Shown: positions 1-64,000 of the stretch, piece by piece | Layout: each line of letters opens with the position of its first letter | Numbering within the stretch: the first letter of the stretch is position 1 | Virus record (IMG/VR): IMGVR_UViG_3300005805_000047 | Coordinates: 32,001 to 96,000 of that record | Reading direction: 5' to 3' (one strand) | DNA: 64,000 nt | Origin: a virus | The notes under the pieces: model-generated | What the model was told of the DNA's origin: nothing | Seen by the model: the letters and a program-made list of their open reading frames with translations, nothing else | The model's database searches: none | Made by a program: the position numbers and the translations under genes

Positions 1-258
1 ATCCTGCTTTTTCTTGCGCTTACTCTTGGTTTGGGTATGGGTTGACTCTTGGGTGAAAACCACCAATAGGCCAGCCTCAATGTGTTCAGAAATCAAATTT
101 GAGGAAGCAACCAATGATGAATGTACTGCGGCATGGCTAAAAGGCGGAATTCGGTGACCAGCATCAGTTACCGCAAGCCAGTATTGCGACTTATTTGTGA
201 CAACAACTGCACCTGAGAACCCAGGATCCTCGTATCGGTTCGTCAGATTTTTGAACAT
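1..258 (-). CDS. hypothetical protein, truncated by window edge (MFKNLTNRYEDPGF...)
   Basis: Open frame from ATG at 258 to position 1; TATTAT lies 6 nt upstream of the ATG; not in ORF track because there is no stop. Confidence 0.6.
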   Translation of the reverse strand, partial: MFKNLTNRYEDPGFSGAVVVTNKSQYWLAVTDAGHRIPPFSHAAVHSSLVASSNLISEHIEAGLLVVFTQESTHTQTKSKRKKKQD

Positions 259-272
259 ACTACAATAATAGA

Positions 273-905
273 CTAATTAACCACGATTTGGTTGGTGTAG
301 CCGTCGTTGGCAAATGCTTCCCCGGCTCCCTTGGCTTGGTAAGCAATGGTTATTTCATTGACGGTGGCAATATCCTCCCTGTGGACGACCTCGTCAATAT
401 TCATGGTGTACGACACATAAGCTCCAGCAAGCACCCTGTCGCCCTTGAGGAGAGTCAAATCAGAGAATTCCTCCCTCATGCTGGTCTGGTCAATCTGGAC
501 CCTGAACGTTCCCCTCGGATCTGTTGCCTGCAAACACGCATCGTCAAGTAAGGCAGACCTAACCACCACAGTAAGCCTGTCCCTCATGGTGGTCGTTGAT
601 TCAGAACCCTCGGTACGCGACCAAACATAAGTCCTCATTGAGTAGCTAACCCGATACAGGGGGTGCATGCCATCCCAGCCGATTTGGTCAAAAGAGTTGG
701 TTGAGATAACGACTGTGATAATAGTTGGCCAGTGATCCATGACCAATGGCTCATAGGTGAAATAATCCTCGGGGTCTGGTATGTCTGCATTGCTGACACC
801 CCAACCATTTCGATACCTAATTAGTCTTTTGGGCAATTCTGCTTTGAGATATGTGTTTACATATTCTTTGGCGAACTGTGGCCCATGCATCAAATATCCA
901 CTCAC
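273..905 (-). CDS. putative tail-completion/terminator-like virion protein
   Basis: 210 aa; position downstream of head-tail connector and morphogenesis genes; function inferred from synteny only. Confidence 0.45.
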   Translation of the reverse strand: MSGYLMHGPQFAKEYVNTYLKAELPKRLIRYRNGWGVSNADIPDPEDYFTYEPLVMDHWPTIITVVISTNSFDQIGWDGMHPLYRVSYSMRTYVWSRTEGSESTTTMRDRLTVVVRSALLDDACLQATDPRGTFRVQIDQTSMREEFSDLTLLKGDRVLAGAYVSYTMNIDEVVHREDIATVNEITIAYQAKGAGEAFANDGYTNQIVVN

Positions 906-1381
906 AGCAATGACTCCCTAACGGCGGCAATGTTTCCGTGACAAACATACACGGCAGCCACCTCACCAAAGCGATGGGCAAAGCCAGTCGGTTCAAATAC
1001 AACTTTTCGTTTCGCCATTCGACTAGTTCCGTATTGGTGGAATTTGGCATACTCAACACTTGTTCCAAATGTTGCATCCATGATGTCAATTCGGTTGGGT
1101 GGACCATCTAGGGATGCAAGACTTCTAAATAGCCGACCACTTCTGACCATCGTTCCAGCACCGGGTTCGTGTGCTCGTTTCCAAGTGGCATATTGTGGAT
1201 CAAGTGGAGACCACCCGCCAGATGGAAGTCCGGCTTGTCGAAAATTTTCCTCATTGGCAAACCTGAGCCACTGTTTGGCTCGCCAGAAAACTGGCTTCAT
1301 ATCGTTTGCTCGCTTCTTCATCATGCGAAGACGAAGTATTGCTTTTGCGGCATCCACTTTTATGACAATGCGAGAACTCAT
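902..1381 (-). CDS. phage virion morphogenesis protein (Mu gpG / HK97 gp10-like)
   Basis: Motifs W.PL...Y..WK, L.RSG.L..SL and FGTSVEYAKFHQYGT.RM.KR. Confidence 0.75.
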   Translation of the reverse strand: MSSRIVIKVDAAKAILRLRMMKKRANDMKPVFWRAKQWLRFANEENFRQAGLPSGGWSPLDPQYATWKRAHEPGAGTMVRSGRLFRSLASLDGPPNRIDIMDATFGTSVEYAKFHQYGTSRMAKRKVVFEPTGFAHRFGEVAAVYVCHGNIAAVRESLL

Positions 1382-2025
1382 CCTGCATACCGATTTTTGC
1401 GGTATCTCTTGAGTGCCATTAGTTCTGTCTCAAGAAATCCAGTTTGCATTGGGGCAACATTGCGGGTTTCTAAATCTTTTACGCCAACGACATCGTCGTG
1501 CATGTTTTGCATTTCTCGTGTTGCTGCTCGGAGAATCATTAACTTAAAAATTGGAATGTTTGCACCGTCAAGTCCACCCGTATAGGTCACGGTCACCTCG
1601 TCGTCGGCATATGCGCCGTAAACATCAACACCAAACCCTCGCGGAATGTAGTCAACATCCAACTGAAGGGTTTGTTCGGATCCATGCAATGGTTTGTGTT
1701 TGACCTCAGAAATGCTGATTACTGGCGTATTCAAGAGATAAACAGTGGTGGGCGGATCAAGATAGGTTGTGTTATTCACCGTGCTTCCATAAAACGATTC
1801 ACCGGTTGGGTTTGAATTGACAAAAAACGATGACATCGGTATGCCCGTGTGAACGCTTGGTATTCTGTGGACTTCTGTATATGTTTCAACCTCAACTGGT
1901 CGGCGAAGAAACATTTCAAGTTCGCTTTGTAGACCAGCAAGAATCAAATCGCATGCATCCAGCTGCCTATTGGTCAGACTGATATCCATATAGGTCTTTA
2001 GATCAAAGGCCGTAACGAGTGCCAT
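1378..2025 (-). CDS. head-tail connector/adaptor (gp6-like)
   Basis: N-terminal MALVT..DLK.Y, VTVTYTGG, C-terminal LKRYR; overlapping stop/start with the next gene. Confidence 0.65.
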   Translation of the reverse strand: MALVTAFDLKTYMDISLTNRQLDACDLILAGLQSELEMFLRRPVEVETYTEVHRIPSVHTGIPMSSFFVNSNPTGESFYGSTVNNTTYLDPPTTVYLLNTPVISISEVKHKPLHGSEQTLQLDVDYIPRGFGVDVYGAYADDEVTVTYTGGLDGANIPIFKLMILRAATREMQNMHDDVVGVKDLETRNVAPMQTGFLETELMALKRYRKNRYAG

Positions 2026-2031
2026 CGCTGA

Positions 2032-2226
2032 TTACCTGCCAAGGGCTGCTGCCCTGCGAGCCCTTGCCCTTCTGCGCTCGTTTATTTCCTCGCGAGTTTG
2101 TCTACGAGCATATTCAAGGACTCTTCCGGGGTTCCTGTCCCTTCGGGCAAAGCCGAATATTCGACCGATTCGTCTCGGGATACTGATGTCCTCATCGCCT
2201 ACTTCTGGTGTTAATGCTTGCGGCAT
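2032..2226 (-). CDS. small Arg-rich hypothetical protein
   Basis: 64 aa, GGAGGG RBS upstream, fills the gap in the operon. Confidence 0.55.
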   Translation of the reverse strand: MPQALTPEVGDEDISIPRRIGRIFGFARRDRNPGRVLEYARRQTREEINERRRARARRAAALGR

Positions 2227-2276
2227 AAGCCCTCCGAACGAACAGATATAGCATCTTTTATGTTATCACCATCTTG

Positions 2277-2822
2277 CTATCTGTCGTCGTTCGGTGGCGC
2301 CTCAATAGTCGGTTCATCCACCTTAATTGCCGACTCAATGGGGACCCAGGCCCGCGAGTATAGGTGATCCTTGATGGCTCGGTGCTTAATGATTGTCCCA
2401 TCAACAAGCAAATCAAATTCGTCAGCCGACATATTCAGGGATGCCATTAGTTCCTTTTCTGTGGCGGCTCCAGCCAAAAGAAGTTTTCTTACTAGGGCAG
2501 AGAGCTTTTTTGAGACGACTGCACCTCGACCACGATTCATCTGTACGTGAAGAATCATCGCTTCTGGCTCAGTGCAATCCACAATTGCTACTGGAACTTT
2601 ATTGCCTACAGATTCTCGAATCCGCTGATTGTTCGTGGCCAGTAAGCACCTCTCATGACCGTCAATAATGGTCATATCGTCCTTGCGGACAATGATCGGA
2701 GAAAGTATCCCGTGTTTGTCTATTGAGCGCGCCAGCACCGCCAAATCAGGGGAGAGCATGTAGGTGGTTCGCCACGGTGCAAGCGAAAGACTGCTCGGGT
2801 CTAGATAAACGACTTCGGTCAT
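2277..2822 (-). CDS. ParB/Srx-like protein (IbrB-like)
   Basis: SIDKHGILSPIIVR...IIDGHER motif; H..MNRGRG; overlaps the end of the PAPS-reductase gene. Confidence 0.8.
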   Translation of the reverse strand: MTEVVYLDPSSLSLAPWRTTYMLSPDLAVLARSIDKHGILSPIIVRKDDMTIIDGHERCLLATNNQRIRESVGNKVPVAIVDCTEPEAMILHVQMNRGRGAVVSKKLSALVRKLLLAGAATEKELMASLNMSADEFDLLVDGTIIKHRAIKDHLYSRAWVPIESAIKVDEPTIEAPPNDDR

Positions 2823-3940
2823 TGTGTGTCCTTTTGGTTTTTTATTATTCTGCCAGCCTTTGTTCCTGGGCCTGCCGGGTTGGCAGAGGTTACATGTATC
2901 GAGTTAAGTAAGAGGGTTCGTATGAGCCAATGAATCGGATACGAGTTGGGGTCGTGAACCATTTTCTTTTTGAAAGTTGAAACATAGCGACGAGCGGCGG
3001 CCTGCATGGTTTTCCCAATCATGAAGTCAGAGATGAATTGACTCACTCCGTCCAGTCCGTCACCTGAGTAAAGTTCCACAATCTTGTCTGGATCCAAATC
3101 TTTCCCTATTCGCCTTTGAGCATCAATGCGGGGGAATACCCGAACGAGTTGATCGTAGAACTCTGGTTCCGTAGCTATGACATCCCCAAGTCTCCGAATT
3201 GCTATTGAGTGAAGGGGTATTCCAACACGAGTATTTGAGCCAGTCATCTCGGCGGCATCATAATATTCGGAATATTCACCGCCAGATTCCGTGATGAACT
3301 TAAACACATCGCTGGTCTGCCAGTCGTATATGACTTTGGCAAATTTGAGAGGCAAACCTCGCTTCACCCCAAAAGGAGTGACAATATAATTTTCGTGCAA
3401 CTTTTGCACACAGGATCGATAGCGAATCATTGACTCGTTGGCGCGGACTCCGGTTATGAATGCAGTCCGACCCCTTTTCCCTTGCATTGTGTAGTAGTCA
3501 ATAGATTCCTTCAGTGGTGCATCATGGGTCAAGCCAAAATTTCTTGCGTTTATTGCGAAATCTGGCATTGGTCTAACGAGTCGACCCTCTCGTTCGCGTT
3601 TGCCACTCCAGAGCAGAGCGGCTTCTCGTCTGCCGAGAATCCAGATTTCTGCACCATACGGCAAGCAATACCACTCCATGTCAACCCACGAGTAATCCCG
3701 AACTTTCATCACATAATCGATGACCATCGGACTGACCATTTCCTCGTCGCGAAAGATTACTTTTACTGGTCCGAGTCCACGCTCTTCGTGAACCTCTTTC
3801 GCTAGGTAAAGAATCGCCGTAGAGTCTTTACCGCCAGAGAACTGAACACATACGGTGTCAAATGTGTCGTAGACATGACGAATGCGAGCACGGGCGGCAT
3901 CTACGCACGAAGCATCAAGGAATAGCCGTTGGCGCGGCAT
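2819..3940 (-). CDS. PAPS reductase-family adenine nucleotide alpha-hydrolase (IbrA-like)
   Basis: PP-loop FSGGKDS, F.DEE, GVRANES..R, IYDW...DV. Confidence 0.85.
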   Translation of the reverse strand: MPRQRLFLDASCVDAARARIRHVYDTFDTVCVQFSGGKDSTAILYLAKEVHEERGLGPVKVIFRDEEMVSPMVIDYVMKVRDYSWVDMEWYCLPYGAEIWILGRREAALLWSGKREREGRLVRPMPDFAINARNFGLTHDAPLKESIDYYTMQGKRGRTAFITGVRANESMIRYRSCVQKLHENYIVTPFGVKRGLPLKFAKVIYDWQTSDVFKFITESGGEYSEYYDAAEMTGSNTRVGIPLHSIAIRRLGDVIATEPEFYDQLVRVFPRIDAQRRIGKDLDPDKIVELYSGDGLDGVSQFISDFMIGKTMQAAARRYVSTFKKKMVHDPNSYPIHWLIRTLLLNSIHVTSANPAGPGTKAGRIIKNQKDTQ

Positions 3941-4674
3941 TAAAAGTCAACGTGCGCTTCTAGATAATACAGAAGGCGTTCTGCCGTGGTGCTTCCGTCA
4001 ATCTCTGGATCAGAGCGAAGCCATTTGATGAAGTCGTACCATCGGCTCTGTTGCTCCACGCTGTCAAAAACAATTGTGTACTGAACAACTGCTTGGGGTT
4101 TCTTTACACCTGGTATTGCCGTGCTTCCCAAGGCGGCAACATTCATTTCGTTACCCTTGGGGATGACTGGTGTCGTTTCCTGTTGTTCTTGTTCAACCAT
4201 GACCGGAGGAACAAATTCGCTAGAAGTGAGTATCTCACTTTCGGCATTGGAGACTGTGTCCTCTATCGCCGCCATATCAAACTCATCTATCCCCAGACCA
4301 GACATGAGTTCTGAATATTCTCCGCCTACTTCACTTATCATCTGCACTAGTAAGTCTTCGTCGTAGCCACCGAGATCTGCCGTTCGGTTGTCGGCATAAG
4401 CGAAAGCCGTTGCTTTTTTCTCGTCCCCCTCAAATACCGTGCAGGCAATTGAATCCCAACCAAGTCTTCTGGCTGCTTCATACTGGTGATTGCCAGCAAT
4501 AATTACATAACGTCCGTCACCATTATCGGTTACGACTATTGGTTTTACTTGACCAAACTCTTTATATGAGGCGGCAATTGCGTCCACATCCCCGCGTCGT
4601 GGATTGTCCTTGAGTGGGACAAGACTTGTGATTGGGATGGCCAGAGATGCCAATGATTCATGTATTCCGTTCAT
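3940..4674 (-). CDS. ParB-like N-terminal domain protein
   Basis: NPRRGDVDAIAASYKEFGQVKPIVV...IIAGNH...AA..LGW, ADNRT. Confidence 0.8.
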   Translation of the reverse strand: MNGIHESLASLAIPITSLVPLKDNPRRGDVDAIAASYKEFGQVKPIVVTDNGDGRYVIIAGNHQYEAARRLGWDSIACTVFEGDEKKATAFAYADNRTADLGGYDEDLLVQMISEVGGEYSELMSGLGIDEFDMAAIEDTVSNAESEILTSSEFVPPVMVEQEQQETTPVIPKGNEMNVAALGSTAIPGVKKPQAVVQYTIVFDSVEQQSRWYDFIKWLRSDPEIDGSTTAERLLYYLEAHVDF

Positions 4675-5027
4675 ACTTGGACTCGGACATTTGCATTGAG
4701 TGTACGTAGGGCATCCACCTGTGTTCTTAGCGAAAGCAACTTCTCTCGCTTTGCCTTAACTAGGGCTTCTGCGCACTTGTAGTCAAAATCCATATCGGCA
4801 AGCTTGTAGTCTGCCCACGCTTCGCGTTCACGAATTGAGCCTTTGGCTGATAGGTACTCTTTTGCCCACTCCCCCTTGAGGCGAGATTCTTTCTTGGCGC
4901 AATCTTCTGCCAATGACTCAAAAGCCTCGGTGTGGTATTCAAGTTCATCCAGTAGTCCGATGATTCGCTCTTCTATCTCGACCTGGCTGATTGGGGAAGT
5001 TCTTCCAGAACTACTTATTATCGTCAC
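4671..5027 (-). CDS. coiled-coil hypothetical protein
   Basis: Likely GTG start at 5027 overlapping the RuvC stop (GTGA); helical, charged. Confidence 0.6.
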   Translation of the reverse strand: MTIISSSGRTSPISQVEIEERIIGLLDELEYHTEAFESLAEDCAKKESRLKGEWAKEYLSAKGSIREREAWADYKLADMDFDYKCAEALVKAKREKLLSLRTQVDALRTLNANVRVQV

Positions 5028-5581
5028 TTGGAATTTCCTTTCGTAAGTTTGTCTAGTGGGGACCAATCTACTCTTTCCAAGGCATCGGTGTTGGATTTGG
5101 GCCACTCAATTACCGATATTCCAAGCTTGAACCGGAGCATTTCCTCCAAGACCCAAGCATCACACCTGTCCCCTCCGTCGCCACCATCCCATATGATTCC
5201 CGTTCGAGCTGATATGGCAGATACAACTTCTGGCTTTCCGGCATTTCCTTTTCCTGTAGCAAATTTTGCTCTACAAGTTGGTGGTATCTCAACAAACGGA
5301 ATACCTGCTTCAAAGAGGGCAAGTCTCATCACCCCACCAAGTTCACCTATTGAATGAGCCTGAGAATTTCGTGATGCATAGGAATAATGCTCAATCGCAA
5401 TGCAGTCCACAGATTCATGTGTTGCTATTTGGATTAGGTCATTGCGTATCTCGAGCAATCGCTGAACACCACGAGACGATTTCCGGATGCTTACAGTTTC
5501 GCCGGCGACTGAAATGCCAGTTGATGTAAGGGATGGATCTATCCCCATGGTGACAATTTGACTCACTTGTCCCAACTCCAC
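5024..5581 (-). CDS. ruvC: RuvC-like Holliday junction resolvase
   Basis: MGIDPSLTSTG, IAIE, GELGG, KFATGKGNAGK, D..DA. Confidence 0.85.
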   Translation of the reverse strand: MELGQVSQIVTMGIDPSLTSTGISVAGETVSIRKSSRGVQRLLEIRNDLIQIATHESVDCIAIEHYSYASRNSQAHSIGELGGVMRLALFEAGIPFVEIPPTCRAKFATGKGNAGKPEVVSAISARTGIIWDGGDGGDRCDAWVLEEMLRFKLGISVIEWPKSNTDALERVDWSPLDKLTKGNSK

Positions 5582-5919
5582 TTTGCCAAACCGAGTTCAA
5601 CTGCCAAGGCTGGTTGTCTGCCGATTCTGTCGTGACACTTCCTACACACAGCAAGAACATTTTTTTCATCAAGTATTGATCCGCCTTGGGATCGCCTTAT
5701 GAGTTCATGGACATCGCGCGAGCCGTGTCGATGATATGTCTTGAGTCCGTCGTAAGCGGCGAACCGTGGACAAGCCTCACAATAAGGGCGCTCAGAAAGA
5801 ATTTTTGATACAAATGCTCTGCGGTCAACGTACTTCGCTTCCATTTTTTTGCTTCGTTTCCGTATCGGACCACCGCGCTTGAGCGGAGTCTTTCGCTTCG
5901 GCGGCTCGCCACGTTTCAT
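5563..5919 (-). CDS. HNH-family endonuclease
   Basis: CEAC...DVHE...RSQGG....N...VCRKCH. Confidence 0.75.
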   Translation of the reverse strand: MKRGEPPKRKTPLKRGGPIRKRSKKMEAKYVDRRAFVSKILSERPYCEACPRFAAYDGLKTYHRHGSRDVHELIRRSQGGSILDEKNVLAVCRKCHDRIGRQPALAVELGLAKWSWDK

Positions 5920-6428
5920 ATGATGTCAGTCGGGCGAATGTTGTCAAACTCCCAGCGTTCATCAAGAAGTGACCAAAGTGCTCTGTCTATCACCGTTTCT
6001 TCAAGGTCGTATTCACGAAGCATGGCGCGGTGCTTGGCTATTCCCCGCCTTAGAAATTCCACGCTCTCCCAGCCACTACTCTCAGCAACCTCTCCAGTTT
6101 CAATCATTGTCGCAACTTCATTGAGTCGCCTCTCAACATGGAATCTGAACCGAGCAATCTTCTTGATTCGAGAATCGTATGATGAGTTCGCTTGGTCAAG
6201 TAGCGCCATGCCCTCATCGCCGAATGACTCGTACCTTTCGGAATCCGATATCCGAGATTTCTCTGTTGCGTCTATTTGTGAGTCAAGATTCTCCAGTAGG
6301 GCAACCAAGTTCTGCCGCCATCTTTCCCAGTTCTCTTTATCAATGAGTAAGCGTCGCTGGTTTGGCGAGAGTTTATTCTTTACCTCTTCTGCGACCATTT
6401 TGGCAAATGTCTGATCGTCAATTGTCAT
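5916..6428 (-). CDS. hypothetical protein
   Basis: 170 aa ORF whose stop overlaps the start of the downstream HNH gene. Confidence 0.7.
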   Translation of the reverse strand: MTIDDQTFAKMVAEEVKNKLSPNQRRLLIDKENWERWRQNLVALLENLDSQIDATEKSRISDSERYESFGDEGMALLDQANSSYDSRIKKIARFRFHVERRLNEVATMIETGEVAESSGWESVEFLRRGIAKHRAMLREYDLEETVIDRALWSLLDERWEFDNIRPTDII

Positions 6429-6434
6429 GGTCGT

Positions 6435-7226
6435 CTATTTCCTTCGGGCGCCCCATGCTGGGCAAATTTTCTTGTAGTAGCACCAATCGCACAGACGAGA
6501 AACTTTTGTGGGGAATTCACCAGTGCGCAGGGATGTTTGAATCTCCGAGTGAACATTTGCCACTCGCTCAAGCACTGCTTCGTCATCTTGTGCCGTAGTT
6601 GTCCTGCCAACCGATTTTCCATCCTTCAAATAAATAAGTTGAACTTCTTTGACTGATTTGTCAAGCGTTTTCTCAACAACCACTTTGTAGAGCAGTAGCT
6701 GAAACCACTTTTGATCCATGTAGGCGGCTCGTGGAAATTTTCCAGTCTTGTAGTCTGTGATTTTAATTCCATCGCCGACTTCGGTGATTCTGTCAACAAA
6801 ACCCTTTATTTTGATTCCCGGAAGAACCTCAACGTTGTATTCAGACTCAACACCAATTGGGTTTAGCTGTATCGGGTCTTCCACCATCCACAGGTTCTCT
6901 ACACACCACCACGACTTCCACCTGAACTCACGCATTTGCGATTCGTCCATGTTGAGTGCGGCAAGTCGTTCTATCCAACCCTTCGCCCATACAGCACGAG
7001 ACATTTGTTGAGCATTGGCCAATGTCCGCTGTTCGCTCGGAAGTCGATAAAGATTCTCTAACACTTCATGAACAAATGTGCCCATTACTTGTGCTTCGGT
7101 CTCTGGTTCTGGCATCCCATCAATGCGGCTGTACTTATACCGTTGAGGGCACTGCTCCCAAGTGGATATAGATGATGCCGAGAGATATTGAGGTGCTTTT
7201 AGTTCGGGGCTCTGTTCAGTAGTCAC
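6435..7226 (-). CDS. PD-(D/E)xK exonuclease, RecB/Cas4-like with four Fe-S cysteines
   Basis: LSASSI....QCP, GTFVH.VLE, GFVDRI...ITDYKTGK, QL..Y, C-terminal CDWC.....C. Confidence 0.85.
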   Translation of the reverse strand: MTTEQSPELKAPQYLSASSISTWEQCPQRYKYSRIDGMPEPETEAQVMGTFVHEVLENLYRLPSEQRTLANAQQMSRAVWAKGWIERLAALNMDESQMREFRWKSWWCVENLWMVEDPIQLNPIGVESEYNVEVLPGIKIKGFVDRITEVGDGIKITDYKTGKFPRAAYMDQKWFQLLLYKVVVEKTLDKSVKEVQLIYLKDGKSVGRTTTAQDDEAVLERVANVHSEIQTSLRTGEFPTKVSRLCDWCYYKKICPAWGARRK

Positions 7227-7238
7227 CGAACAACCTTA

Positions 7239-7886
7239 CTACTTCTCAAAGCTGAGTCTTACCGCCTCTGCCTGAAGTTCTTGAAGTTGATCGAGAGTGG
7301 CATCGCTTGACCGCCGAGGCTTCGGTGCATTGTTTGAAAGTTTCGCCCAGAGGTCATTGAGTTGCGAGCGCTTGGATTCGCTCAACCCCTTGCTAATGCT
7401 TACAAAGTTCTCCCATAGCTGGGTTGATTCATCGGCAGGGGCATCCATTGCTTGCTCAATCTCCATGGCGTCATCACTGCGAGCGAGATAGAGACCAACA
7501 CCGAGTGTTTGGGCGGCCTTCTTGAGGGCATCCGAAATTGCCCCCTTGAATTCATCGCCAAGGTCAACGATTGACCCCTGTTTGGTTCGCTTAATCTTCT
7601 GACCACCAATTCCATCGCGGGAAATTGGCAAACCATTGGTGTCCCAAACAAGTCGAACATGAGCAACAACAAAGTCGGGATCTATTGCATCGCGCTCACA
7701 GCGAACAATGGTAAAAGACCACTTGTCAACACCGAGCACCTTGTTTAGCCGGTTGATGACCTCGCTTACTGGTATGTACGTAAGATTGGTTCCACCCTTA
7801 TTGAGGGTTCGCTCCATCTCTTGTGGGAACGGTTCTGAAAGCGGACTGTAGAAGTCCTTTTTGTCTGTCTTTTCTGATTCACTCAT
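7239..7886 (-). CDS. Rad52/Sak-family single-strand annealing protein
   Basis: LSEPFP...GG..LTYI....VI.RLN.VLG...W, FKGAISDALKKAA..LGVG.YL; GGAGGA RBS before ATG 7886. Confidence 0.85.
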   Translation of the reverse strand: MSESEKTDKKDFYSPLSEPFPQEMERTLNKGGTNLTYIPVSEVINRLNKVLGVDKWSFTIVRCERDAIDPDFVVAHVRLVWDTNGLPISRDGIGGQKIKRTKQGSIVDLGDEFKGAISDALKKAAQTLGVGLYLARSDDAMEIEQAMDAPADESTQLWENFVSISKGLSESKRSQLNDLWAKLSNNAPKPRRSSDATLDQLQELQAEAVRLSFEK

Positions 7887-8403
7887 CGCTTGCTCCTCCA
7901 TTTGTGTTTCTTACTATTACACTCATGCGCGAATCGCCAGATTCGCAATAACTGTCAGCATTTATGCCAAGTTTCTGCAACTGGGTCACCTTCCAATAGG
8001 AGGGCTGAACGTAATTCAACATTGACTTAGCCAGATCTTCTGGATCAACCTTTATTTCGCCGGTATCCATGTCTATTGACATCTTGTGAAGTTTCTCGGC
8101 AACTGCACTCGCTAAATCTTTGTGCTGCCACTTGGTGCGTTTGGTGGAGTAACTTCGCTCAACCTCGCCACCGTTTGAAAGAATAATTTTGTCATCTTTC
8201 ATCATTGAGCCGACTTTCAATGCAAAGGAGTCGTAGGCAAATTTCAGTTCGGCTTTGGCTCTATTGAATGAAGCAAGCACTTCGCATGCCTCTTCTTGGG
8301 GTGGCTTACCAGAAAGGTAATCCTCAAGTCGACCTTCAAGATCGGACAATCTTTCGTAGAAATCGCCAAGCAGTAGGTCGGCGATGGATGGAGTTGTACT
8401 CAT
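7879..8403 (-). CDS. hypothetical protein (recombination module)
   Basis: 174 aa ORF with RBS, overlapping the Rad52-like gene start. Confidence 0.7.
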   Translation of the reverse strand: MSTTPSIADLLLGDFYERLSDLEGRLEDYLSGKPPQEEACEVLASFNRAKAELKFAYDSFALKVGSMMKDDKIILSNGGEVERSYSTKRTKWQHKDLASAVAEKLHKMSIDMDTGEIKVDPEDLAKSMLNYVQPSYWKVTQLQKLGINADSYCESGDSRMSVIVRNTNGGASDE

Positions 8404-8440
8404 ATGCCTCGTAGTAAGTAGTGGTGATAATAGGAATTGC

Positions 8441-9745
8441 TCAGACGACGATAGCAGCCCTCTTACGCTGCGGCAACCCCAACCCAGTCAAATACCCAAA
8501 TGCCCCAGTCGCAGAGTCCACTTGGTCGTCGTGGTTGGACGCCTCGGGAAAGGTTGAAAGCTCATCTAGCCAGTCCGTCAACCAAGGACCACGGACGACA
8601 CGAACATTCCCATTCGCCGCCGCCGCGGCAAACGGCCTAGCCCGAGTGATTTTGTCACCAGTTGACCGAATACCCACAAAATCGTAACCAGGAACCACGT
8701 ATCGGGCATACTGGTCAACTAGGGCCTTTCCTGACGATCCGGGTTCTTGCTCCATCCTGATGGCAACACTAGGGCCGTCTTCGGCAGCGGTTTGTTGGAC
8801 TAATTGTTCTACTTTTTCACCCTTCACCCGAGCCCGTCTAACATCCAAGATATAGGAAATTCCCTTATCAAATAGCATAAGTGTTCCTACGGTCCAGTCT
8901 GGATCGGGGTTGTTGCTATTGGGTTCCGTGGCTGCTAGATCCCAAAACCTGACTGCTCTGGCCGAACTGCTGACTATTGGTATTTCATGCTGATCCACAA
9001 CAATGAAAGATGTTCGGTCAAACATTGAGCCAAGAGTGGTCGCCCACCAGTCACCCTCTTCAAGCCGTCGTCGCTCAAGGGGGTCGAGCGCTTGGAGTGA
9101 CCTGCGGTATGAGGAGGCATCAATGCCGGGGTTGTCGGTGAGCAAGGATGGCACGAATATCCGTTTTTCTTGCTTACCCTCAACGATGAAGCGTTGTCGA
9201 ACCCAGTTGGGGGCAGGGTTTGATGCGGCGCGCATCCTTAGGGGAACCTCTGAAAGAGAACCACTAACTGGCCGACGCAAACGAGAGAATAGGTATCGGT
9301 AATCTGACTCTCGGATTTCTGTGACCTCATCCATTCCAATGAACTGAAATTCCGAACCTTTATAGCGAAGGTAATCTCCGGCATTATTTAGGTATCCGAA
9401 GGAAATTCGCGCCCCAGAAGGAAATGTAGCTATGAAGCTGTTGTTATTCCAGTGGACGTCGTCATAGTTGGCAATCCACGATTTGAAGCGATCCATCAGG
9501 GCTCCGGGCAGAGAAAGGTCGGCAAAAGTGCGCCTAAAAAGGATTGCTGAGTAGTTCGGAACATCAACATACTGAAGGGCGGCCATCAGTAATGCCGAGG
9601 ATTTACCACCACCAGCGGCTCCACCAAATAAAGCCTCAAGCGAGTAGCACCTAAGGAAAACTTTCTGAGTCAGAGATGCTTCTTCTGGGCAATACAAGGG
9701 AGCCTTTGGCTCTAGGTACTCCTTAATTTTTTGCCAGTCTGCCAT
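8441..9745 (-). CDS. terL: terminase large subunit
   Basis: Walker A GGAAGGGKS, Walker B IGMDE, coupling motif ASNP, nuclease WDLA and HDDQVDS. Confidence 0.95.
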   Translation of the reverse strand: MADWQKIKEYLEPKAPLYCPEEASLTQKVFLRCYSLEALFGGAAGGGKSSALLMAALQYVDVPNYSAILFRRTFADLSLPGALMDRFKSWIANYDDVHWNNNSFIATFPSGARISFGYLNNAGDYLRYKGSEFQFIGMDEVTEIRESDYRYLFSRLRRPVSGSLSEVPLRMRAASNPAPNWVRQRFIVEGKQEKRIFVPSLLTDNPGIDASSYRRSLQALDPLERRRLEEGDWWATTLGSMFDRTSFIVVDQHEIPIVSSSARAVRFWDLAATEPNSNNPDPDWTVGTLMLFDKGISYILDVRRARVKGEKVEQLVQQTAAEDGPSVAIRMEQEPGSSGKALVDQYARYVVPGYDFVGIRSTGDKITRARPFAAAAANGNVRVVRGPWLTDWLDELSTFPEASNHDDQVDSATGAFGYLTGLGLPQRKRAAIVV

Positions 9746-9810
9746 CGTGCTTCCTGTATCAACTATGCTTGCCCGTATCGTAAAATGTATAAGTACAAAC
9801 GGGGGTGAGC

Positions 9811-9981
9811 ATGAACAAAATAAAAGTGTTTCTTACCAACCGCTCAAATGTTGCTAACATTCTAATGGCTTCGTTCGTGCTTCTGACTGCAGTAGGTGCC
9901 GGTTTGATTTTTTTTCCGGCTGGCTTAATTGTCGCTGGAGTAAGTTGCGGCGCTGTCGGACTTTTGCTTGGACTCGAGTAG
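9811..9981 (+). CDS. small two-helix membrane protein preceding the portal
   Basis: 56 aa MNKIKVFLTNRSNVANILMASFVLLTAVGAGLIFFPAGLIVAGVSCGAVGLLLGLE; GGGGG RBS; below the ORF-track length cutoff. Confidence 0.7.
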   Translation: MNKIKVFLTNRSNVANILMASFVLLTAVGAGLIFFPAGLIVAGVSCGAVGLLLGLE

Positions 9982-9984
9982 TAA

Positions 9985-11985
9985 ATGGCTTGGAACTCAC
10001 CTAAAAACAAGGGATCGCTTGCTTCATCTGGCAAGTCAGCAGTTGGCCCCGGTGCGCCCATCGCCCAAACGCTTGGACTTGTTGGAAAATCCTACAAAGA
10101 TTCGTGGGACATTGAACGCGCCTACCGAGAGGGTATGCAACGCGTTACTTGGGTTGCTCGTTGTATTGATGTCATAGCAGGGAACCAAGCACGTCTGCCA
10201 ATTATTTTGCGGAAAGACAATTCCCCCGATGGAGAAATTCTTTCTGACAAGAAGATGAACAAATCATCTTTGCTTGAAGTTTTGAATACAAAATCAAACA
10301 TTGGCGAGAATGCTTTCATTTTCAGATACAGACTCTCAGCACAATTGCTCCTCGGCACCCGTGGTGCCTTCATTGAGAAGGTTCGTGGCAGGGATGGAAG
10401 TATCGTCGGACTAAATCTTTTGCCACCCCAAGCAACTGCCCCGATTCCCGATGCAAAGAAATTTGTTTCTGGTTATGAAGTGACACTGCCTCATGGTCAG
10501 ACAACAATTCTAAAGCCAGAGGATGTTGTTTGGGTTCGCCGACCACACCCACTTGACCCCTATCTCTCGCTAACACCCATGGAAGCAGCTGGGGTTGCTA
10601 TTGAGATAGAGAATTTTGCCAAACTTTACAATAGAAATTTCTTAATGAATGACGGTAGACCCGGCGGTTTGCTCGTCGTTCGTGGAATGCTTGACGAGGA
10701 AGACAAGGAAGAACTAAGGAATAGGTTTAGAGGAAATCTTTCTCGCGCTGGACAAACAACCGTTCTTGCCGCAGATGACGGTGCCGAATATGTTGATGTC
10801 GGCGCTTCGCCACGAGATGCTGCCTACATCCAAATGAGGCAAATAACAAAGGAGGAAATCCTTGCTTCATTCGGTGTTCCCGAATCTGTTATCGGCAATG
10901 CTTCTGGTCGAACATTTTCAAATGCTTCCGAGGAAATACGAGTGTTTTGGACCGAGACAATGCTTCCACACTTGGAGCCGATTGCCAGATCTCTTGATGA
11001 GTTAGATGATGTCAACTATGTGGACTTTGATACCAGTGAAGTGCCGGTTCTTATGCTCTACAAACAAGAACGAGAGCGCTACCTAAGTGACGAGTTCTCT
11101 CGAGGTCTCATTAGCCTCAACGAATACCGAATGGGAAGTGGTCGCAAAGAGGTTCAATCGGATCTCGCGGATTCATTGTTGATGAACCCGAACCTCACTC
11201 CAATTGGTAATACGAAAAAGAAAATGGAAGCACCACCAATGATGATGCCGGGTGGTCCGCCACAGGGTGCCGTACCCGGAATGGAAGCAGGCGGGCAACC
11301 TCCAGCAATGCCAGAAATGCCGGGGGCAGGCACTCCACCAGCACCAGAAGGTGCAGAGCCAGACACAATGGCTGGGGCAATCGCCGCCGCCATGCAGCAA
11401 GCCAACCCATCTGGGGCAACCGATGTCCCAATGGCAACGGCAGAGCCAGCACCAATTGGTCAAGTTCCAGTCGAGGTGAAAGAAGCAGATTCAGAGAGGG
11501 CAGTGGAGCGATGGGCAGAAATACTTGGACGCTCATTGGAACGACTCATTGAAAGACAGCAAAGAGTTGTTATGGAGAAGTCCTTTGGGTCGAAGTCAAG
11601 GAAGGCACTGTCATCTGGAACCCTTGAATCTTCATCGGTGTTCAACAAGGACATCTGGGTCAAGCAATTGGAAGACGATGTTCGTCCAGTACTGTTCGCC
11701 ATCATGCAGGACTCAGCAGAATCTAACGGCCTGCCAAAACCAGAAAAGAAAGACATGTTGAAAGCGGCAGAACTGAGCTTGTTGCAACTCCAGGATTTAA
11801 ATGAACAAATTGGCAGAGATATTGAAACGGCAATTAAGTCAGCAATCTCCACAACGGGCGAAAATGCTCGGTCGGCTGTGTTCCGAGAAACCCTTATTGA
11901 GAGCTATGCCCAGATTGATGCCAAGGATCGATTTGTTCTCGCTCAGCATGTTGCGTCATCGCTTTGGGGTCAATTTAGTAATTAG
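9985..11985 (+). CDS. HK97-family portal protein with Pro/Met-rich linker and C-terminal extension
   Basis: WVARCIDVIA, LLLGTRGAF, LSLTPMEAA, NDGRPGGLL, EILASFGVPES.IG. Confidence 0.93.
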   Translation: MAWNSPKNKGSLASSGKSAVGPGAPIAQTLGLVGKSYKDSWDIERAYREGMQRVTWVARCIDVIAGNQARLPIILRKDNSPDGEILSDKKMNKSSLLEVLNTKSNIGENAFIFRYRLSAQLLLGTRGAFIEKVRGRDGSIVGLNLLPPQATAPIPDAKKFVSGYEVTLPHGQTTILKPEDVVWVRRPHPLDPYLSLTPMEAAGVAIEIENFAKLYNRNFLMNDGRPGGLLVVRGMLDEEDKEELRNRFRGNLSRAGQTTVLAADDGAEYVDVGASPRDAAYIQMRQITKEEILASFGVPESVIGNASGRTFSNASEEIRVFWTETMLPHLEPIARSLDELDDVNYVDFDTSEVPVLMLYKQERERYLSDEFSRGLISLNEYRMGSGRKEVQSDLADSLLMNPNLTPIGNTKKKMEAPPMMMPGGPPQGAVPGMEAGGQPPAMPEMPGAGTPPAPEGAEPDTMAGAIAAAMQQANPSGATDVPMATAEPAPIGQVPVEVKEADSERAVERWAEILGRSLERLIERQQRVVMEKSFGSKSRKALSSGTLESSSVFNKDIWVKQLEDDVRPVLFAIMQDSAESNGLPKPEKKDMLKAAELSLLQLQDLNEQIGRDIETAIKSAISTTGENARSAVFRETLIESYAQIDAKDRFVLAQHVASSLWGQFSN

Positions 11986-12075
11986 GAATTGCTATTACTG
12001 AATTGATAGTAGTAGTTGCGTCAACCCCAGTAAATGTTGGTTTATCATTACTGAGCGCAACACCGGCAAGGCAGG

Positions 12076-12585
12076 ATGATGGACAACCTTCTTTTTAAGT
12101 CAGGCAACAGTGGTCAAGTAAACATTGATGAGGCGCAGGGCATAGTTGAGTGCTTTGTAGCTGGAATCGGAAACAAGGACTCTGTCGGCGATGTTGTTAT
12201 TTCTGGTGCATTTGCCAAGAGCCTTCTCAGAAGAAAACCACGAGTCGTTTGGGGGCATTCGTGGAATGATCCAATCGGTAAAGTTTTGGAAATGTACGAA
12301 GTTCCCATTGGGGACTATCGCCTACCAGCCAAGATGCGCAATGCAGGAATTGGCGGTCTTTATGCCAAGGTTCAGTTCAACCTAAATTCAGAAAAAGGCA
12401 AAGAGGCTTTTGCGACCGTTGCATTCTTCGGCGAAGATCAAGAGTGGTCTATTGGTTACAAAACCATCGATTCAGTTTTTGACCCAAACCTGCAAGCAAA
12501 CATTCTCAAAGAAGTTGAACTGTACGAAGTATCACCAGTTCTTCATGGCGCAAATCAACTAACTGGAACAATCTCAATTAAGGGC
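12076..12585 (+). other. HK97-type prohead protease domain (peptidase S78) of the giant protein
   Basis: GNKDSVGDVV..GAF..SL, WGH (His at 12256)...PIGK, WSIGY (Ser at 12448), LYEVSPV..GAN. Confidence 0.92.
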
Positions 12586-15500
12586 GATGAGAAGGGTCAT
12601 ATGCCCATTATTCCAATGCCGGGAATGGGGGCAACAATGATGCAGGAAATGCCCCGCATTGTTGTTATTGCTGCCCCACAGGATGGTGCCAACGAATCAA
12701 GTGAAGGCGACCCATTTGCTGCAGGAATGTCACAGGAACTTTCACAGCCAGACAAGATGGCACTTCAAGCAGAACTAACTGAACGAACTGGTTCGAAGAT
12801 TGAAGTAATGAATGCAACCGAGAACACCGTCGTGTTTAGACGTACAACACAAGATGGCAAAGCATCGATGTACAGACTCCCTTATCACAGGGAGGGTGAC
12901 CAATATATGTTTGGAAAGCCAGAACCATACACCGCAAACAACCCGACACCTCAACCAATGCAGAATATTGAGCAGAAGCCAGGTGCACCAGTCGTCGTCC
13001 CAAATGGTGGTATTGCATATCGCAATGATGACCAACAAGAAATGCTAAGTATGTTCTCCAACGAGAACATGGTTCAGTCGCCATGGGGTAAGTCAGATGT
13101 ATCCCACCTCATTGAACTACCAGAGTCATACATGGCGAGTGCGAAAGATTTTATTTCTCCAGTTCTTCGCCACCACAAACTTGCTGCCCGACCAAATGCT
13201 AAGGGAATTGTCATTGATGGGTTATTGACAGCAAATGCACTAGATGCTCTCCAGAATGCCGTCAAGGCTTTGGGAGCAACGCTCGGCCAAACGAGCGGAA
13301 ACATTGGCCAGGCAATTGGAAAGATTCGCGACCTTGCGCAAACATTCAATCCGTATGCGCTTGACGGTGACGGCGACGGGTTTGTTCAAGACGGAAGTGC
13401 ATTCCAAAGACCGTATATTCCTATCAAGAAGCCTGGTTTTGATTTACCAGATGTCCGAGGTCGCAAGCGAAGCGGCGATGTACTACTTGACAAGCCACGC
13501 TCTACTCCGAAACTTCCCAAAGACAAGAACACTTGGACTCGCGCACAACGCAACGAAGCGCTACTTGCAGGCATTGTTGAACCAGAGACCAGAGAAGATG
13601 TTTCATTCCTTGCCAATCGTCGCCCAGAAAATGAGGGACTTGCCAAGTATTGGGACATGTCGGAATCTGATCTCACTAAAGAGGGAAACCGACTCGTCAA
13701 TTCCAGAAGGCAATCCACTGGTGCTGAGAAGGAGAAGATTGACGAAGAGTTGCTGAAGGTTTCGCACGAATTCCAGCGACGCGCTTCGTATGCCGAAACA
13801 TTTGGTCAAGAGTTTGTGCCGCCAGCAAAACGCGAAGTCCCAGAAGCGATGGTTCCGGAAGCAGATAAGCCAAAGCCGGCCAAGCCAGGTAGAACAGAAG
13901 CAGAAGGTCTTGCATCTGCCGGAAAAGTGTTTGATGCCCTGAATACCGATGACCTGACAGATGGCAAGGGTTATCGAAAATGGGAAGACTTGGACGATGA
14001 CGAAAAGTTGGAAATGTTCCAAGAAGTCCAATATGACTACCTGTACGAAAACTACGGAAATCTTGGCGACGATGGTCTCGTTGAAGCAATGGAAGATCCT
14101 AGGTATGACGACGAAATCCTCGAACACGCAGAAATGGTTTATGACAAGATAAAAGCCAAGCGCGAAGAAGATGGCGACATGGCGGCAGATTCCGCTATGG
14201 ATAGGGCGCGCGAAGAGGATGGCTTTGGTTCACGTGGAGAAGAACCAGATGCTGATTCACTGGCTCAGCGCGACAGAGAGAGGGCACTTGACGAACAAGC
14301 AGATGCTGCTCTTGATCGTGCCCTTGAAGGTTTCATTGATAAATATGGCGAAGATGAGTTTGACAAGTTAACAGCAGAAGAGCAGGACATCCTCCTTGAG
14401 CAGGGCAGAGATCAAGCAAGGGGACTTGCATCATCTGGAAGCAAACTGCATACCAATACCGATGTATTGATGGAAATTGCTCGCCGCGATGGCTGGAGGG
14501 GTGGCGACAAGCAACCTCCTGTTAGGTCGTACCGAAAAGCACAGGAAGCCCTTGACGACTGGAACAAGCTCTCATTGGAAGAGCGCAACAGCCTGCTTGA
14601 TAACGATGAACCAACAATCAAAGAATTTGTGGATGCACTACTCAAAGCCCGCGACAACAGACTTGCTGGAATCAGATCCGTTCAAGCCGAGCGCAGAAAT
14701 GCCGAACGAAAGCGTCGTGCCGCAGAGGAAAAACTAAAGAGACAGTTTGCCCGCGGCGATACATCGGGCGTAGATACGAGTGCGCTTGCGGACTATTTCC
14801 CCGAGGACGAATACGGCAACCTTGGCCGAAGTGGTCGTGAGTATGTCGATGCTGTTTTGACAAACTGGGCAGAAATGTCCCAAGCTGACAGAGATAAAGC
14901 AATCCGCGATAACAGAACTATCGTCGAGGATCCAGATTCTGTTGTTGAGACCCTCAGGGATGCACTCAGTGAATACGGATACAAAAATCCCAAAATCGCA
15001 CAATTCCTTGATGAAGCAGAAGCAGAAGCAGACATGCTGGAGATGTCTGGTTTCGAATCGCGGGGTGAGGGCAAGTTCGGGTCAAACCCCGAGGACAGCA
15101 AGGCCGCACAAATATTTGATGCAATTCTTGACAAGTACTGGAAGATGTGGGGATTTGATGTTCCCGATGCAGATGACAAGGGTTGGGATGAGCCGTTTGG
15201 TTTTGCCAGTCTTGGAAATGACGAGGAAGTAAAGCAATCAAAACTTGATGAACTCGTTGGCGGTGTCAGGGAAAGATTGATTGCCGAACTTGAGACTGCC
15301 GATCCAGCAACATGGAGACCATCTTGGAGAAATGATTCTCTTCCAATCAATCCGATAACCGGAAAACCATACAGGGGCTTCAATGCATTCTGGTTGATGA
15401 TGCGCACAAGTGGCGAGAACTACAGAACTGGTCGGTTTGCTGGCTTTAATCAATTGAAAGCACGTGGTGCTCAAGTTCGCAAGGGCGAGAAGGGTGTTCC

Positions 15501-18500
15501 CATCCTGCGTCCACAGTTGGTCAAGAAGGAAGATGAAGACGGCAACATTAAGGAATTTGTTGTATTCCGTGGTGCAACCGTATTCAATATTGACCAAGCT
15601 GATGGTGGCGACGAGGCCCTCAGGGCAATACCGGCCGACCTGCCAGAGTCGCAAAGAATTGCAATCCTTGATGAAACATTGAAGGAACTTGGCGTAAGTG
15701 TTCGTACAGAGAACATCACACCGCACTACAACCCGGATGGCGATTACATCTCCATGCCAGATTTCTCAAAGGGAACCAGCCCGCTTGAATGGACTTCAAC
15801 ACTTGCCCATGAGGCAGTGCACTGGACTGGGCACAAGTCGCGCCTTGATCGACCAAGCCTCAGGGATTACAGTTCAGACAAGAAGGTCAGAGCATACGAG
15901 GAACTTGTAGCAGAAATTGGTTCCGCAATGTTGCTCGCCGCACACGGAATAGATGCTCCGTTCCGCCAGGATCACGCCCCATACATCAAGGGTTGGGTTT
16001 CGCTTTTGAAAGACGACCCTGATGCTCTTGGTAATGCATTCAAAGATGCGCAGGCCGCAGTCAACCACATGCTTGAGAAGTCACCAAACCTGCGCAAACT
16101 ATTCGGTGGTCTTGATAATGGCAAGAAAGCACCCGACGTTGATGCCTCAACAGAAGTCAATGTTCCTGTTGGTGCGAGCGAGGGTTTTGCATCGCTACAT
16201 CGCGTTCGCACCCCAGGTAGCGAAGCACTTGCTGGAGTTCTATATGACGACAACAGCGGCGAACTCATGGTCGGCTTCCTCAAGGGTAAGTCGTGGGATG
16301 ATTTGGGCGATGATGAGAGAATCGCTTGGATTGACCGCGTCAATGCAGGGCGCGCAGAAGTTGGTGGATACAAGCGTCCGCTTAACGACTCAGAAATTGA
16401 CGACTTGGCACGTGAAGCATACGAAGATGCTCGTGATGTTGGTTGGTACGTCTATGAAGGCGTCACCATGGAAGAAGTTCAGGAACTTGCCGCAGTAAAG
16501 AGCAAGGGTCGCCACATCAATGCCCTAAAGAAACTCAAGAAGGCCCGCAAGGCATCCGATGAAGATCAGTTCAACTTTTTTGGAAGGTCTGAGCGTGTCC
16601 AAGATGTAGCAAAGACAAAGCAGACCGATGGTTTCTCCTCGCGTGGTGGAAACGACAACATGATTGTCGAAAGAGACCCACGAACTGGTTATATAACAAT
16701 TAGTGCGATGGTTACGGGTGACCGTGGTGCCAGCGAAGAGAATCGCGGAACACGACGAATGAGGGTCATAGTTGCCGGCGGCTCAATAGCCGAAGCAAAA
16801 CGAAATTTCAGAAACAGAATGAAAGAGGACAAAGTTTCATTCGCTGGCGACAGTGATGGATTTGCCTCACGCGGACCTGCTGAACCAAACGAGGGATTGC
16901 GCCGGCATAAATTGATGCCAGTAGATATCCGTGAGAGAATGCCAGAACTTTACTCAACAGAAGATGTGGATACCGAAGATAAGATTTTGGCAGTAAAGTT
17001 TTTCTCACCATACTCCAATTGGACTTGGTACGGAGTTGAGTTTGACGGCGAAGATACTTTCTTTGGTTATGTAGAAGGATTTGAAAAAGAGTGGGGCAAC
17101 TTCTCCCTCAGTGAACTTGCTGGTGCACAGTTGGGTAATGGAATTCCTGCCGTTGAAAGGGACATGAGCTTCCGACCAACGAAGTTTGAGGATCTCAATG
17201 GCGAAGGAATGCCAACAATCACCGAGGATGGGTTTGCTTCCGGTGGCTCAAAGAGAATTGGTATTGAGCCGCAATACAACGATCCACGATGGATTGACAA
17301 AACCCAACAGCGAATTCTGAAACAAAATACAGACTGGAATAGTTTGTCACATGATGACCAAATTGATTGGGCAAACTCTTTCCTTGACGAGTATCTCAGA
17401 GAAAATGAAATGGGTCATGGTTTGTCGGATGTTGCCAACGGTCGCAGACTGACTGGTCGCCCAGACATTGACCTACTGAACTATGCAGAGGATGCATACA
17501 GCAAAATGTCAGATGCACATATGCGTAGGCGAGCCCAATTTGGTGAAACAGACGAAGGTTTTTCATCCGTTGGTCGTCGTACTCGCAGGCTCGGAACCAA
17601 GCCAAGCGATGCCGTTGACTACGTTGCGTGGGATCCAGAGACAGAGAGCCTCTTTGTTGCCTACAAGCGCGGTGACGGTCGTTCACAGATGTATGTCTAC
17701 GAAGGTGTCAACTCCGATGAGGCATTGGCAGTCGAGAATGCAGACAGCCTCGGTAAGGCAATCAACGCAATCAAGAGAGCCAAGAATGTCCGACAGGCAA
17801 CCCCAGAAGAAGTGATGGGTCTTGCCGATACGGATAAGAGAGAAGCGAGCGAGACAAGGAAGCGACTCGCCAGATTGGTGCTTGAAGAGACCAGAGATGC
17901 CCTCAAGGGGATGGAAGTTGAATTCTTGAGCGACACTGAAATAAATGTGTCGGATGGTTCAGAAAAAATGGTTCGCGTCTCCCTTGACCCGGACACATTG
18001 GAGTTTACGGTCAGCAAGATTCGCACTATTCGCGGCGGCAGGGAAGAGCCAGATGATGAAGAGCTCTACGATAGCGAAAGCGCACTAAGTGCCGGAGATG
18101 TGCGAACGCTTACCGGTCTCTTCATGAACGACCTTCAGAAAGATCTGGATGAGGAAAGTCGTCTTGAGCGAGAAATTGATGATGCTCGACGCGAACTTGA
18201 CATGGCCGGAGATGCTCCAGGGGTCGAGAATGTCGATGTTACATACTCAACAGCACTAGATGCAGTTGATTACAACCCGTCAACACAGGAACTCCGTGTT
18301 TCGTACAAAGACGGCGGAACATACATTTACGAAGGCGTTGACCGAACTGCATTTGAGGAATTCAAGTCTGCCCCAAGCAAGGGTCGCGCAATGAACGACA
18401 TTAAGCGCGCCCACCCATACCGAAAAGATAGCGAGTGGACTGGCGGTGTCGATGAGGATCGTGGCATAGAGGAATTTGATGTTCGTGGCTCAGAAGCAGT

Positions 18501-21500
18501 TGAGAAAGTCACCTATGACCCGAGCAAGGAAGAACTCACGGTCGTTTATTCTGGTGGTAAGGGCTACGTCTACACGGCAGTTACCCGAGAAGAAGCAGAT
18601 GCTGTTCGTTCAGCACCAAGTAAGGGTCGCGCAATTAATGATGTAAAGCGTACCCACGATGTTCGAAAGGCAGATGCACCAGTAGAGGAACGACCAACTG
18701 GCAGTCGTGGAATATCTCCTGATGTCAGTAAGGGAAAGTCGTTTGATGAAAGACTGGAACTTCTTGAAAAGTTGACACAAGAAGAAGATGACTTGGCAGA
18801 CCGCCTAAGCGGAGAGTTTGATGGTGCTAATCCAAAGGGTGATTACCTTACCCGTGGCGATGCACAGGGGTCGGCCACTGCCACAAGTCGCAAGAAATAC
18901 GGAACCGATGCATTCAAGCTGCTCAATGATTTGTTTTCCTCTGCAACACCAGCAGAGCGAGAGAAGATTAGGGAATGGTTTGATGGGCGCGAAAAGAGAA
19001 TGTCGGCAGAAAGAGCCGCTCGTACATCACGAACGATTGATCCCGCACCGACAGCAGCACCCAAAATGCCAACTCGCAAACCACCACGAGGTGGCAAGCG
19101 TGTCCGCAACCGCAATGTGGTTATTGAGATGGAGCAGGGCACCCTTGATGAAATTATGGAGGCAGAATCCAAGAACATCACGGTGGATGCGCTTCGTGAT
19201 GCCGCTGGTTCCGTAAATGGAAAGTACACAAAGGGTCCACGTAAGGGCAAGAACAGGGGTTCGGACACCATTACGGTGAGAGATGCAGAAACCGGCGAAC
19301 TCCTCCATGCTAACGAAATACTTCTCACATCATCTGTCATGCGCGGCAGTCCAACGGCTGCCAATAGGAAGCGCGGCTACATCAGAGCACGTTCGTATGC
19401 TGGTCGTCAAGGGCACAACATCACCAAAGATGAAGGTCCAAGTCTGCGCGGCGAAGGTCGTGGAATGACCGATTACGACAAGCGCGTGTACGGTCTTGGC
19501 TCAGATGAAAAGAACCGCGAATACGGTCTCGCTTCACGGTCAAGTCTTGACAGATTGCTGACTGAGCCAACTCCCCAAGAAGAGGTGGAATCCTTCCAGA
19601 GATATCTTGACTCCGAGTACGGCGAGTACTTCATGGACTACACCCAAATGGATGATGAGGAACTCAAGAAAACCTTGATGCAGCGTTACCGAATGAGTCG
19701 CAGTGAAGCAAATGCAACTGCCAGACAGATTCGCAAGGATCAAGACACTTTGGATGAGCTGTACATGGCGGCAGATGATGCTGGCTTTGATTCTCGTGGC
19801 GGACGAGAACTTGTCGTTCCTGACGAATATCGCATGTATGGCGTGACCAAGGATGCCCTACTGGATGAACTATATAGCGAAGATCTAGATGAGGACGAAG
19901 CAGAAAGAATTGCTGATTACTGGGCTCAATCTGATGGTTTGTGGGATAAGTATTTGGATCGCGCAATCAGTAACAACGAGGGCAATGTACTTAGGGCAGT
20001 ATCAGATGCAGCACAACAAGCCTACGAGGATTACCTCAGTGCATCAGCGGACAGCCTTGAGCAGAGACGACTTGACGGCTTTGCCTCGCGTGGTCAGCGC
20101 CTTGGCGAAATTAGGCCGATGGAAACTGCTGGTAATAACTGGATTGAATCAGCACGGCTTGCAGAACCTCTTGACATAATTAATCTTGAAGATGATGATG
20201 CAAGGGAGAAATTTGAGGAAGCCCTAATTGAGGCCGGGGTGCTTGATCGCATCAATACGTCTGAGTACATGGACGATGTCTATGAAAGAATTCTCGTATT
20301 TGCACCAGACACCGACAACGGAATAATGGAAGCAGCCAGTGGTAACCAAGCTAGGAATGCACCAAGAACTCGATACATAGTCCCCACCAAGGACAATAAA
20401 TATGCAATCGTTGAATTTAGTGGCGACTACGACGGTGCACCAGATGGACCTCCGGGTTATTACCCGAACTACGAAGTGGTGGATACGGCCCCGTCAATTG
20501 GAAGCGCCATAAGAAATGTTCAGAAACGTGAACAAAACGACATTGGTGCCCCTACCGGCAGGGCAGGAGGTCGTACATCGGAAGAAGGCTTTACATCCAG
20601 CAGCTACGAAAGTGATGCTGAGTTTCTGACTAGAAGAGCCAAAGAGCGAGAAGATGTGCTTAATGCACCAGTAGTAAAGGGAGAAAAGAGCCCATTACTA
20701 GACATGAGTCCATATAGCGCATTTGATGCATTCTATGGTGGCGGCTCCAAGTTCATTAGGCGCAGTGAGCAAACCTATGATATCTACGGTCCGGTTTCAA
20801 TGCCAATCGCTCAACAAGACAGTGCATTCCATACTGGATTTGCCGATCAAATAGTCAAAGACTTCTCCAGAAGTAATCTGACAATTGATGAACTTGCAGA
20901 CCGATTTGATATCACGCCAACCCAAGTTCAGGAAGTTCTTTTGGATGCCAAAGCAAACATGCTTGACCTTGAGCGACTGCGCGAGAAACAAAAAAAGACA
21001 TCGTTGCGGTCAACAGAAGAATCTGATATTAGGGCCGGCGAAAGGGTGGAGAAAATTTTTGTTGGCGATCGCAAGCATACAGACATCCCAGAATTGACCG
21101 GAGAAGCCCTTGCAAGACGAGAGCAGAGACTGGCGCATCGAAGAGCCTTGGCAGAGAATGATGCCATAAGAGAAAAAGAAGGTGCTGCGCTGAAAGAACT
21201 TGAGCGCACCACAGAGTATCGAGATGCAGAAAGCAATTACAGCCGAGCTCAAACCTATAACCGTCAACACGAGTACTGGATTGGTAAAGGTATAGAACTC
21301 CAGGAAAACATAGACAATCTCAAGGAGACAGACGACCTGTCTCTCCTCACCACCAGTGCATTAAACGGCGAGGACGTTCTTGACATACTCAAAGAAATAA
21401 ATGAAGATTGGGATTTGGATTTTAGAGATCCAACTGCCGATTGGTACGAAAATGACTATGGGACTTTGGTTGATTGGGATGGCGAAGAAGTTAGTTACGA

Positions 21501-24500
21501 CCAACTTGAATGGGATGATTTTGAAGTTGACCTTGAAAGTCTGAGCATCGAAGAACGTCAAAAACTTATTGATGCGGTAAAAGAGAAAAAGAATTGGATT
21601 CTTGAAACAGCACAAAAAAATGCGAGAGAGTTGGGTTTTTCAGAAATTCCAAACGAAAGAGATCTTCAAAAAGCAATCAGGGACAGTAACGCTGCCGCCA
21701 GAAAGCCAATTGAGGATATGAGGAATGAAGTCGCTAAAAAGTTCCCGAAAGTTCGCGTCCCAGAGGAACCCTCAAAGAGATCTTCGCTTTATGGTATCCG
21801 TAATGAAAAGGGTCAATTCCTTGAACTTGAAGAGTTGGCCACTGGGTGGGCAGAAGAAATACGGGTTGCCAAAGCTGAATCAGCAGCGCAAAGAGCTGAA
21901 CTGAATGCCCAATTGAACCGCGGCGACCAAAATCTTGAGGATGGCTTCGCCTCAAGGTATTCACGGTACGAGGGTGGCTGGGATGCAGTTGCTGAGTCCA
22001 GTGAAATGCCAAACCGACCAGAACGAGCAACCCCAATGTGGGACGACCTGGATGAGGATCAGCAGAACGAGTTCATCCACGAAGTGGATTACGACTACAT
22101 GTACGACAACCACTTCGGTCTCGGTGATGATGGAATCGTTGAGGCCATGGAAGATGGAAAATATGACGATGCGATAAGCGAACACGCGCAAATGGTGTGG
22201 GACACAATCGCTGAAAGAAAAGAAAAGAAACGCTTGATTGATGCGGTTACTGCAACTGGGGTAGATCCAGAAATGGCAGGACCAATTGCCGATTACTGGT
22301 TCAACAGCGATGGCATACACGACAAGTACATGAAGAGGAGTAACGGCGACCTCGGTAAAGCAATGGAAGTTGCCTACGAGGATTATCTCAGTGCGTTGGC
22401 AGACATGCAGGAAGATGGCTTTGCCTCTCGCGGTTCTGCAACAAAACCATCCGTTGATGCTGAAACACAGAAAATTATTGAAGGTGCATCGCTTGGTCAA
22501 TTAGCAGAAATGATTCAGGACGATTTGGCTGATCAAGGAAAGGAAATGTACTTCGGAGCAGTTCCCTATATTGATGCCCTATCCACCATGGATTCCATGG
22601 ATGACCGATATGGCGCCGATTCAGCACAAAGTGTCGTTGCCTATGCGCTGAGCAACCTTCAGACCTACAAGGGCGCCAAGGCGCGAGCAATTAAGGCAGA
22701 ACTCAAGAAGCGACTTGATGAAAAAGTCAACAGAGATGGCTTTGCCTCGCGTTCAAGTGGCACAGATTGGGGTCCATTGGCTGGAGAGGTTGCTCCTGCA
22801 AGACCACTTAGGATTGAAACTGAATGGTTGAATTTTGAGGATTTAGACCCAGAAGAGCAAGATCAACTCATTCGAGATGGCATTGAGAACATTGACCGAG
22901 TGGCTCAACCAGACATTGACCTAGAAGCTGAGAGGGACTTCATAATTGAGGAATATGACCGTGAAGCCAGAGCGGCCCGATCCGATGCGGCCGAATCACT
23001 GCTGAAAGAAATATACGAACTCTGGGACCAAGATGCTGATGCCGATAATATTTTCCAAAAAAACGGCAACCTTGCCTACGCAGAAGAACTAGTCAAGAAC
23101 GGAGACTATGTTGAAGATTATGAACTTGCTGAAGCAAGAAATATTGTGGATGAAGTCAGAGAGCGATGGGAAGAGCGTAAAAAGAATTCAGTAGATGACG
23201 AACCCTCGGACATAGACGACGAAGACAGCGATGGCTTTGCTTCTCGTATGCCCAATGATGGCGAACGACTCATGAGGAGAGGGAATAGGGACTTCCTATC
23301 CGATGAGTTCTCGCCACGTGAATATAGGCAGGCAATGAGTGGGTTGGACAAGGTCAGGAATAACACCGGGTCTCCTGTTACCACAGAGGAGAATGCCGCC
23401 ATCAGGAAACTTGCCGACCTCTATCGCGCGAGACCAAAGACAACGCGAAATGAACGAGATGCAATCAACGATGTAGTAAACAGTCTTAATAGTTACAGAT
23501 CTCGCCGAAGTGGTAACGAAGGCTTTGCCTCACGCGGTGGTCGCACGGAACAGATTGATGTACGCAATTCCAGTGCCGTCGAGCAGGTCACCTATGATCC
23601 ATTGAAAGAGGAACTTCTCGTCGTCTATAGCGGCAACAGAGGATACATCTACGAGGGTGTCACTCGTGGCGAGGCAGATGCACTGATTGATGCCCCAAGT
23701 AAGGGGGGCGCAATCAATGGCATCAAGGCAACACACTCGTTCCGCAAGGCATCCGATTCGGATGTTATGGACTTTGATATTGATCCAGTTGCTGTCCGCA
23801 AGGCAGAAGTTGATGCAAACTGGGAAAGGCTTCCTAGTTCCGACAAGGAGCAATACCTCAGGCGCGCGACCAATGCCGGCATAGCCGACGGAACCGGTGA
23901 ATCTGCTGATGAACTGTTGTCCGCCGCCAAGTTGCGAGCCATGGACGACAGAGAACTGGCAATGCTTGAACGTGAAGCAATCGGCAGGGGTGAATCCTCA
24001 TCGCGCCGAATTGATGTCTCATCTAGCTCTGCGCTCAACTACGTGGACTACGACGAAAAGACGAGAACACTAAGTGTTGAGTTCCGTGGACGAGATGGCA
24101 ATGGGAATGGAACTCTTTACAACTACCAAGGTGTTGAACCAGACGTGGTTGACGAACTTGAGAACTCAGACAGTCGCGGTGCGACCATGCGTAGAATCAG
24201 GGACAATTACGAGTTTACGACGAGCGAGAGACTGCCACAGTCTGCATACGAGGGTCTTTCATCGCGCAGTGAGACGGACAGACTCGCCGCTTGGAAGCCA
24301 GTAAACCAAGATCTCAGAAGCCTGAGAGATCGAGTCAAAGGTAACGAAATCAATGATGGCTTGATTGGTATTGGGGATGCAGAGGTGAGGCCAGGTAGTG
24401 ACTTCTATAGGGCTCGTCGGAGAGCATACATGGGCCTCATGGATGAACTTGAAGAAATAATCGCCAATGCAAAAGAAGAGGGAAACCTTGACTTGGTTGG

Positions 24501-26772
24501 GCCGACAGAGAAGTCAAGGGGTCGATTTGAGAGGCTCATCAATGCAGGTGACTGGGCACAGGCCAGATTCCACATGATAGGAGAAATTGCCTCAGTTCGA
24601 GAATCAAGAGCCAGTGCAGAAAACGGCTTTGCCTCGCGGGGTGGTCGCAAGTCAACCGAAGAGTACAAAAAGATAGTTGACTCATTGCCAGATCCGACCG
24701 AGCGTCCGAACAAGAACAGATACATGCAGGCAGCCGATGGTGCTCGCAATGTTGTTGAGGACAGGTATGCACTTATTCATGCTCGTCGCAGAATAGCCAA
24801 AGAGATGGCAGAAGCAAACGGCGTGGAGTGGAAAGACGGCGTAGACATCTTTGATGTTACCAACGGCGATGATGATGATTTAGAAATCTTGATGGATCTT
24901 GACAACAGGATTGAAGAACTCAATAAGTACGTCACTGCCAATGACAAGGAATATAGGCGAGTTCGCAACATGGAACAGTTGGTGCTCCAGAAGGACTCCG
25001 AATTGTCTGACATCAAAGACGGAATAGACCTCGCACTTGAAGAGTACGAAATTACCGAACAAGACATTAGGGAATATTCGGGCGAAAATGCCAAGGAATG
25101 GTTCACCACAACACCAGAGGAAAATACAAACGAATTGGCAAAAAGCCTAAGAGGCAGATTGCTGGATCTGAATAATCATGAGGATGAAAACGACAATACT
25201 TCTCTCTCCAGAGAATATTCGGAAGATATCACCAAAGTCATAAAGTTAATCAGAAATGGAACGCCGGAAGATTTGCGTGAAGCCGCAGAAACAATGCAGG
25301 AAATTATCGGTAAGCAGAGAAGCGATTATCAAGACCGATACAAGTCCTACGAGTATGAAGGCGACGAACTAATTGACTCTGGTTACCGTTCAGTTCCATT
25401 TTTTGACGAGGAATCTGACCTTGACTTGGATGGGGAAGATGATTGGGACTACTCGCAAGAGATAGATGAAGAAGATGGAAGATTGAATGTAATTGCCGAT
25501 GAACTCTACGGTCCTGAGCCAAAGGACAAGGAGACGGTTGACGAGTACATGTCAATGAGTACGGAGGATGGTTTTGCTTCGGGTGGTCGTCGTCGCCCAG
25601 GTCGCCGCAATCAGGGTGGCAACGGCCAACGTATGGCTCCTACGACTCGCTATTCTGATGAAGATAGGCAGAACTTGGCCGATAGGAACATCCTTAGGTC
25701 TCGTAAGCGTCCTGCCAAACGGCGTCAACCACCGGATCAGTCTGAGTGGGAGGGTTTTGCCTCAACGAACCTAATTGACGATGATGTCAATGATATGGCC
25801 ACTGACCCGCGCGGTGCATTTGAGGGTGGCGAACACGGGCCAGGCAAAGATATCTCTCTACGGAAGATGTGGGAAAACATCCGTAGGTCAGGAGAGAATA
25901 ACGAGTGGTTTTCTGAATCAATGAGAGCAGAAGACTTGGCGAGAGATTTGAATATTCCTCGAAATGTCGCACAGGCACTACTTGATGCCAGACCACAATC
26001 TGGTCGACCTGAAATGTTCATTGACAATCCGTATCTGGCCGACACTCTTAGCCAAAGAATAGGCATGAGTAGAACTCGTTTGTTTGGATTTGACCCACTT
26101 AAGTATTACGACGATGAGGGCAACCCAGCATCCACACCAGAAGAGATTGATGCGGCCATAGAATCTGAGCGAGCACGACGTGCGGCGAGACTTGCCGCCC
26201 GAGAAGGTCGCAGAACCGGCAAGGGAGATCTCTATCGCGGTGAATCATCCAATGTTGATGTCCGTGACCTTGAGTCAAAACTCAACATAAAGTTGACCGA
26301 CGATAACGGGGATCTCCTTAAGCCAACTGCCCTTGAGAGAGCGGCACGAGATACTGGTCTGGGTTGGAGTCTTGAGAAGTGGCGTCGCATCCACAGCAGG
26401 GGTGGTGCGTTGACACCGCAAGATATTGAGAAACTTGTCGAGCGTGGGATTCTTGGCAAAGAGGCAATGCCGGAAAGGGGAGACCTTTCTTTTGGGGAGG
26501 TATTCCAGTGGCCAGGGTTTGCAGACCTAGGGTCAAGCAGAATCATTGATGCCCTTTCAGAAACCCTCGGATTGAGCAGGGACGAGATAATGAAACAGCG
26601 TCGAACAATCCAGCAAGCCCTTGCCCTTGCCAACAAGGGTCAGAGAAAGACAATATCCACAAGGAATTTACAGCAAGGGAAACTCAAATTGACCAGAGCC
26701 AAGATTGCAGAACTTGCCGAAAGACTTGGCCTTGATGCTTCTGAGTTTGACCGCTGGTTCAGTGGCGAGTAA
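12076..26772 (+). CDS. giant 4,898-aa prohead protease-fused multidomain polyprotein (S78 protease, ArdC, 6x KTSC, DUF2958, ~23 GFAS linkers)
   Basis: Uninterrupted ORF in the prohead protease gene position; domains recognised by motif, see sub-features. Confidence 0.9.
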   Translation: MMDNLLFKSGNSGQVNIDEAQGIVECFVAGIGNKDSVGDVVISGAFAKSLLRRKPRVVWGHSWNDPIGKVLEMYEVPIGDYRLPAKMRNAGIGGLYAKVQFNLNSEKGKEAFATVAFFGEDQEWSIGYKTIDSVFDPNLQANILKEVELYEVSPVLHGANQLTGTISIKGDEKGHMPIIPMPGMGATMMQEMPRIVVIAAPQDGANESSEGDPFAAGMSQELSQPDKMALQAELTERTGSKIEVMNATENTVVFRRTTQDGKASMYRLPYHREGDQYMFGKPEPYTANNPTPQPMQNIEQKPGAPVVVPNGGIAYRNDDQQEMLSMFSNENMVQSPWGKSDVSHLIELPESYMASAKDFISPVLRHHKLAARPNAKGIVIDGLLTANALDALQNAVKALGATLGQTSGNIGQAIGKIRDLAQTFNPYALDGDGDGFVQDGSAFQRPYIPIKKPGFDLPDVRGRKRSGDVLLDKPRSTPKLPKDKNTWTRAQRNEALLAGIVEPETREDVSFLANRRPENEGLAKYWDMSESDLTKEGNRLVNSRRQSTGAEKEKIDEELLKVSHEFQRRASYAETFGQEFVPPAKREVPEAMVPEADKPKPAKPGRTEAEGLASAGKVFDALNTDDLTDGKGYRKWEDLDDDEKLEMFQEVQYDYLYENYGNLGDDGLVEAMEDPRYDDEILEHAEMVYDKIKAKREEDGDMAADSAMDRAREEDGFGSRGEEPDADSLAQRDRERALDEQADAALDRALEGFIDKYGEDEFDKLTAEEQDILLEQGRDQARGLASSGSKLHTNTDVLMEIARRDGWRGGDKQPPVRSYRKAQEALDDWNKLSLEERNSLLDNDEPTIKEFVDALLKARDNRLAGIRSVQAERRNAERKRRAAEEKLKRQFARGDTSGVDTSALADYFPEDEYGNLGRSGREYVDAVLTNWAEMSQADRDKAIRDNRTIVEDPDSVVETLRDALSEYGYKNPKIAQFLDEAEAEADMLEMSGFESRGEGKFGSNPEDSKAAQIFDAILDKYWKMWGFDVPDADDKGWDEPFGFASLGNDEEVKQSKLDELVGGVRERLIAELETADPATWRPSWRNDSLPINPITGKPYRGFNAFWLMMRTSGENYRTGRFAGFNQLKARGAQVRKGEKGVPILRPQLVKKEDEDGNIKEFVVFRGATVFNIDQADGGDEALRAIPADLPESQRIAILDETLKELGVSVRTENITPHYNPDGDYISMPDFSKGTSPLEWTSTLAHEAVHWTGHKSRLDRPSLRDYSSDKKVRAYEELVAEIGSAMLLAAHGIDAPFRQDHAPYIKGWVSLLKDDPDALGNAFKDAQAAVNHMLEKSPNLRKLFGGLDNGKKAPDVDASTEVNVPVGASEGFASLHRVRTPGSEALAGVLYDDNSGELMVGFLKGKSWDDLGDDERIAWIDRVNAGRAEVGGYKRPLNDSEIDDLAREAYEDARDVGWYVYEGVTMEEVQELAAVKSKGRHINALKKLKKARKASDEDQFNFFGRSERVQDVAKTKQTDGFSSRGGNDNMIVERDPRTGYITISAMVTGDRGASEENRGTRRMRVIVAGGSIAEAKRNFRNRMKEDKVSFAGDSDGFASRGPAEPNEGLRRHKLMPVDIRERMPELYSTEDVDTEDKILAVKFFSPYSNWTWYGVEFDGEDTFFGYVEGFEKEWGNFSLSELAGAQLGNGIPAVERDMSFRPTKFEDLNGEGMPTITEDGFASGGSKRIGIEPQYNDPRWIDKTQQRILKQNTDWNSLSHDDQIDWANSFLDEYLRENEMGHGLSDVANGRRLTGRPDIDLLNYAEDAYSKMSDAHMRRRAQFGETDEGFSSVGRRTRRLGTKPSDAVDYVAWDPETESLFVAYKRGDGRSQMYVYEGVNSDEALAVENADSLGKAINAIKRAKNVRQATPEEVMGLADTDKREASETRKRLARLVLEETRDALKGMEVEFLSDTEINVSDGSEKMVRVSLDPDTLEFTVSKIRTIRGGREEPDDEELYDSESALSAGDVRTLTGLFMNDLQKDLDEESRLEREIDDARRELDMAGDAPGVENVDVTYSTALDAVDYNPSTQELRVSYKDGGTYIYEGVDRTAFEEFKSAPSKGRAMNDIKRAHPYRKDSEWTGGVDEDRGIEEFDVRGSEAVEKVTYDPSKEELTVVYSGGKGYVYTAVTREEADAVRSAPSKGRAINDVKRTHDVRKADAPVEERPTGSRGISPDVSKGKSFDERLELLEKLTQEEDDLADRLSGEFDGANPKGDYLTRGDAQGSATATSRKKYGTDAFKLLNDLFSSATPAEREKIREWFDGREKRMSAERAARTSRTIDPAPTAAPKMPTRKPPRGGKRVRNRNVVIEMEQGTLDEIMEAESKNITVDALRDAAGSVNGKYTKGPRKGKNRGSDTITVRDAETGELLHANEILLTSSVMRGSPTAANRKRGYIRARSYAGRQGHNITKDEGPSLRGEGRGMTDYDKRVYGLGSDEKNREYGLASRSSLDRLLTEPTPQEEVESFQRYLDSEYGEYFMDYTQMDDEELKKTLMQRYRMSRSEANATARQIRKDQDTLDELYMAADDAGFDSRGGRELVVPDEYRMYGVTKDALLDELYSEDLDEDEAERIADYWAQSDGLWDKYLDRAISNNEGNVLRAVSDAAQQAYEDYLSASADSLEQRRLDGFASRGQRLGEIRPMETAGNNWIESARLAEPLDIINLEDDDAREKFEEALIEAGVLDRINTSEYMDDVYERILVFAPDTDNGIMEAASGNQARNAPRTRYIVPTKDNKYAIVEFSGDYDGAPDGPPGYYPNYEVVDTAPSIGSAIRNVQKREQNDIGAPTGRAGGRTSEEGFTSSSYESDAEFLTRRAKEREDVLNAPVVKGEKSPLLDMSPYSAFDAFYGGGSKFIRRSEQTYDIYGPVSMPIAQQDSAFHTGFADQIVKDFSRSNLTIDELADRFDITPTQVQEVLLDAKANMLDLERLREKQKKTSLRSTEESDIRAGERVEKIFVGDRKHTDIPELTGEALARREQRLAHRRALAENDAIREKEGAALKELERTTEYRDAESNYSRAQTYNRQHEYWIGKGIELQENIDNLKETDDLSLLTTSALNGEDVLDILKEINEDWDLDFRDPTADWYENDYGTLVDWDGEEVSYDQLEWDDFEVDLESLSIEERQKLIDAVKEKKNWILETAQKNARELGFSEIPNERDLQKAIRDSNAAARKPIEDMRNEVAKKFPKVRVPEEPSKRSSLYGIRNEKGQFLELEELATGWAEEIRVAKAESAAQRAELNAQLNRGDQNLEDGFASRYSRYEGGWDAVAESSEMPNRPERATPMWDDLDEDQQNEFIHEVDYDYMYDNHFGLGDDGIVEAMEDGKYDDAISEHAQMVWDTIAERKEKKRLIDAVTATGVDPEMAGPIADYWFNSDGIHDKYMKRSNGDLGKAMEVAYEDYLSALADMQEDGFASRGSATKPSVDAETQKIIEGASLGQLAEMIQDDLADQGKEMYFGAVPYIDALSTMDSMDDRYGADSAQSVVAYALSNLQTYKGAKARAIKAELKKRLDEKVNRDGFASRSSGTDWGPLAGEVAPARPLRIETEWLNFEDLDPEEQDQLIRDGIENIDRVAQPDIDLEAERDFIIEEYDREARAARSDAAESLLKEIYELWDQDADADNIFQKNGNLAYAEELVKNGDYVEDYELAEARNIVDEVRERWEERKKNSVDDEPSDIDDEDSDGFASRMPNDGERLMRRGNRDFLSDEFSPREYRQAMSGLDKVRNNTGSPVTTEENAAIRKLADLYRARPKTTRNERDAINDVVNSLNSYRSRRSGNEGFASRGGRTEQIDVRNSSAVEQVTYDPLKEELLVVYSGNRGYIYEGVTRGEADALIDAPSKGGAINGIKATHSFRKASDSDVMDFDIDPVAVRKAEVDANWERLPSSDKEQYLRRATNAGIADGTGESADELLSAAKLRAMDDRELAMLEREAIGRGESSSRRIDVSSSSALNYVDYDEKTRTLSVEFRGRDGNGNGTLYNYQGVEPDVVDELENSDSRGATMRRIRDNYEFTTSERLPQSAYEGLSSRSETDRLAAWKPVNQDLRSLRDRVKGNEINDGLIGIGDAEVRPGSDFYRARRRAYMGLMDELEEIIANAKEEGNLDLVGPTEKSRGRFERLINAGDWAQARFHMIGEIASVRESRASAENGFASRGGRKSTEEYKKIVDSLPDPTERPNKNRYMQAADGARNVVEDRYALIHARRRIAKEMAEANGVEWKDGVDIFDVTNGDDDDLEILMDLDNRIEELNKYVTANDKEYRRVRNMEQLVLQKDSELSDIKDGIDLALEEYEITEQDIREYSGENAKEWFTTTPEENTNELAKSLRGRLLDLNNHEDENDNTSLSREYSEDITKVIKLIRNGTPEDLREAAETMQEIIGKQRSDYQDRYKSYEYEGDELIDSGYRSVPFFDEESDLDLDGEDDWDYSQEIDEEDGRLNVIADELYGPEPKDKETVDEYMSMSTEDGFASGGRRRPGRRNQGGNGQRMAPTTRYSDEDRQNLADRNILRSRKRPAKRRQPPDQSEWEGFASTNLIDDDVNDMATDPRGAFEGGEHGPGKDISLRKMWENIRRSGENNEWFSESMRAEDLARDLNIPRNVAQALLDARPQSGRPEMFIDNPYLADTLSQRIGMSRTRLFGFDPLKYYDDEGNPASTPEEIDAAIESERARRAARLAAREGRRTGKGDLYRGESSNVDVRDLESKLNIKLTDDNGDLLKPTALERAARDTGLGWSLEKWRRIHSRGGALTPQDIEKLVERGILGKEAMPERGDLSFGEVFQWPGFADLGSSRIIDALSETLGLSRDEIMKQRRTIQQALALANKGQRKTISTRNLQQGKLKLTRAKIAELAERLGLDASEFDRWFSGE
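15214..16100 (+). other. ardC: ArdC antirestriction module (ArdC-N/DUF1738 ssDNA-binding plus zincin-like MPTase) within the giant protein
   Basis: W..SW, PINPITGKPYRGFN, FNQ....GAQVRKGEKG, VFNIDQ, HEAVHWTGHKSRLDR (15808), YEELVAEIGSA. Confidence 0.9.
16201..24213 (+). repeat. six dispersed KTSC domains in the giant protein (~16201-16540 split, 17602-17780, 18232-18420, 18475-18660, 23554-23740, 24010-24213)
   Basis: Each matches S.A(V/L)..V.Y(D/N)....EL.V.(Y/F)..G..Y.Y.GV.......L..A.SKG...N. Confidence 0.85.
16912..17190 (+). other. DUF2958-like module within the giant protein
   Basis: VKFFSPYSNWTWY..EFDGED.FFGYV.G.EKEWG.FSLSEL...ERD..F.P. Confidence 0.8.
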
Positions 26773-26821
26773 CCGAGTGCTAATGTTGATTGTGAATATT
26801 TCGTTGAAGGGATTTTGCTAA

Positions 26822-28255
26822 ATGAGCATGACAGAGGACGCAGTACCTACGGTAAGTGTTGATGCTGAAGGTGGCATTCTTGGCTGTGCCAAGGGTGTTG
26901 ACATTGCTCAGTGTGGCTACGTCAAGGGCGACAAGGTTTGTGGCAAATGTGGTGCCGTTCCCGTTGAGATGAAGGTTATGCCTGCATCTGTTGCGGCGGA
27001 GTTGCTTGCAAAGGCGGCCAAGTTGGATGAAGAGCTCACCAAAAAGCAAACTACCCCAAAGCCAACTAAGCCAGTTCGCAAAGTGCAAATGGAAGATGCT
27101 GACTCCGATGAAGAAGAGGCCATGGAGGTCGAAGCAGAAGTGGCCGACGAAGAGGCAATGGAAGAAGATGACGAGATGCTGGATGCCGTAGAGGTTAATC
27201 CAGAAGTACCAGAGGCAGATGAAGAGGACGACGAGGACGAAGAAGATCAAGAAGAAATGGCTGAAACATCCGACGAAGAAGAGATGGAGGATGACGAGGA
27301 AGAGGAAGATGACGAAAATGAAATGTCAGCTAACCCTCAGTCGCTTCTGGACAAATTTCGCAAAGCCAGACTTCAGCAAATTGGCGTAAAGTCGGCAGAC
27401 GTTGGCGAGCATGGCTACAAGTGCGCAATGGATGGAAAGGTTTATGCAGGAGGAACACCTCCGTGCGCCGATTGCAGTGGTGGTTGCTTTGGGACCAAGG
27501 GTCAAGTAACGATTCTTCATGCCGAAGGAATTTCTCAAACCCTTGTCAAGGGCGATGTTGTTGATTCTGCCTACATAGACAAAGCAGATATGTTCGTCAC
27601 GACAATTCGTCGCAAAGACGGAAAAATGTTTGACGTTTATGTTGATTCTGTTGGGGAAATTCGAGGACACAACCTTATTGACTCCAGCACAATTTACGAT
27701 CCCTCTGTTGATGATTTGACAATGGTGACATTTGATGAAGCGGCAAATATTGCGATAATGCACCTACAGCGCAAAGACGCCGAAGTGGTGAGCATTCAGC
27801 CAGCTGCATTTGAGGGTCACGAGGCATATGTGGTTGACATTCAGTGCAAGACCGGAGAGAGCTACGATGTGTTCGTAGGTATTGATGGAACATTGCTCGG
27901 CTACGAAACACTTCAAGAGCCAGACATTGAGGAAATTGAAGCAGAAGCCGCCGAAATAGCACTGAAATCGGCCTATCCATATGCCGTAAGGTCAGAACTC
28001 GCTAAAGCAGGCATAGCAATGCCGGATGGTTCTTTCCCCATACTTGCTCATAACGATTTGCTAAATGCAATACAAGCATCAAAGCGCGCGACAAACAAAA
28101 AAGAAGTCAGAGAGCACATTATTCTTAGGGCAAAGACGATTGGGTACGAGAATTCAGTACCGTCATCGTGGGTGGAAATCGGCGCCGCTGAGATTCAGGG
28201 AAGCCTCGAGGAATTCGACAGGCTCCTTGAGGAGCTTGACACGGACAAGGAGTAA
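26822..28255 (+). CDS. head-associated protein: Cys clusters, long acidic tract, two PepSY-like repeats, C-terminal PDGSFPI domain
   Basis: CGKCG, poly-D/E, VTFDEAANIA...VVSI......AYVVDI....G.SYDVFV..DG.LLG. Confidence 0.7.
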   Translation: MSMTEDAVPTVSVDAEGGILGCAKGVDIAQCGYVKGDKVCGKCGAVPVEMKVMPASVAAELLAKAAKLDEELTKKQTTPKPTKPVRKVQMEDADSDEEEAMEVEAEVADEEAMEEDDEMLDAVEVNPEVPEADEEDDEDEEDQEEMAETSDEEEMEDDEEEEDDENEMSANPQSLLDKFRKARLQQIGVKSADVGEHGYKCAMDGKVYAGGTPPCADCSGGCFGTKGQVTILHAEGISQTLVKGDVVDSAYIDKADMFVTTIRRKDGKMFDVYVDSVGEIRGHNLIDSSTIYDPSVDDLTMVTFDEAANIAIMHLQRKDAEVVSIQPAAFEGHEAYVVDIQCKTGESYDVFVGIDGTLLGYETLQEPDIEEIEAEAAEIALKSAYPYAVRSELAKAGIAMPDGSFPILAHNDLLNAIQASKRATNKKEVREHIILRAKTIGYENSVPSSWVEIGAAEIQGSLEEFDRLLEELDTDKE

Positions 28256-28258
28256 CCC

Positions 28259-31200
28259 ATGTCGCTGGGCGACGGGGAAAAAAACAAGGACATTCGCAAA
28301 AGAGCGAATGACTTTTTGTCATACGGTGTTTTGGGCTGCTGTCCCGGAGTTAAGGCACTTGGCAAGACAGTTGCCGACAAAAACTCTGACAAACAGCCAG
28401 AAAAGGCACTACCAAATGTAGAGAATAATGACGGCTATCGCTTTGACCCAAGTGGTAAGTGGGAGCCGGGAATGATGCTCAACCTGTTCCCCAATTCATC
28501 AAGTAGGGGCGCAATCAATGGCAAACCCAACTTTGGGTGGATTCCAGAGATGCCCGCGATGACACAGGATCAAACTGATCAAAGCTTCACTGAGAAATTA
28601 AAAAAACTTGCCGATGGACCACGCGTCGTTCAGGAAGTTTGGGAAGTTGATGACTCTGGCAATCCAACAAAACTTGTACAGACAGATGATCCAGATGCCC
28701 AAAATACTGAAAGCGACATAAAGGAAAAGGGTCTTGGCAGAACACTGAGAGAAATGAACCCCAACAACACCCTAATTGCAAGGGCGGCTAAACGGTTTGG
28801 GGTGTGGGTGGACGATTTAGGGAAATTTAGGTGCCCACCGGGAACACCAAATGCCAACCAATTCACAGATGAATTCGGCTCTACTTGCTTCGCCGTATCT
28901 GCATCGCAGATTGCGAATGCCGCCCAGGAGGGATTTGCATCGCTCGGTGCGTGGTGGAAGCGCAGGCAGCAATCCAAGCTCCCTTTTTATATAGACGAAT
29001 TCGGAAATGTAACCGAAAACATTGACATCGTCAGCGGACGACAGGAGTATCGTCGCGTATTTACTGGATCTCGAGCAAGAGTTCGTCAGCGAATGCAGGA
29101 ACTAGAGGACAATGTAAATGACCTGCTTCGCATTCATGGAATAACACCTTCAAGCAACAATAATGATGACCTCATTGCATTGATAGAGAAACTAAACCCA
29201 GATCTCAAGGGTAAGTTCATCACATTCAGGGATTCAACCATGATGAAGTTGACCCCATCGCAGCAGCAGAGGCTAAAAAGCCTTGGCATATCCGGTCAAA
29301 ATATTAGAGATTCAGAACGTGGATTCCTAATGAAGATTGCCGAAATGGCGCTTACAGACAGAGATCGATTCTTGCGGCTCGGTCTCGTTCAGGCGTCAAC
29401 GATAAGAATGCCCGACGGTTCAATTTCGGAAGCAATCACATTTGTGGCAAACCCAGATGCCCCACTTGGCGATGTCAAATACACCATAAAATATGACCCA
29501 ATTGAGATAGCAATAAATGCCAAGTCTCAACTCTTGGATGTTCTTGATCATCAGCGCCTAGGGTTAAGAACCACTGGGACTGCCAGTGATGAAGAAGCCG
29601 CAGATTTACTTCATCAGTTTGTAGTAAACGAGACACAGTGGGCAGGGGGTATGACGGCTTCCCTCGGGAAAAACCCATTTATGGCCAAGGGGACGCACAC
29701 GGCCATACATGAAATTGCCCACACAATTCAAGTAGACAAAATGATTGAAAAAGTAAAAGAACAGAAAGGTTCATCTGCTCGTTTATCCAAACTTACAAAC
29801 AGAGAAATTTTTGGCCTGTTGGCTGATGTTGGTGATGATATTGACATGGAGGATTTGGGTCTTGCTGTTTCTGACCTTGACCGAGTGGCATTTTTGGGTG
29901 GAAGATACGGAGCCGTAGAATACGGTAATAGAGGTGCAGTCAGTGAACTTTGGAAAGTTGAAGCAACTGCTGAACTTTATGCCTTGCGAGAAATGGGCGT
30001 AATTGAGGGCGACGACGTTGACAGAGCACTTGAATTCATGGATTCAATGCGTGGAACAAGAAGTCGAGAAATGCGCGAAGCAGGTAAAAAGAAAAATAGA
30101 AAAATAGTTGAGCGCGAAGCCACAAAGAGAAGACCAGCAGATGTTCCAGGTGCTAGAACGGCATCAAAACCCAAACGAGCAAAGTCGGTCAAAAGCCCCA
30201 AATCTGCGGCCACACTAGGGGATTCAATACTTGAAAAGTCTTTATCCAAGCTTGATTCGGAAGAAATTGAGGCACTTGAGAGAATTGGTGACCCTCGCAG
30301 TAAACAAATAATTTCTCTTGTTGATCCCAAAGGTTCCGAAAATGCGATTAAATCCATAGATTCCGGATATAAATTTGCCCGCAAACATGGTGCGGATTTG
30401 GACGAAATTGATGTAACTGATAGTTCTGCTGTTGAGCGTGTTGCCTACGACCCTAAACGCAAAAGGCTTTATGTCACCTACCGCGGCAAAGATGGTGAAT
30501 CCGGCAAGTCGTACTACTACAGAAAAGTAGATGAAGAAGTCGTCCTTGAACTCCACAAGTCAAAATCAAAAGGCAAGTCAATAAATGAAATAAAGCGCAC
30601 ACATGAAGTCATTGATATTGACAAAATTCCAGAAAAGGTTGACAAAAAAAATCCCGAAGAGGGGGACATTGCCTCACAGGTGCAGTTCAACCTCATACCG
30701 ACACTGACAGCCTTAGATAAGTCCGAAGTCGGGGAAGACATGAGGGTTGTAATTAGTGTCAACCCATCCAAGACCGGCGGCGAGATAGAAGATATCAAAG
30801 GGGTAACCACTGCCCGCATCTACCATGATGGAATATCACTCAACCCAGATGAGGTAGTTCTCGCCATTCCTTCTGATGCTCGCGGTATTCCGATTAAGGC
30901 AGGGGACTTTGACAGAGAAGGCACTGGATCAAACTCGCTGTTAATGATGCCACCAATGAAGGTTGCAGTAATTACGGACAAACAAGGAAAACGAGCAGAA
31001 CTGGTAGATCAGGAGTTCTCTAACACCACCCTGACCCGAATGCTGGATGAATGGCCTGCTGGTTCTGATGCAAAAGATGGTCGCCTATTCAATAGTTCAA
31101 GGAATAGGGTTGAGGAAATTGTCGCATCGCACATGGCGATGGGCGAGGGATCCGGAATGCTCCCAGATGGATCAACAACACCGATGTCTGCTCGTCGAAT

Positions 31201-32629
31201 AAGGACAAGAAATACCGATGTATTTGACCGCCACACAAGCAAGAGAAGTGCCACGACAAGACCGACAAAGTCCTACAGGGACAGTGTTTCCTCGGGGCGC
31301 ACTGGCTTCTCTTCAATGGGGACAATTGAAACCCCAGAAGAACGTAGTTTTGGAAGAATGTCCGCACATGTGGAGAATCTTCCCCCATTGCGAACCGATG
31401 CATCTATTGACCCAGAGGTTCAAAGAATAATCAAAGATGCAGGAGATCGGGATGTCTCTCAAATGATTGATGCGGCGGCTGCCGATTTCCATGAAGGAAT
31501 TGACAGAAGGCCACGACTACGGGTTTCTGATGACGAATTATCAAAAGTCATCTCAGACGGCGGTCGTTCATTTTCTGACCGAGGTCATTATTCAGCTGCT
31601 GAGCGAAACTATCAAACCCTTTATGGAATTCACCCAGATGTAGATGATATTGACAGGCCGGTATCCGGATACGTTGTTCATCCAGCACAAGACAGAGCAG
31701 CCCGAGATGCGATGCGACGGAAAGGTATTCAGGTTGGCGATGCACCAATAGAGTGGCCAAGTCAATCAAACCCCCATGGCGATGTTGATGCCGACGGTGA
31801 TATTGAGATAGTCCTCAAACCAGAGGTTTCTGGACGAACTGCTTATGGTTTCGGCTACGGAATTGACGAAAAGACCAGACCTGTTTGGATGAACTCATCA
31901 AATAACTCAGATATTGCCGATGCACTCGTTCACATGGACACAGTCAATGATCCAGAGGCATCCAAGACTCGAATGGTCAATGCATTGTCAGCTTTAGTTG
32001 ATGGAAATTATGGTTACTTCACAGATGTCTCCTCGGTAAAGCCGGCTGCTACGACCCAAAACGAGAAGACAGAGGACTTTATAAAACGCGTTGGCGAGCA
32101 TGCAAAGAATTCCAAACCACAACGTCTGGGTGCGCAGATAATGGGTGGCTTCGTAAATGAAGAAATAGCAGAAATTCGATACCCATGGTCAAAGGTGTCA
32201 AAGTCGTCATCGGATGTGGATATTTCCGATGTGGTAAATAAGGAGCCAATATCTGACAGACTTCGCCGTCTCGGCTTCACTGATGCAGAAATTGAATATT
32301 TTTACAAAGTGAATGGCGAAAGATCCTTGGATTACATATCGTCGGCGACAATGGCCAGCCTCAAGGATTACCGAAAGGCAATGGAGATCAAGAAGGACTA
32401 CGAAGCACGAGGCATTCCGGCAGTATCCTTCGCTCACCCAAACGGAATTGATCCCCTTGATATTTCATCGTATTCGGCTGACCCTAGCCCATCGACGACG
32501 ATTGAAAGTGCATTGGCGAGGGCAATCAATGAAGAAGTTGATGAACTCATAGAGAAAATGCTCAAACAAGTGCGCAAAACAAGGGGCAAACTCTGGGAAA
32601 TGAGGCCGAAAGCCGGTACTAGGACATGA
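28259..32629 (+). CDS. 1,456-aa multidomain head-associated protein (HExxH zincin, KTSC, degenerate ART-like and DUF3626-like regions)
   Basis: HEIAH at 29708, KTSC 30407-30606, EGFASL 28928, TGFSSM 31301, RPVSGY...IVLKPEV..RT...AQIMGG. Confidence 0.75.
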   Translation: MSLGDGEKNKDIRKRANDFLSYGVLGCCPGVKALGKTVADKNSDKQPEKALPNVENNDGYRFDPSGKWEPGMMLNLFPNSSSRGAINGKPNFGWIPEMPAMTQDQTDQSFTEKLKKLADGPRVVQEVWEVDDSGNPTKLVQTDDPDAQNTESDIKEKGLGRTLREMNPNNTLIARAAKRFGVWVDDLGKFRCPPGTPNANQFTDEFGSTCFAVSASQIANAAQEGFASLGAWWKRRQQSKLPFYIDEFGNVTENIDIVSGRQEYRRVFTGSRARVRQRMQELEDNVNDLLRIHGITPSSNNNDDLIALIEKLNPDLKGKFITFRDSTMMKLTPSQQQRLKSLGISGQNIRDSERGFLMKIAEMALTDRDRFLRLGLVQASTIRMPDGSISEAITFVANPDAPLGDVKYTIKYDPIEIAINAKSQLLDVLDHQRLGLRTTGTASDEEAADLLHQFVVNETQWAGGMTASLGKNPFMAKGTHTAIHEIAHTIQVDKMIEKVKEQKGSSARLSKLTNREIFGLLADVGDDIDMEDLGLAVSDLDRVAFLGGRYGAVEYGNRGAVSELWKVEATAELYALREMGVIEGDDVDRALEFMDSMRGTRSREMREAGKKKNRKIVEREATKRRPADVPGARTASKPKRAKSVKSPKSAATLGDSILEKSLSKLDSEEIEALERIGDPRSKQIISLVDPKGSENAIKSIDSGYKFARKHGADLDEIDVTDSSAVERVAYDPKRKRLYVTYRGKDGESGKSYYYRKVDEEVVLELHKSKSKGKSINEIKRTHEVIDIDKIPEKVDKKNPEEGDIASQVQFNLIPTLTALDKSEVGEDMRVVISVNPSKTGGEIEDIKGVTTARIYHDGISLNPDEVVLAIPSDARGIPIKAGDFDREGTGSNSLLMMPPMKVAVITDKQGKRAELVDQEFSNTTLTRMLDEWPAGSDAKDGRLFNSSRNRVEEIVASHMAMGEGSGMLPDGSTTPMSARRIRTRNTDVFDRHTSKRSATTRPTKSYRDSVSSGRTGFSSMGTIETPEERSFGRMSAHVENLPPLRTDASIDPEVQRIIKDAGDRDVSQMIDAAAADFHEGIDRRPRLRVSDDELSKVISDGGRSFSDRGHYSAAERNYQTLYGIHPDVDDIDRPVSGYVVHPAQDRAARDAMRRKGIQVGDAPIEWPSQSNPHGDVDADGDIEIVLKPEVSGRTAYGFGYGIDEKTRPVWMNSSNNSDIADALVHMDTVNDPEASKTRMVNALSALVDGNYGYFTDVSSVKPAATTQNEKTEDFIKRVGEHAKNSKPQRLGAQIMGGFVNEEIAEIRYPWSKVSKSSSDVDISDVVNKEPISDRLRRLGFTDAEIEYFYKVNGERSLDYISSATMASLKDYRKAMEIKKDYEARGIPAVSFAHPNGIDPLDISSYSADPSPSTTIESALARAINEEVDELIEKMLKQVRKTRGKLWEMRPKAGTRT

Positions 32630-33012
32630 TGGGCATACATGTAGCAAATTCGGGAAATAACAAGGTTTATTTCGTTGTTGACCCCAGAAACCAGAGGGAG
32701 AGTGGCGCCATAATTTACCCGACTGGTCAATCTACGTACTTTAATTTCTGGGGGTGGGTGTCAGCCAATCCAGAGATACAGAAACTCGAACAAAATGAGT
32801 TCCAAGAGTTACTTTGGGGTACCCCATTGCCGCAAGATGAGGAAATGTGGGAGGCGGTTTTCTTCTCCCGCACCATGCCACTCTCTGGGATAATTGACCA
32901 GCGATTGCTGGAAGATGTTGGCGGGGTGCGAACACCAGCAAAACCAAATGGCAACAAACAAGACTTGGCAAATCAGATAATGAAAGCAGGGTCACAAAAT
33001 GAACAACAATGA
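32626..33012 (+). CDS. hypothetical protein
   Basis: 128 aa, overlapping start/stop with neighbours. Confidence 0.65.
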   Translation: MMGIHVANSGNNKVYFVVDPRNQRESGAIIYPTGQSTYFNFWGWVSANPEIQKLEQNEFQELLWGTPLPQDEEMWEAVFFSRTMPLSGIIDQRLLEDVGGVRTPAKPNGNKQDLANQIMKAGSQNEQQ

Positions 33013-33664
33013 AATTAGATTCAAAGCGCCACAGGATGTTGTCCTAGATTTGCCACAAGAGCGCATAACTGGCGATATTTTGCGCGGCTATGGTCCACGA
33101 CGAGGCAACTTAGAGAATCTGCTTCGCTATTGGAGACCAATTATGAGAAAACCCGGCGGGTTCCGTCGTTGTCGAGTCATCTTGGCAAATCATCCAGAAT
33201 TGTACCCACTTGAGAGAATTTGTGCATGGCTTCATCACGAAACAACTGGTCTATGGCCAAACGAAGGTTGCCATCATCCGGGAATGAAAAATTGCAGAAA
33301 TAAACTCAAAAAACAAAATTGGAGTGATGCAGATTTCGCTAGACGCCTCTCTCGTGGCGGGAAACTTCCGGGAAACCTTGCGAGCAATATAGGCAAGTCC
33401 AAGCCACTTGGCAAAAGCCTGGAAGACATGGAAACATTTCTTACCAACTTTCATGCAACTGGCACAGACGAAGAGGTTGATGATCGTACTGCCTATAAGG
33501 AACTTGTAACATTTGTCAATGACAACGAAGAGTTTGCCGATTATTTGCGTGATTCGCAGAATTGGGAACATGAAGGCGAAGATGAAAATGGGCAAAAAGG
33601 CGTTGTTCCATTCAGATCCAAGTTTGACAATGATTGCTGTGGTGGTCTAGTTGAACGAAAGTAA
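32999..33664 (+). CDS. head-region protein with Cys/His motif (LRYW...PGGF.RC...CAWLH..TTG.WP)
   Basis: 221 aa; possible metal-binding domain; position in head operon. Confidence 0.65.
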   Translation: MNNNEIRFKAPQDVVLDLPQERITGDILRGYGPRRGNLENLLRYWRPIMRKPGGFRRCRVILANHPELYPLERICAWLHHETTGLWPNEGCHHPGMKNCRNKLKKQNWSDADFARRLSRGGKLPGNLASNIGKSKPLGKSLEDMETFLTNFHATGTDEEVDDRTAYKELVTFVNDNEEFADYLRDSQNWEHEGEDENGQKGVVPFRSKFDNDCCGGLVERK

Positions 33665-35624
33665 CTGCTGTCCACAAGTGGTGGCTAGGTTCTCTTTCGT
33701 TCAACCGAAAAAGAACCCCCAAAGCGTTCTGCATTTTTTTGAGAAGGGTAATCGCCGACTCATTGAATACAAGGCAGTGGCGATGCTTCATGGACATAGC
33801 CGACGGAGAGTAAAAAACTCATCCTCTGTTCAGGGTGTAATAAATTACAAGGGCGTGGGACACACGCTTCTTTCTCTTGCTGTTCCAGGTGACTCTGATC
33901 CATTTCGCTCTCCCGTCAGGTCGGCTTTTTATAGAGCCATAACACCCGGTGGTGGACGAAATCGCGGCGGTTCCCTCCCCGGCGAGAATCGTGGATACAG
34001 GTGTCCAGAGGGGTATGAATACGGTGGACGATTCACGGACAGCCGACTCTCAACATGTGGAATGAAGTTATTTGACATACCCGGACTTGGTAGGGCAATA
34101 GGAAATGCTCTTGCCTCCAGCTATGCAAATGCAAAACGAGGGGAAGGCAAACCGATTACTGGCGGTCCATACCCAGACGTCCAAGAAGGGCGACGTCCAA
34201 ACATACTTATCCCAAAGGTGGCGAAAAGAAACAGTCAATCAATGTTGCAGAACATTGATGCTCTCGTCAGGGAGATAGGTGGGTCAAATCAGAGAATGTC
34301 TCGCTTAGTGAGAAGGGATGGATTCGTTCTGGAACCACTCGTTCCACCAAGTGTGCTTCGTGTTATTCCGGATAATAGAAACATGGAAGGCGCATCCTAC
34401 TTAACCTCGGCCATGACTCGGAATGATTTTGGCAGAGAGGAAATGGGCATGCTCTCTAACAGTGGTGTTGAATCGTTGGTTTATGTAATGCCGGGTGGAT
34501 CAACAGTGAGACTCTCAAAGAACAGGGAACTTACAGTTGGTGAACGCAGGCGTTTTGGTCGCTTGATATCTTCTGCGGCATCAAAGAAAAATGACACCGA
34601 TCCACTTGCCCCAATTCGCTACGTAGTAGCAGAAGCTGGTGATTACCTTACATATGAAGAGAATTTTCCAGGAATACGAAACCCGCACCAACTAATAGGC
34701 AATGGAACCCGAGAACGCTGGGTAGATGAGGTGTTCGCTGGAAGTAGGGGAATGAAGAGGCGTCGAGTGCCGTCTGACGAAATGAGAGAAACAGAATCAT
34801 TTGGTCAAGTCAACTCACGCATAACAACGGTAGAGGGCGCCATCGCCCACATCGCCAACGGTGGGTCGCTTGGAGATTTGTCACCAAAGGTTTTGGCAAA
34901 ACTTCTCTCGGAACCAGATTACGCAAAGCGATTGGACGGAAACATAATTTCCATTGGTCCAAAGAAATATTCCCTGGAGAAGCAACGAGCAAAATACTCA
35001 GCCATTTCTGAAAGGCTCGCTGAGGACATGCAACAGTTCCTTGGTGTTGAATCACCAGATGTATTCCCAATAGGTACTGGTGACAGGAGAGGCTTCCTTC
35101 GTGAGCGACCAGAATCGGCAATTGTGGGTTCAAACATAAATAGAACAAAAACATGGGATGATATGCCCATGAGAGACATGGCTGGATTATTCGTATCTGA
35201 CATGATTACCGATGTTAGGGACAGAAAACCAGAAAGCATTGTTGCTGTTGATTTAGGCGATAGAACATTTGCAATGTCAATAGCAAACATTGGTGCTGGA
35301 CTCACAGATTTATCGGAAATTGAAATAGCCAAGCGAACAAAAATGTCTATTGAGGAAATGCTTCTTGGCAACGTTGGTTCAAGATATTCCGAGTATTACC
35401 AAAAACTCAAACAAGAGCAACAGGCCGCCATGCGCAGACTGATAGCAAATCTTTTGCAAAGGGCAAGAAAGTTCAATTTCAACCAATACAGAGATCGTCT
35501 TTCGGCAACCGGAGAACTTACCGAAGGTGAGAAGATACACATGGAAGTATTGGGAACAATTATTAAGCAACGAATCCGAGTTCTATCAAATTCTGGAGCA
35601 CTGAAAGAGGCATTGAGTGGCTGA
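33651..35624 (+). CDS. 657-aa head-region protein with RCP-FTD motif and C-terminal degenerate HipA/PI3K-like kinase fold
   Basis: SERLAEDMQQFLGVESPDV...LFVSDMITDVRDRKPESI pattern. Confidence 0.6.
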   Translation: MNESNCCPQVVARFSFVQPKKNPQSVLHFFEKGNRRLIEYKAVAMLHGHSRRRVKNSSSVQGVINYKGVGHTLLSLAVPGDSDPFRSPVRSAFYRAITPGGGRNRGGSLPGENRGYRCPEGYEYGGRFTDSRLSTCGMKLFDIPGLGRAIGNALASSYANAKRGEGKPITGGPYPDVQEGRRPNILIPKVAKRNSQSMLQNIDALVREIGGSNQRMSRLVRRDGFVLEPLVPPSVLRVIPDNRNMEGASYLTSAMTRNDFGREEMGMLSNSGVESLVYVMPGGSTVRLSKNRELTVGERRRFGRLISSAASKKNDTDPLAPIRYVVAEAGDYLTYEENFPGIRNPHQLIGNGTRERWVDEVFAGSRGMKRRRVPSDEMRETESFGQVNSRITTVEGAIAHIANGGSLGDLSPKVLAKLLSEPDYAKRLDGNIISIGPKKYSLEKQRAKYSAISERLAEDMQQFLGVESPDVFPIGTGDRRGFLRERPESAIVGSNINRTKTWDDMPMRDMAGLFVSDMITDVRDRKPESIVAVDLGDRTFAMSIANIGAGLTDLSEIEIAKRTKMSIEEMLLGNVGSRYSEYYQKLKQEQQAAMRRLIANLLQRARKFNFNQYRDRLSATGELTEGEKIHMEVLGTIIKQRIRVLSNSGALKEALSG

Positions 35625-36075
35625 CAAATACTCCGTCATTTATGACCCAGTAAACAAGGAACCATTTGCGATTATCTGCAATTCATCCGTTGCGACGACT
35701 GCTCACCCGGTTCAGAAAACTGCCGAAAGTTGGGCTATTCAATACAACGGTGGCACCAAGGAAATTCCGCACGGCATGACCTCCACTGATTTCGTGGAAA
35801 TGAATTGTGATTTCGTCAAGTCGTTCAAATCTGCATTTAGTAGACAAGATAGACTTCAGCGACGCGTGGAGATGATTACGGAGCCAAAACAAAAATTTGA
35901 CAGCAATGAAATTGTCTACGGAGTTGGGCCAACACAGGCAAGGCGACGCCCACTTGAAATGTCTCGAAAAGTAATGCCAGTTATCACACACATGCAACAA
36001 GAAGTGTTCAGGTCACGATTCATACATGAGGCTATAAGGACTGGAAAACGATGGCTACGAAAAAGAACAGCCTAA
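35617..36075 (+). CDS. hypothetical protein
   Basis: 152 aa, overlapping neighbours. Confidence 0.6.
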   Translation: MADKYSVIYDPVNKEPFAIICNSSVATTAHPVQKTAESWAIQYNGGTKEIPHGMTSTDFVEMNCDFVKSFKSAFSRQDRLQRRVEMITEPKQKFDSNEIVYGVGPTQARRRPLEMSRKVMPVITHMQQEVFRSRFIHEAIRTGKRWLRKRTA

Positions 36076-36650
36076 AAGACAAAGAGAGAAGGGCGTATGC
36101 CCTCCGCATGGCAATCCAGATGGGTTGCTCGGGCGCCCACAAAATGCCAGACGGATCATGGGCACCATGTGCATCAATGGAGGAACTTGAGAGGCTGTCC
36201 GATGCCGCCGAGAGTGGTGACTGGATGAGCAACAACACCCTTGCCGCCCTCAGGGCAAGGGATAGAAGGGCACGACGGCACAAGGTCAAGGATGCACTAG
36301 GACACCACCCCAACCGCATTGGGGGCAACAAAAAGCAATGGGGTTCCCTGTATTCAGTGGTTTCGGGCAAGGCTGCCGTTCCGATAGCGGCCCCCAGAGA
36401 TACCGACCCAGATGTCTTTGTGGATCCAGATTCTGCCCGCGTAAGGTCAAGACAATTGGGTTGTATTGGCATTTCTAGGCGGATTTCCAAGTCTGGAAGG
36501 ACGATTTGGATGCCCTGCACCAATATGTCCGACTATAACCGCCTATCCCGCAACACGTCCCTTGGTAGAAGGGGTTCAACGGCTGCCGAGAACAGACGGA
36601 TAAGACAAACCATTCAGGAAGAACTGCAAAAGATATCAAGAAAACGCTAG
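36051..36650 (+). CDS. protein with two GC.G...W.PC repeats (DUF3721-like)
   Basis: MGCSGAHKMPDGSWAPC and LGCIGISRR....IWMPC. Confidence 0.6.
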   Translation: MATKKNSLKDKERRAYALRMAIQMGCSGAHKMPDGSWAPCASMEELERLSDAAESGDWMSNNTLAALRARDRRARRHKVKDALGHHPNRIGGNKKQWGSLYSVVSGKAAVPIAAPRDTDPDVFVDPDSARVRSRQLGCIGISRRISKSGRTIWMPCTNMSDYNRLSRNTSLGRRGSTAAENRRIRQTIQEELQKISRKR

Positions 36651-36757
36651 TTGCGCTGTAAGCCTTTGATTATCTAGTATCTTGGTGAAGTATCGGTTGG
36701 GTGCTATACCTAAACTGGAATTCCATTCATCCAATCACTATCACAGAGGAAACCAAG

Positions 36758-38143
36758 ATGTCAGAAGACACAGGCAAGCTTCGCGAGTTGCAGTCAGCAC
36801 TCAGAGCGAAGATGGCAGAAAACAAGCAAATTGCTGACTCTTTCAAGGTCGAAGATGGCACAATCATCGTTGACCAAAAGAGGAAATCAGCATTCGACAA
36901 GAACATGGTCGAGATCAAAGAGCTCAAGGGCTTGATCGACGGCATGGAAGCACTCAACGAAGTGCGCGAGTGGGGTCAGGAAGCAAGCAGCCATTCGGTT
37001 GCCGCTGCCGCCGCGGCAGGTCACTCAGTTCCAACACGTCAACTTCAGAGCATTGGTGAAATGTTCTTGGCGTCAGATGAGTTCAAGTCACTCAATGGTG
37101 GACGCAACGGCGCAAACATGCCTGCCCCTTGGCAGGTCAAGGCGTCGCTCACGACCCACAACTACAACGTCAAGGACGTGTTCTCAGCGATGCCGTCCGC
37201 AGGAAACCTGTCGGGCTTCCAGCGCGGTGGCGGCCTCGGCGATTTCGGTTCGGTTCAGCGTGACCCGATGGTGGCTTCGCCAATGCGCACAAAGCGTGTT
37301 CGCGACCTCTTCCCAGTTCGTCGCACGACTGCTCAGGTCATTGAGTACTTCCGTCAACTCGGATTCACATCAATCTCAAATGCCAACTACGATGCAACAC
37401 TCGGTTACTCGACCGACAATGCCGCAGCGGCAGTTGCTGAGCGTGATGGCTCGACTTTCGGTGCAAAGCCTCAGTCGGCATTTCAGTTCGTTGGTGAGCA
37501 GGCTCCAGTTCGCACACTTGCGCACTGGGAAGCAGCACACCGCAACGTGTTGGCAGATGAACCGCAGCTAAGGTCAATCATTGACAATGAGTTGCTCTAC
37601 GGTCTCCGTCTCCTTGAGGACAATCAAATCCTCAATGGCAACGGCACAGGTGAAAACCTTAAGGGCGTTCTGCAGACAACTGGTATTCAGACTTATGACT
37701 GGAGCGACGGTGCATCTACGCCGGTTCCGGACACCAAGGCTGATGCGATTCGTCGTGCCGCAACCCTCTCGTTCCTTGCATACTACGAGCCTTCGGGCAT
37801 CGTGATGCACCCGAACGACTGGGAAGACATCGAATTGACCAAGGATGCGAACGGCCAATACTTGGTCGCCGTATCAGTGGCAATGGGTGGCGAGCCACGC
37901 GTCTGGCGTATGCCGGTAGTTGAGACCCCAGCAATCGCAGAAGGCACCGCACTTGTCGGTGCGTTCGGTACGGGCGCTCAGCTGTACGACCGTGAAGATG
38001 CAAGCATCCGAATTTCGGAACAGCATGCAGACTTCTTCATCCGTAACGCAATCGTGATCTTGGCAGAACAGAGACTTGCTCTCGCTGTCAAGCGCCCAGA
38101 AGCGTTTGTGAAGGTCTCCTTCAACGCAGCACCTGAAGCCTGA
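36758..38143 (+). CDS. HK97-fold major capsid protein
   Basis: GAGGA RBS before ATG 36758; coiled-coil delta domain; VRDLFP, AKPQS, VRTLAHW, L.D.PQL...I...L.YGL...ED.QILNG.G, MHPNDW, F.RN.I.ILAE.RLALAV.RPEAF. Confidence 0.95.
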   Translation: MSEDTGKLRELQSALRAKMAENKQIADSFKVEDGTIIVDQKRKSAFDKNMVEIKELKGLIDGMEALNEVREWGQEASSHSVAAAAAAGHSVPTRQLQSIGEMFLASDEFKSLNGGRNGANMPAPWQVKASLTTHNYNVKDVFSAMPSAGNLSGFQRGGGLGDFGSVQRDPMVASPMRTKRVRDLFPVRRTTAQVIEYFRQLGFTSISNANYDATLGYSTDNAAAAVAERDGSTFGAKPQSAFQFVGEQAPVRTLAHWEAAHRNVLADEPQLRSIIDNELLYGLRLLEDNQILNGNGTGENLKGVLQTTGIQTYDWSDGASTPVPDTKADAIRRAATLSFLAYYEPSGIVMHPNDWEDIELTKDANGQYLVAVSVAMGGEPRVWRMPVVETPAIAEGTALVGAFGTGAQLYDREDASIRISEQHADFFIRNAIVILAEQRLALAVKRPEAFVKVSFNAAPEA

Positions 38144-38168
38144 TAAAGGCTGAAGCGCTCTAAGCTTC

Positions 38169-38218
38169 ACCCCCGTCCAAAGCCTGTAATTTGGGCCTAG
38201 GGCGGGGGTTTTGCTTTT
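38169..38218 (+). terminator. rho-independent terminator after the major capsid gene
   Basis: ACCCCCGTCC (38169-38178) pairs with GGGCGGGGGT (38200-38209), followed by TTTGCTTTT. Confidence 0.75.
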
Positions 38219-38740
38219 ATGCCAAAACACCACAAACACCAACCCTTTACTCACTACGGCGAGTACGACCAAATAGAACATCTTGTAAGGGATGTGTTGC
38301 TTATCCCCGAAATAGAGTGGGAAAGATTCACGTATCGACAAAAGAATATTGTCGGACACACGCACACACGAACTATCCCATTGCTCTTTGACCCAGTGAG
38401 GCTGAGCAGACCCAAAACACACAAGCACTATGGTGCATTTGAGCACTATTTGACCGAGATTTCCTTGCAGTTGGATATGGTTGTAAAAAGAGCAAACCTG
38501 GTGAAACTGTTGGCTCAATCGGAAATCCTCCCCCATTACGACAAGGGGGATTTTCTCAAATCCACTAGACGCATTCATCTGCCGATAACGACCAACGAAC
38601 ATTGTACTTTTATGGTAGGCGGAGAGGAAAAACACCTTCAAGTTGGTCATCTCTGGGAAATAAACAATACGGGAATGGAACATAGTGTCCACAACCGCGG
38701 CGACACCCATCGCATACACCTCATCATTGATGTGAGATAA
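38219..38740 (+). CDS. aspartyl/asparaginyl beta-hydroxylase-like 2OG-Fe(II) oxygenase
   Basis: ILPHYD (HxD), RIHLPI.TN, WEINN...HSVHN.G...RIHLIID. Confidence 0.85.
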   Translation: MPKHHKHQPFTHYGEYDQIEHLVRDVLLIPEIEWERFTYRQKNIVGHTHTRTIPLLFDPVRLSRPKTHKHYGAFEHYLTEISLQLDMVVKRANLVKLLAQSEILPHYDKGDFLKSTRRIHLPITTNEHCTFMVGGEEKHLQVGHLWEINNTGMEHSVHNRGDTHRIHLIIDVR

Positions 38741-38846
38741 TTTACCGTGTTCAGATTGTTGACCTATCGACTGAAAGCCTGGTTTTACGGGGTGTTGATT
38801 CGTTACTTTGAATTACGAACAACCCGTACACGAAAGGACGGCAAAC

Positions 38847-39260
38847 ATGAGTGAGAGGTTTTGGTACGGTGCGACCGTTCTTGGCGTTGTCGATGGCGAC
38901 ACCATTGATTTGATGATTGACTTAGGTTTTGATATTCACCACAAAATCCGAGTTCGCTTATACGGGGTGAATACTCCAGAATCACGGACCAAAGATGCGG
39001 CCGAGAAAGAATTGGGACTCAAAGCCAAGAAATTTACCAGTGACTGGTTGACCAATCACAAGTGGGTCTATCTAAACACCATTCCCGACAAGAACGACAA
39101 ATATGGCCGAATACTTGCGAAAATATACTCGTCAGACCAGATCAATGACCCCAAAACAGCCTGCCTAAATACGGACATAATCCAGGCTGGGTTGGCTAGA
39201 GAGTATTATGGTGTGGGCGACAAGACATGGATTGAATTCAAAACCAAGAAGGATCAGTGA
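38847..39260 (+). CDS. thermonuclease (SNase-like)
   Basis: VVDGDTID...DLGF...RVRLYGVNTPESRT...DKYGRILA; AAAGGA RBS. Confidence 0.9.
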   Translation: MSERFWYGATVLGVVDGDTIDLMIDLGFDIHHKIRVRLYGVNTPESRTKDAAEKELGLKAKKFTSDWLTNHKWVYLNTIPDKNDKYGRILAKIYSSDQINDPKTACLNTDIIQAGLAREYYGVGDKTWIEFKTKKDQ

Positions 39261-39266
39261 TCACTA

Positions 39267-39512
39267 ATGAGAAAAATTAGCAAACCGCTCGGTTGGACCC
39301 CCAAAGAAACCCCTTCCACAAACAACGGGATTGTAAACAAGGAAGAGCCAGCCAAGAAGAAGCGCAAGACAAAAGAAGTTGAGCCAGAGCCAGTTGTCGA
39401 AACATCGGCCGAGGAAGTCGCAACAGAGCCGGTGGTAGAACCAGCCGCAGTTGTTGCACCAGAAGCAGATGTAGAGCAAGCACCAGAAGCGCCTGCCGAA
39501 CCTGCATCCTGA
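39267..39512 (+). CDS. small Glu/Pro/Lys-rich hypothetical protein
   Basis: 81 aa; RBS upstream; low complexity. Confidence 0.55.
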   Translation: MRKISKPLGWTPKETPSTNNGIVNKEEPAKKKRKTKEVEPEPVVETSAEEVATEPVVEPAAVVAPEADVEQAPEAPAEPAS

Positions 39513-41432
39513 TTATTTGATTGGGCAGGCCCCCGTCGCACAATCATCAAGATCCAACTCTCCCGGCATGGCCACGAGGGGAACGCTGAAGTCAATCTTT
39601 GAGACCAACTTTTCGTATGTCTCTTGAGTGATTTCCTCGTACGGTGGCAACGGGAAGTTGTGATCGCTGTGGAGCAAGAATGAAACAGACTTCACGCCGG
39701 TGTCGTAGTTCTTCTCCAACCAACCCTTGATGTCTGGAAGTTCTTCCTTGCGGTAATAGACCGTTACCGATACGGCATTGTCTGCCCACTCGGTTTGAAG
39801 GCGCTTGACCCATTCCAATTGCTGTATTGCTGTCATTTCGGCAGCAAGAACGGCATTGTCTGGTGATTTACATGGGAAGTCAACAACGTAGCGAGTGTGA
39901 TCCTCTCGCCCATCAATACCAATATCCCACTGAACCTTATGTCCACGCTTACGACATTGATCAACCAACGAATCCGCAGAGCCAAAACGAACGCGACGGA
40001 TATAGTAACGAGCAAATGCTGGGTGGATACCCGGCGTAACACCCGGAAGTAGTGAAAGCGTTCCGGATGGCTGAACAGTGGTCAGCCGAACCGATTCGGG
40101 AAGGTTATTGGCCTTAGAGAACTTTTCATCAAATTTTCTAATGTTCTCATATGCCTTTGCCAGCCATGAAACCTGCTCTTCGCTTGCCTGAAGGATGCCG
40201 GTCACATTCTGTCCGAGACGAGCATTCTTTCTGACAATTTCAGTTGTCTTGGAATAAGGGTATTCAAGTCTCGTGACTTGCTTTTGAACTTTATAAAGCA
40301 ACTCTGATATTTCACACAGTTGCTTCAAGGATGTCACATTTGGTAAGTAAATGGTGGCCAAGTTGCATGACTCTCCATCTGCTAAGCCGATTTCGGCACA
40401 AGGGTTGAAACCCTCAATTGTTGGATCTGGTCGCTTCTCGCCCAAGCGCCCATATGTGCGCGCCAACTTGCGGTTTACGAGCCCGTACGGCTCGCCTGAG
40501 CCGTCGTAACCCTTCCAGAGTTCTGGAAGTATTTCGTCGTACGAGTCGGCATAAATGCTGTTATTTGAGTTCGCACGGTAAGCAGGAACAGTGCCGGTTG
40601 ACCAATTCTTGGCACGAATGAACAATACATCGTCTGGGTCGCCAATAGCAATCTGTGCCGATCGACGCGATGAGCCAGATACGACGATGCGGCCGATGAT
40701 GTTACAGATATCCAACACATCAATTGAGCGAAGTTTCTTGCCCTCCCGATTCCTGAGCACATTGCCAATGTCCTCAATTCCGTCGATAAGTGCCTGTGGA
40801 CCAGAAGCAGTTCCCCCAAAAGTTTTGAGTGGGGCACCGTACTGACGAATAAGGATTGTTGAGTATGAGAAGGATTTTCCAGTCTCAAAGAATGACTTAA
40901 GGACACTGTGAAGAAGCCTTCTCCAGCCCGACCTGCTATCAGGAACAATGATGTCAGCATCATTTGTTCTCTCGTGGGTTATGACGACACCCGGCTTGAC
41001 CTTTGGAAGGTCATGGATTTTCGACCGTTCAACCGAGAACCCCACGCCGCCGCCAAGCATGAGATAGTCAAACAACATTTCAAAGTCTTCAATCTTCTCA
41101 ATGTTCGTGAAATAACAGTTATTCAAAGAGGTTGCATTGAACTTACGTACTAGGGGTGTGCCAAGTTGCCATAGCGCACGACCAGAAAGCGAACAACGCA
41201 GGTTGTACATGTGATCGAAAAGTTTCTCGGCATCATCTTCGGACAACTGAGAACCAATTTCCAGTGCACCGTTAATTGCTCGTTCGCATGTCTCAAGCCA
41301 TGTCTCGTTGCGACCAGCCTCTTCAACAAAGCGACTATAAGTGCGCAGATAGACAATTTCTCCGAGTCCACCAAATCCCCACGGCGGCGTAACTCCTTTG
41401 TATGATTCGACAAACGATTGCTTCAATGACAT
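39513..41432 (-). CDS. nrdJ: class II (adenosylcobalamin-dependent) ribonucleotide reductase
   Basis: VYLRTYSR, SGRALW, LNNC, RRSAQI, NPCAE, TTVQPSGTLSLL, C-terminal C...ACP; no small subunit nearby. Confidence 0.92.
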   Translation of the reverse strand: MSLKQSFVESYKGVTPPWGFGGLGEIVYLRTYSRFVEEAGRNETWLETCERAINGALEIGSQLSEDDAEKLFDHMYNLRCSLSGRALWQLGTPLVRKFNATSLNNCYFTNIEKIEDFEMLFDYLMLGGGVGFSVERSKIHDLPKVKPGVVITHERTNDADIIVPDSRSGWRRLLHSVLKSFFETGKSFSYSTILIRQYGAPLKTFGGTASGPQALIDGIEDIGNVLRNREGKKLRSIDVLDICNIIGRIVVSGSSRRSAQIAIGDPDDVLFIRAKNWSTGTVPAYRANSNNSIYADSYDEILPELWKGYDGSGEPYGLVNRKLARTYGRLGEKRPDPTIEGFNPCAEIGLADGESCNLATIYLPNVTSLKQLCEISELLYKVQKQVTRLEYPYSKTTEIVRKNARLGQNVTGILQASEEQVSWLAKAYENIRKFDEKFSKANNLPESVRLTTVQPSGTLSLLPGVTPGIHPAFARYYIRRVRFGSADSLVDQCRKRGHKVQWDIGIDGREDHTRYVVDFPCKSPDNAVLAAEMTAIQQLEWVKRLQTEWADNAVSVTVYYRKEELPDIKGWLEKNYDTGVKSVSFLLHSDHNFPLPPYEEITQETYEKLVSKIDFSVPLVAMPGELDLDDCATGACPIK

Positions 41433-41507
41433 TGCGACCCCCTCGGGTTAGTAGTTGGTTTATGAGAATGTTTTTACGGCCCTCGGGGCTCTGGAGATGT
41501 TACTTGA

Positions 41508-41837
41508 CTATTTGGATAATCCAAGTTCGCGCGCTCGTGAAAGCGTCACGTAATCTCCCTTCCTGTGGATAAGTACCCTCGCCTTTGTGTAAGGCGTAAT
41601 TGGACGCTCTTCTGTTATGTCTTTTTCCACAAGTACCAATGGCTCCAGTCCATTTATCTGAGCTGGAAGCTTGTTTTCGGGTAACTCGCTTGAGTTGCCG
41701 GAGCAATCGCCAGTAGGGTGACCACACACAGGACACGGCTTCCTATCTGCCATTGAAATTTCAATATCTCCCAAGCGTCGCATATTGCGGGAATTGAATG
41801 ATTTGGAATCGTTATAGAACGGGTGACTAAAATCCAT
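41508..41837 (-). CDS. hypothetical protein with CPVCGHPTGDC motif
   Basis: 109 aa; TAAAAT 5 nt before ATG. Confidence 0.6.
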   Translation of the reverse strand: MDFSHPFYNDSKSFNSRNMRRLGDIEISMADRKPCPVCGHPTGDCSGNSSELPENKLPAQINGLEPLVLVEKDITEERPITPYTKARVLIHRKGDYVTLSRARELGLSK

Positions 41838-41855
41838 AACCCATTTTACTACTTG

Positions 41856-42497
41856 TCACTCAGAGTTACCGCTGTAAAAATCATAAATTTGAAACCCTTC
41901 ATCGGCTATCTGTTGGGCAACATCGTCCCTAGTTGCATCATCATGCTCCATCGCAATCTTTTCAATAATTGACCTGACCAGCATGGCTGGGAAAATGCTT
42001 TCCCTGAATAACTTTGATGCCTCGTTTGGTGTGGCAATCATCTTGTGCCAAACAACCGTTTTCTTGTCGTATGAATAAGGCATCGCCACAACCGAAATTT
42101 GTGGCCTATCGCCATACATGAATGCATGGGAAAGCGTCACACACTCTGAGACCTTTTCGTTTTTAGTAAATGCCTCCCGAAGGCTTTTGCCACTCGTGGC
42201 TATGGGGTCATAGGACAAGAACCCTTCGGCAACCATGGTTATTTCATCAATACCCCAGTATTGCCTTAGTGCAGTACACAATCGATATGACTTATCAAAC
42301 CTTTCAAACAGATCCAAGTTCATAAGTTCGTAATCCATTTGTACGGTAATGGCTAAATCGTTGTGTTTCCAGCCAAAAAAGTGAAATGGGAGATCTTCCC
42401 CCACCCCCCTTTCCTTTACAACATCGGATTTGACCTGCCTATACGAGGTCGTCAAGAGGGCAAGTTTCTTGGCATCGTCCCCGTATTTGTCTTCCAC
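41856..42497 (-). CDS. hypothetical protein
   Basis: 213 aa ORF. Confidence 0.65.
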   Translation of the reverse strand: MEDKYGDDAKKLALLTTSYRQVKSDVVKERGVGEDLPFHFFGWKHNDLAITVQMDYELMNLDLFERFDKSYRLCTALRQYWGIDEITMVAEGFLSYDPIATSGKSLREAFTKNEKVSECVTLSHAFMYGDRPQISVVAMPYSYDKKTVVWHKMIATPNEASKLFRESIFPAMLVRSIIEKIAMEHDDATRDDVAQQIADEGFQIYDFYSGNSE

Positions 42498-42560
42498 GCA
42501 GAGAAACTAGCGCAAAAGGGGTTCCCGGCAGTGGACGAATAATGTGTAAACTTGACCAAC

Positions 42561-42809
42561 ATGACAACCAAAAAGCCAACCAAGAAAAAGACCGCTCCGA
42601 AACCAGCAGCAAAAAAGACTGCGACAAGGAAGAAGGCAGCGCCAAAACAGAAGCAGAATCTGGACAAGGATGAGCAACGCTCTGTTGATTTCACGCATCA
42701 GCACGAGGCAGCACATGTGGCCGCCGCTGAAACGGTGAAGATCAATATCATTGGGACACCGAAAAAGAAGAAGAGTCTCTGGCGAAGAATTGTGGGTTTC
42801 GGTTTTTAG
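42561..42809 (+). CDS. small Lys/Ala-rich protein (histone H1-like low complexity)
   Basis: TTKKPTKKKTAPKPAAKKTATRKKAAPK. Confidence 0.55.
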   Translation: MTTKKPTKKKTAPKPAAKKTATRKKAAPKQKQNLDKDEQRSVDFTHQHEAAHVAAAETVKINIIGTPKKKKSLWRRIVGFGF

Positions 42810-42835
42810 ACCCTCGCGCACTCTATGCTGAGTGC

Positions 42836-43858
42836 ATGCAATTAAGTTCATTTTCGCACTCGGAGCGAATACTTCCATGGCACCGGCTGGGAACTGCCGT
42901 ACCAGTGGGGGCAAGTGTTGACCAAATGCTTGATGCCGCCTACTGCAATTACGATGTATTCACGACAAATGTTGCGGCAGTTGATGCCGAGGGCAACATG
43001 CTTTACGGCTCAGATGGCAAACCCGTAATTATCGAAGACTCACGAGCAACAATTCGATCCAACCCGGATGGTTCATTTAGGGGAATCTCCACTGTCGGCA
43101 CAAGGTACGTGGTTCAACAAAACAGAGAGGTACTTGAGCGAGCAGCTTCGGTTGCCCGCATAATGCAGGGACTACGAGAGGACGAAACCATCAGGGTTGA
43201 TTCCTGTGGAAGCATTGGGGAAGGCCGAGAATTTTTCGCCACCATCCATTTGGGTGAAAGCATCGTTGACCCAACAGGCATTTCCGACAAACTTGATGAG
43301 TACTTAATTGTTCGGAACGGGCACGACGGAAAAACCCCAATAACATTTGTCAATACACCGATACGAGCAGTGTGTAAAAATGCAGTGCTCGTGGCAGTTA
43401 ATGAAGCAACCAAAAAAGTAACTGCCCGACACACCAAAAATGCAGACTTCGTGGTCAATGATGGGTTGGCCGTTGCCAAACAGTGGGCAGATTTGTCCAA
43501 AAAAACGAAACAAGTTGCCGAACAAATGGTTCGCATACCCATACGAAACAACGACACGGTTGTACAAACTGCCAAACATATTCTGTCGAGAGGTGCCGGC
43601 AAGAAAAGCAAGAAACATCTAGATGCAACGATTGATGCAATTGTGAATCTTTACTCAAGCCCACGCAACTCGTCTGGTTACGGGGCAAATGGGTGGTCCC
43701 TTTATAACTCGGTTATTGAATATCTGGATCACGAGCGTGATTCAAATGCAAAAGACAGAGCCGAAACGACCATGGACTCAACATCTTGGGTAAGTAAGAA
43801 AAAGCTTACCACAGCACAGTATGTGCTTGCACTAAGCGAGCATAAATCTGTGGGATGA
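42836..43858 (+). CDS. DUF932-family (phage/plasmid-like) protein
   Basis: PWHRLG, VG.RY.V.QN, NGHDG.......TPIRAVCKN, RHT, GW.LYN.V.EYLDH. Confidence 0.85.
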   Translation: MQLSSFSHSERILPWHRLGTAVPVGASVDQMLDAAYCNYDVFTTNVAAVDAEGNMLYGSDGKPVIIEDSRATIRSNPDGSFRGISTVGTRYVVQQNREVLERAASVARIMQGLREDETIRVDSCGSIGEGREFFATIHLGESIVDPTGISDKLDEYLIVRNGHDGKTPITFVNTPIRAVCKNAVLVAVNEATKKVTARHTKNADFVVNDGLAVAKQWADLSKKTKQVAEQMVRIPIRNNDTVVQTAKHILSRGAGKKSKKHLDATIDAIVNLYSSPRNSSGYGANGWSLYNSVIEYLDHERDSNAKDRAETTMDSTSWVSKKKLTTAQYVLALSEHKSVG

Positions 43859-43862
43859 TGGT

Positions 43863-44294
43863 GTGACGACCGAAAGAGAGGCCGACATGCCAAACGATAA
43901 GGGTGGAGAGCCAGCAGATCAACCAGAATCCATCTTTGACCACCTTGCGGCGGCGATGGATGGTGAATCTCAGCAGGCACTGGCCTACAGGCATGATTTG
44001 TGCCTCATGCTTGCTGGCAAAATCAAGTCAGAATTTGGCGTGGAGGGGCTCTGTGAGCTCATTACAGGCATAGACGAAGCAGGTGGCTGGATTAGTGACA
44101 TACTGCTTGAATCGGGGGACATTGATGACTTCTTGTTCGCCCAGCACGGTGTGTATATTCAGGACTCAATCAATTTGGCACGAAAGACCGAGGCAATGAA
44201 GAAATTTCAGCGTTCTCTCTGGTCTGCAAGGCGTCGTTATGCCAAGATGATGGCAGAGGAAATCTATGCCAAATCAATCGGAACGACTGCGTAA
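43863..44294 (+). CDS. hypothetical protein
   Basis: 143 aa ORF. Confidence 0.6.
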   Translation: MTTEREADMPNDKGGEPADQPESIFDHLAAAMDGESQQALAYRHDLCLMLAGKIKSEFGVEGLCELITGIDEAGGWISDILLESGDIDDFLFAQHGVYIQDSINLARKTEAMKKFQRSLWSARRRYAKMMAEEIYAKSIGTTA

Positions 44295-44325
44295 AAAACC
44301 CACCAGTCAAAAACAAATCTAACCG

Positions 44326-44718
44326 ATGAGTACCGGAAGGTCATCGGCACCCAAGCTCGCCGTCGTACGAGTTGATCGTGTTGGTCCTTGGGGTTCCGTC
44401 TATTATCACCACCTACTTGAATGCAGTCACACTGAAATTCGAAGGCGCTGCGCCAAGGTGGGTGACAAAATTGCCTGTGTGCGATGTCAGGAAATTCTTG
44501 AACGCCGCTCTGCCTTAGCAGACATGGCATCTATAAGTCAAGCATTTCATACCGATGAAGATATTGCCGCTGAAATGACACAGGAAGCCAGAATAAAGGC
44601 AAATGTCGCCGCAATGCTCGGTGTTCCAGCAGACACTGTTGATGTGGACTTACACCCAGCTCGCCGAATAACGATTTTCCTTTCAGCGCAGGAGGTGTCT
44701 AGACTGTCGGGAACTTAA
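44326..44718 (+). CDS. hypothetical protein with Cys/His (LECSH...CVRC) motif
   Basis: 130 aa ORF. Confidence 0.6.
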   Translation: MSTGRSSAPKLAVVRVDRVGPWGSVYYHHLLECSHTEIRRRCAKVGDKIACVRCQEILERRSALADMASISQAFHTDEDIAAEMTQEARIKANVAAMLGVPADTVDVDLHPARRITIFLSAQEVSRLSGT

Positions 44719-44735
44719 ACGACAGAGGAGGGGAA

Positions 44736-45026
44736 ATGTTTGAGAATGCTTCATGCGCAGGACAACCAACAGAGTGGTGGTTTCCCGTTAGGGAGGGAAA
44801 AAATCGAGCACAACTTTCAGAGATATCCCTGAATATGAAAACAGCGATGAAAATTTGCCGAGAGTGTCCAGCCTGTACAGAATGCCTGAGTTACTCACTG
44901 GAGCACAACGAAGTCGGCATCTGGGGTGGAATGGGAGAGAAGAGTCGCAAGCGAGCCAGAAGAATGATTCGAATGGGAACGCCAATTGAAACAGTCAAAG
45001 AACTTTTGGTTGGTGGTCCAAGTTGA
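44736..45026 (+). CDS. whiB: WhiB-family transcription factor
   Basis: C......WFP...A..ICRECPA..ECL.Y.L....GIWGG....R; GAGGAGG RBS. Confidence 0.92.
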   Translation: MFENASCAGQPTEWWFPVREGKNRAQLSEISLNMKTAMKICRECPACTECLSYSLEHNEVGIWGGMGEKSRKRARRMIRMGTPIETVKELLVGGPS

Positions 45027-46702
45027 TCCCAATCACAGATGTCCTATCGCGCCTAAACGGCGTAAAGGGTGGAGACGGTCAATGGAGTGCGCGTTGTCCA
45101 TGTCGCAATGATGACAACAACCCATCTCTGTCAATAGCAGAAGAAAATGGTCGCATTCTCATGCACTGCCATCGCGGTAGCGGTTGCGACGTATTCAAAA
45201 TTTGCGAAAGTATTGGGGTCAAGGTCGGCGACATCATGCCGGACGACCCAAAACCGAAGGGTGGCGGTCTAACGCAGGTCGCCACATACGACTACATCAA
45301 CGAAGATGGGGAGTTGTTGTTCCAAAAGGTGAGGTACCTCGACGAAAACGGGAAAAAAACCTTCCGCCAACGACGACCCAAATCAAGTGGTGGTTGGGAA
45401 TACGACCTCAATGGAACACCAAAGATTCTTTACAATCTTCCACAAGTGCTTCGTGCAAAAGCAGACAAGATTCCCATTCTGGTTGTTGAAGGCGAAAAAG
45501 ATGTAGACACACTGTCGCAACTGGGCGTGGTGGCAACAACGATGCCTGGTGGTGCTGGAAAGTGGCTTGATATACACACAGAAGCACTTGCTGGTGCCTT
45601 GGTTGATGTTATTGCCGACAACGATGAGGTTGGTAGGGAACATGCATCTTCGGTCGCAACGGCACTTGCAAATGCTGGGTGTGACGTGGCGACATTTGTA
45701 TGCCCCAACAACAAGGACATAACAGACCACCTACGCGCTGGTGGAACCATGTCGGAACTTGTCCCTCTTGAATCGGTTGCAGTTATTCCAGAGAGGGATT
45801 CACGCGACGATGCCCTTGATGCCATAGCTGACCTAATTGGTAGTTCAGCAAAAACTTCGGAGAAACTCGTTCGTATTCGAATGATTGCCAATGGTTCGGC
45901 AGCAGAAATGCCTCTCGATCAAGGTCGCCTCGTGTTCTGGCCAGAGTTTATTCGTGAAAAAGATGACAACAATTTTGAATGGGTTATACCTGGTCTAATT
46001 GAAAGAAGCGAACGGGTTATTGTCGTCGCCGCCGAGGGTGTCGGCAAAACTATGCTTGCCCGACAAGTCTCAATTCTTTCTGCTTGTGGACTACATCCAT
46101 TTTCATTTCAGCCGATACGCCCAATCCGAACCCTGTTCGTTGACCTAGAAAACCCAGAGCGAATTATCAAGAGAATCTCGCGCAAGATATTTGATGAAGC
46201 AATGAAGTTGAGCCGAATGACCGGAACTCCAGAAGCTCACCTCTTTATGAAACCTGCCGGACTTGATCTTCTTCGTGATGGCGATCGTGCCTTGTTGGAA
46301 AAGCGACTTGAGGAGACAAAACCAGAACTTATATGTATCGGCCCTCTTTACAAGTCTTTTGTAGACCCAGGTGGCAGAACATCTGAGGCGATTGCCATTG
46401 AGGTCGCAAAATACCTTGACGACATTCGCACCGCCTATAAATGTGCCCTCTGGATTGAGCACCATGCCCCACTTGGAAGCACAATGGCAACACGGGATTT
46501 GCGACCCTTTGGTAGTGCTGTGTGGTCGCGTTGGCCAGAATTTGGTATTGCTCTGCATCCTGCGATAGGGGCGGCCTTTACTTACGACGTTAAACACTTC
46601 CGGGGTGCTCGCGACGAGCGTCCGTGGCCCTTGGTACTAGCCAGAGGCAGGCAATTCCCGTTTGACACGGTTTCGTTCACCGAGGTAACGACGCACTACT
46701 AA
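45023..46702 (+). CDS. primase-helicase (Zn finger, TOPRIM, RecA/AAA_25 helicase)
   Basis: ARCPC..D.NPSLS...HCH..GC; VEGEKD; ADND..G; AAEGVGKT; VDLEN. Confidence 0.88.
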   Translation: MIPITDVLSRLNGVKGGDGQWSARCPCRNDDNNPSLSIAEENGRILMHCHRGSGCDVFKICESIGVKVGDIMPDDPKPKGGGLTQVATYDYINEDGELLFQKVRYLDENGKKTFRQRRPKSSGGWEYDLNGTPKILYNLPQVLRAKADKIPILVVEGEKDVDTLSQLGVVATTMPGGAGKWLDIHTEALAGALVDVIADNDEVGREHASSVATALANAGCDVATFVCPNNKDITDHLRAGGTMSELVPLESVAVIPERDSRDDALDAIADLIGSSAKTSEKLVRIRMIANGSAAEMPLDQGRLVFWPEFIREKDDNNFEWVIPGLIERSERVIVVAAEGVGKTMLARQVSILSACGLHPFSFQPIRPIRTLFVDLENPERIIKRISRKIFDEAMKLSRMTGTPEAHLFMKPAGLDLLRDGDRALLEKRLEETKPELICIGPLYKSFVDPGGRTSEAIAIEVAKYLDDIRTAYKCALWIEHHAPLGSTMATRDLRPFGSAVWSRWPEFGIALHPAIGAAFTYDVKHFRGARDERPWPLVLARGRQFPFDTVSFTEVTTHY

Positions 46703-46708
46703 CAGCAA

Positions 46709-47362
46709 GTGCTGTGCCAACATGGTTATGTGGAAATATCAAAACCAATGAACAGAGAGTTGCTTGCTGAGCGCGATGCAAGAATATTTGCCCTAAAGAA
46801 GGCTGGTGTGTCCAGTCGGGAAATTGCCAAGCGTTTTGATATGACGACGTCTGCTGTGGGCAAAGCCATTCAACGCCAATTGGAAAAACTGAACCAAGAG
46901 AGTCGTTTGAATTATGTTGAAGTTCTCAGAATGGAACTAGAGAGACTCGATGCTCTCCAAGCCTCAATTTGGCCAATGACCCAGAACCGCAAACAATCCA
47001 ACCCTGACGGTACAGAGGTGAGCATTGAGCCAGATTTGAAAGCAGTTCAACAGGTTCTGTCGGTAATGGATCGGCGCTCAAAATTGCTCGGAATGGATCG
47101 AATGAATGTCAATGTAAACCTGAACGATGCCTCATCTTCGGCAGGAAACATTAGGGTCACGCTTGCTGGGGCAGAAAAAGCCGCCTCAGAAATTGACATT
47201 CACTCACCAGAGGAAGATGCCAAGAGACTTATTGGTTTAATGATGCAGGCAGGAATACTGCCGTCAGAGGAACTTGCTGCTATAGCATCAAAGAGCGGGG
47301 TGATTTTAGATGCCGAAATCTTGGAAGAGACCAACGACGGAAGTGGTGGAAGCGATGAATGA
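46709..47362 (+). CDS. HTH DNA-binding protein (possible terminase small subunit-like)
   Basis: LKKAGVSSREIAKRF.....AV; ELERLD.L...IW; MDRRSKLLG.D. Confidence 0.65.
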   Translation: MLCQHGYVEISKPMNRELLAERDARIFALKKAGVSSREIAKRFDMTTSAVGKAIQRQLEKLNQESRLNYVEVLRMELERLDALQASIWPMTQNRKQSNPDGTEVSIEPDLKAVQQVLSVMDRRSKLLGMDRMNVNVNLNDASSSAGNIRVTLAGAEKAASEIDIHSPEEDAKRLIGLMMQAGILPSEELAAIASKSGVILDAEILEETNDGSGGSDE

Positions 47363-47672
47363 TGTTGTATCCGAAATGACAGACACGAACATCAAGCCTG
47401 TCACTCCGACCGATGACGAACCGGGATCGCCGGCAGACAAGCAGATGTTGGTGCGGTGTACCGAGGCAGAAAAAGAACTTTGGAAAAAGGCGGCCGATAC
47501 AAACAAGGAGACACTTGCGGCCTATGTCCGCCGTGTGCTTACCAAGGATGCAGAAATTGCAACAACCTGCCAACACCCCAAATACCAAGTGAGGTTTTAC
47601 CCTTGGGGCAATCCACAGTTTTATTGCCTTCAGTGCTCATCCCGTATTTCCATGGAGCAAATAGGTAGTTAA
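47355..47672 (+). CDS. ribbon-helix-helix-like protein with C-terminal Cys motif
   Basis: QMLVRCTEAEKELWKKAA......LAAYVRRVL; C.H...C..C. Confidence 0.55.
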   Translation: MNDVVSEMTDTNIKPVTPTDDEPGSPADKQMLVRCTEAEKELWKKAADTNKETLAAYVRRVLTKDAEIATTCQHPKYQVRFYPWGNPQFYCLQCSSRISMEQIGS

Positions 47673-47691
47673 TTTCATAGTACAATAGTAA

Positions 47692-47886
47692 GTGTCACGC
47701 TTACGAATCCTCATTATTGCCACGAGTTTCCTTGTCGCTGGCTGCGGTTACGACGGACACTACAGATATGAATGTCAAGACCCAGCAAACTGGGAATCCA
47801 AGGATTGCAATCCGCCAATATGCAAGGTTGACGGTGCCTGCTCAAAGGATTTGATCGGCTTTGACTGGGAGGAGGAAAACCCATGA
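47692..47886 (+). CDS. small putative lipoprotein
   Basis: Basic N-terminus, hydrophobic stretch, LVAGC lipobox, four further Cys. Confidence 0.65.
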   Translation: MSRLRILIIATSFLVAGCGYDGHYRYECQDPANWESKDCNPPICKVDGACSKDLIGFDWEEENP

Positions 47887-48167
47887 AAGCGAAATACACC
47901 CCAGAGGATCTAGACGCCAGGCTGAAATTTATCGTCGGCTGCGTTCTAGGATTCGTGCTTACGGTTACAACAATCGGAGTTCTCTACGCCCTAGTATTCG
48001 TCACACAACCAATCGGCGTCCAGTCAGAGAATGACAAGATGTTCTTCGGTGTGCTTTCATCGGTCGCAACATTCATAACTGGAACACTTGCTGGGTTGAT
48101 GATTTCAACTGGTCGCAACAAGGAACACCAAGAGGATGTGGCCGGCGAGGAAGCAACCAGCGAATAA
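47883..48167 (+). CDS. two-TM membrane protein
   Basis: Two hydrophobic segments; ATGA overlap with the lipoprotein gene. Confidence 0.7.
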   Translation: MKAKYTPEDLDARLKFIVGCVLGFVLTVTTIGVLYALVFVTQPIGVQSENDKMFFGVLSSVATFITGTLAGLMISTGRNKEHQEDVAGEEATSE

Positions 48168-48170
48168 GTT

Positions 48171-48572
48171 TTGCCGATTGGCGACATGGCTCGATACACC
48201 AAAGAACAAATAAGGCAAGCCAACAGAATTGCCGTCTCCATGATTCCCGATCACCCTATGGGTTTCATGTCCAGCAACTTTCCGTGGTTGCTGTCCGATG
48301 TGTCACCTTGGGACATGACACTCAAAATTCTCAATCGTGGAACGGCGGTGTTCCGGCAGGACGAGATACACACAATTCAGCGAACAATAGCCAAAGACAA
48401 GCTTTTTTCCATGGTTGCCAACCCAGAAGCAGTCGTAAGTTCGCCGAAGCCGGAGGTCATTCGCGTCAATGGCGCTGACCTGATTTACAATGGACATCAC
48501 AGGTTGGCAACATTCTGGATTTACGGAGAAATAGAAGTGGAATGCCTTCTCTTGGAAGCCGAAAGGGTTTGA
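48171..48572 (+). CDS. ParB/Srx-like domain protein
   Basis: IHTIQ...PEVIRVNG..LIYNGHHRLA. Confidence 0.6.
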   Translation: MPIGDMARYTKEQIRQANRIAVSMIPDHPMGFMSSNFPWLLSDVSPWDMTLKILNRGTAVFRQDEIHTIQRTIAKDKLFSMVANPEAVVSSPKPEVIRVNGADLIYNGHHRLATFWIYGEIEVECLLLEAERV

Positions 48573-48573
48573 C

Positions 48574-48909
48574 ATGAACGGAAACACATTGGGTACATAC
48601 ACGGGAGTAATTCGTGGTGTCAAATTCAAAATGGACGAGCAACATGAACTTGCACCAGCAGAAACAGAGTTTGTCTCTGCCCTCCGTTCAATCGCCGCCA
48701 AGTACGGAAAACTTGCCGACCGAGATGGAAACGGAATCTGGGTGGGTTATGAGTCGGCAGCAGAAAACGAAAATAAACAGATTGGCGTCAAGTGCTCCAA
48801 TTGCGCTTTCTACGAGTCCGAGAAAGTCTGTCAGATTATCGCTGCTAATATAGAGCCAGATGGCTACTGTCGACTCGCGGCGATACATGACAATTTGGTG
48901 AGCAAATAG
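48574..48909 (+). CDS. small protein with HiPIP-like Cys cluster
   Basis: KCSNCAFY.....CQII...IEPDGYC. Confidence 0.55.
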   Translation: MNGNTLGTYTGVIRGVKFKMDEQHELAPAETEFVSALRSIAAKYGKLADRDGNGIWVGYESAAENENKQIGVKCSNCAFYESEKVCQIIAANIEPDGYCRLAAIHDNLVSK

Positions 48910-48960
48910 ACACCTTCCGAATGCTTGCCCATGGACATGGGATGGGCTAATATCAGTGCC

Positions 48961-51006
48961 ATGAAAGTACTATCACTTTTTTCTGGCGTTGGCGGCTTCG
49001 ACATGGGTTTGGAGGCGGCCGGATTCAAGACAGCATTTCAATGCGAGTGGGACAAACACTGCATGCGCGTTCTTGACAAACATTGGCCAGATGTTCCCAA
49101 ATGGGGCGATGTATCCACTTTGACGGGAGCGCACGTTATTGCTCAGGCAGGTGCGCCCGATGTAGTTGCTTGGGGAAGTCCGTGTCAAGACCTCTCCGTT
49201 GCTGGAAAAAGGGCCGGCTTGGCCGGAGTGAAATCAGGTTTATTCCATGAAGGTATCCGTATCATCAAAGAAATAAGGGAGCTAACTAATGGTCAATATC
49301 CAAGATTCTCTATTTGGGAAAACGTCCCAGGAGCACTCAGTTCCAACAAAGGCGCTGACTTTGGGGTCGTCCTCGACGAAATGGCTGAGGCAGGGGCACT
49401 GGAGCTCGAGTGGGCAGTCTTGGATGCTCAATTCTTCGGAGTCGCCCAGCGCAGAAGAAGAATCTTCCTGCTTGCTGTCTTCCATCCTGCAGACGCCTCA
49501 AGAAGTAGAGGCAAAATTTTTCCTGTCGCCGAAGGCTTGCCAAGGAATACTAAGGCGCGCGGCAAGAAGGGGAAAAGTGCTCCCGCCACAACTTCAGGAA
49601 GCACTCCGACAAGTGGCAGCGAAAGCGGAGCAGTCTCCTTCCAGCCAGGAACAATGATCCGTGCCACAGGTGGTCACTGGGACGAGCAGGCACCAACACT
49701 GAGGGCAGAAGCAAAAAGTGGCGACAACTCACCCCATGTGGCGCAACCATTCGTAAAGTCTCGTCATGCCAAAGATGCCGAAGACTACGAAACATGGATT
49801 GATGGAACAGTCGCACCAACACTAAATACATTTGAGAACCACTCGGACACACGAGCAACGGTGGCAATAGTTTCACAAGACACAGTGAACGATGTTGCCG
49901 CAACCATAACGGCAAACTATTCCAAGCTTGTCGTAAATTCCATGGCAGAAGAGGGAAACCTACTCCCCGTGACGGTCATTGACCGCGCCGCGTTCAACCA
50001 AGGTCCGAATGCTCAGTACGACACGATCATTAGGGAAGACACGGCTATTCCTGCTCTCGTCGCTCGTGGTCCACACGCAGTTGGGCAACAGGTTCAGTCC
50101 GATGACGACATAGTGTTTCATGCACACAGACAGGATGGTGTTCGACTACAGGAGAACGGAACAGTAAACACGCTCACTGCATTTATGGGAACCGGTGGAC
50201 TCAACACACCAATGGTTGCTCAAAATGGTGAGCCAGTCATTGGGTTTGAGCCAGGTGCAATGTCACGTTTGGCCTCACCTCACTATTGGGAGGAAATGAG
50301 TCCGACCCTTCGCGCCGAAATGGGAGATAATCAAGCGGCGGCAGCCATACCCATAGCAATACCGATTCAGGACGGACGCGAAATGGAAAAGAACCAAAAC
50401 GGCATGGGTGTAGGAGAGCCAAATGATCCGTCATACACCTTGGATCAAACCGGTGCCCAATCAATTGCTTATTCCGTCAGGGAAGATGCGACGGTCGGCA
50501 ACTTCAGTGCCACCGAAATAGATGTGGCAAATGCCGTCACGGCACTTCAACCTTCCCCGCAATCACACCATGCACAAACCTTTATTACTCAACCAACAGA
50601 TGATCCGATGTATTCGTTTGACACACAGTTCGGGGCAATGTCTGCTGTATTTGAAAATCAGTCGCCAACACTTAAGGCAACCCAGCTTCCCTCAAGCGTG
50701 GCATACCAGTACGACGGGTATAACCAGAAGTTAGACGAGGGCGACGGTGTATATAGGTCGCTTCGCGTGGGTAGGGATCCAAGTGACTTCGTCATGCAGT
50801 CAACATCTATGGTTATTAGGCGTTTGACACCCCTTGAATGCGAGCGCTTGATGGGATGGCCAGACGACCACACAAAATACGATGCCGAAGGAAAGGTTAT
50901 TCCTGATACTCAGCGTTACAAGATGTGTGGCAACGGAGTGGCTTCACCTGTTGCGACATGGGTTGCCAACCAAATAAAGGATGTCTACCTAGGGCAGCAA
51001 CCCTGA
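48961..51006 (+). CDS. C5-cytosine DNA methyltransferase with expanded repetitive variable region
   Basis: Motif I LFSGVGG, IV GSPCQDLS, VI WENVPG, VIII QRRRRIF, IX RRLTPLECERLMGWPD, X YKMCGNGV; start 48961 supported by TAATAT 7 nt upstream. Confidence 0.93.
   Translation: MKVLSLFSGVGGFDMGLEAAGFKTAFQCEWDKHCMRVLDKHWPDVPKWGDVSTLTGAHVIAQAGAPDVVAWGSPCQDLSVAGKRAGLAGVKSGLFHEGIRIIKEIRELTNGQYPRFSIWENVPGALSSNKGADFGVVLDEMAEAGALELEWAVLDAQFFGVAQRRRRIFLLAVFHPADASRSRGKIFPVAEGLPRNTKARGKKGKSAPATTSGSTPTSGSESGAVSFQPGTMIRATGGHWDEQAPTLRAEAKSGDNSPHVAQPFVKSRHAKDAEDYETWIDGTVAPTLNTFENHSDTRATVAIVSQDTVNDVAATITANYSKLVVNSMAEEGNLLPVTVIDRAAFNQGPNAQYDTIIREDTAIPALVARGPHAVGQQVQSDDDIVFHAHRQDGVRLQENGTVNTLTAFMGTGGLNTPMVAQNGEPVIGFEPGAMSRLASPHYWEEMSPTLRAEMGDNQAAAAIPIAIPIQDGREMEKNQNGMGVGEPNDPSYTLDQTGAQSIAYSVREDATVGNFSATEIDVANAVTALQPSPQSHHAQTFITQPTDDPMYSFDTQFGAMSAVFENQSPTLKATQLPSSVAYQYDGYNQKLDEGDGVYRSLRVGRDPSDFVMQSTSMVIRRLTPLECERLMGWPDDHTKYDAEGKVIPDTQRYKMCGNGVASPVATWVANQIKDVYLGQQP
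49289..49657 (+). CDS. nested +1-frame ORF inside the C5 MTase (M.EcoHK31I beta-like candidate subunit)
   Basis: AAGGGAG RBS 7 nt before ATG; LSSILQ....VEAKFFLSPKACQGILRRAARRGK.LP. Confidence 0.65.
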   Translation: MVNIQDSLFGKTSQEHSVPTKALTLGSSSTKWLRQGHWSSSGQSWMLNSSESPSAEEESSCLLSSILQTPQEVEAKFFLSPKACQGILRRAARRGKVLPPQLQEALRQVAAKAEQSPSSQEQ

Positions 51007-51348
51007 GGTCTCGGAACCGGCTTTATCATTGCTGGTCCCGGATCCTTCTTCGGTTTCGGTGTTTCGGGATTCGTGGTCATACTCCCATTGTCCCATTTTC
51101 TTGTGGCGTTTCACAAGATCTAGTACTGCAGAATTAGGGGTCCCGCCCCTGCCCACCTTCTCGGCATCTGGCGATTGCCAGAAATCAACAGCATCTTCAT
51201 CTCCGCCGAACACATATTCCGAGTAAGCATCCGACCACATCCAGCCAGCATCGGCATTCGGCAGTGCATGCCACTCCCCGCCCTCATATGTGCCCCCGTA
51301 GCGGGATTGGACAACCATGATTGGATACAAATGAATCAAAATGCTCAT
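50989..51348 (-). CDS. hypothetical protein
   Basis: 119 aa; TAGACT 6 nt before ATG. Confidence 0.6.
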   Translation of the reverse strand: MSILIHLYPIMVVQSRYGGTYEGGEWHALPNADAGWMWSDAYSEYVFGGDEDAVDFWQSPDAEKVGRGGTPNSAVLDLVKRHKKMGQWEYDHESRNTETEEGSGTSNDKAGSETSGLLP

Positions 51349-51404
51349 TTTTACAGTCTAGACAGGTTCCCCAGTTATGGCTGGGCAAATGTATCATTGG
51401 AAGC

Positions 51405-51560
51405 ATGGTATTACCAAAGAATTTCGATAACCCAGATGAGGCATTTGCATTAGCCCAAGCCTACGCCAAATACAGACAGCGCAAGCTTCTCGGCGTGAAC
51501 AGGGAATTGCAGGACGGCCTCAAGGAAGATACGGAGAAACAAAATGACCAAGCCAAATGA
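51405..51560 (+). CDS. small hypothetical protein (MVLPKNFDNPDE...)
   Basis: TATCAT 7 nt before ATG 51405; overlaps the start of the next gene. Confidence 0.45.
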   Translation: MVLPKNFDNPDEAFALAQAYAKYRQRKLLGVNRELQDGLKEDTEKQNDQAK

Positions 51561-52479
51561 CGAAAACGGAAGCAATGCCGCCAATTGGTGGAACTCCAAG
51601 GACAATGAAGAGTTGGAGCAACTTGAGTTTCTTCAGAAAGAAATGATGGCCGCAATGAATAAGCCATCCATGGGTCCGGATGAGGATGAAGACGAAGACA
51701 TGGGTCCCCCAGATTTGCCAGAGGACGACGAAGACATGGGTCCCCCAGATTTGCCAGAGGAAGATGAAATGGCAGACATGTCAGAGGACGACGAAATGGC
51801 GCTTGAGCCAACAGATCGCGAGATGGACATGCAGGATCGCATGAACAACCGCCGAGCACGAGTAGAACGTCGCCCAAGGATGCGCAATAGGGCTGAACGA
51901 ATGATGAAGTCCGGTGCACCACGAGATGTAATGAGCAAAGCCCTGAGGGCAGAAATGGAACTTAAGCGGGCATTTTCCCCAGAGAAACGCAAGGATCTCG
52001 CCAAGCAGGGAATGGCACTACCGGATGGTTCGTTCCCAATCGTCACCGAAGAAGATCTCAAGAATGCGATCATGGCTTTTGGTCGAGCAAAGAGCAAGGC
52101 CGCGGCAAAGCGTCACATAATGAAGCGAGCGCGAGCACTCAAGCGAAATGATTTAATTCCAGAAAACTGGGGCAAGAAAGATGCCAAAGGCGATGGAGTT
52201 ATGTGTCAAGTGACTGGAAAAATGATTCCTGCTGGATCAAAAGTGTGCCCAGAGTGCAAGGGTAACTGCGGAATGATGGGCATGAAGAGTATGTACGGTG
52301 CCAGCATGGAAATGCCTAAAAAGAAAAAGAAAATTCGCTATGGTGAAAAAGAAGCCGATATGGCTGAAATGGAAGACAATGAAATGACTTCACCAATGAG
52401 TCGCGAGGAACTTATGAAGCGTGTCTTTGGCAAGAAAAAGAAGAAGCCAATGTCCGATGAGGGCGAAGCCACAGAATAA
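51544..52479 (+). CDS. Met/acidic-rich protein with PDGSFPI domain (paralogous to C-terminus of 26822-28255)
   Basis: LAKQGMALPDGSFPI....DLKNAI.A.GRA......HI.KRA..L....LIPENW. Confidence 0.7.
   Translation: MTKPNDENGSNAANWWNSKDNEELEQLEFLQKEMMAAMNKPSMGPDEDEDEDMGPPDLPEDDEDMGPPDLPEEDEMADMSEDDEMALEPTDREMDMQDRMNNRRARVERRPRMRNRAERMMKSGAPRDVMSKALRAEMELKRAFSPEKRKDLAKQGMALPDGSFPIVTEEDLKNAIMAFGRAKSKAAAKRHIMKRARALKRNDLIPENWGKKDAKGDGVMCQVTGKMIPAGSKVCPECKGNCGMMGMKSMYGASMEMPKKKKKIRYGEKEADMAEMEDNEMTSPMSREELMKRVFGKKKKKPMSDEGEATE
51691..51761 (+). repeat. 36-bp tandem duplication encoding DEDMGPPDLPE twice
   Basis: GACGAAGACATGGGTCCCCCAGATTTGCCAGAGGA at 51691 and 51727. Confidence 0.9.
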
Positions 52480-52507
52480 TCGCGATAGGTAGTAGGGGAA
52501 TTCTAGA

Positions 52508-53671
52508 ATGTCAACGAACCGTAAAGATATTTATTCCTCCATGCCCGATAGTTCCTTCGGCGGATTCGGAGAAACAATTCGTGAACGCGAAATAGTTCTT
52601 TCACCTATGCGTAGCGAAGCCCCCAAGCGTAAACGTAAGCGCAAGAAGGAAAAGTACCTAGAGGAAAAAAGCATTGAGCAGAAAATGCTCATGCAGAAAT
52701 CATTTGAGCGCACATTCTCAAAGCGCATCAACGAACTTGATGATGAGACATTGGACATTCTCTTCCCAGAGGGAGACGATGCCGCCATCGATAAGTTCAT
52801 TTCAGAGATAGATGACAAGTGGTTGTTTGATACTGCTGGGGCATTCATCCGCAGAACCCTTACTGGACGTCGCCGTCGCCGAAGGAAGTCCGCTGATGCT
52901 GGGATTGAGATTAAAGGCGAATATACCAAGCCAGAATTGCGCGAACGAATCAAGAGACGCGTCATGGCGGGATCAAAGGGTGGGAAACCAGGTCAATGGT
53001 CTGCCCGTAAGGCCCAGTTGGTCGCCCAAGAGTACGAGAAGGCAGGTGGTGGTTATAGGGGCAAGAAGTCGGGAACACAACAGTCTCTCTCCAAGTGGAC
53101 AAAAGAGAAGTGGACTACATCTGACGGTAAGCCGGCTATTCGCAAAGGTGGAACGACTCGCTACCTACCGGAAAAGGCATGGAACAATTTGACGCCAGCA
53201 CAAAGAGCTGCAACCAACCGCAAGAAGCGCGAGGGAAGCAGGGGTGGTCGACAGTTTGTCCCCAACACCGATGCTGCCGAACGCGCAGGTGCATCTGCAC
53301 GAAAGAAGAATGATCAGTTGGGGGTTGAAGGGAAGGCTGCAAAGAAACCAGTGCTACGCGACCCAAAGGGTGGCCTAACAGCGGCTGGTCGGGCACACTT
53401 TAAGCGCACCGAGGGTGCGAACCTCAAGCCTGGCGTAAAGGGTGCAGCAGACACGCCAGAGAAGATGAGGCGAAAGGGATCGTTCCTGACGAGGTTCTTC
53501 ACCAACCCGTCCGGTCCGATGGTGGGCGAAAATGGAAAGCCGACTCGCCTTGCTCTTTCCGCAGCGGCGTGGGGTGAACCCGTGCCAAAGAATCGATCTG
53601 ATGCAGCCAAACTTGCCGCCAAGGGGCGCAGACTTCTTGAGCGCTACGAGAAGACCAAGAAAAAGAAGTGA
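52508..53671 (+). CDS. highly basic two-domain protein (DUF5872-like plus DUF6321-like)
   Basis: YTKPELRERIK...GG.PGQWSARKAQL...Y..AGGGY; DPKGGLTAAGR...NLKP...RK.SF..RF...TRLALS..AW; family names from memory. Confidence 0.6.
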   Translation: MSTNRKDIYSSMPDSSFGGFGETIREREIVLSPMRSEAPKRKRKRKKEKYLEEKSIEQKMLMQKSFERTFSKRINELDDETLDILFPEGDDAAIDKFISEIDDKWLFDTAGAFIRRTLTGRRRRRRKSADAGIEIKGEYTKPELRERIKRRVMAGSKGGKPGQWSARKAQLVAQEYEKAGGGYRGKKSGTQQSLSKWTKEKWTTSDGKPAIRKGGTTRYLPEKAWNNLTPAQRAATNRKKREGSRGGRQFVPNTDAAERAGASARKKNDQLGVEGKAAKKPVLRDPKGGLTAAGRAHFKRTEGANLKPGVKGAADTPEKMRRKGSFLTRFFTNPSGPMVGENGKPTRLALSAAAWGEPVPKNRSDAAKLAAKGRRLLERYEKTKKKK

Positions 53672-53928
53672 ACTGGCTCAATGCGCTGATCGTCGGTGCT
53701 GTCGGTGGTCTTGTAGCCAAGCATCTTGAGTGGACCGTTCCGTTCTCGTACTGGCAGCACTGCTTCAAAGTGTGGTGTTACAACCACTCATTCAAGTGGG
53801 AACTGACGAGGTCAGAAAGAAAGCGTTTGTCCTATGACGTCTGTGGCGACGAAGAAAAGTTCCGCTACGAGCAGAGAGCGCGAGAAATAAAGGGGAGACG
53901 CGTCCCCAAGAGCGGTCAAATCAACTAG
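53668..53928 (+). CDS. hypothetical protein with N-terminal hydrophobic helix
   Basis: 86 aa; GTGA overlap. Confidence 0.5.
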   Translation: MNWLNALIVGAVGGLVAKHLEWTVPFSYWQHCFKVWCYNHSFKWELTRSERKRLSYDVCGDEEKFRYEQRAREIKGRRVPKSGQIN

Positions 53929-53998
53929 TACCCCCAAATTGGCACAACACTATCCAGTGATACAATAGTGTTCAAACAGAAATCAAGGAGTTGCACAA

Positions 53999-54292
53999 AT
54001 GTCTGGTTATGCTTTGCAACACGGTCACCTAACTTTGAGCACGACAACTCCCGTAGAGGTTATCGTTGACGACACCGACGAAGTTCAGCACCACCTAAGT
54101 ATGGTGATTCAGAATATAGATTCAGCAGCCACTGTATATTTGGGTGATAGCACTGTTTCTTCTTCTGATTACGGCCACAGACTTCTAGCTGGTCAAAGTT
54201 TTGCCATGGAGAAAATGCCCAGAAAAACACACTTGTTTGCTGTCTCAAGTGTTGCCAATTCCAAAATTGCTGTACTCCGGGTTTCGATGTGA
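53999..54292 (+). CDS. small beta-rich putative virion protein
   Basis: AAGGAG RBS; IQN.....VYLG...V....G..L..G pattern. Confidence 0.6.
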   Translation: MSGYALQHGHLTLSTTTPVEVIVDDTDEVQHHLSMVIQNIDSAATVYLGDSTVSSSDYGHRLLAGQSFAMEKMPRKTHLFAVSSVANSKIAVLRVSM

Positions 54293-55539
54293 GGTTATTT
54301 CCAGCTTCGAGTGGTGGTGGTACATCCATAACACTCAAGGGGAGTGTGGCCAATGCCTCCCTGCTTCCACCCACAGGCAATTCTGTTGGTGATGCCTACA
54401 TCAATGATGACGATGGCAATCTTTATGTGTGGACGGGAACGGCCTGGAATGATGGCGGTCAAATTGTGGGGCCACAAGGCCCTCCGGGGGCCGATGGGGC
54501 CGATGGGGCTGATGCCCTTTGGAATTTTACTGGTGCCTACAGTGTTGGGGCTTCGTATGCCGTTGGCGATCTGGTGACTTACGCTGGACAAACTTGGTAT
54601 CGAATTAATTCAAATGGTGGCAATACTGGGGATACTCCATCGGAGGGCACATTCTGGACACTAATTGCCGCCGAGGGAGATGTTGGTCCGACAGGAACAC
54701 TCAATGACCTTTCTGATGTTGTTATTACTGCCCCAGAAGAGTTTCAAACTCTTGAATACAACGGCACAAACTGGGTTAACACCTACTCTTCTGTAGTTTC
54801 TTATGTAAGAAACGCTGAAGCAACAACTCTTACTACAGGAACGTGCGTATACCTGTTTGGTTCTACTGGCGATCATGCCACGGTAAAACGAGCAGATAAT
54901 AACTCTGACACAACATCGTCGAAAACAGTTGGTCTTGTTGGAGCACCCATCCTTGCATCAGAAAATGGTCCAGTCATTACTCGTGGGTATGTTGACGGTA
55001 TTGATTTAAGCACTGGTTATGCTGCTGGTGATGTTTTGTGGTTGGGTGAAAACGGAGCATTTACCAAAACAAAACCAGTAGCCCCAGACCACCTGGTATT
55101 TATTGGTGTTGTTGTCCGTGCAACCAATAACGGAATTGTCTATGTAGCCACCCAAAACGGTTATGAATTGGACGAATTGCATGACGTTTCCATTGTTGAT
55201 AAAACATCGGGCGATTTGCTTAAGTACAACGGAAGTTTGTGGGTCAACTCCCAGATAAACCTCAACAATCTGTCAGATGTCGTGGTTTCCACACCGCTAG
55301 GTAAGCAACTGCTTGTTTATGACGATGCGACATCGCAGTGGATTAACGCAAACCCAATTGATTCAACTGGTATTGCCTATAAATCCGGCGTACCAGCAAG
55401 CCCTACGTCAACTGGGCAGGTTGGGCAACTAGCCATAGACGGTGTCAATGCAGTTCTTTATGTTTGTACATCTACAAATAACTGGCAGAAAGTTTCACTG
55501 AATGCTGCCAACTTTAGCAATGCCGGCGGCTTTGCGTAA
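54289..55539 (+). CDS. fibre/decoration-like structural protein with short collagen stretch and LxDLxDV repeats
   Basis: GQIVGPQGPPGADGADG; LNDLSDV, LDELHDV, LNNLSDV each followed by L.Y.G..W.N. Confidence 0.7.
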   Translation: MRLFPASSGGGTSITLKGSVANASLLPPTGNSVGDAYINDDDGNLYVWTGTAWNDGGQIVGPQGPPGADGADGADALWNFTGAYSVGASYAVGDLVTYAGQTWYRINSNGGNTGDTPSEGTFWTLIAAEGDVGPTGTLNDLSDVVITAPEEFQTLEYNGTNWVNTYSSVVSYVRNAEATTLTTGTCVYLFGSTGDHATVKRADNNSDTTSSKTVGLVGAPILASENGPVITRGYVDGIDLSTGYAAGDVLWLGENGAFTKTKPVAPDHLVFIGVVVRATNNGIVYVATQNGYELDELHDVSIVDKTSGDLLKYNGSLWVNSQINLNNLSDVVVSTPLGKQLLVYDDATSQWINANPIDSTGIAYKSGVPASPTSTGQVGQLAIDGVNAVLYVCTSTNNWQKVSLNAANFSNAGGFA

Positions 55540-55576
55540 ATTGACAACACTACATCAAGACATACAGGAGATTGAA

Positions 55577-56026
55577 ATGGCAAAAAAAAATGGTGACGGA
55601 ATTGTTTATCACGGCTCAGATTGTGGCGAGGATTACGTTAGGTGGTATGGCCTTGGTGGCAATGGGGTGGGTCAACCTTGCGACCGCTGGCTCGTTGGGC
55701 TTCCGGACTGGGTTTACAAACTGGTGCACTACTTTGATTGGAACTTTAGAGCAGAAGATTTAGCTCTGTATAACAAATCTCTTTATGATGCCTACGCCGA
55801 CATGGTCAGCAAGGGGGGTGGGCTACCACTCAACGGAAAAGTCGTAGACTGGAACGGTACGCCCACTCGTGTTGCAATTGACCCCATCTATGCAGGTCCT
55901 TATTTGGAGGCACGAGAAGCTTTTCGTGCGGAAGTCTATGCAATAAATGGAAACCAAGACACGAGCAACATGCCAGACTTTAGAGAGGTGTCGGTGGATA
56001 TGAATGGCACCAAAGCTTGGGTGTAG
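55577..56026 (+). CDS. hypothetical protein
   Basis: AGGAG RBS before ATG 55577. Confidence 0.65.
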   Translation: MAKKNGDGIVYHGSDCGEDYVRWYGLGGNGVGQPCDRWLVGLPDWVYKLVHYFDWNFRAEDLALYNKSLYDAYADMVSKGGGLPLNGKVVDWNGTPTRVAIDPIYAGPYLEAREAFRAEVYAINGNQDTSNMPDFREVSVDMNGTKAWV

Positions 56027-56029
56027 TAA

Positions 56030-56290
56030 GTGAAAGTCTGGATTGATCAAGACTTATGCACTGGCGATGGCCTATGCGCAGAGATAGCACCTTCTGTTTT
56101 CGTGATGCACACAGACGGTCTTGCTTATGTCAAAGAGGTAACTTGGCCCAATTTGTTTGGCCCAGATGGAACCGGCGACGGACCAAAACTCCAGATGACG
56201 GCAACAGCCGAGGTTCCGGAAAACCTAATTGACGACGTTGTCCAGTCTGCCGAGGATTGCCCTGGGGAGTGCATCTTCATCGAACTCTGA
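56030..56290 (+). CDS. ferredoxin (single-cluster, CxxDxxC...CP)
   Basis: KVWIDQDLCTGDGLCAEIAP.VF...AEDCPGECI. Confidence 0.9.
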   Translation: MKVWIDQDLCTGDGLCAEIAPSVFVMHTDGLAYVKEVTWPNLFGPDGTGDGPKLQMTATAEVPENLIDDVVQSAEDCPGECIFIEL

Positions 56291-56498
56291 GTCTTTCTCC
56301 CATTGGTGGTAGCCGTATTTCCAATCGGATCCATACGGACCTTCGTAAGAATCCACGGCATGCCGTACGGCAAGGTGCATTAGTCCATATGCGGCAAAGA
56401 TAAAACCCAGCAAAATCATGCCCAGCATTATTGCACACTGAGTATGGCTTATCAGATAGTTTTATCTGCTAAATGTGTCACAGTGTTAGTATCTGCCA

Positions 56499-57620
56499 AT
56501 GATCAAAATTGGCAACTGTATAGATTTGCTCTCAGAATTACCCGATTGCTCCGTTGACTCAATTGTCACCGATCCACCGTATGAACTTGGGTTTATGGGG
56601 AAATCATGGGATGCATCGGGCATTGCCTACAACACCGAAGTATGGAAGCAGTGCTTGCGGGTACTGAAACCCGGCGCGCACCTGCTGGCTTTCGGTGGGT
56701 CGCGGACTTATCACCGACTCGCTTGCGCCGTTGAGGATTCCGGCTTTGAGATACGCGATCAGATTATGTGGGTGTACGGTTCTGGGTTCCCCAAATCCCT
56801 GAATGTCGGAAAGCAAGAAGGCTGTGAGCAATGGCAGGGCTGGGGAACTGCACTGAAACCTGCCCACGAACCTATTGTCGTAGCCCGCAAGCCAGTAGAA
56901 GGAACAATTACCAATAATGTTATTCAGTGGGGAACTGGTGCTCTCAACATCGATGCTTGCAGGGTTGAGTTTGTTTCCGACGATGACAAAAAAGAAAGCA
57001 CCACAAAGAACCAGCACGAAGATTTCGGAACGGAACCCATGACGAACAACACCGTCTATGGCGACTACTCAATGGTCAAGCCGGCGAATTACAACCCACC
57101 CGGACGCTGGCCGGCGAACCTTATTCACGACGGGAGTGAAGAAGTCGTCTCGCTGTTCCCGAATAGCAAGGGTGGCGCATACCCAGCACGAAGAGGCGAG
57201 GCAGTGGCGACCTCATTTGCGTCTGGACAGGAAACCGAAGGTGGATTCAGGAAAATGGGCGATGATGGTTCTGCGGCGCGATTCTTCTACTGTGCCAAGG
57301 CATCGACGGCAGAGCGAAATGCAGGATTGGAAGGTTTGCCCAAAAAGAAGGCAGACACCAGAAGTGATGTAGCCGCTGGAATGTGGAAGGACAAGAATGC
57401 TCCCCACCAAAACCATCACCCGACTGTAAAACCAGTAACACTAATGCGTTACTTGGTTCGCTTGATTACACCACCCAATGGCACGGTGCTTGACCCATTC
57501 CTCGGATCTGGGACAACCGCAGTGGCGGCCGTACATGAAAATCTGAACTGGGTCGGTTTTGAGATGAATCCCGAGTATGCCGATATCGCCAGACTAAGAA
57601 GCGAGCATGCTAAGTTCTAG
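56499..57620 (+). CDS. N6-adenine/N4-cytosine DNA methyltransferase (beta arrangement)
   Basis: VTDPPY near N-terminus; HPTVKP; LDPFLGSGTT near C-terminus. Confidence 0.92.
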   Translation: MIKIGNCIDLLSELPDCSVDSIVTDPPYELGFMGKSWDASGIAYNTEVWKQCLRVLKPGAHLLAFGGSRTYHRLACAVEDSGFEIRDQIMWVYGSGFPKSLNVGKQEGCEQWQGWGTALKPAHEPIVVARKPVEGTITNNVIQWGTGALNIDACRVEFVSDDDKKESTTKNQHEDFGTEPMTNNTVYGDYSMVKPANYNPPGRWPANLIHDGSEEVVSLFPNSKGGAYPARRGEAVATSFASGQETEGGFRKMGDDGSAARFFYCAKASTAERNAGLEGLPKKKADTRSDVAAGMWKDKNAPHQNHHPTVKPVTLMRYLVRLITPPNGTVLDPFLGSGTTAVAAVHENLNWVGFEMNPEYADIARLRSEHAKF

Positions 57621-57622
57621 GC

Positions 57623-58885
57623 ATGTTGCATGTCGGTAACTGTATAGATGTCATATCCCAACTTCGAGATGCGAGCGTTGACTCGGTAGTAACTGATCCA
57701 CCATACGAACTCGGGTTCATGGGAAAGTCTTGGGACTCGACAGGAATTGCCTACAATACCGAACTCTGGAGACAGTGCCTGCGCGTACTAAAGCCGGGTG
57801 GTCACCTCATTGCCTTCAGTGGTGCTCGCACGTACCACCGCATGGCCGTTGCGATCGAGGATGCAGGATTTGAGATACGCGACCAAATCATGTGGGTTTA
57901 TGGATCGGGGTTCCCGAAGTCGCTCAACATATCCAAAGCAATAGACAAAATGGTCGGTGCTGACAGAGAGGTCGTCGGAATCGGTACCTCTGGCAAAACA
58001 CGTCATGTGCTCAATGCGGCCAACACGCCCGACACATTCGGCGGCGAATACGAGATAACAAAGGCGGCATCGGAAGAAGCAAAGCAATGGGAAGGCTGGG
58101 GAACAGCATTGAAGCCAGCACACGAACCGATGGTGCTCGCCAGAAAACCACTTGACGGAACGGTCGCAGAGAATGTTCTGGAATACGGAACCGGTGCATT
58201 GAATATAGATGCGACGAGGATTCCTTTTGGCGAGGAACAGATAAATTTGTCCCGCAAGCAGCGTCAGCAGCAATTTGAGGGTGGCATAGATTTCGGTGCC
58301 AGCAGATTGGTGGGCACAGAAATACCGACCTACAAAGAAGGCGGAAGGTGGCCTGCGAACTTCATCCACGACGGCTCAGAAGAAGTTCTGGAGTTGTTCC
58401 CCGATGCCAAAGGTGGAACTTGGAACACCACCAAGGGTGCGAGACACTTCAACAACAATGGCAAGCCAACTGATTACCAAACCAAGGGACAGGATAAATC
58501 AAACGGTTCGGCAGCTCGCTTCTTTTATTGTGCGAAGGCTTCCTCTGCAGAACGAAACCTCGGTCTGGACGAACTACCGGATCGCAGGCAGGACGAGGAC
58601 GACTACGAGAGGGCAGGAACCACCAACCCGAGGAACCGCTCTCAGAAGATGCGCAAGAACCACCACCCAACAGTCAAGCCAGTCGCCCTGATGAGACACC
58701 TCGTCAAGCTTGTCACCCCTCTAAACGGAACAGTCCTTGACCCTTTCCTCGGATCGGGAACCACGGCAGTCGCAGCCACGCTTGAGGGCATCAACTGGGT
58801 CGGATGCGAAATGAATGAGGAGTATGCACAGATAATTTGGGCTCGGGTGAATCACGCAGAGAAATCCGTCAATGAGGATGAATGA
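57623..58885 (+). CDS. N6-adenine/N4-cytosine DNA methyltransferase, tandem paralogue
   Basis: VTDPPY; HPTVKP; LDPFLGSGTT; highly similar to the upstream gene. Confidence 0.92.
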   Translation: MLHVGNCIDVISQLRDASVDSVVTDPPYELGFMGKSWDSTGIAYNTELWRQCLRVLKPGGHLIAFSGARTYHRMAVAIEDAGFEIRDQIMWVYGSGFPKSLNISKAIDKMVGADREVVGIGTSGKTRHVLNAANTPDTFGGEYEITKAASEEAKQWEGWGTALKPAHEPMVLARKPLDGTVAENVLEYGTGALNIDATRIPFGEEQINLSRKQRQQQFEGGIDFGASRLVGTEIPTYKEGGRWPANFIHDGSEEVLELFPDAKGGTWNTTKGARHFNNNGKPTDYQTKGQDKSNGSAARFFYCAKASSAERNLGLDELPDRRQDEDDYERAGTTNPRNRSQKMRKNHHPTVKPVALMRHLVKLVTPLNGTVLDPFLGSGTTAVAATLEGINWVGCEMNEEYAQIIWARVNHAEKSVNEDE

Positions 58886-59712
58886 TGAGCAAGCGGTACC
58901 CAGCAATAGATTTAATTAGTGGAATCGACATTGGAGAAATTCCCCCAACACCGACCGTGCGTGGGTTTAATTTAACCCTAGACAAACCCAGAAAAATTTT
59001 ATTAGAAGCAGCCAGCAACTACGGTTTCCCAATAAGTTTTACGCAAGAACAAAATGGGGTACTCATACAAAATGTGTATCCAGTTCCGAATTTGGCGACA
59101 CAACAAATTTCCTCGTCTTCCAAAGTCGAACTCGGCCTACACACAGAAACAGCGTTTCATCACTATAAGCCAACGGTCGTCCTTTTATTATGTCTACGTG
59201 GTGATCCGAATGCCGTGACGACCTATGCCACCATTGACAAGATTATTGAACATGTAAGCCACGAATCCATAGACACACTCACTCATCCGTGGTTCACCAC
59301 CTCAATTGATGACAGCTTCAGGATGAACGGCGAAAGCGACATGGAGATTCCGTGCTCAATCCTCAGGAAGGCGACCGAAACCGAGTCGTATGAGATTTGC
59401 TACGACCAGGCCCTAATGAAGGGGGTGAATGAGCAGGCAAACCATGCCCTAGAGGAACTCAAACAGGCAATAAATAAGTCAATAGAACAAATCGTCCTCA
59501 GTGCCGGCGATTTACTGGTCATTGACAACACGAGGGCAATCCACGGTCGACTTCCATTTCAGGCCCGCTACGACGGTACGGATCGATGGTTGCAGCGAGT
59601 GCTCGCCATTGACAGCCTTCCGCCCAAAAGTCATGCCACACATTCATTGGACAAAGAGTTCCCGGCGATAGTTTCTGCGAGAGTTGAATTCGTGCCTATC
59701 ACAATAAGTTAG
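58882..59712 (+). CDS. TauD/clavaminate synthase-like 2OG-Fe(II) dioxygenase
   Basis: LGLHTETAFH (HxE), LLLCLRGD, IDN.RAIHGR..F.ARYDG.DRWLQR. Confidence 0.88.
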   Translation: MMSKRYPAIDLISGIDIGEIPPTPTVRGFNLTLDKPRKILLEAASNYGFPISFTQEQNGVLIQNVYPVPNLATQQISSSSKVELGLHTETAFHHYKPTVVLLLCLRGDPNAVTTYATIDKIIEHVSHESIDTLTHPWFTTSIDDSFRMNGESDMEIPCSILRKATETESYEICYDQALMKGVNEQANHALEELKQAINKSIEQIVLSAGDLLVIDNTRAIHGRLPFQARYDGTDRWLQRVLAIDSLPPKSHATHSLDKEFPAIVSARVEFVPITIS

Positions 59713-59722
59713 TATTTCCCAC

Positions 59723-60154
59723 ATGCCAAAAAGTAGAAAAATTCTCAAAAGCCCGCTTCACAAACACTTGCTGATAAACGGCAAAACCCTGACACCGCCG
59801 ACATCCAAGCGCAGGTTGAAGAAATGGCTGAACAAGCTCGTCTATGACATCGGTATGTACAAAATCGGCGGCCCGTACATCAAGTATGTCAAAGCAAAGG
59901 GAAATGCAGGTCTTACGGCAGTCGTAATGATTGAGACTTCACATGTTGCTTTACACATCTGGGAAGAAGGCGACCAGCCGTACTTCCGTTTCGATCTCTA
60001 CACCTGTGGACCCCTGCACCACAAGGCAGTGCTTGAATCAGTGGCGTACTTTATGGATTCACCAGAAATGGAATGGACGGTTTATGATCGAGCAGATGGA
60101 TTCTGGCAGTACGACTTTGGCAGTTGGCCCCTACGTAAATCTACCCACAAATAG
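59723..60154 (+). CDS. speD: S-adenosylmethionine decarboxylase-like proenzyme
   Basis: HKHLLI, GLT.VVMIETSHVALHIWEE, FDLYTCG. Confidence 0.8.
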   Translation: MPKSRKILKSPLHKHLLINGKTLTPPTSKRRLKKWLNKLVYDIGMYKIGGPYIKYVKAKGNAGLTAVVMIETSHVALHIWEEGDQPYFRFDLYTCGPLHHKAVLESVAYFMDSPEMEWTVYDRADGFWQYDFGSWPLRKSTHK

Positions 60155-60710
60155 GTTTGATGTCGCACTCATAGACCCACCTTGGTCGTACTTCGGCGAC
60201 CAGACAAAAGATGGCGCGGCGGCAAAGTTCTACGGCACCCTCAGCGATGAGGAAATCCGTATGCTTCCAGTAAGGGAACTACTGAACGACCGAGCAGTTG
60301 CTTTCGTTTGGGCAACCGCACCGAGGCTTGATGCGGCGCTTGATTCAATAAAAGCCTGGGGGCTTCACTACAGGGGAGTTGCATTCGTGTGGGTAAAAAC
60401 CACCAGGGAAGGAAAACCGATAGGAGCCAGAGGGGTAAGACCTTCGATAGTCAAACCAACATGCGAGTTCGTACTTGCTTGCTCAACGGTACGCAAAGGC
60501 AGACCACTACCAATAGCAGATGAGTCAATCATCAACACCGTACTTGCCCCAACAAGGGCACACTCACACAAGCCGGACGAAGTCCACGAGAGAATTGAAT
60601 CCCTCTACCCAACTGCCACAAAGGTCGAACTGTTTGCTCGCCGACCACGACAAGGTTGGCAGGTATGGGGTAATCAGATAAATCAAACTGCTACGAACGA
60701 ACTCGTATAG
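60096..60710 (+). CDS. MT-A70-family adenine methyltransferase
   Basis: FDV.LIDPPW, LPV..L, F.WAT, WG..Y....FVWVK, HS.KP, ELFAR....GW..WGNQ; start uncertain, track start at 59931 is probably too far upstream. Confidence 0.88.
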   Translation: MDSGSTTLAVGPYVNLPTNRFDVALIDPPWSYFGDQTKDGAAAKFYGTLSDEEIRMLPVRELLNDRAVAFVWATAPRLDAALDSIKAWGLHYRGVAFVWVKTTREGKPIGARGVRPSIVKPTCEFVLACSTVRKGRPLPIADESIINTVLAPTRAHSHKPDEVHERIESLYPTATKVELFARRPRQGWQVWGNQINQTATNELV

Positions 60711-61697
60711 TGGCGTGAACACCCCCACCCCCTCCATGTCGTTCCCGGAAGTCCCGATAGACACGACCTCGGAGTCACCACGACGAACCACGATACGACC
60801 GAACACACGTTCGCCGGAAACCGAACACACGTTCGCCTCAACCAAACAGTTGTTCACAAGGCCAGATTATGGTCATCGGTTGCTTGTTTTCAACGATTGC
60901 TAACTAACAAATGGTGCTAACGAACCCAGATAACGGTTGTCAAAAAACACAGACGAACGACACACAAAAAGAAGCACTCGAAACAGTGTTATCACTTCCG
61001 ATAACACTTTCCAACTAGTTCACAACCGTCGCAACGAAACCCAACTCGTTGAGAAGTTCGTTGTCTGGTGACGAAGGTCAGTCGCAGACGAATACGAAGT
61101 CAAACGTCATACATACTTGTGTTGTTGCATGACGACACACAACACAGCATAGTGATACAACAGAAACCGAACCATAAAGTGTTTGTTGTTGACGAAAGTT
61201 TGACAACAACTTTGATCGTTGAGAAACACAGTTGTCATGGTCGTTCGTTACCCATGACAGTGGACGAATACACAAGGCATACACCTCGCATACACATACC
61301 CCATACCTCACACCACACAGCGAATACGTCATACCCCATAGGTGAATACAACCCGTAGGCAGGGGGCTTTGACCATAGCCAAAGTTTGCAAGTGCCACGG
61401 GTAGTGCTACGGGTATCTACACACATTCACCTACACCACTCAGTAGTAGCACCCCACACCACACAGTAGGTAGTGAGTAGGTAGTAGGTATCACTAGGTA
61501 TCACTCTGATACCACCACAACACTCGTATCTGTTACCCCTGGTTCTATGCCACCCCCACACCCACCCAACTATCCAAGTAGTGAGTAGCACAGTGGTAGC
61601 ACCACAGTAGCAAGGGGGTATCTCAGTGTGTGGTTCAGCAATACTTTCTTTACTACTAACACCACCACACCAATAGTCGTGCCACAATTGATGGAAC
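60711..61697. other. ~1 kb probable non-coding region with hairpins and short repeats
   Basis: No convincing ORF; inverted repeats at 60985-61008 and 61183-61209; TAGGTATCAC x2 at 61485-61504. Confidence 0.6.
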
Positions 61698-64000
61698 ATG
61701 GCACTCATAGAGAACCCTTCCAACAAGGTGCTTGACGACCAGATACGAACTGCTATCTCAGTGGTCGCCCAGCAACTGAATACCAAAGCACGACTAGGTG
61801 CTGTTGCTCAGTCCTTTGACCCCGACGCAGTAGACGGTGATGGTGACGGCTTAGTTCAGGACGGTTCACCCTTTGAGAGACCAGCAGTAATAAGTGCCGT
61901 CAGCAAGGCTTCACAACGAATAGGTCAGTTGCTTTCCAAAGCAGGTAGAAGCAAGGAGAGTAGGGCAAGGGCATATCAGCGTAGATACTCAGGCATGTCA
62001 GCACAGGACATAGCAAAGGACGCAGTGCCTGACAGTTTTGAAGGTTGGGTCGCACTCGCTTATGAGAAGTTGAGAGTGGACAATCCAGATCTTCCACCGT
62101 TGTCACCAGACATGACACCAGATGAAGTGAAGCAAACGGTTCGCGCCTTAGAGGACTTTGTAGAAAGCGACCTTGTCTGGTTGATGACAGACGAGAAAGC
62201 GAAAGAGTTTAAGGAACTCAAAAAGACAGACAGAGCAGCCGCCTTTCGTTTAGCAGTAGACGGTGCATTTGACTTCTCGCCAGAAGCAGTCGCAAAAAAC
62301 AGAGAACTACTTGAACACGTTCTCACAACGAACCCACAATACAGAGCATTGGTGGATAAGTTCGGTCACCCATCCATATTCAGGTTTGGACCCGACCTAA
62401 ATAAGTCGCATCTCGCAGAAGGTATGTTCTCAGACTCAGCCGGTATGGGACTGTCGAAGATCGGCAATGTTCGCAAAAAAAGCAGACTACAACCCTTCAA
62501 CAGGGGACTTGGAAAGTGGTTCATGCAGGGAATCATGGAACCAGAGGTTGGTCACAGAAAGACGAAGCGTTGGCTCTCTGACAACACACCAGAAGGGCTA
62601 CTCGTACATGAGTATGGTCACTATTTAGTAGACGCAATCAAAGCACAACTCAGCGACGTCGACAATTATGAAAGAACGAAGCGTTGGCAAGCATTTCGTT
62701 TCGGTGCAGGGGCCGACTGGAAGGAAACCCTCACAGAAATCGGACACCCTGAGTGGTATGACCAATACGCCATAGAGAAACTCAAAAAGACAGAACGAAT
62801 AGAGATAACTCGCATTCGAAAGGATGTGCCAGACGAACTGCCGCACGTTCTCACGGCCTATGGTGAAACAGCACCAGCAGGGGCTTGGGCAGAAGCAATA
62901 GCGGCTCTGTTTGCCCACGAGGGTCGAAACAAAGACTTGGTTAGCCCCGGAATGGTCGAGTTGGTCAATGCCGCCCTTGAACTCCCAGAAGGAAGTGACC
63001 CCACAGAGGCTCTCTTGCCGGCCAGAAGTAAACGTGAGATTGTCCCAGACGGCTTCGCATCGCGCGGCTCGGTCATGGCGATCAACAACGAACGGGACTC
63101 ACGATACGGCGAGATACAGGATCCATACGAACTCACAGCCGAGGTTCTCGGAGATTTGGGCAAAGACGACCCGGTTGGACAAATGGTTCGCAAGTTGGAA
63201 GCCCTCAAAGACGACCCAGAACGATGGGACAAAGTCGAACCGAAGCAAAAGGCATCAATAGAGCGCAGTCTCAACCTACGTAAAGCCAACGAAGAGGAAG
63301 CCGCTCTTCTGGCCGGCGTGTTGATCAATGACCCGGCGTTTGCCGACATGATTCGACGTCACGGTATTTCTAACTACTACTTCGCCCAAGAGGACATGCG
63401 ATTCCCAATCGGGGACGGCACAGATGACGAAATTGACATACGTGGTTCTCTGTATGCAGGTTTCACGCCAGATGAAAGCGATGGTGGACGGTTCTGGCCA
63501 CCACGCATCGTGATTGACATGCTGGGACCCTCGAGCTTGGAGGAAGATCAGACGCTCGACGTTCCCATCCAGCCCGTCAGCGATGAAGAGATACGTAAAG
63601 CCAGAAAGGCCATGAACATACCCGGCGGAGTAACCAGAACACATGTGTCGAAATCGCATCAACACGTAATTCGACATGAGGGTGGACACTCGGTTCATGA
63701 TCTCCTCTGGGAACGTGTCCACCGCGGCGAAATAAAGGGTCGTCGAGCGCAACTCATCCGAGCTTACGGCACAAGCACGTGGGAAGAGTTCTACAAGGAA
63801 CTTGGCCGTCCCGACTTACTTCTTGAATACCAACGCTCGACCAAAGCCGCCAACACCATGGGTTACCCAGGCAGTCTCAAACCAGGCGATGAGATCGCCT
63901 TTATCGACAGCGGCTACGCATGGTCTAACCCACGTGAGTTTTTTGCTGAAACTTTCGCTTCATACACATCGTCAAACCCGGCGTATCGAGAGTTGATGAA
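61698..64000 (+). CDS. large multidomain protein, runs off window: DGDGDG tag, two HExxH zincin domains separated by DGFASRG
   Basis: Hand translation gives no stop over 767 codons from ATG 61698; HEYGH 62607, DGFASRG 63048, HEGGH 63675, YAWSNPREFFAETF near the end; absent from the ORF track. Confidence 0.88.
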   Translation, partial: MALIENPSNKVLDDQIRTAISVVAQQLNTKARLGAVAQSFDPDAVDGDGDGLVQDGSPFERPAVISAVSKASQRIGQLLSKAGRSKESRARAYQRRYSGMSAQDIAKDAVPDSFEGWVALAYEKLRVDNPDLPPLSPDMTPDEVKQTVRALEDFVESDLVWLMTDEKAKEFKELKKTDRAAAFRLAVDGAFDFSPEAVAKNRELLEHVLTTNPQYRALVDKFGHPSIFRFGPDLNKSHLAEGMFSDSAGMGLSKIGNVRKKSRLQPFNRGLGKWFMQGIMEPEVGHRKTKRWLSDNTPEGLLVHEYGHYLVDAIKAQLSDVDNYERTKRWQAFRFGAGADWKETLTEIGHPEWYDQYAIEKLKKTERIEITRIRKDVPDELPHVLTAYGETAPAGAWAEAIAALFAHEGRNKDLVSPGMVELVNAALELPEGSDPTEALLPARSKREIVPDGFASRGSVMAINNERDSRYGEIQDPYELTAEVLGDLGKDDPVGQMVRKLEALKDDPERWDKVEPKQKASIERSLNLRKANEEEAALLAGVLINDPAFADMIRRHGISNYYFAQEDMRFPIGDGTDDEIDIRGSLYAGFTPDESDGGRFWPPRIVIDMLGPSSLEEDQTLDVPIQPVSDEEIRKARKAMNIPGGVTRTHVSKSHQHVIRHEGGHSVHDLLWERVHRGEIKGRRAQLIRAYGTSTWEEFYKELGRPDLLLEYQRSTKAANTMGYPGSLKPGDEIAFIDSGYAWSNPREFFAETFASYTSSNPAYRELM

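Follow-up and report, generated by a model that had tools for sequence, protein, structure and literature searches.

The 64,000-base window analysed here covers bases 32,001-96,000 of a virus record that is complete, has terminal repeats and is 150,897 bp long. Its head module runs in the order terminase (TerL), portal, a giant open reading frame (ORF) of 4,898 codons, an acidic 477-aa protein, a 1,456-aa protein, several smaller genes and the major capsid protein. The giant ORF carries an S78 protease domain and lies between portal and major capsid protein, a synteny shared with two relatives (L002 and L003). It is thus encoded among portal and terminase packaging genes, the setting that marks the phage subset of polyvalent proteins. 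The features are as follows.

8441-9745, minus strand: large terminase of the head module
9985..11985, plus strand: portal protein, directly 5' of the 4,898-aa ORF
12076..26772, plus strand: putative protease-headed polyvalent (cargo) polyprotein, 4,898 aa (open frame; Pfam matches to S78, ArdcN, MPTase, DUF2958 and five to KTSC; at least 193 giant homologues)
12130..12570, plus strand: Peptidase_S78 domain (His61 codon 12256-12258, Ser125 codon 12448-12450; Pfam)
12760..13290, plus strand: conserved post-protease region, aa ~229-405, which in alignments corresponds to the remainder of the stand-alone 467-515-aa protease protein of relatives
13333..13419, plus strand: DGDGDG tag, 29 aa (aa 420-448), 65% identical to aa 38-66 of the ORF starting at 61698
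13903..25770, plus strand: 24 junction motifs x-G-[FL]-x-S-x-G (frame check, shuffles, flank conservation, module-swap breakpoints)
First bases of motifs 1-12, plus strand: 13903, 14218, 14419, 15046, 15196, 16180, 16627, 16855, 17227, 17554, 19489, 19522
First bases of motifs 13-24, plus strand: 19780, 20074, 20584, 21940, 22414, 22735, 23230, 23518, 24250, 24622, 25567, 25750
15196..16191, plus strand: ArdC module (ArdcN plus MPTase zincin), 328 aa (Pfam; phrog_7245)
16855..17238, plus strand: DUF2958 module, 124 aa, between two motifs (Pfam)
26822..28255, plus strand: acidic 477-aa protein, syntenic in all lineages, without the motif, possibly scaffold-like
28259..32629, plus strand: 1,456-aa head-module protein with a gluzincin (HEIAH at aa 484, nt 29708-29722), KTSC and two junction motifs
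36701..38143, plus strand: major capsid protein with an N-terminal scaffold-like domain, without the strict junction motif, L-Q-S-I-G at nt 37043-37057
61698..64000, plus strand: start of a second putative polyprotein of 3,152 aa that runs past the window end (tag at aa 38-66, DGFASRG at nt 63048, at least five more motifs beyond the window)

The full-length product of the giant ORF would have a mass of 545 kDa. Peptidase_S78 (PF04586) matches residues 19-165 with 38.3 bits against a cut-off of 21, and the N-terminus also matches the head maturation protease profile phrog_3244. The histidine at codon 12256 (His61, in VWGHSWN) and the serine at codon 12448 (Ser125, in QEWSIGY) show no variation across 33 relatives. 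By inspection, both local motifs match those around H65 (FFNHK) and S114 (EGMSVGF) of HK97 gp4, which we take to be that enzyme's catalytic residues. With an open frame, a Pfam match and two invariant residues, the intact N-terminal protease proposed in the initial annotation holds. A sequence search of aa 1-610 against solved structures returned nothing significant. Beyond the protease, Pfam recognised ArdcN (aa 1065-1170), MPTase-PolyVal (aa 1199-1321), DUF2958 (aa 1619-1702) and five KTSC stretches. The modules are sized like stand-alone proteins: the ArdC module spans 328 aa between two motifs and matches the anti-restriction profile phrog_7245 over positions 6-307 of 324. Several unrelated effector-type domains, ArdC-N and MPTase among them, thus share one polypeptide, the domain architecture by which polyvalent proteins are recognised (Iyer et al. 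2017).

The remainder of the protein is punctuated by a short recurrent motif. All 23 motif positions initially listed are in frame and read x-G-[FL]-x-S; the 24th match, a weak GLGS at 19492, lies 11 aa ahead of the motif at 19522. Shuffles of the same protein yielded 2.5 +/- 1.6 matches to G[FL]xS compared with the 24 observed, and the composition of the 4,898-aa protein predicts 0.064 copies of GFAS, which occurs 13 times. Over the 23 sites the consensus is [D/E] (17/23), G (23), F (19) or L (4), A (16), S (23), R (14) and G (15), with about seven sites being weak variants (EGLASAG, RGLASSG, SGFESRG, YGLASRS, AGFDSRG, EGFTSSS and EGLSSRS). Synonymous codons vary at every motif position: glycine is encoded by GGT (10), GGC (10), GGA (2) and GGG (1), and serine by TCA (7), TCG (8), TCT (4), TCC (3) and AGT (1). 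Because the 21-nt motif windows share a mean pairwise nucleotide identity of only 61% on top of this codon variety, the motif appears to be selected as a peptide and not to be a DNA repeat, as had been supposed from the codons. The serine is nevertheless encoded by TCN in 22/23 sites and the arginine by CGN in 13/14, AGY and AGR being common elsewhere in the ORF, a bias that hints that the linkers descended from one another.

The placement of the motif was as first described. ArdC falls between sites at aa 1042 and 1370, DUF2958 between aa 1595 and 1719 and a pair of KTSC copies between aa 3816 and 4060, and none of the sites lies within a reported Pfam envelope. Domains are not all set apart by the motif, three further KTSC copies sharing one 645-aa segment (aa 1828-2473). 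Hydrophilicity is higher in the 12 residues on either side of the motif than at positions drawn at random from the protein (Kyte-Doolittle -1.33 vs -0.87). An AlphaFold2 model of aa 985-1835, built from 18 sequences, had a mean pLDDT of 45, a low confidence that makes it unfit for fold searches; in this low-confidence model all seven motifs lie in coil, at pLDDT minima between better-predicted blocks, and the minima at aa 1370, 1519 and 1595 are sharp. In an alignment of 17 close homologues, the four core motif residues were better conserved than the linker flanks (0.73 vs 0.46). Among the 28 closer homologues, 30% of BLAST HSP ends fell within 10 aa of a motif where 10% were expected, a threefold enrichment. 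Single modules have also moved between two motifs: aa 611-716 correspond to aa 2888-2997 of one homologue (P0009), and aa 3719-3820 to aa 2597-2695 of another (P0016). The enrichment of HSP ends together with these relocations argues that the motif delimits exchangeable cassettes.

Searching with the first 600 residues, we found at least 193 giant S78-fused homologues in metagenomes, the search being confined to proteins of 2,693-8,572 aa. Among the giant homologues listed, all but one have a recorded S78 domain, and their cargo varies widely, including ArdC, UvrD-type helicases, sigma-70 region 4, many HTH domains, pentapeptide repeats, an exonuclease and KTSC. The commonest 4-mer in nearly every one of them is a lineage-specific version of the junction motif, namely GFAS-R-G, GLAS, GLRS, GMRS-R, GLSS-G, [KR]-LSSG-[RK], R-FSSG, LGSRS, STRS, SMRS, GMSS or S-ISGRMG. 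The series always begins at aa 450-670, and its last copy is close to the C-terminus. The motif is thus conserved in homologues, where its absence would have told against the first interpretation, and it is conserved in lineage-specific versions; even close relatives with an 85% identical protease region differ, with GLAS in one and GFAS in the other. Recurrence of one short motif at module borders and its conservation in relatives are what a protease-processed viral polyprotein would show. Just 3' of the protease domain, the sequence [DN]-[IP]-F-[AD]-E-G is retained from lineage to lineage regardless of the linker motif. A self-cleavage site that follows the lineage was considered at this position and rejected: one phage (G005) has NPASGRMGG, and the other lineages all hold the conserved sequence.

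A position-specific scan of the whole 150,897-bp genome located the strict motif in four genes only. Besides the giant ORF, these are the second polyprotein of 3,152 aa (from 61698), with six strict copies; the 1,456-aa neighbour, with EGFASLG from nt 28928 and TGFSSMG from nt 31301; and the tail tape measure (phrog_167), which has GAGFASSGG at aa 643 as well as DEGLASRG near its N-terminus (aa ~61). The 29-aa DGDGDG tag, a candidate capsid-targeting or docking element, is common to both polyproteins at 65% identity and is absent from the 1,456-aa protein and the tape measure.

Relatives showed how cargo and protease can be joined. Their protease ORFs form a continuous range of lengths from 467 to 5,687 aa. 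At 16 loci from several sublineages, a protease frame of 455-481 aa ends at a conserved GGT-TCA-AAA-AAA-T(AA). Past this slippery site, the -1 frame lacks a nearby start codon and contains no stop for up to ~3,000 aa or as far as the locus extends; it starts with conserved sequence and the DGDGDG tag. GGT-TCA-AAA-AAA is by its sequence a textbook A_AAA_AAA -1 frameshift site, and a frameshift here would yield a minority protease-cargo fusion, as in Gag-Pol. The 4,898-aa gene is the in-frame version of this junction, and no A-run is present there. In two further relatives (G002 and G003), tag-headed cargo proteins are separate genes, one of them encoding 3,438 aa with GFAS eight times and no protease. 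Attachment of the cargo to the protease protein thus appears to be kept in three ways, by in-frame fusion, by -1 frameshift and by tag-headed separate genes. Since all three forms are seen, the constants of the family are the cargo, the tag, the junction code and the association with the protease protein.

The strict motif was not found in the capsid protein or the portal in the whole-genome scan. A MAFFT alignment places an invariant [KQE]-S-[IL]-G of the capsid protein at the HK97 K103/S104 cut position; in this phage it reads L-Q-S-I-G, with L-Q↓S-I-G being the candidate S78 cut. This site shares with the linker F-A↓S-R-G the loose pattern hydrophobic-x-S-x-G, and it is the same across lineages with different linker motifs. 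A segment ~10 residues 5' of it resembles the local linker in some lineages, a likeness we rate as weak: Q-L-S-S-R occurs in LSSG, GLSS and FSSG phages, K-G-L-G-S in a GLRS phage and A-G-[YH]-[AS], a partial likeness, in GFAS phages, with no linker likeness in ISGRMG, GMRS and FGRS phages. The tape measure does track the lineage, with DEGLASRG here and, at the corresponding N-terminal position, AGRMG..NGRMG (aa 47-60) in an ISGRMG phage (G005). As the procapsid does not contain the tape measure, whatever reads the motif must also meet substrates elsewhere; this could be in the producer cytoplasm or in the newly infected cell, which the tape measure, the cargo and any co-ejected protease would reach together.

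These observations suggest that the ORF at 12076-26772 encodes a capsid-targeted cargo polyprotein, the most economical reading and one well supported by the comparison of relatives. Its first ~450 residues would constitute a complete prohead-protease protein, of the kind that HK97-type phages incorporate into their procapsids, followed by the DGDGDG tag, and after the tag would come ~24 independently folding, swappable modules, including ArdC anti-restriction, DUF2958, KTSC and many of unknown function. The [D/E]-G-F-A-S-R-G in a flexible hydrophilic linker at each junction would be a proteolytic processing site, and cutting is the most likely role of the junction peptide. The protease module would bring the chain into the head in a Gag-Pol-like manner, and the chain would be cut into separate proteins that exit with the DNA. 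The layout of the protein, the motif counts, the conservation and lineage-specific versions of the motif, the module exchanges and the frameshift or split-gene arrangements are observed; that the chain is packaged and cleaved, by which protease, when and where, is what we infer. The initial annotation had the polyprotein cleaved in the procapsid by the protease that carries it. Its core stands, in that the motif is real, selected as a peptide, placed at module borders and conserved within a large head-module cargo family. Its choice of enzyme and compartment is less secure, given a capsid protein without the strict motif and a motif that recurs in the second polyprotein, the 1,456-aa neighbour and the tape measure.

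For the cutter, four readings were weighed. The fused S78 serine protease is slightly favoured, with a probability somewhat short of even; it would cut ahead of the invariant serine (F-A↓S), which would occupy P1'. S78 is the sole enzyme fused in every giant homologue, and giants in which S78 and KTSC are the only recognisable domains still carry the motif; the loose pattern common to the linker and the candidate capsid site also points to S78. Herpesvirus assemblin cuts at A↓S, so that it and HK97 gp4 (K↓S) also cut before serine. Against S78, the strict motif is missing from the capsid protein, its one certain substrate, and the domain is 68-92% identical across lineages with different linkers; this identity and the constant capsid site fit an unchanged S78 specificity, not one that tracks the linker. 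The motif moreover tracks the lineage in the tape measure, which is not a procapsid-internal protein. A doubtful but serious competitor keeps the same cargo polyprotein and gives the linkers to a phage zinc protease, with S78 acting only as carrier and retaining its own K/Q↓S-[IL]-G sites. The leading contender for this role is a conserved gluzincin (HExxH ... E-x-x-A-E) encoded within 28259-32629, two genes downstream of the giant ORF. This zincin occupies aa 478-608 of the syntenic protein in six lineages (that of the window, L003 with LSSG, G005 with ISGRMG, L136, L142 and L139). It diverges fast, at 28% identity or undetectable by BLAST compared with ~70% for S78 and the capsid protein, as expected of a reader that co-evolves with a lineage-specific 7-residue motif. 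Thermolysin-type zincins typically prefer a hydrophobic P1' residue, and every common version of the motif has a hydrophobic residue (F/L/M/I) after G/K/R/S that would suit this preference. An S78-type site in the capsid protein that does not track the linkers, and a tape measure that carries the motif, also fit a zincin. Yet motifs flank the zincin module just as they do the cargo modules, the phage has at least four more zincins that look like effectors, and the family assignment of this zincin comes from weak language-model leads alone (ATLF, which is lethal-factor-like, M90 and Phage_min_cap2). The objection from the tape measure applies equally to the zincin if its carrier is a minor head protein. 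We found no genome with the motif that lacked S78 or the zincin.

That the motif is left uncut, serving as a hinge, as a docking or recognition peptide for packaging or tail translocation, or as a site of serine modification in one giant polyvalent protein like N4 vRNAP, is unlikely. Some polyvalent proteins are delivered uncut (N4 vRNAP, ArdC and TraC1; PMC5512222), the tape measure passes the tail as the cargo would and its motif fits a translocation or recognition signal, and the serine and arginine codon bias would suit linkers that arose by duplication. A hinge, however, needs no seven specific residues under purifying selection in otherwise variable linkers, the 61% nucleotide identity of the sites speaks against DNA-level recombination scars, and a genome-wide, lineage-specific motif exactly at module borders beside a fused protease is the signature of polyprotein processing. 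Cutting by a host protease, either before assembly or after ejection into the new cell, is more improbable still. In the staphylococcal phage 80alpha, the host enzyme Prp cuts head proteins at F↓A-S, in a site that copies one of ribosomal protein L27, and G-F↓A-S-R-G resembles this L27/80alpha site, F-F↓A-S-K-K-G. Lineage-specific motifs could then follow different hosts, and tape measure and cargo would meet the host enzyme in the same compartment. Against this, closely related phages already differ in the motif (GLAS and GFAS at 85% identity of the protease region), and no Prp gene was found in the phage genome. The host is likely actinobacterial because the phage has two WhiB genes, WhiB matching only Corynebacterium among 14 control genomes, and because its capsid protein and protease are nearest to those of Gordonia and Brevibacterium phages. 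To our knowledge, Actinobacteria lack the L27 extension and the Prp system. Host Prp was set aside as the cutter on the grounds of the missing phage gene and the probable host.

For the family as a whole, we give an even chance to a broader polyprotein strategy. Module strings amounting to up to one fifth of the genome would be attached by fusion, frameshift or docking tag, and a lineage-specific junction code would be read by a co-evolving phage protease. The code would also trim the tape measure, with all entering proteins processed by one code, possibly only after delivery.

The arrangement combines two known kinds of system, polyvalent proteins and head-protease-processed cargo, and appears to be widely distributed. 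Polyvalent proteins were predicted to be packaged and delivered with DNA and to be processed by fused peptidases, including assemblin-like ones, the latter being rare and 'always at the C termini' (Iyer et al. 2017, PMC5512222). The giant ORF resembles them as a multidomain phage protein of the head module with ArdC-N and MPTase. It differs in that the protease is N-terminal in at least 193 giant proteins, in size (up to 5,687 aa, beyond the 2-15 domains of PMC5512222) and in its periodic lineage-specific junction motif, shared tag and frameshift fusion, none of which is described in PMC5512222. The novelty claimed at first is therefore reduced by the 2017 prediction of peptidase processing; the N-terminal S78 fusions and the periodic junction motif are what that work does not describe. 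We found no description of S78-fused periodic polyproteins in the literature.

Ejected head proteins offer a second comparison. The T4 internal proteins and Alt (with gp21) and the ejection proteins of phiKZ and SPN3US are directed into the procapsid, and the head protease trims them at a short motif ahead of their ejection into the host (PMC9026906, PMC10052503, PMC7411985). Those substrates are separate genes and are usually cut once or a few times, whereas here one chain carries 24 junctions, the protease is of the S78 type and the motif is not in the capsid protein. The proteases of those phages belong to another family, the T4 gp21 type (S77), and cut after L/I-x-E or S/A/G-x-E. A possible counterpart of the T4-type capsid-targeting peptide is the 29-aa tag on both polyproteins, which heads cargo genes in relatives. 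HK97 gp4 matures gp5 by a cut at K103/S104 (PMC10275583). The S78 protease, with His and Ser kept, and the capsid protein are homologous to those of HK97, and the cut aligns with [KQE]-S-[IL]-G; gp4, however, has 225 aa and no cargo, whereas the protease protein here has at least 467 aa and carries, or frameshifts into, thousands of cargo residues. As in retroviral Gag-Pol and RNA-virus polyproteins, a targeting module and an embedded protease are followed by enzymes split at a repeated, here putative, cleavage motif, and in relatives the fusion would arise by a predicted -1 frameshift at A_AAA_AAA. Unlike them, this is a dsDNA tailed phage whose modules are accessory or anti-defence, not a replication core. 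N4 vRNAP and P1 DarB/DdrB are likewise giant virion-packaged proteins injected for early action, some with MPTase zincins, packaging being putative here; each of those giants serves a single function, and they have neither periodic junction motifs nor a fused head protease.

In the nearest cultured relatives by capsid protein and protease (Gordonia phage Gray and Bendigovirus), the protease stands alone at 455 aa and no motif recurs, and among cultured relatives we found no isolate with the protease-fused, motif-punctuated system. The family may consist of uncultured phages of freshwater Actinobacteria. Within it, position 62 of S78, beside the catalytic His, holds Ser in the GFAS class, and the other classes mostly have Asn there; this would speak for S78 as the reader but is inseparable from shared ancestry.

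If the linkers are cut, tailed phages would have a polyprotein strategy with Gag-Pol-like delivery that we did not find described in the literature, and dozens of small exchangeable proteins, including an anti-restriction module, would enter the capsid from one gene. Such cutting would put to the test the proposal of 2017 that peptidases carried by polyvalent proteins process them, and it prompts one to ask which enzyme trims the tape measure of the tail. The code could lead to a phage protease that recognises a specific 7-residue sequence, differing between lineages, and that might serve as a tool enzyme. It also allows uncharacterised phage sequence, thousands of residues long, to be divided into functional units, and each inter-motif piece is a candidate for a new anti-defence protein. 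Some modules of the strings are recognisable anti-defence domains.

We identified a conserved slippery site, GGT-TCA-AAA-AAA-T(AA), that closes the 455–481-aa protease reading frame in relatives (16 loci). Downstream of it, the -1 frame has no start codon nearby, stays open to the locus end or for as much as ~3,000 aa, and opens with conserved sequence and a DGDGDG-type tag like the one in the two polyproteins studied here:

L148:11340-11375, example of the slippery site, found in relatives L145-L163 and L173
Window 13333-13419 and 61809-61895, 29-aa tag, one copy per polyprotein

The slippery site probably serves programmed -1 frameshifting, which would yield a Gag-Pol-like fusion of protease and cargo. 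The two tag copies share 65% identity and the pattern ..F-[ND]-P-x-A-[LV]-D-G-D-G-D-G-[FL]-V-Q-D-G-S-x-F-[QE]-R-P.., which resembles the DxDxDG calcium-binding loop. Separate cargo genes of relatives also begin with the tag.

The junction motif, the linker peptide recurring at module borders, is encoded in the 4,898-aa ORF (12076-26772) by TCN serine codons at 22 of 23 sites and CGN arginine codons at 13 of 14, whereas AGY and AGR make up 35–39% of Ser/Arg codons in the rest of the ORF. This bias suggests that the linkers were copied from one another. The motif also occurs in the tail tape measure protein:

G000 (the whole genome) 24046-28947 (-), outside the window, equivalent to L190:4046-8905, tail tape measure protein (phrog_167)

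In this protein the motif takes the form DEGLASRG at aa ~61 and, further along, GAGFASSGG (aa 643), and the tape measure of G005, a related genome from the ISGRMG-motif lineage, carries its own lineage's version, GRMG, twice at aa 47-60.

Proteins of the head module show these features:

Window 26822-28255, acidic 477-aa protein, rich in D/E and with CxxC-like Cys clusters
Window 29708-29722, HEIAH in ORF 28259-32629, with E-A-T-A-E-L-Y-A downstream
Window 37043-37057, L-Q-S-I-G, capsid protein aa 115-119

The capsid site, kept across the family as [ILYFA]-[KQE]-[ST]-[IL]-G, aligns with the HK97 gp5 maturation cut (K103/S104) and is the probable mature N-terminus. HEIAH and E-A-T-A-E-L-Y-A form a predicted gluzincin, conserved and similarly placed in the syntenic protein of the six lineages examined; its sequence nevertheless diverges fast, and the C-terminal 350 aa are the best-conserved part of the ORF 28259-32629 protein (55 loci). 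The acidic protein, syntenic 3' of the protease gene in all lineages and devoid of the junction motif, may be scaffold-like.

Both ends of the record (G000 1-60 and 150838-150897) fall within a 21-nt tandem repeat (..CCAGTTCAGCCACCGGTTGAG..), so a coding tandem repeat may be what underlies the record's "direct terminal repeat" call. Other genes, the first three of which come after the head module, include:

Window 39513-41432 (-), B12-dependent ribonucleotide reductase
Window 42836-43858, DUF932 protein
Window 45023-46702, Toprim + AAA_25 primase/helicase-like protein
Window 48925-51006, 56499-57620, 57623-58885 and 58882-59712, consecutive C5 cytosine DNA methyltransferase, two N6/N4 DNA methyltransferases and TauD-type dioxygenase
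Window 44742-44951 (+) and G000 139871-140062 (-), two WhiB-family genes

The methyltransferase and dioxygenase row could serve self-protection or DNA modification, and the two WhiB-family genes hint at an actinobacterial host.

Follow-up and report, generated by a model that had tools for sequence, protein, structure and literature searches.

A DGDGDG peptide module on phage polyvalent proteins: a candidate handle for loading cargo into the head

Background

To our knowledge, the choice of proteins that travel in the head together with the DNA is understood for only a few model phages, namely T4, P1, P22 and N4. Encapsulins load diverse cargo by means of a short and flexible cargo-loading peptide that binds the inner face of their HK97-fold shell; such peptides are usually C-terminal, no protease takes part, and the compartment that is loaded is cellular and not viral. 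In T4, the diverse internal proteins (IPI-III and Alt) have in common only the capsid targeting sequence, which loads them into the scaffolding core. This sequence comprises about 10 residues, is strictly N-terminal and is cleaved off on its C-terminal side (PMC3012670). In HK97, the scaffolding domain of the capsid protein is cut at K103/S104, and the protease is carried into the prohead (PMC10275583). Proposals on record for the giant polyvalent proteins of phages include fusion to MuF or portal domains and autoprocessing by zincins (Iyer et al. 2017, PMC5512222); a search of that paper by terms returned no shared calcium-loop peptide, linker code or targeting tag.

The window considered here is a stretch of 64,000 nucleotides from an uncultured phage, whose genome is complete at ~151 kb (150,897 bp). 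A preliminary description of the window had noted a 26-residue peptide with a DGDGDG core in two polyproteins, and had proposed that it targets them to the capsid. Below we examine this tag in its genome, its spread among other phages, its sequence and its surroundings.

Results and discussion

Two polyvalent proteins share one module

Both tag carriers of this phage are textbook polyvalent proteins, with MPTase-PolyVal, ArdC-N, KTSC and zincin domains and with portal and protease adjacent (Table 1). The first combines many unrelated effector domains and directly follows the portal gene. The gene of the second lies downstream of the capsid gene at a distance of 23 kb and is preceded by a non-coding tract of 1 kb; no promoter-like word common to this tract and other genes was found. 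The ~30 modules of the phage are made as only two chains. Against ~30 joints of the G-F/L-A-S kind the phage has only 2 tags, and the tag was accordingly rejected as an inter-module joint.

Both peptides translate as originally quoted and lie in frame in their polyproteins. They are identical at 19 of 26 residues but only at 64% of nucleotides, and 13 of the 19 identical residues are specified by different codons, which points to selection on the peptide and not to a recent DNA copy; with synonymous codons differing in this way, a recent duplication or gene conversion was rejected. In a BLASTP comparison of the two polyproteins the single significant segment pairs residues 390-448 of the first with residues 14-64 of the second (E 2e-8). 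The proteins had been described as otherwise dissimilar, and the module that they share therefore comprises ~55-60 residues rather than the 26 first reported. Throughout the complete genome, read in six frames, the DGDGDG core occurs only twice, and a 32-position profile matches these two loci alone, giving one tag in each giant protein. The tag had also been said to head both polyproteins; in the first it instead comes after a middle region, itself preceded by the protease domain (residues 19-165). Its placement upstream of the cargo modules is borne out, as in both proteins it precedes every G-F/L-A-S joint, the first of which lie at residues 608-616 and 451, respectively.

Table 1. Coordinates of the tag copies, their carriers and neighbouring head genes in the window
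Feature	Position	Strand	Remarks
Portal protein	9985..11985	+	phrog_2662, E 1.6e-63; immediately upstream of the protease-headed polyprotein
Polyvalent protein of 4898 residues (protein 1)	12076..26772	+	Peptidase_S78 (residues 19-165), then ArdC-N, MPTase-PolyVal, DUF2958 and five KTSC, with G-F/L-A-S joints between
HK97-type prohead serine protease domain	12130..12570	+	Pfam PF04586, 38.3 bits (cutoff 21); phrog_80, E 1.7e-26
Full shared module, protein 1	13243..13419	+	Residues 390-448; BLASTP E 2e-8; predicted helices, Lys-Ala site, spacer, tag core
Candidate maturation cut K397/A398, protein 1	13255..13281	+	K-A-L-G; 24 residues before the 26-residue peptide
Tag core, copy 1	13336..13413	+	Residues 421-446; profile E 6e-18
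First joint-like peptide after the tag, protein 1	13897..13923	+	G-L-A-S
Major capsid protein	36701..38143	+	phrog_10, E 1.8e-64
Start of second polyprotein of 3152 residues (protein 2)	61698..64000	+	Continues beyond the window to genome position 103,156
Full shared module, protein 2	61737..61889	+	Residues 14-64; BLASTP segment
Candidate cut K30/A31, protein 2	61779..61802	+	6 residues before the 26-residue peptide
Tag core, copy 2	61806..61883	+	Residues 37-62; profile E 1e-19
First joint after the tag, protein 2	63048..63068	+	D-G-F-A-S-R-G

The tag is confined to phages and rides on unrelated carriers

The tag is widespread and confined to phage sequence. At E<=1e-3 its profile retrieves 479 protein clusters out of 1.84 billion representatives, and 282 stretches were confirmed in IMG/VR; among 185,579 species genomes of cellular organisms 75 stretches fit the pattern, none of which was confirmed as the tag. 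The second-best profile match, P0018, proved to be a false positive built of FN3 repeats and was set aside. The tag did not turn up in any Pfam family, solved structure or paper: a Pfam search of the region returned no family, two profiles run against the Protein Data Bank gave no significant match, the ESM Atlas held no usable match, and literature searches with the core string or with DxDxDG plus phage yielded nothing relevant. The sole match among the PHROGs is phrog_7924, a family of unknown function. The tag-bearing phages span sipho-like, myo-like and 150-kb phages.

Among 52 carriers of middle size we identified Zeta_toxin (9), ART-PolyVal (4), ADPrib_exo_Tox (3), Phage_portal (2) and Peptidase_S78 (1) domains, as well as kinases and GNAT domains. 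Further carriers are a portal-MuF fusion, NUDIX proteins, sigma-r4/HTH proteins and small PG_binding_1 proteins, and there are also protease-headed giants, N-terminally tagged giants and small proteins of 50-240 residues. Alike in nothing else, these carriers look, by their domains, like delivered cargo or head parts. A carrier has one to five copies, and in some of those with 3-5 the tags lie at module borders. Overall the tag is N-terminal in 93 cases, internal in 82 and C-terminal in 19; tiny proteins may have two copies in tandem at an end, and Pro/Lys/Ala-rich linkers flank the tag. The co-occurrence with G-F-A-S joints suggested by the two polyproteins does not extend to these carriers, many of which are small proteins devoid of joints, while one relative has a different joint.

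Most tagged genes sit inside virion gene blocks. The genes of small carriers follow the capsid gene or the protease, precede the major tail or sheath gene, or lie among fibre genes. The relative G001 (89.5 kb) has seven tags in six separately encoded cargo proteins, all between its portal-MuF gene and its capsid gene, and the head proteins conserved between it and the present phage have no tag. The number of tags thus follows polypeptide chains and not modules, with 2 per ~30 joints here and 7 in 6 proteins in G001. One carrier adjoins replication genes (primase and phosphoesterase).

Searches of cultured phages by tblastn with the tag, a double-tag protein and a small carrier recovered no tag, which is weak evidence because the low-complexity filter masks the core. 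Matches to Arthrobacter and Microcystis phages were obtained with a small carrier but were confined to its N-terminal domain, which has no tag, and a search with P0034 gave intein matches only. The tag is also lacking from Streptomyces phage Circinus, whose capsid protein makes it the closest cultured relative to one carrier lineage, and from Microcystis phage Mae-JY09.

The core resembles an EF-hand loop but fails its canonical tests

The consensus of the core is [F/Y]-[D/N/K]-P-[D/N]-A-x-DGDGDG-h-V-Q-[D/E]-G-T-x-[F/W/H]-E-R-P. The DxDxDG pattern pointed out in the preliminary description is real: across 188 copies, positions 1, 3, 5, 6 and 8 of an EF-hand loop are occupied by D (188), D (182), D (187), G (188) and V/I (185), respectively. 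Position 12, in EF-hands the bidentate Glu/Asp, is in contrast Thr in 177 of the 188 copies (94%), with the acid of the loop lying at position 10 and a Pro 4 residues before the loop. The Pfam EF-hand models do not match the tag at E<=10, and the best matches in the Protein Data Bank, which are non-significant (E 0.36 and 4.3), fall on EF-hand loops, one in Rab11-FIP3 and one in a polcalcin. The core is therefore EF-hand-like yet fails the canonical tests of an EF-hand. Residues that would have no role as metal ligands, namely Q at loop position 9, G-T and E-R-P, are as invariant as the Asp residues. Asp-Pro self-cleavage at the tag was considered and rejected, since no more than 59 of the 101 internal copies have the Pro.

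AlphaFold2 models both copies as disordered, with pLDDT of ~30 and 52-65. In the first protein it places helices at residues 386-407 and 410-420, followed by coil, and in neither model does a helix come after the loop. Flanking helices of the EF-hand kind are not predicted. The tag is thus predicted to be flexible, as is typical for a docking motif.

Candidate maturation cuts adjoin the tag

A K-[A/S]-x site lies 8-42 residues upstream in 48 of 60 internal tags (80%) as against 15.6% of control windows. In the first polyprotein the motif K-[AS]-L-[GN] occurs once only, at K397/A398, and this site is kept in every tagged orthologue of alignment A6; the K30-A31 position of the second polyprotein is likewise present in the orthologues P0005-P0010 and L001. 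The capsid protein of this phage also has K-[AS]-L-[GN] just once, at the end of a ~110-residue N-terminal helical domain that closes with E-F-K/S-L-N-G-G (37079-37102; the solidus between K and S marks the putative cut). This capsid site resembles the K103/S104 cut of HK97, an analogy from which we infer cleavage here. The present phage is akin to HK97 in its S78 protease, in a capsid N-terminal domain of ~110 residues ending in K/S-L, and in a site of the same kind just upstream of the tag. In contrast, HK97 has neither cargo polyproteins nor such a tag, and the cuts of the present phage are predicted from its sequence. On the downstream side, G001 and the L006-L013 giants have a joint peptide 5-55 residues beyond the tag. 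The present genome has no joint that close, and with an upstream Lys cut the tag would remain on the mature cargo.

A portable handle for head assembly and its rivals

Since the tag usually adjoins probable capsid-protease cut sites, it is most likely to serve as a portable handle by which cargo is taken into the head. We give an even chance to this reading in its full form, in which the tag is a head-assembly handle bracketed by maturation cuts and working like the T4 capsid targeting sequence. The tag would then be the core of a portable module of ~45-60 residues, made up, from the N-terminus, of a Lys-Ala/Ser site of the kind cut by HK97-type prohead proteases, a basic Arg/Gly-rich spacer of 10-25 residues that is often predicted to be helical, and the DGDGDG core. 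Exposed and flexible, the core would dock the carrier onto a component of the assembling prohead, with the inner face of the capsid, the portal and the protease/scaffold core as candidates, and perhaps with a divalent cation bound in its DxDxDG loop. Whatever polypeptide bears the tag would thereby be enclosed in the head, where cuts by the prohead protease at the flanking sites and at the G-F/L-A-S joints would release the enzyme modules, to be delivered together with the DNA. With ~30 modules on only two chains, one tag per polyprotein would be enough.

The comparison with T4 rests on a short and seemingly portable peptide that adjoins candidate prohead-protease cut sites and unites unrelated proteins which presumably travel in the head and have no other feature in common; here BLASTP aligns the two polyproteins significantly over the module alone, and the carriers at large have unrelated domains. 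The two peptides have no sequence likeness. Unlike the T4 sequence, the tag belongs to a module of 45-60 residues with a DxDxDG loop, may be N-terminal, internal or C-terminal in 1-5 copies, and is conserved across very different phages; its best-supported cut is on the N-terminal side, and it stays on the cargo if no joint is close. Packaging has been shown for T4, whereas for the tag it is proposed. The polyvalent proteins offer a second parallel, as both carriers here belong to them and others have ART-PolyVal, MuF or portal domains. The cargo-loading peptides of encapsulins, which may also be likened to the tag, are of a different sequence.

The original suggestion of capsid targeting fits the unrelated carriers, the virion-block genes and the flanking probable cut sites. 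It fits less well with tags that are not always N-terminal, with up to five copies per carrier, and with the carrier beside replication genes. Other observations also speak against a handle. None of the phage structural proteins that might be its partner comes near the motif in conservation, and carriers that already hold a portal or protease domain would need no targeting signal. The second carrier of this phage is encoded 23 kb away from the capsid gene. No partner was picked out by the protease fold, by a capsid N-terminal motif (none is common to the tag-bearing phages) or by co-occurrence with phrog_80, which was found in 2 of 5 further tag-bearing records.

An unlikely alternative is that the core serves as an exosite recruiting the prohead protease to the nearby Lys-Ala/Ser site and the joints, with incorporation into the head as a side effect. 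The strong enrichment of the Lys site upstream of the tag, the joints closely downstream in several lineages, the union of tag and protease in one chain in protein 1, and the tags at module borders of multi-copy carriers would all suit such docking. Yet with ~30 joints and 2 tags in this genome most cuts need no tag, and carriers of 50-110 residues often lack both Lys site and joint. A complete tag-bearing genome of 136 kb has no phrog_80 protease, and a low-confidence AlphaFold2 model that covers the protease, the middle region and the tag does not place the tag on the protease.

We regard as similarly improbable a role of the tag after delivery, as a calcium-sensitive switch or as a motif that binds a conserved host component and thereby localises or activates the delivered proteins. 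Conservation above that usual for phage structural proteins is what one would expect of a conserved host target or of a metal site intrinsic to the tag; in this genome the first mature module would keep the tag, and the first half of the core is shaped like EF-hand loops. Against this, the carriers would act outside the cytoplasm (PG_binding_1) as well as inside it (zeta toxin, sigma-like HTH) and include portal and protease fusions, so that their common ground is the virion and not a host compartment. In several lineages cuts on both sides would part the tag from its cargo, and the absence of a confirmed cellular protein with the motif argues that the tag is no obvious mimic of a host motif.

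Least probable is a small generic element, a metal-binding hinge or linker that recombination has spread among the modular proteins of phages and that has no specific partner, since, for all its DxDxDG pattern, predicted flexibility and occurrence between modules and within low-complexity linkers, the tag keeps its non-metal residues as invariant as its Asp, stands in tandem at the ends of tiny proteins where a hinge is needless, is absent from the modular proteins of cells and is tightly coupled to an upstream Lys site.

Conclusions

The reading that we favour, a head-assembly handle, has a broader form to which we give somewhat less than an even chance: the module may be a general address label of a broad set of uncultured phages, with the proteins fused to it enclosed in the capsid and released by flanking cuts. 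If true, the principle of T4 capsid targeting would have been invented a second time, independently and in a much more widespread form, possibly calcium-gated, with a cargo spanning enzymes, toxins, transcription factors and cell-wall binders. Such a label would explain the loading of the giant polyvalent proteins, and the coupling of the tag to a Lys-Ala/Ser site testably predicts the ends of the mature proteins. The module would also be a candidate handle, or ready-made tool, for packaging foreign proteins into HK97-fold capsids. For uncultured phages at large it would provide a sequence rule predicting the delivered proteome, including anti-defence enzymes, toxins and early transcription factors.

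Identification of a conserved module in two giant polyproteins

The two peptides quoted in the preliminary description are present in the sequence exactly as given, and their likeness is beyond chance. BLASTP of one giant protein against the other yields a single significant segment (residues 390-448 against 14-64, E = 2e-8). The DGDGDG core occurs twice in the six frames of the whole genome (a complete record of 150,897 bp with direct terminal repeats), and a 32-position profile matches it only at the two tag sites (E = 1e-19 and 6e-18). The copies are identical at 19 of 26 residues; their DNA agrees at only 64% of positions and the codons differ for 13 of the 19 shared residues, indicating that the peptide was kept by selection without recent copying. 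The original length of 26 residues was an underestimate, as the BLASTP segment delimits a module of about 55-60 residues. Nor does the tag head both proteins: in the first it follows an HK97-type prohead serine protease (Pfam Peptidase_S78) and a middle region, the remainder comprising ArdC-N, MPTase-PolyVal, DUF2958 and five KTSC domains. Its proposed location upstream of the cargo is borne out, as it precedes every G-[F/L]-A-S joint, the peptide between modules, in both proteins.

Between protease and tag the sole confidently folded part is a small domain of one helix and four strands (pLDDT about 80), kept in the protease protein of G001, an 89.5-kb relative phage. The A/C-rich tract 5' of the second polyprotein holds short GTAG and GGTATCACT repeats, and no long words common to other upstream regions were found in it.

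Features of the tag-bearing proteins and the capsid region
Feature	Window position	Residues	Remark
Portal gene	9985-11985 (+)		
First giant protein	12076-26772	4898	
Prohead protease		19-165	first protein
Helix and four-strand domain	12733-12930	220-285	first protein
Candidate cut		K397↓A398	first protein
Tag copy 1		421-446	first protein
DUF3721 protein	36051-36650	199	just 5' of capsid gene
Major capsid protein gene	36701-38143 (+)		
E-F-K↓S-L-N-G-G	37079-37102		capsid protein
Non-coding tract	60711-61697		about 1 kb
Second giant protein	from 61698	3152	extends past window end
Candidate cut		K30↓A31	second protein
Tag copy 2		37-62	second protein

Sequence and predicted structure of the tag

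The 188 tag copies in cluster representatives define the core consensus [F/Y]-[D/N/K]-P-[D/N]-A-x-D-G-D-G-D-G-[L/I/F/M]-V-Q-[D/E]-G-T-x-[F/W/H]-E-R-P-[A/V], in which the three Asp, the following Gly, G-T and R-P are each conserved in over 90% of copies and the Q in 78%. Single copies are found in 96 representatives, two in 35 and three to five in 8. A second flavour, with P-R ahead of the loop and I-[Y/F] replacing V-Q, occurs three to five times per protein at the module borders of other polyvalent proteins, such as a 3015-residue portal and MuF fusion.

The first half of the core is shaped as an EF-hand loop, and its best structure-database matches are EF-hand loops, all non-significant. Canonical EF-hand tests failed: position 12 is Thr, flanking helices are not predicted and EF-hand profiles gave no match. 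AlphaFold2 renders the tag as a low-confidence coil in both models run, one spanning protease to tag in the first protein and the other a small protein with two tags, in which the PG_binding_1 domain is well folded; such a prediction would be expected for a docking motif whose ordering requires a partner or metal.

Distribution and carriers

A word-indexed search with a 43-residue query recovered orthologues of the second giant along with unrelated carriers: a zeta-toxin protein of 688 residues, another protein of 966 residues and several of 88-140 residues. With a small profile, an exhaustive HMMER search of 1.84 billion representatives detected 479 clusters at E<=1e-3; the high-ranking P0018 is a false positive consisting of FN3 repeats. 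The tag is confined to viruses: a scan of IMG/VR gave 282 confirmed stretches, and a scan of 185,579 bacterial or archaeal genomes, one per species, gave 75 pattern matches with none confirmed. None was found in cultured phages, a negative weakened by the low-complexity filter of BLAST. The tag could be placed in none of the families tested; its only match is phrog_7924 of PHROGs, of unassigned function, with no matching Pfam family, no significant match in the Protein Data Bank and no description in the literature searched.

The carriers fall within the polyvalent-protein class and are of types whose delivery by phages is established or has been proposed (PMC5512222, PMC3012670). Zeta_toxin is present in 9 of 52 mid-size carriers, the others including ART-PolyVal, ADPrib_exo_Tox, DUF3721, PI3/4-kinase-like, HipA-like, GNAT and peptidase domains, with Phage_portal in two and Peptidase_S78 in one. 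Further carriers combine NUDIX with an intein, or bear sigma-r4/HTH arrays; P0034, a 1720-residue polyvalent protein, has three tags, NUDIX and an intein with Hint and LAGLIDADG homing endonuclease domains. In small carriers (50-240 residues) one or two tags are accompanied by one other element: PG_binding_1 (confirmed in four), an end resembling LysM (lacking Pfam confirmation), an Ala/Lys/Pro-rich basic tail or a short amphipathic end. The 199-residue protein encoded just before the capsid gene is untagged and contains two DUF3721 motifs; its G001 relative (L047:9989-11014) has an N-terminal tag followed by a joint, and the motif recurs in tagged zeta-toxin proteins, e.g. P0011.

Gene positions

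What the carriers have in common is the virion, not a cell compartment. Here the first carrier directly follows the portal gene, with the capsid gene 10 kb beyond. In G001 (loci L016 and L047), whose portal, protease and capsid belong to the families found here, seven tags in six proteins all lie between the portal-MuF and capsid genes; head proteins conserved in both phages carry no tag. Its cargo consists of separate proteins, each tagged, whereas here about 30 modules form two chains with one tag per chain. Thus tag number follows polypeptide chains, not modules, a pattern more in keeping with an address label than with a joint.

At 12 loci a small carrier comes directly 3' of the capsid gene. 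Elsewhere small carriers follow the protease, immediately precede the major tail protein or the sheath, are set among fibre genes, or neighbour a transglycosylase close to the portal. One carrier adjoins primase and phosphoesterase genes, so the virion-block rule is not absolute. In G001 (L016:6664-9621 and neighbouring genes), the protease-headed protein includes DUF6321 and two sigma-70 region 4/HTH units, which might act as transcription factors after delivery. Two adjacent proteins encoded about 4 kb upstream of the portal in a complete 136-kb phage (L057:9269-10588) could form a virion-borne cell-wall-opening pair: one, of 218 residues, has two tags in tandem and an end of PG-binding type, and the other, of 217 residues, has a transglycosylase-like segment. 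A myovirus-like contig (L075; G007:C1:16877-17419) has a gene for a small tagged protein adjoining the sheath gene, and encodes a phrog_80 protease domain in a 1646-residue open frame, another protease-containing polyprotein.

Candidate cut sites and proposed function

Among internal V-Q-type tags in proteins of more than 250 residues, 48 of 60 have K-[A/S]-x 8-42 residues upstream, against 15.6% of windows drawn at random from those proteins (binomial p ~3e-28, the clusters being partly non-independent). The usual forms are E-x-K↓A-L and E-V-K↓S-L (arrow, candidate cut). The first giant protein has a single K-[AS]-L-[GN] in its 4898 residues, at the candidate site, and the capsid protein likewise has one, in E-F-K↓S-L-N-G-G. 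The mature HK97 protein reportedly starts with S-L-G. The capsid site closes a helical N-terminal domain, about 110 residues from the likely start Met; in HK97, a 103-residue scaffolding domain is removed at K103/S104 (PMC10275583).

On the other side of the tag, G001 replaces G-F-A-S with R-[V/I]-S-G-[S/A]-[M/I/L], which, or a related motif in one case, lies 4-55 residues past E-R-P at four of its seven tags (three with the joint proper). In the giants of L006-L013, which are tagged at the N-terminus, a G-[F/L]-A-S joint follows E-R-P by about 10 residues. In both lineages the tag would come off the cargo, like the T4 sequence; here 160 and 390 residues separate the two tags from their next joints, and the tag would remain attached to the first mature piece. 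In a distantly related lineage with the tag (L025:8799-9932, L053, L073), the capsid proteins have a Gly-rich N-terminal extension whose G-A-F-A-S-G-G aligns with the column of E-F-K↓S-L-N-G-G in the capsid protein of this phage, which suggests that the G-F-A-S joint is itself a capsid-maturation cut site, F-[A/K]↓S.

The tag might instead be a processing signal recruiting the protease, which we consider improbable. Similarly doubtful is action after delivery, as a calcium switch or host-binding motif, which would account for the unusual conservation; that the tag is a generic metal hinge appears very unlikely. The search for a docking partner yielded none: the AlphaFold2 fold from protease to tag shows no docking of tag on protease, the phrog_80 protease is absent from a complete 136-kb tag-bearing genome, and no motif is common to the capsid N-terminal domains of tag-bearing phages.

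The closest functional likeness appears to be the T4 capsid targeting sequence, from which the tag is set apart by its sequence, length, position and copy number, by the side of the cut and by how widely it is distributed; it would belong among packaging tags, a known kind. The analysis establishes the specificity of the tag, its conservation, its confinement to viruses, the variety of its carriers, where their genes lie and the statistical link with Lys sites. The best-supported reading, to which we give about even chances, is a portable head-assembly handle bracketed by maturation cuts. As such, it would dock to a prohead component, possibly binding metal, and cleavage at the flanking sites would be followed by delivery of the cargo.

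Follow-up and report, generated by a model that had tools for sequence, protein, structure and literature searches.

A tagged polyprotein with phage-specific separators between its modules, a putative capsid cargo in a ~151-kb uncultured phage

Polyvalent proteins, as defined by Iyer et al. (2017, PMC5512222), combine 2 to 15 biochemically disparate conflict-type domains in one protein of a phage or conjugative element, and they were predicted to be freed by embedded peptidases, including assemblin-like ones; the cut sites, the targeting signal and processing in trans were undefined at that time. A prohead protease can process numerous head and ejection proteins in trans through a single motif, as gp245 of SPN3US does at AXE, and the propeptides of T4 direct proteins into the prohead core (PMC10052503). 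In herpesviruses, pUL26 is an N-terminal protease fused to the scaffold and equipped with self-cleavage sites (PMC4498786). In ASFV, the inner capsid is described as likely made of the proteolytic products of polyproteins pp220 and pp62 (PMC10308890). Here we analyse a gene whose product we propose to be a polyvalent protein cut at a phage-specific joint, an overall proposal for which we consider the balance to be about even.

The window, i.e., the whole stretch of DNA analysed, comprises 64,000 nucleotides (positions 32,001 to 96,000 of IMG/VR record IMGVR_UViG_3300005805_000047), and the source record is complete at 150,897 bp with direct terminal repeats, representing a ~151-kb uncultured phage. 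The frame near the end of the window, which the initial annotation had reported as free of stop codons, was borne out: it (locus L002) runs on the + strand from an ATG at 61698 to the window end at 64000 (767 codons) and continues to genome position 103156. The complete gene (genome 93698-103156; its end would be 71156 in window numbering if the window went on) encodes 3,152 amino acids (aa). The annotation had further claimed that this is a second polyprotein with the same tag and joint as one headed by a Peptidase_S78 domain, which is correct, the end of the latter gene lying 34.9 kb upstream. A tblastn search with aa 1-3000 against 50,697 GenBank phages gave no match, and a search for related loci with the single cargo protein as the query found none, while the same search with an alignment as the query did find them.

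The initial annotation had suggested counting linkers beyond the window, and there are six more [DE]-[GA]-FAS joints downstream, which makes seven joints and eight modules, the latter taken to fold independently. The first module (aa 1-450) carries the tag and zincin 1, the second (aa 458-809) zincin 2, and the third (aa 817-1338) zincin 3, with HExxH at aa 1091, and an extra domain. They are followed by a module (aa 1346-1744) with a DEDD/RNase_T exonuclease at aa 1483-1679, a module (aa 1752-2432) with a ParB/Srx-like domain that contains DGHHRW at aa 2146 and matches PDB entries 1vk1/5x0j (E 7e-7), a module (aa 2440-2638) that has no Pfam match and looks GNAT-like by eye, a module (aa 2646-2838) with a GNAT domain at aa 2756-2790, and a conserved helical tail (aa 2846-3152). 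The model of this C-terminal module reached a pLDDT of only 44 and gave no usable fold, and no convincing transmembrane segment was found in it. Of the tandem zincins annotated initially, both HExxH domains are real; the count has to be raised from two to three, with five further modules behind them. The three zincins group together by BLAST and are paralogous. Disparate domains (three zincins, RNase_T/DEDD, ParB/Srx-like and GNAT) are thus combined in one phage polypeptide with embedded peptidases, namely, the three HExxH zincins, to which the partner polyprotein adds S78 and MPTase-PolyVal.

Zincin 1 (aa 99-441; 61992..63020, + strand) was modelled confidently, and its H304, E305, H308, Y388, E390 and E399 are invariant in 22 sequences, E399, in WAEAIA, being the candidate third ligand. 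Its HEYGH (aa 304-308) occupies 62607-62621; the initial annotation had given 62607 for LVHEYGH, a position that belongs to the His codon, LVHEYGH itself beginning at 62601. In VIA-align its model matched clostridial neurotoxin light chains and the HExxH domain of ChlB, but weakly so (Z about 5). In zincin 2 (aa 472-781; 63111..64000, + strand, cut by the window end), HEGGH (aa 660-664; 63675-63689) lies where it had been placed, the downstream motif SGYAWSNPREFFAETF occupies aa 738-753 (63909-63956), and H660, E661, H664, Y740, E747 and E751 are invariant, giving the M34/ATLF pattern of HExxH plus a downstream YA..N..E.FAE-type motif with its Tyr and Glu. The zincin 2 model aligned with the catalytic domain of anthrax lethal factor (1yqy_A; Z 9.2, 177 residues aligned, rmsd 4.8), with PPEP-3 (Z 7.5) and with PPEP-2 (Z 7.2) in VIA-align, ~2 Z above unrelated rows; Foldseek with the two-domain model against PDB returned nothing at E<=0.001. 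The Pfam ATLF profile matched zincin 2 at E 4.4e-4 and 20.5 bits, below its gathering cut-off of 27.4, and matched 7 of 13 homologues (best E 2.4e-5). As modelled, zincin 2 resembles the lethal-factor/PPEP catalytic fold.

The separators of the cargo polyprotein follow the consensus [D/E]-[G/A]-F-A-S-x-G, with GFAS starting at aa 452, 811, 1340, 1746, 2434 (as EAFAS), 2640 and 2840. The first, DGFASRG (aa 451-457; 63048..63068, + strand), stands exactly at its annotated position, with G452, F453, S455 and G457 invariant in 13 homologues, and it falls in a stretch with pLDDT below 50 (aa 441-457) that has folded domains on both sides; throughout the modelled part (aa 1-815), the tag and two separators are low-confidence and unstructured amid confident domains. 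Among 29 metagenomic homologues (53-71% identical), five of the seven joints retain the GFAS core at 90-100%; the seventh does so at about 70-80% and the EAFAS joint poorly, and the flanks are variable and disordered. Joint codons vary at synonymous positions, and the conservation therefore concerns the peptide, not a DNA repeat. In the proteome of 47,625 aa, [DEN]GFAS occurs 19 times versus 0.15 expected (about 130-fold enriched), with 12 copies in a 4,898-aa protein, 1 in a 1,456-aa protein and 6 in the 3,152-aa protein, which also holds the one EAFAS, and with a position matrix derived from the 21 sites, scores over 12 bits are confined to the same three giant proteins. The whole-proteome scan that the initial annotation had called for therefore finds joints nowhere but in these three proteins, and its idea of a genome-wide system has to be narrowed: the joint and the tag are indeed common to both polyproteins, yet the joint is confined to three proteins and the tag to two.

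Neither end of the chain carries a separator, and the resulting n-1 copies for n modules fit separators, not per-module tags. Cassettes, moreover, are gained, lost or reordered exactly at these sites. That a protease encoded by the phage cuts the separators seems very likely to us. The motif could instead be a docking peptide of the encapsulin cargo-loading type or a flexible hinge in a chain that remains uncut: encapsulins build shells of the HK97 fold that recognise short G/S/L-rich peptides, the motif sits in disordered linkers, and a co-evolving capsid partner could also account for the genome-specific motif classes described below. However, a docking peptide would be hard to reconcile with termini that lack the motif, with its absence from every single-domain protein of the genome and with a protease at the head of one of its two main carriers, and a mere hinge would display neither 90-100% conservation of four residues nor a parallel switch in two unlinked genes, which leaves this alternative highly improbable.

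The 26-aa tag, AQSFDPDAVDGDGDGLVQDGSPFERP, was found precisely where annotated (aa 37-62; 61806..61883, + strand). Ten of its columns are invariant among 33 tags of different phages, and A.DGDGDG..QD..PF.RPA.I is kept even in cargo homologues of just 28-30% identity; in the model the tag is disordered (pLDDT below 50 at aa 31-54). A profile of the tag matched 169 clusters at E<=1e-10 and 867 at E<=1e-3, and phrog_7924 aligns with aa 35-63 of the cargo protein. Its carriers elsewhere include proteins containing a zeta-toxin, ADP-ribosyltransferase, NUDIX or kinase domain, a portal, an S78 protease, and small ORFs adjoining capsid, head-protease and tail genes. Tagged proteins of over 1,800 aa carry it nearly always inside the first ~110 residues, and in the five S78 polyproteins examined (G000-G004) it lies ~250-320 aa behind the protease domain; in the present phage, no separator-like site occurs between that domain and the tag. 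One tag-bearing protein also matches Pfam Excalibur. A match of a tag-bearing protein to Pfam DUF3721 was discarded, being due to a separate N-terminal motif and not to the tag. A tblastn search with a 35-aa tag query gave no match in GenBank phages, which, since low-complexity masking is possible, is no evidence of absence; the head region of Gordonia phage Gray, the nearest cultured capsid relative, contains no tag. We found no description of the DGDGDG tag or the separators in earlier literature on phage or polyvalent proteins.

We consider it fairly likely that the tag directs proteins to the head and that the cargo protein is carried in the virion. On a different account, the chain is processed at its separators but stays in the cytoplasm, where the products would serve anti-defence and DNA handling as early or middle enzymes and the tag would be a Ca2+-binding or other interaction motif with no part in packaging. 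The gene indeed follows the DNA methyltransferase genes, 35 kb from the head module, a position that makes late expression of the cargo gene an assumption. No sigma-70-like promoter was found for it, and a 9-mer search of the 300-bp upstream region revealed repeats at chance level only. A cytoplasmic role would also accord with DxDxDG being a generic Ca2+-binding loop, with the Excalibur match and with the lack of structure of the tag in the model. Nevertheless, the tag is common to the prohead-protease polyprotein, is elsewhere fused to a portal, to an S78 protease and to toxin-type effectors, and occurs on small ORFs within head modules, and a single chain of unrelated enzymes suits co-delivery better, separate genes being sufficient for cytoplasmic co-expression; we judge the cytoplasmic account quite improbable. 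Since the two polyproteins share one joint and one 26-residue tag, both probably enter the capsid and are split into individual proteins for injection.

The partner polyprotein (4,898 aa; 12076..26772, + strand) opens with the S78 domain (aa 19-165; 12130-12570; Pfam E 1.9e-9), carries the tag at aa 421-446 (13336-13413), and contains ArdcN, MPTase-PolyVal, five KTSC and DUF2958 domains by Pfam as well as 13 GFAS joints and weaker variants. The 1,456-aa protein (28259..32629, + strand) has an HEIAH motif and a KTSC domain, lacks the tag, and shows one strong joint, EGFASLG (aa 224-230; 28928-28948), and a weaker TGFSSMG. The head module starts with the portal protein (9985..11985, + strand; phrog_2662, E 1.6e-63). 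The major capsid protein (36701..38143, + strand; phrog_10, E 1.8e-64), whose alignment runs from residue 17, at profile position 255, onward, has its nearest cultured relatives in Gordonia phages (44-47% identical); the large terminase gene lies at 8441..9745 on the - strand (phrog_979, E 2.1e-106). The matrix scan detected no separator in the capsid protein or the portal, so the specificity of the S78 protease cannot be read from a classical substrate.

In seven related phages, the dominant joint class of the S78 polyprotein matches that of the unlinked cargo gene, and the class differs from phage to phage: GFAS in three, GLAS in one, G[FL]SS in two and xLGS in one, the last being G001, with 24 and 7 LGS in its two genes and no GFAS. 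A match of class across unlinked genes is the pattern that a shared trans-acting reader would predict. The separator may be viewed as a phage-specific code of a hydrophobic residue (F/L), a small one (A/G/S) and Ser. Among the metagenomic homologues there is also a possible GLRS/SLRSSG class.

Given that cutting happens, we somewhat favour the S78 protease as the enzyme predicted to perform it. Its domains are 68-84% identical among phages with differing separators, and being so little diverged they would imply that specificity shifts via few substitutions or that the whole class of F/L-small-Ser sites is tolerated. The alternative that the cargo's own zincins cut the separators, in the capsid or after ejection, with the S78 polyprotein cut in trans, is in our view unlikely, though several points speak for it: (i) every homologue invariably begins with the three paralogous zincins, whose HExxH...E sites are intact; (ii) the invariant F/L of the separator fits the hydrophobic P1' preference that is usual for zincins; (iii) across phages whose separators differ, the S78 domain is nearly constant, in contrast to the zincins, which fall to 25-33% identity; and (iv) the same role was proposed for zincin peptidase domains in polyvalent proteins by Iyer et al. 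(PMC5512222). Against the zincins, separator class does not track their divergence (G004 and G008 have GFAS like the present phage, although their cargo is only about 27-28% identical), cutting before encapsidation would leave just the tagged first module to package, and release of the S78 polyprotein would hang on a gene 35 kb off, whereas prohead proteases self-process (PMC10052503). The relative divergence of the S78 and zincin domains, tried as a guide to the enzyme that reads the separators, does not discriminate between them. On the S78 side itself, it counts against this enzyme that the invariant F/L equally suits a zincin S1' pocket and that three zincins are always present in the cargo protein.

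With S78 as the preferred protease, the proposed course of events would be as follows: (i) the cargo protein would be synthesised late in infection; (ii) its N-proximal DGDGDG tag would carry it into the assembling prohead; (iii) inside the prohead, the S78 protease would cut both polyproteins at their separators, the cargo protein in trans; and (iv) the pieces would be ejected with the DNA and act early on host nucleic acids and proteins. A broader and more tentative reading, which we hold to be possible though less likely than its contrary, is that a large group of uncultured phages uses two portable codes, a general head-loading tag and a private separator for each phage protease. If true, the DGDGDG tag would serve hundreds of clusters, including toxin-type effectors, portals and proteases; the private separators (GFAS, GLAS, GFSS, LGS and possibly GLRS) would provide an orthogonal protease/site pair per lineage; and effector cassettes could be added or exchanged between the separators of any tagged gene, wherever it lies in the genome.

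If confirmed, the proposal would establish true polyprotein processing in tailed phages, arming the capsid with many injected enzymes, and would offer both a rule to predict injected effectors from sequence and short peptides with which to load and release cargo in phage capsids. The modules, among them lethal-factor-like peptidases, an exonuclease, a ParB-like domain and acetyltransferases, are candidate early host-takeover or anti-defence activities.

The locus shares features with several known systems and coincides with none of them. Like the internal proteins and Alt of T4 with gp21, and like the substrates of gp245/gp175 in SPN3US/phiKZ, it combines a targeting peptide, one head protease acting in trans and ejected cargo, as proposed here. 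The proteases of T4, SPN3US and phiKZ, however, belong to another family, S77, and cut after Glu, whereas the head protease here is a Peptidase_S78 and not of the gp21 family with its [LI]xE sites (the T4-type CTS class), and the separator follows no C-terminal Glu rule. Their substrates mostly shed one propeptide, in contrast to the split into 8-20 modules proposed here, and the present tag is internal or N-proximal, 26 aa long, of the DxDxDG type and not followed by a cut site. As in herpesvirus pUL26 (PMC4498786) and HK97 gp4/gp5, the protease of the S78 polyprotein forms the start of a longer assembly protein and would free itself at sites within it; those systems process only scaffold or capsid and have no effector cargo and no second polyprotein elsewhere. 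Assemblins cleave between Ala and Ser, and the HCMV protease assay substrate (...Asn-Ala-Ser-Ser-Arg...) resembles F-A-S-R. The mature HK97 capsid protein starts S104-L-G-S (K103|S104), so that an S78 enzyme acts there immediately next to a hydrophobic-small-Ser triplet, which offers a circumstantial lead. Phage D3, considered as a second S78 data point, was dropped, its record calling the protease ClpP-like.

As in MuF-fused toxins and M34/ATLF peptidases, zincin 2 with its HExxH...Y...EFFAE and lethal-factor/PPEP fold would be cargo on a putative head-incorporation element; unlike in MuF toxins, that element would be a 26-aa peptide and not a folded domain, and Pfam matches of the cargo protein, 12 homologues and the partner include no MuF/SPP1 gp7 domain. 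ASFV pp220/pp62 are an analogy only, namely, virion-core proteins of a dsDNA virus made as polyproteins; the protease, the motif and the cargo are unrelated, the ASFV polyproteins being cut by a viral protease at a short Gly-Gly-X motif to give structural proteins in place of enzymes. The closest likeness is to the polyvalent proteins (PMC5512222), which are likewise giant phage chains of zincins, ParB-like domains, nucleases and acetyltransferases with predicted delivery alongside the DNA, and whose namesake MPTase-PolyVal and ArdC-N domains are held by the partner gene. In that work, however, the assemblin-like peptidase is C-terminal, and the separator motif and, as far as we found, a targeting tag are not described, whereas in the present phage the S78 domain stands at the N terminus and belongs to another gene than the cargo. 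To the prediction made there, the present locus adds a grammar, comprising a conserved tag, n-1 separators at the module borders, cassette exchange at those borders and parallel switching of separator class, in which the modules are bounded by a conserved phage-specific peptide that is shared in trans.

The virus record is complete (150,897 bp, with direct terminal repeats; the window covers bases 32001-96000), and the stop-free frame described in the initial annotation opens at ATG 61698, has no stop up to the window end and runs on to genome base 103156, giving a cargo protein of 3,152 aa. The features assigned to it all lie where they had been placed: the DGDGDG tag (aa 37-62, 61806-61883), the first zincin motif HEYGH (aa 304-308, 62607), the linker DGFASRG (aa 451-457, 63048), the second zincin motif HEGGH (aa 660-664, 63675) and the SGYAWSNPREFFAETF motif (aa 738-753). 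A third HExxH is found at aa 1091, and Pfam matches RNase_T (aa 1483-1679), GNAT (aa 2756-2790) and, below threshold, ATLF (aa 733-771). A profile of 13 cargo homologues matched ParB/Srx-fold serine kinases (E 7e-7, motif DGHHRW), a PolC-type exonuclease and, for zincin 3, lethal factor (E 0.004-0.006). In the AlphaFold model of aa 1-815 (pLDDT 76), which has two confident domains, structure comparison aligned zincin 2 with the catalytic domain of anthrax lethal factor (Z 9.2) and with Pro-Pro endopeptidases (Z 7.2-7.5), whereas zincin 1 reached only Z about 5, against other zincins; the metal-site residues are all invariant in 22 sequences, at identities down to 28%. The three zincin modules are paralogues, since they cluster together by BLAST. 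The C-terminal module is conserved, its structural model being too poor to use.

The head module comprises the large terminase (8441-9745, minus strand), the portal (9985-11985), the 4,898-aa S78 polyprotein (12076-26772), a 477-aa ORF (26822-28255) without any match in a PHROG search, a 1,456-aa protein (28259-32629) and the major capsid protein (36701-38143). In the S78 polyprotein, Peptidase_S78 (aa 19-165) comes first, followed by ArdC-N, MPTase-PolyVal, five KTSC domains and DUF2958. The cargo gene lies 34.9 kb downstream of this gene, with two DNA methyltransferase genes (phrog_67 and phrog_359, 57623-60710) directly 5' of it on the same strand. The 300 bp ahead of the cargo ORF (61399-61697) are filled with short GT/CA words (GGTAGTG, GTAGTAG, GGTATCAC twice in tandem, CACCACAC); this region holds no Shine-Dalgarno-like sequence, and no sigma-70-like promoter was found for the gene. 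The closest cultured capsid relatives are Gordonia myophages (44-47% identity). In the nearest of them, Gray (MK279853.1 9233-42684), an RNA ligase, a VIP2-like ADP-ribosyltransferase toxin and a 971-aa HTH protein are separate genes in the interval from portal to maturation protease, where no DGDGDG tag is present; they may be unfused counterparts of the polyprotein cargo.

The initial annotation had treated DGFASRG as part of a cargo grammar working in trans, and extension of the frame, the first check it had proposed, revealed six more such joints downstream: DGFASSG (aa 810), EGFASMG (aa 1339), EGFASTG (aa 1745 and 2639), EAFASTS (aa 2433) and EGFASRG (aa 2839). The linker also proved far from random in the proteome, as a six-frame scan found 19 copies of [DEN]GFAS, 12 in the S78 polyprotein, one in the 1,456-aa ORF and six in the cargo protein, against 0.15 expected in 47,625 aa from proteome composition; single variants are EAFAS in the cargo protein and FGFAS in the S78 polyprotein. 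With a matrix from 21 joint sites, scores above 12 bits were reached only within these three proteins, and the capsid protein, the portal and every other ORF gave no match. The joint Gly, Ala and Ser are encoded by four, four and five different codons, so selection acts on the peptide. In the 1,456-aa protein, which lacks a tag and combines a HEIAH zincin motif with a KTSC domain, a single joint is strong (EGFASLG, aa 224-230) and another, TGFSSMG (~1014), is weak. The sole GFAS in any long ORF beyond the three polyproteins is GGGGGGGAGFASSGGG, within a glycine run of a 1,623-aa ORF that precedes the window on the minus strand (genome 24043-28914); it has the look of a coincidence in Gly-rich sequence.

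The low-confidence, unstructured stretches of the aa 1-815 model are the tag (31-54) and both joints it includes (441-457 and 784-815). Joints are kept at the same borders in 29 metagenomic homologues of 53-71% identity; five joints retain the GFAS core at 90-100% and the seventh at ~70-80%, conservation of the EAFAS joint is poor, and the residues ahead of the joints vary freely. When every homologue was cut in silico at its joints and the pieces were clustered, the architecture A-A-A-B-C-[variable cassettes]-E-F emerged, in which the presence or absence of cassettes D and G-P falls exactly between joints; module order is altered in one distant homologue. For n modules the chain has n-1 joints, neither end carries one, and the joints behave as separators.

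A cargo homologue of 33% identity has no GFAS and carries seven [AP]LGS at equivalent borders. Scanning IMG/VR with an alignment query gave more than 150 related stretches, and seven phages allowed the cargo gene to be read together with the unlinked S78 polyprotein. The joints (S78 polyprotein/cargo gene) are GFAS in the phage under study (13/6), G004 (11/5) and G008 (13/5); GLAS in G002 (9/10, with no GFAS in either); G[FL]SS in G003 (6/4, with GFAS 1/5, the cargo gene being mixed) and G006 (4/3, the cargo gene being cut by the contig end); and xLGS in the complete 140-kb G001 (24/7, GFAS and GLAS being absent from both). The joint changes in step in two genes tens of kilobases apart, as a common phage-encoded reader would predict, and we consider it a probable phage-specific code shared in trans. 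All these classes follow the pattern F/L, small (A/G/S), Ser. Five distant tagged giants of 2,300-3,750 aa (P0142, P0145, P0167, P0176 and P0181) repeat GLRS or SLRSSG, not GFAS, which may represent an additional class of separator in which Arg takes the small position.

The two tags of the genome align along 26 residues. The tag sits ~250-320 residues behind the protease domain in the five S78 polyproteins compared (G000-G004); in that of G000, the phage under study, the intervening sequence holds no separator-like site. Run against 1.84 billion representatives, a tag profile (35 columns, 33 tags) matched 169 clusters at E<=1e-10, and 867 at the looser limit of E<=1e-3; the weaker matches may include generic DxDxDG loops. 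Carriers above 1,800 aa nearly always have the tag within the first ~110 residues, and many carriers are proteins of 80-200 aa with one or two tags; among 49 mid-sized carriers, five have Zeta_toxin and seven ADP-ribosyltransferase domains, others have NUDIX, kinase or GmrSD_C domains, and portal and Peptidase_S78 domains occur in one each. Small tagged ORFs adjoin capsid protein, head protease or major tail genes. This distribution fits a putative head-incorporation signal, and the DxDxDG core of the tag suggests a Ca2+-binding loop. Two tandem tags ~26-30 residues apart occur in proteins of 168-221 aa (L049:7638-8219, directly 3' of the capsid protein gene; L058:1511-2014; L081:750-1412). 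At L077:5510-7122, a 95-aa ORF ending in a tag lies downstream of a 458-aa head maturation protease, in a different frame and overlapping it by ~50 nt; this ORF could be a gene of its own or extend the protease through a frameshift.

The cargo protein is a polyvalent protein by the definition of Iyer et al. 2017 (PMC5512222), who compared such proteins with polyproteins and pointed out that some carry an assemblin-like peptidase at the C terminus; that article describes no separator motif and does not use the word "linker", and no targeting tag or trans relation was found in it. Our literature search found no earlier description of the tag or joints. Cutting, packaging, timing and delivery of the cargo are what we infer from sequence throughout.

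S78 is favored as the joint-cutting protease for several reasons: (i) S78 is the enzyme with known activity within proheads; (ii) the S78 polyprotein bears the same tag as the cargo; and (iii) one N-proximal tag loads the whole chain only if cutting comes after encapsidation. In addition, (iv) prohead proteases process numerous internal proteins in trans, with one motif as the cut site, as in SPN3US (PMC10052503). Alternatively, a zincin would read the joints, whose F/L would suit a zincin S1' pocket as well; counting against S78, its domain barely varies (68-84% identity; L087-L090, window 12076-13600) across phages with different joints, and no classical substrate bears the joint. The cargo polyproteins of these phages are only about 25-33% identical; the protease head is far more conserved than the attached part, and such divergence patterns do not discriminate between S78 and zincins. 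The scaffold domain of the HK97 capsid protein has 102 residues (PMC12749128). On balance, S78 remains the reader that we favor. In HK97, the type S78 system, the maturation cleavage, at K103|S104, is followed by the sequence S104-L-G-S, and herpesvirus assemblin, of the same clan as S78, has an assay substrate reading ...N-A-S-S-R....
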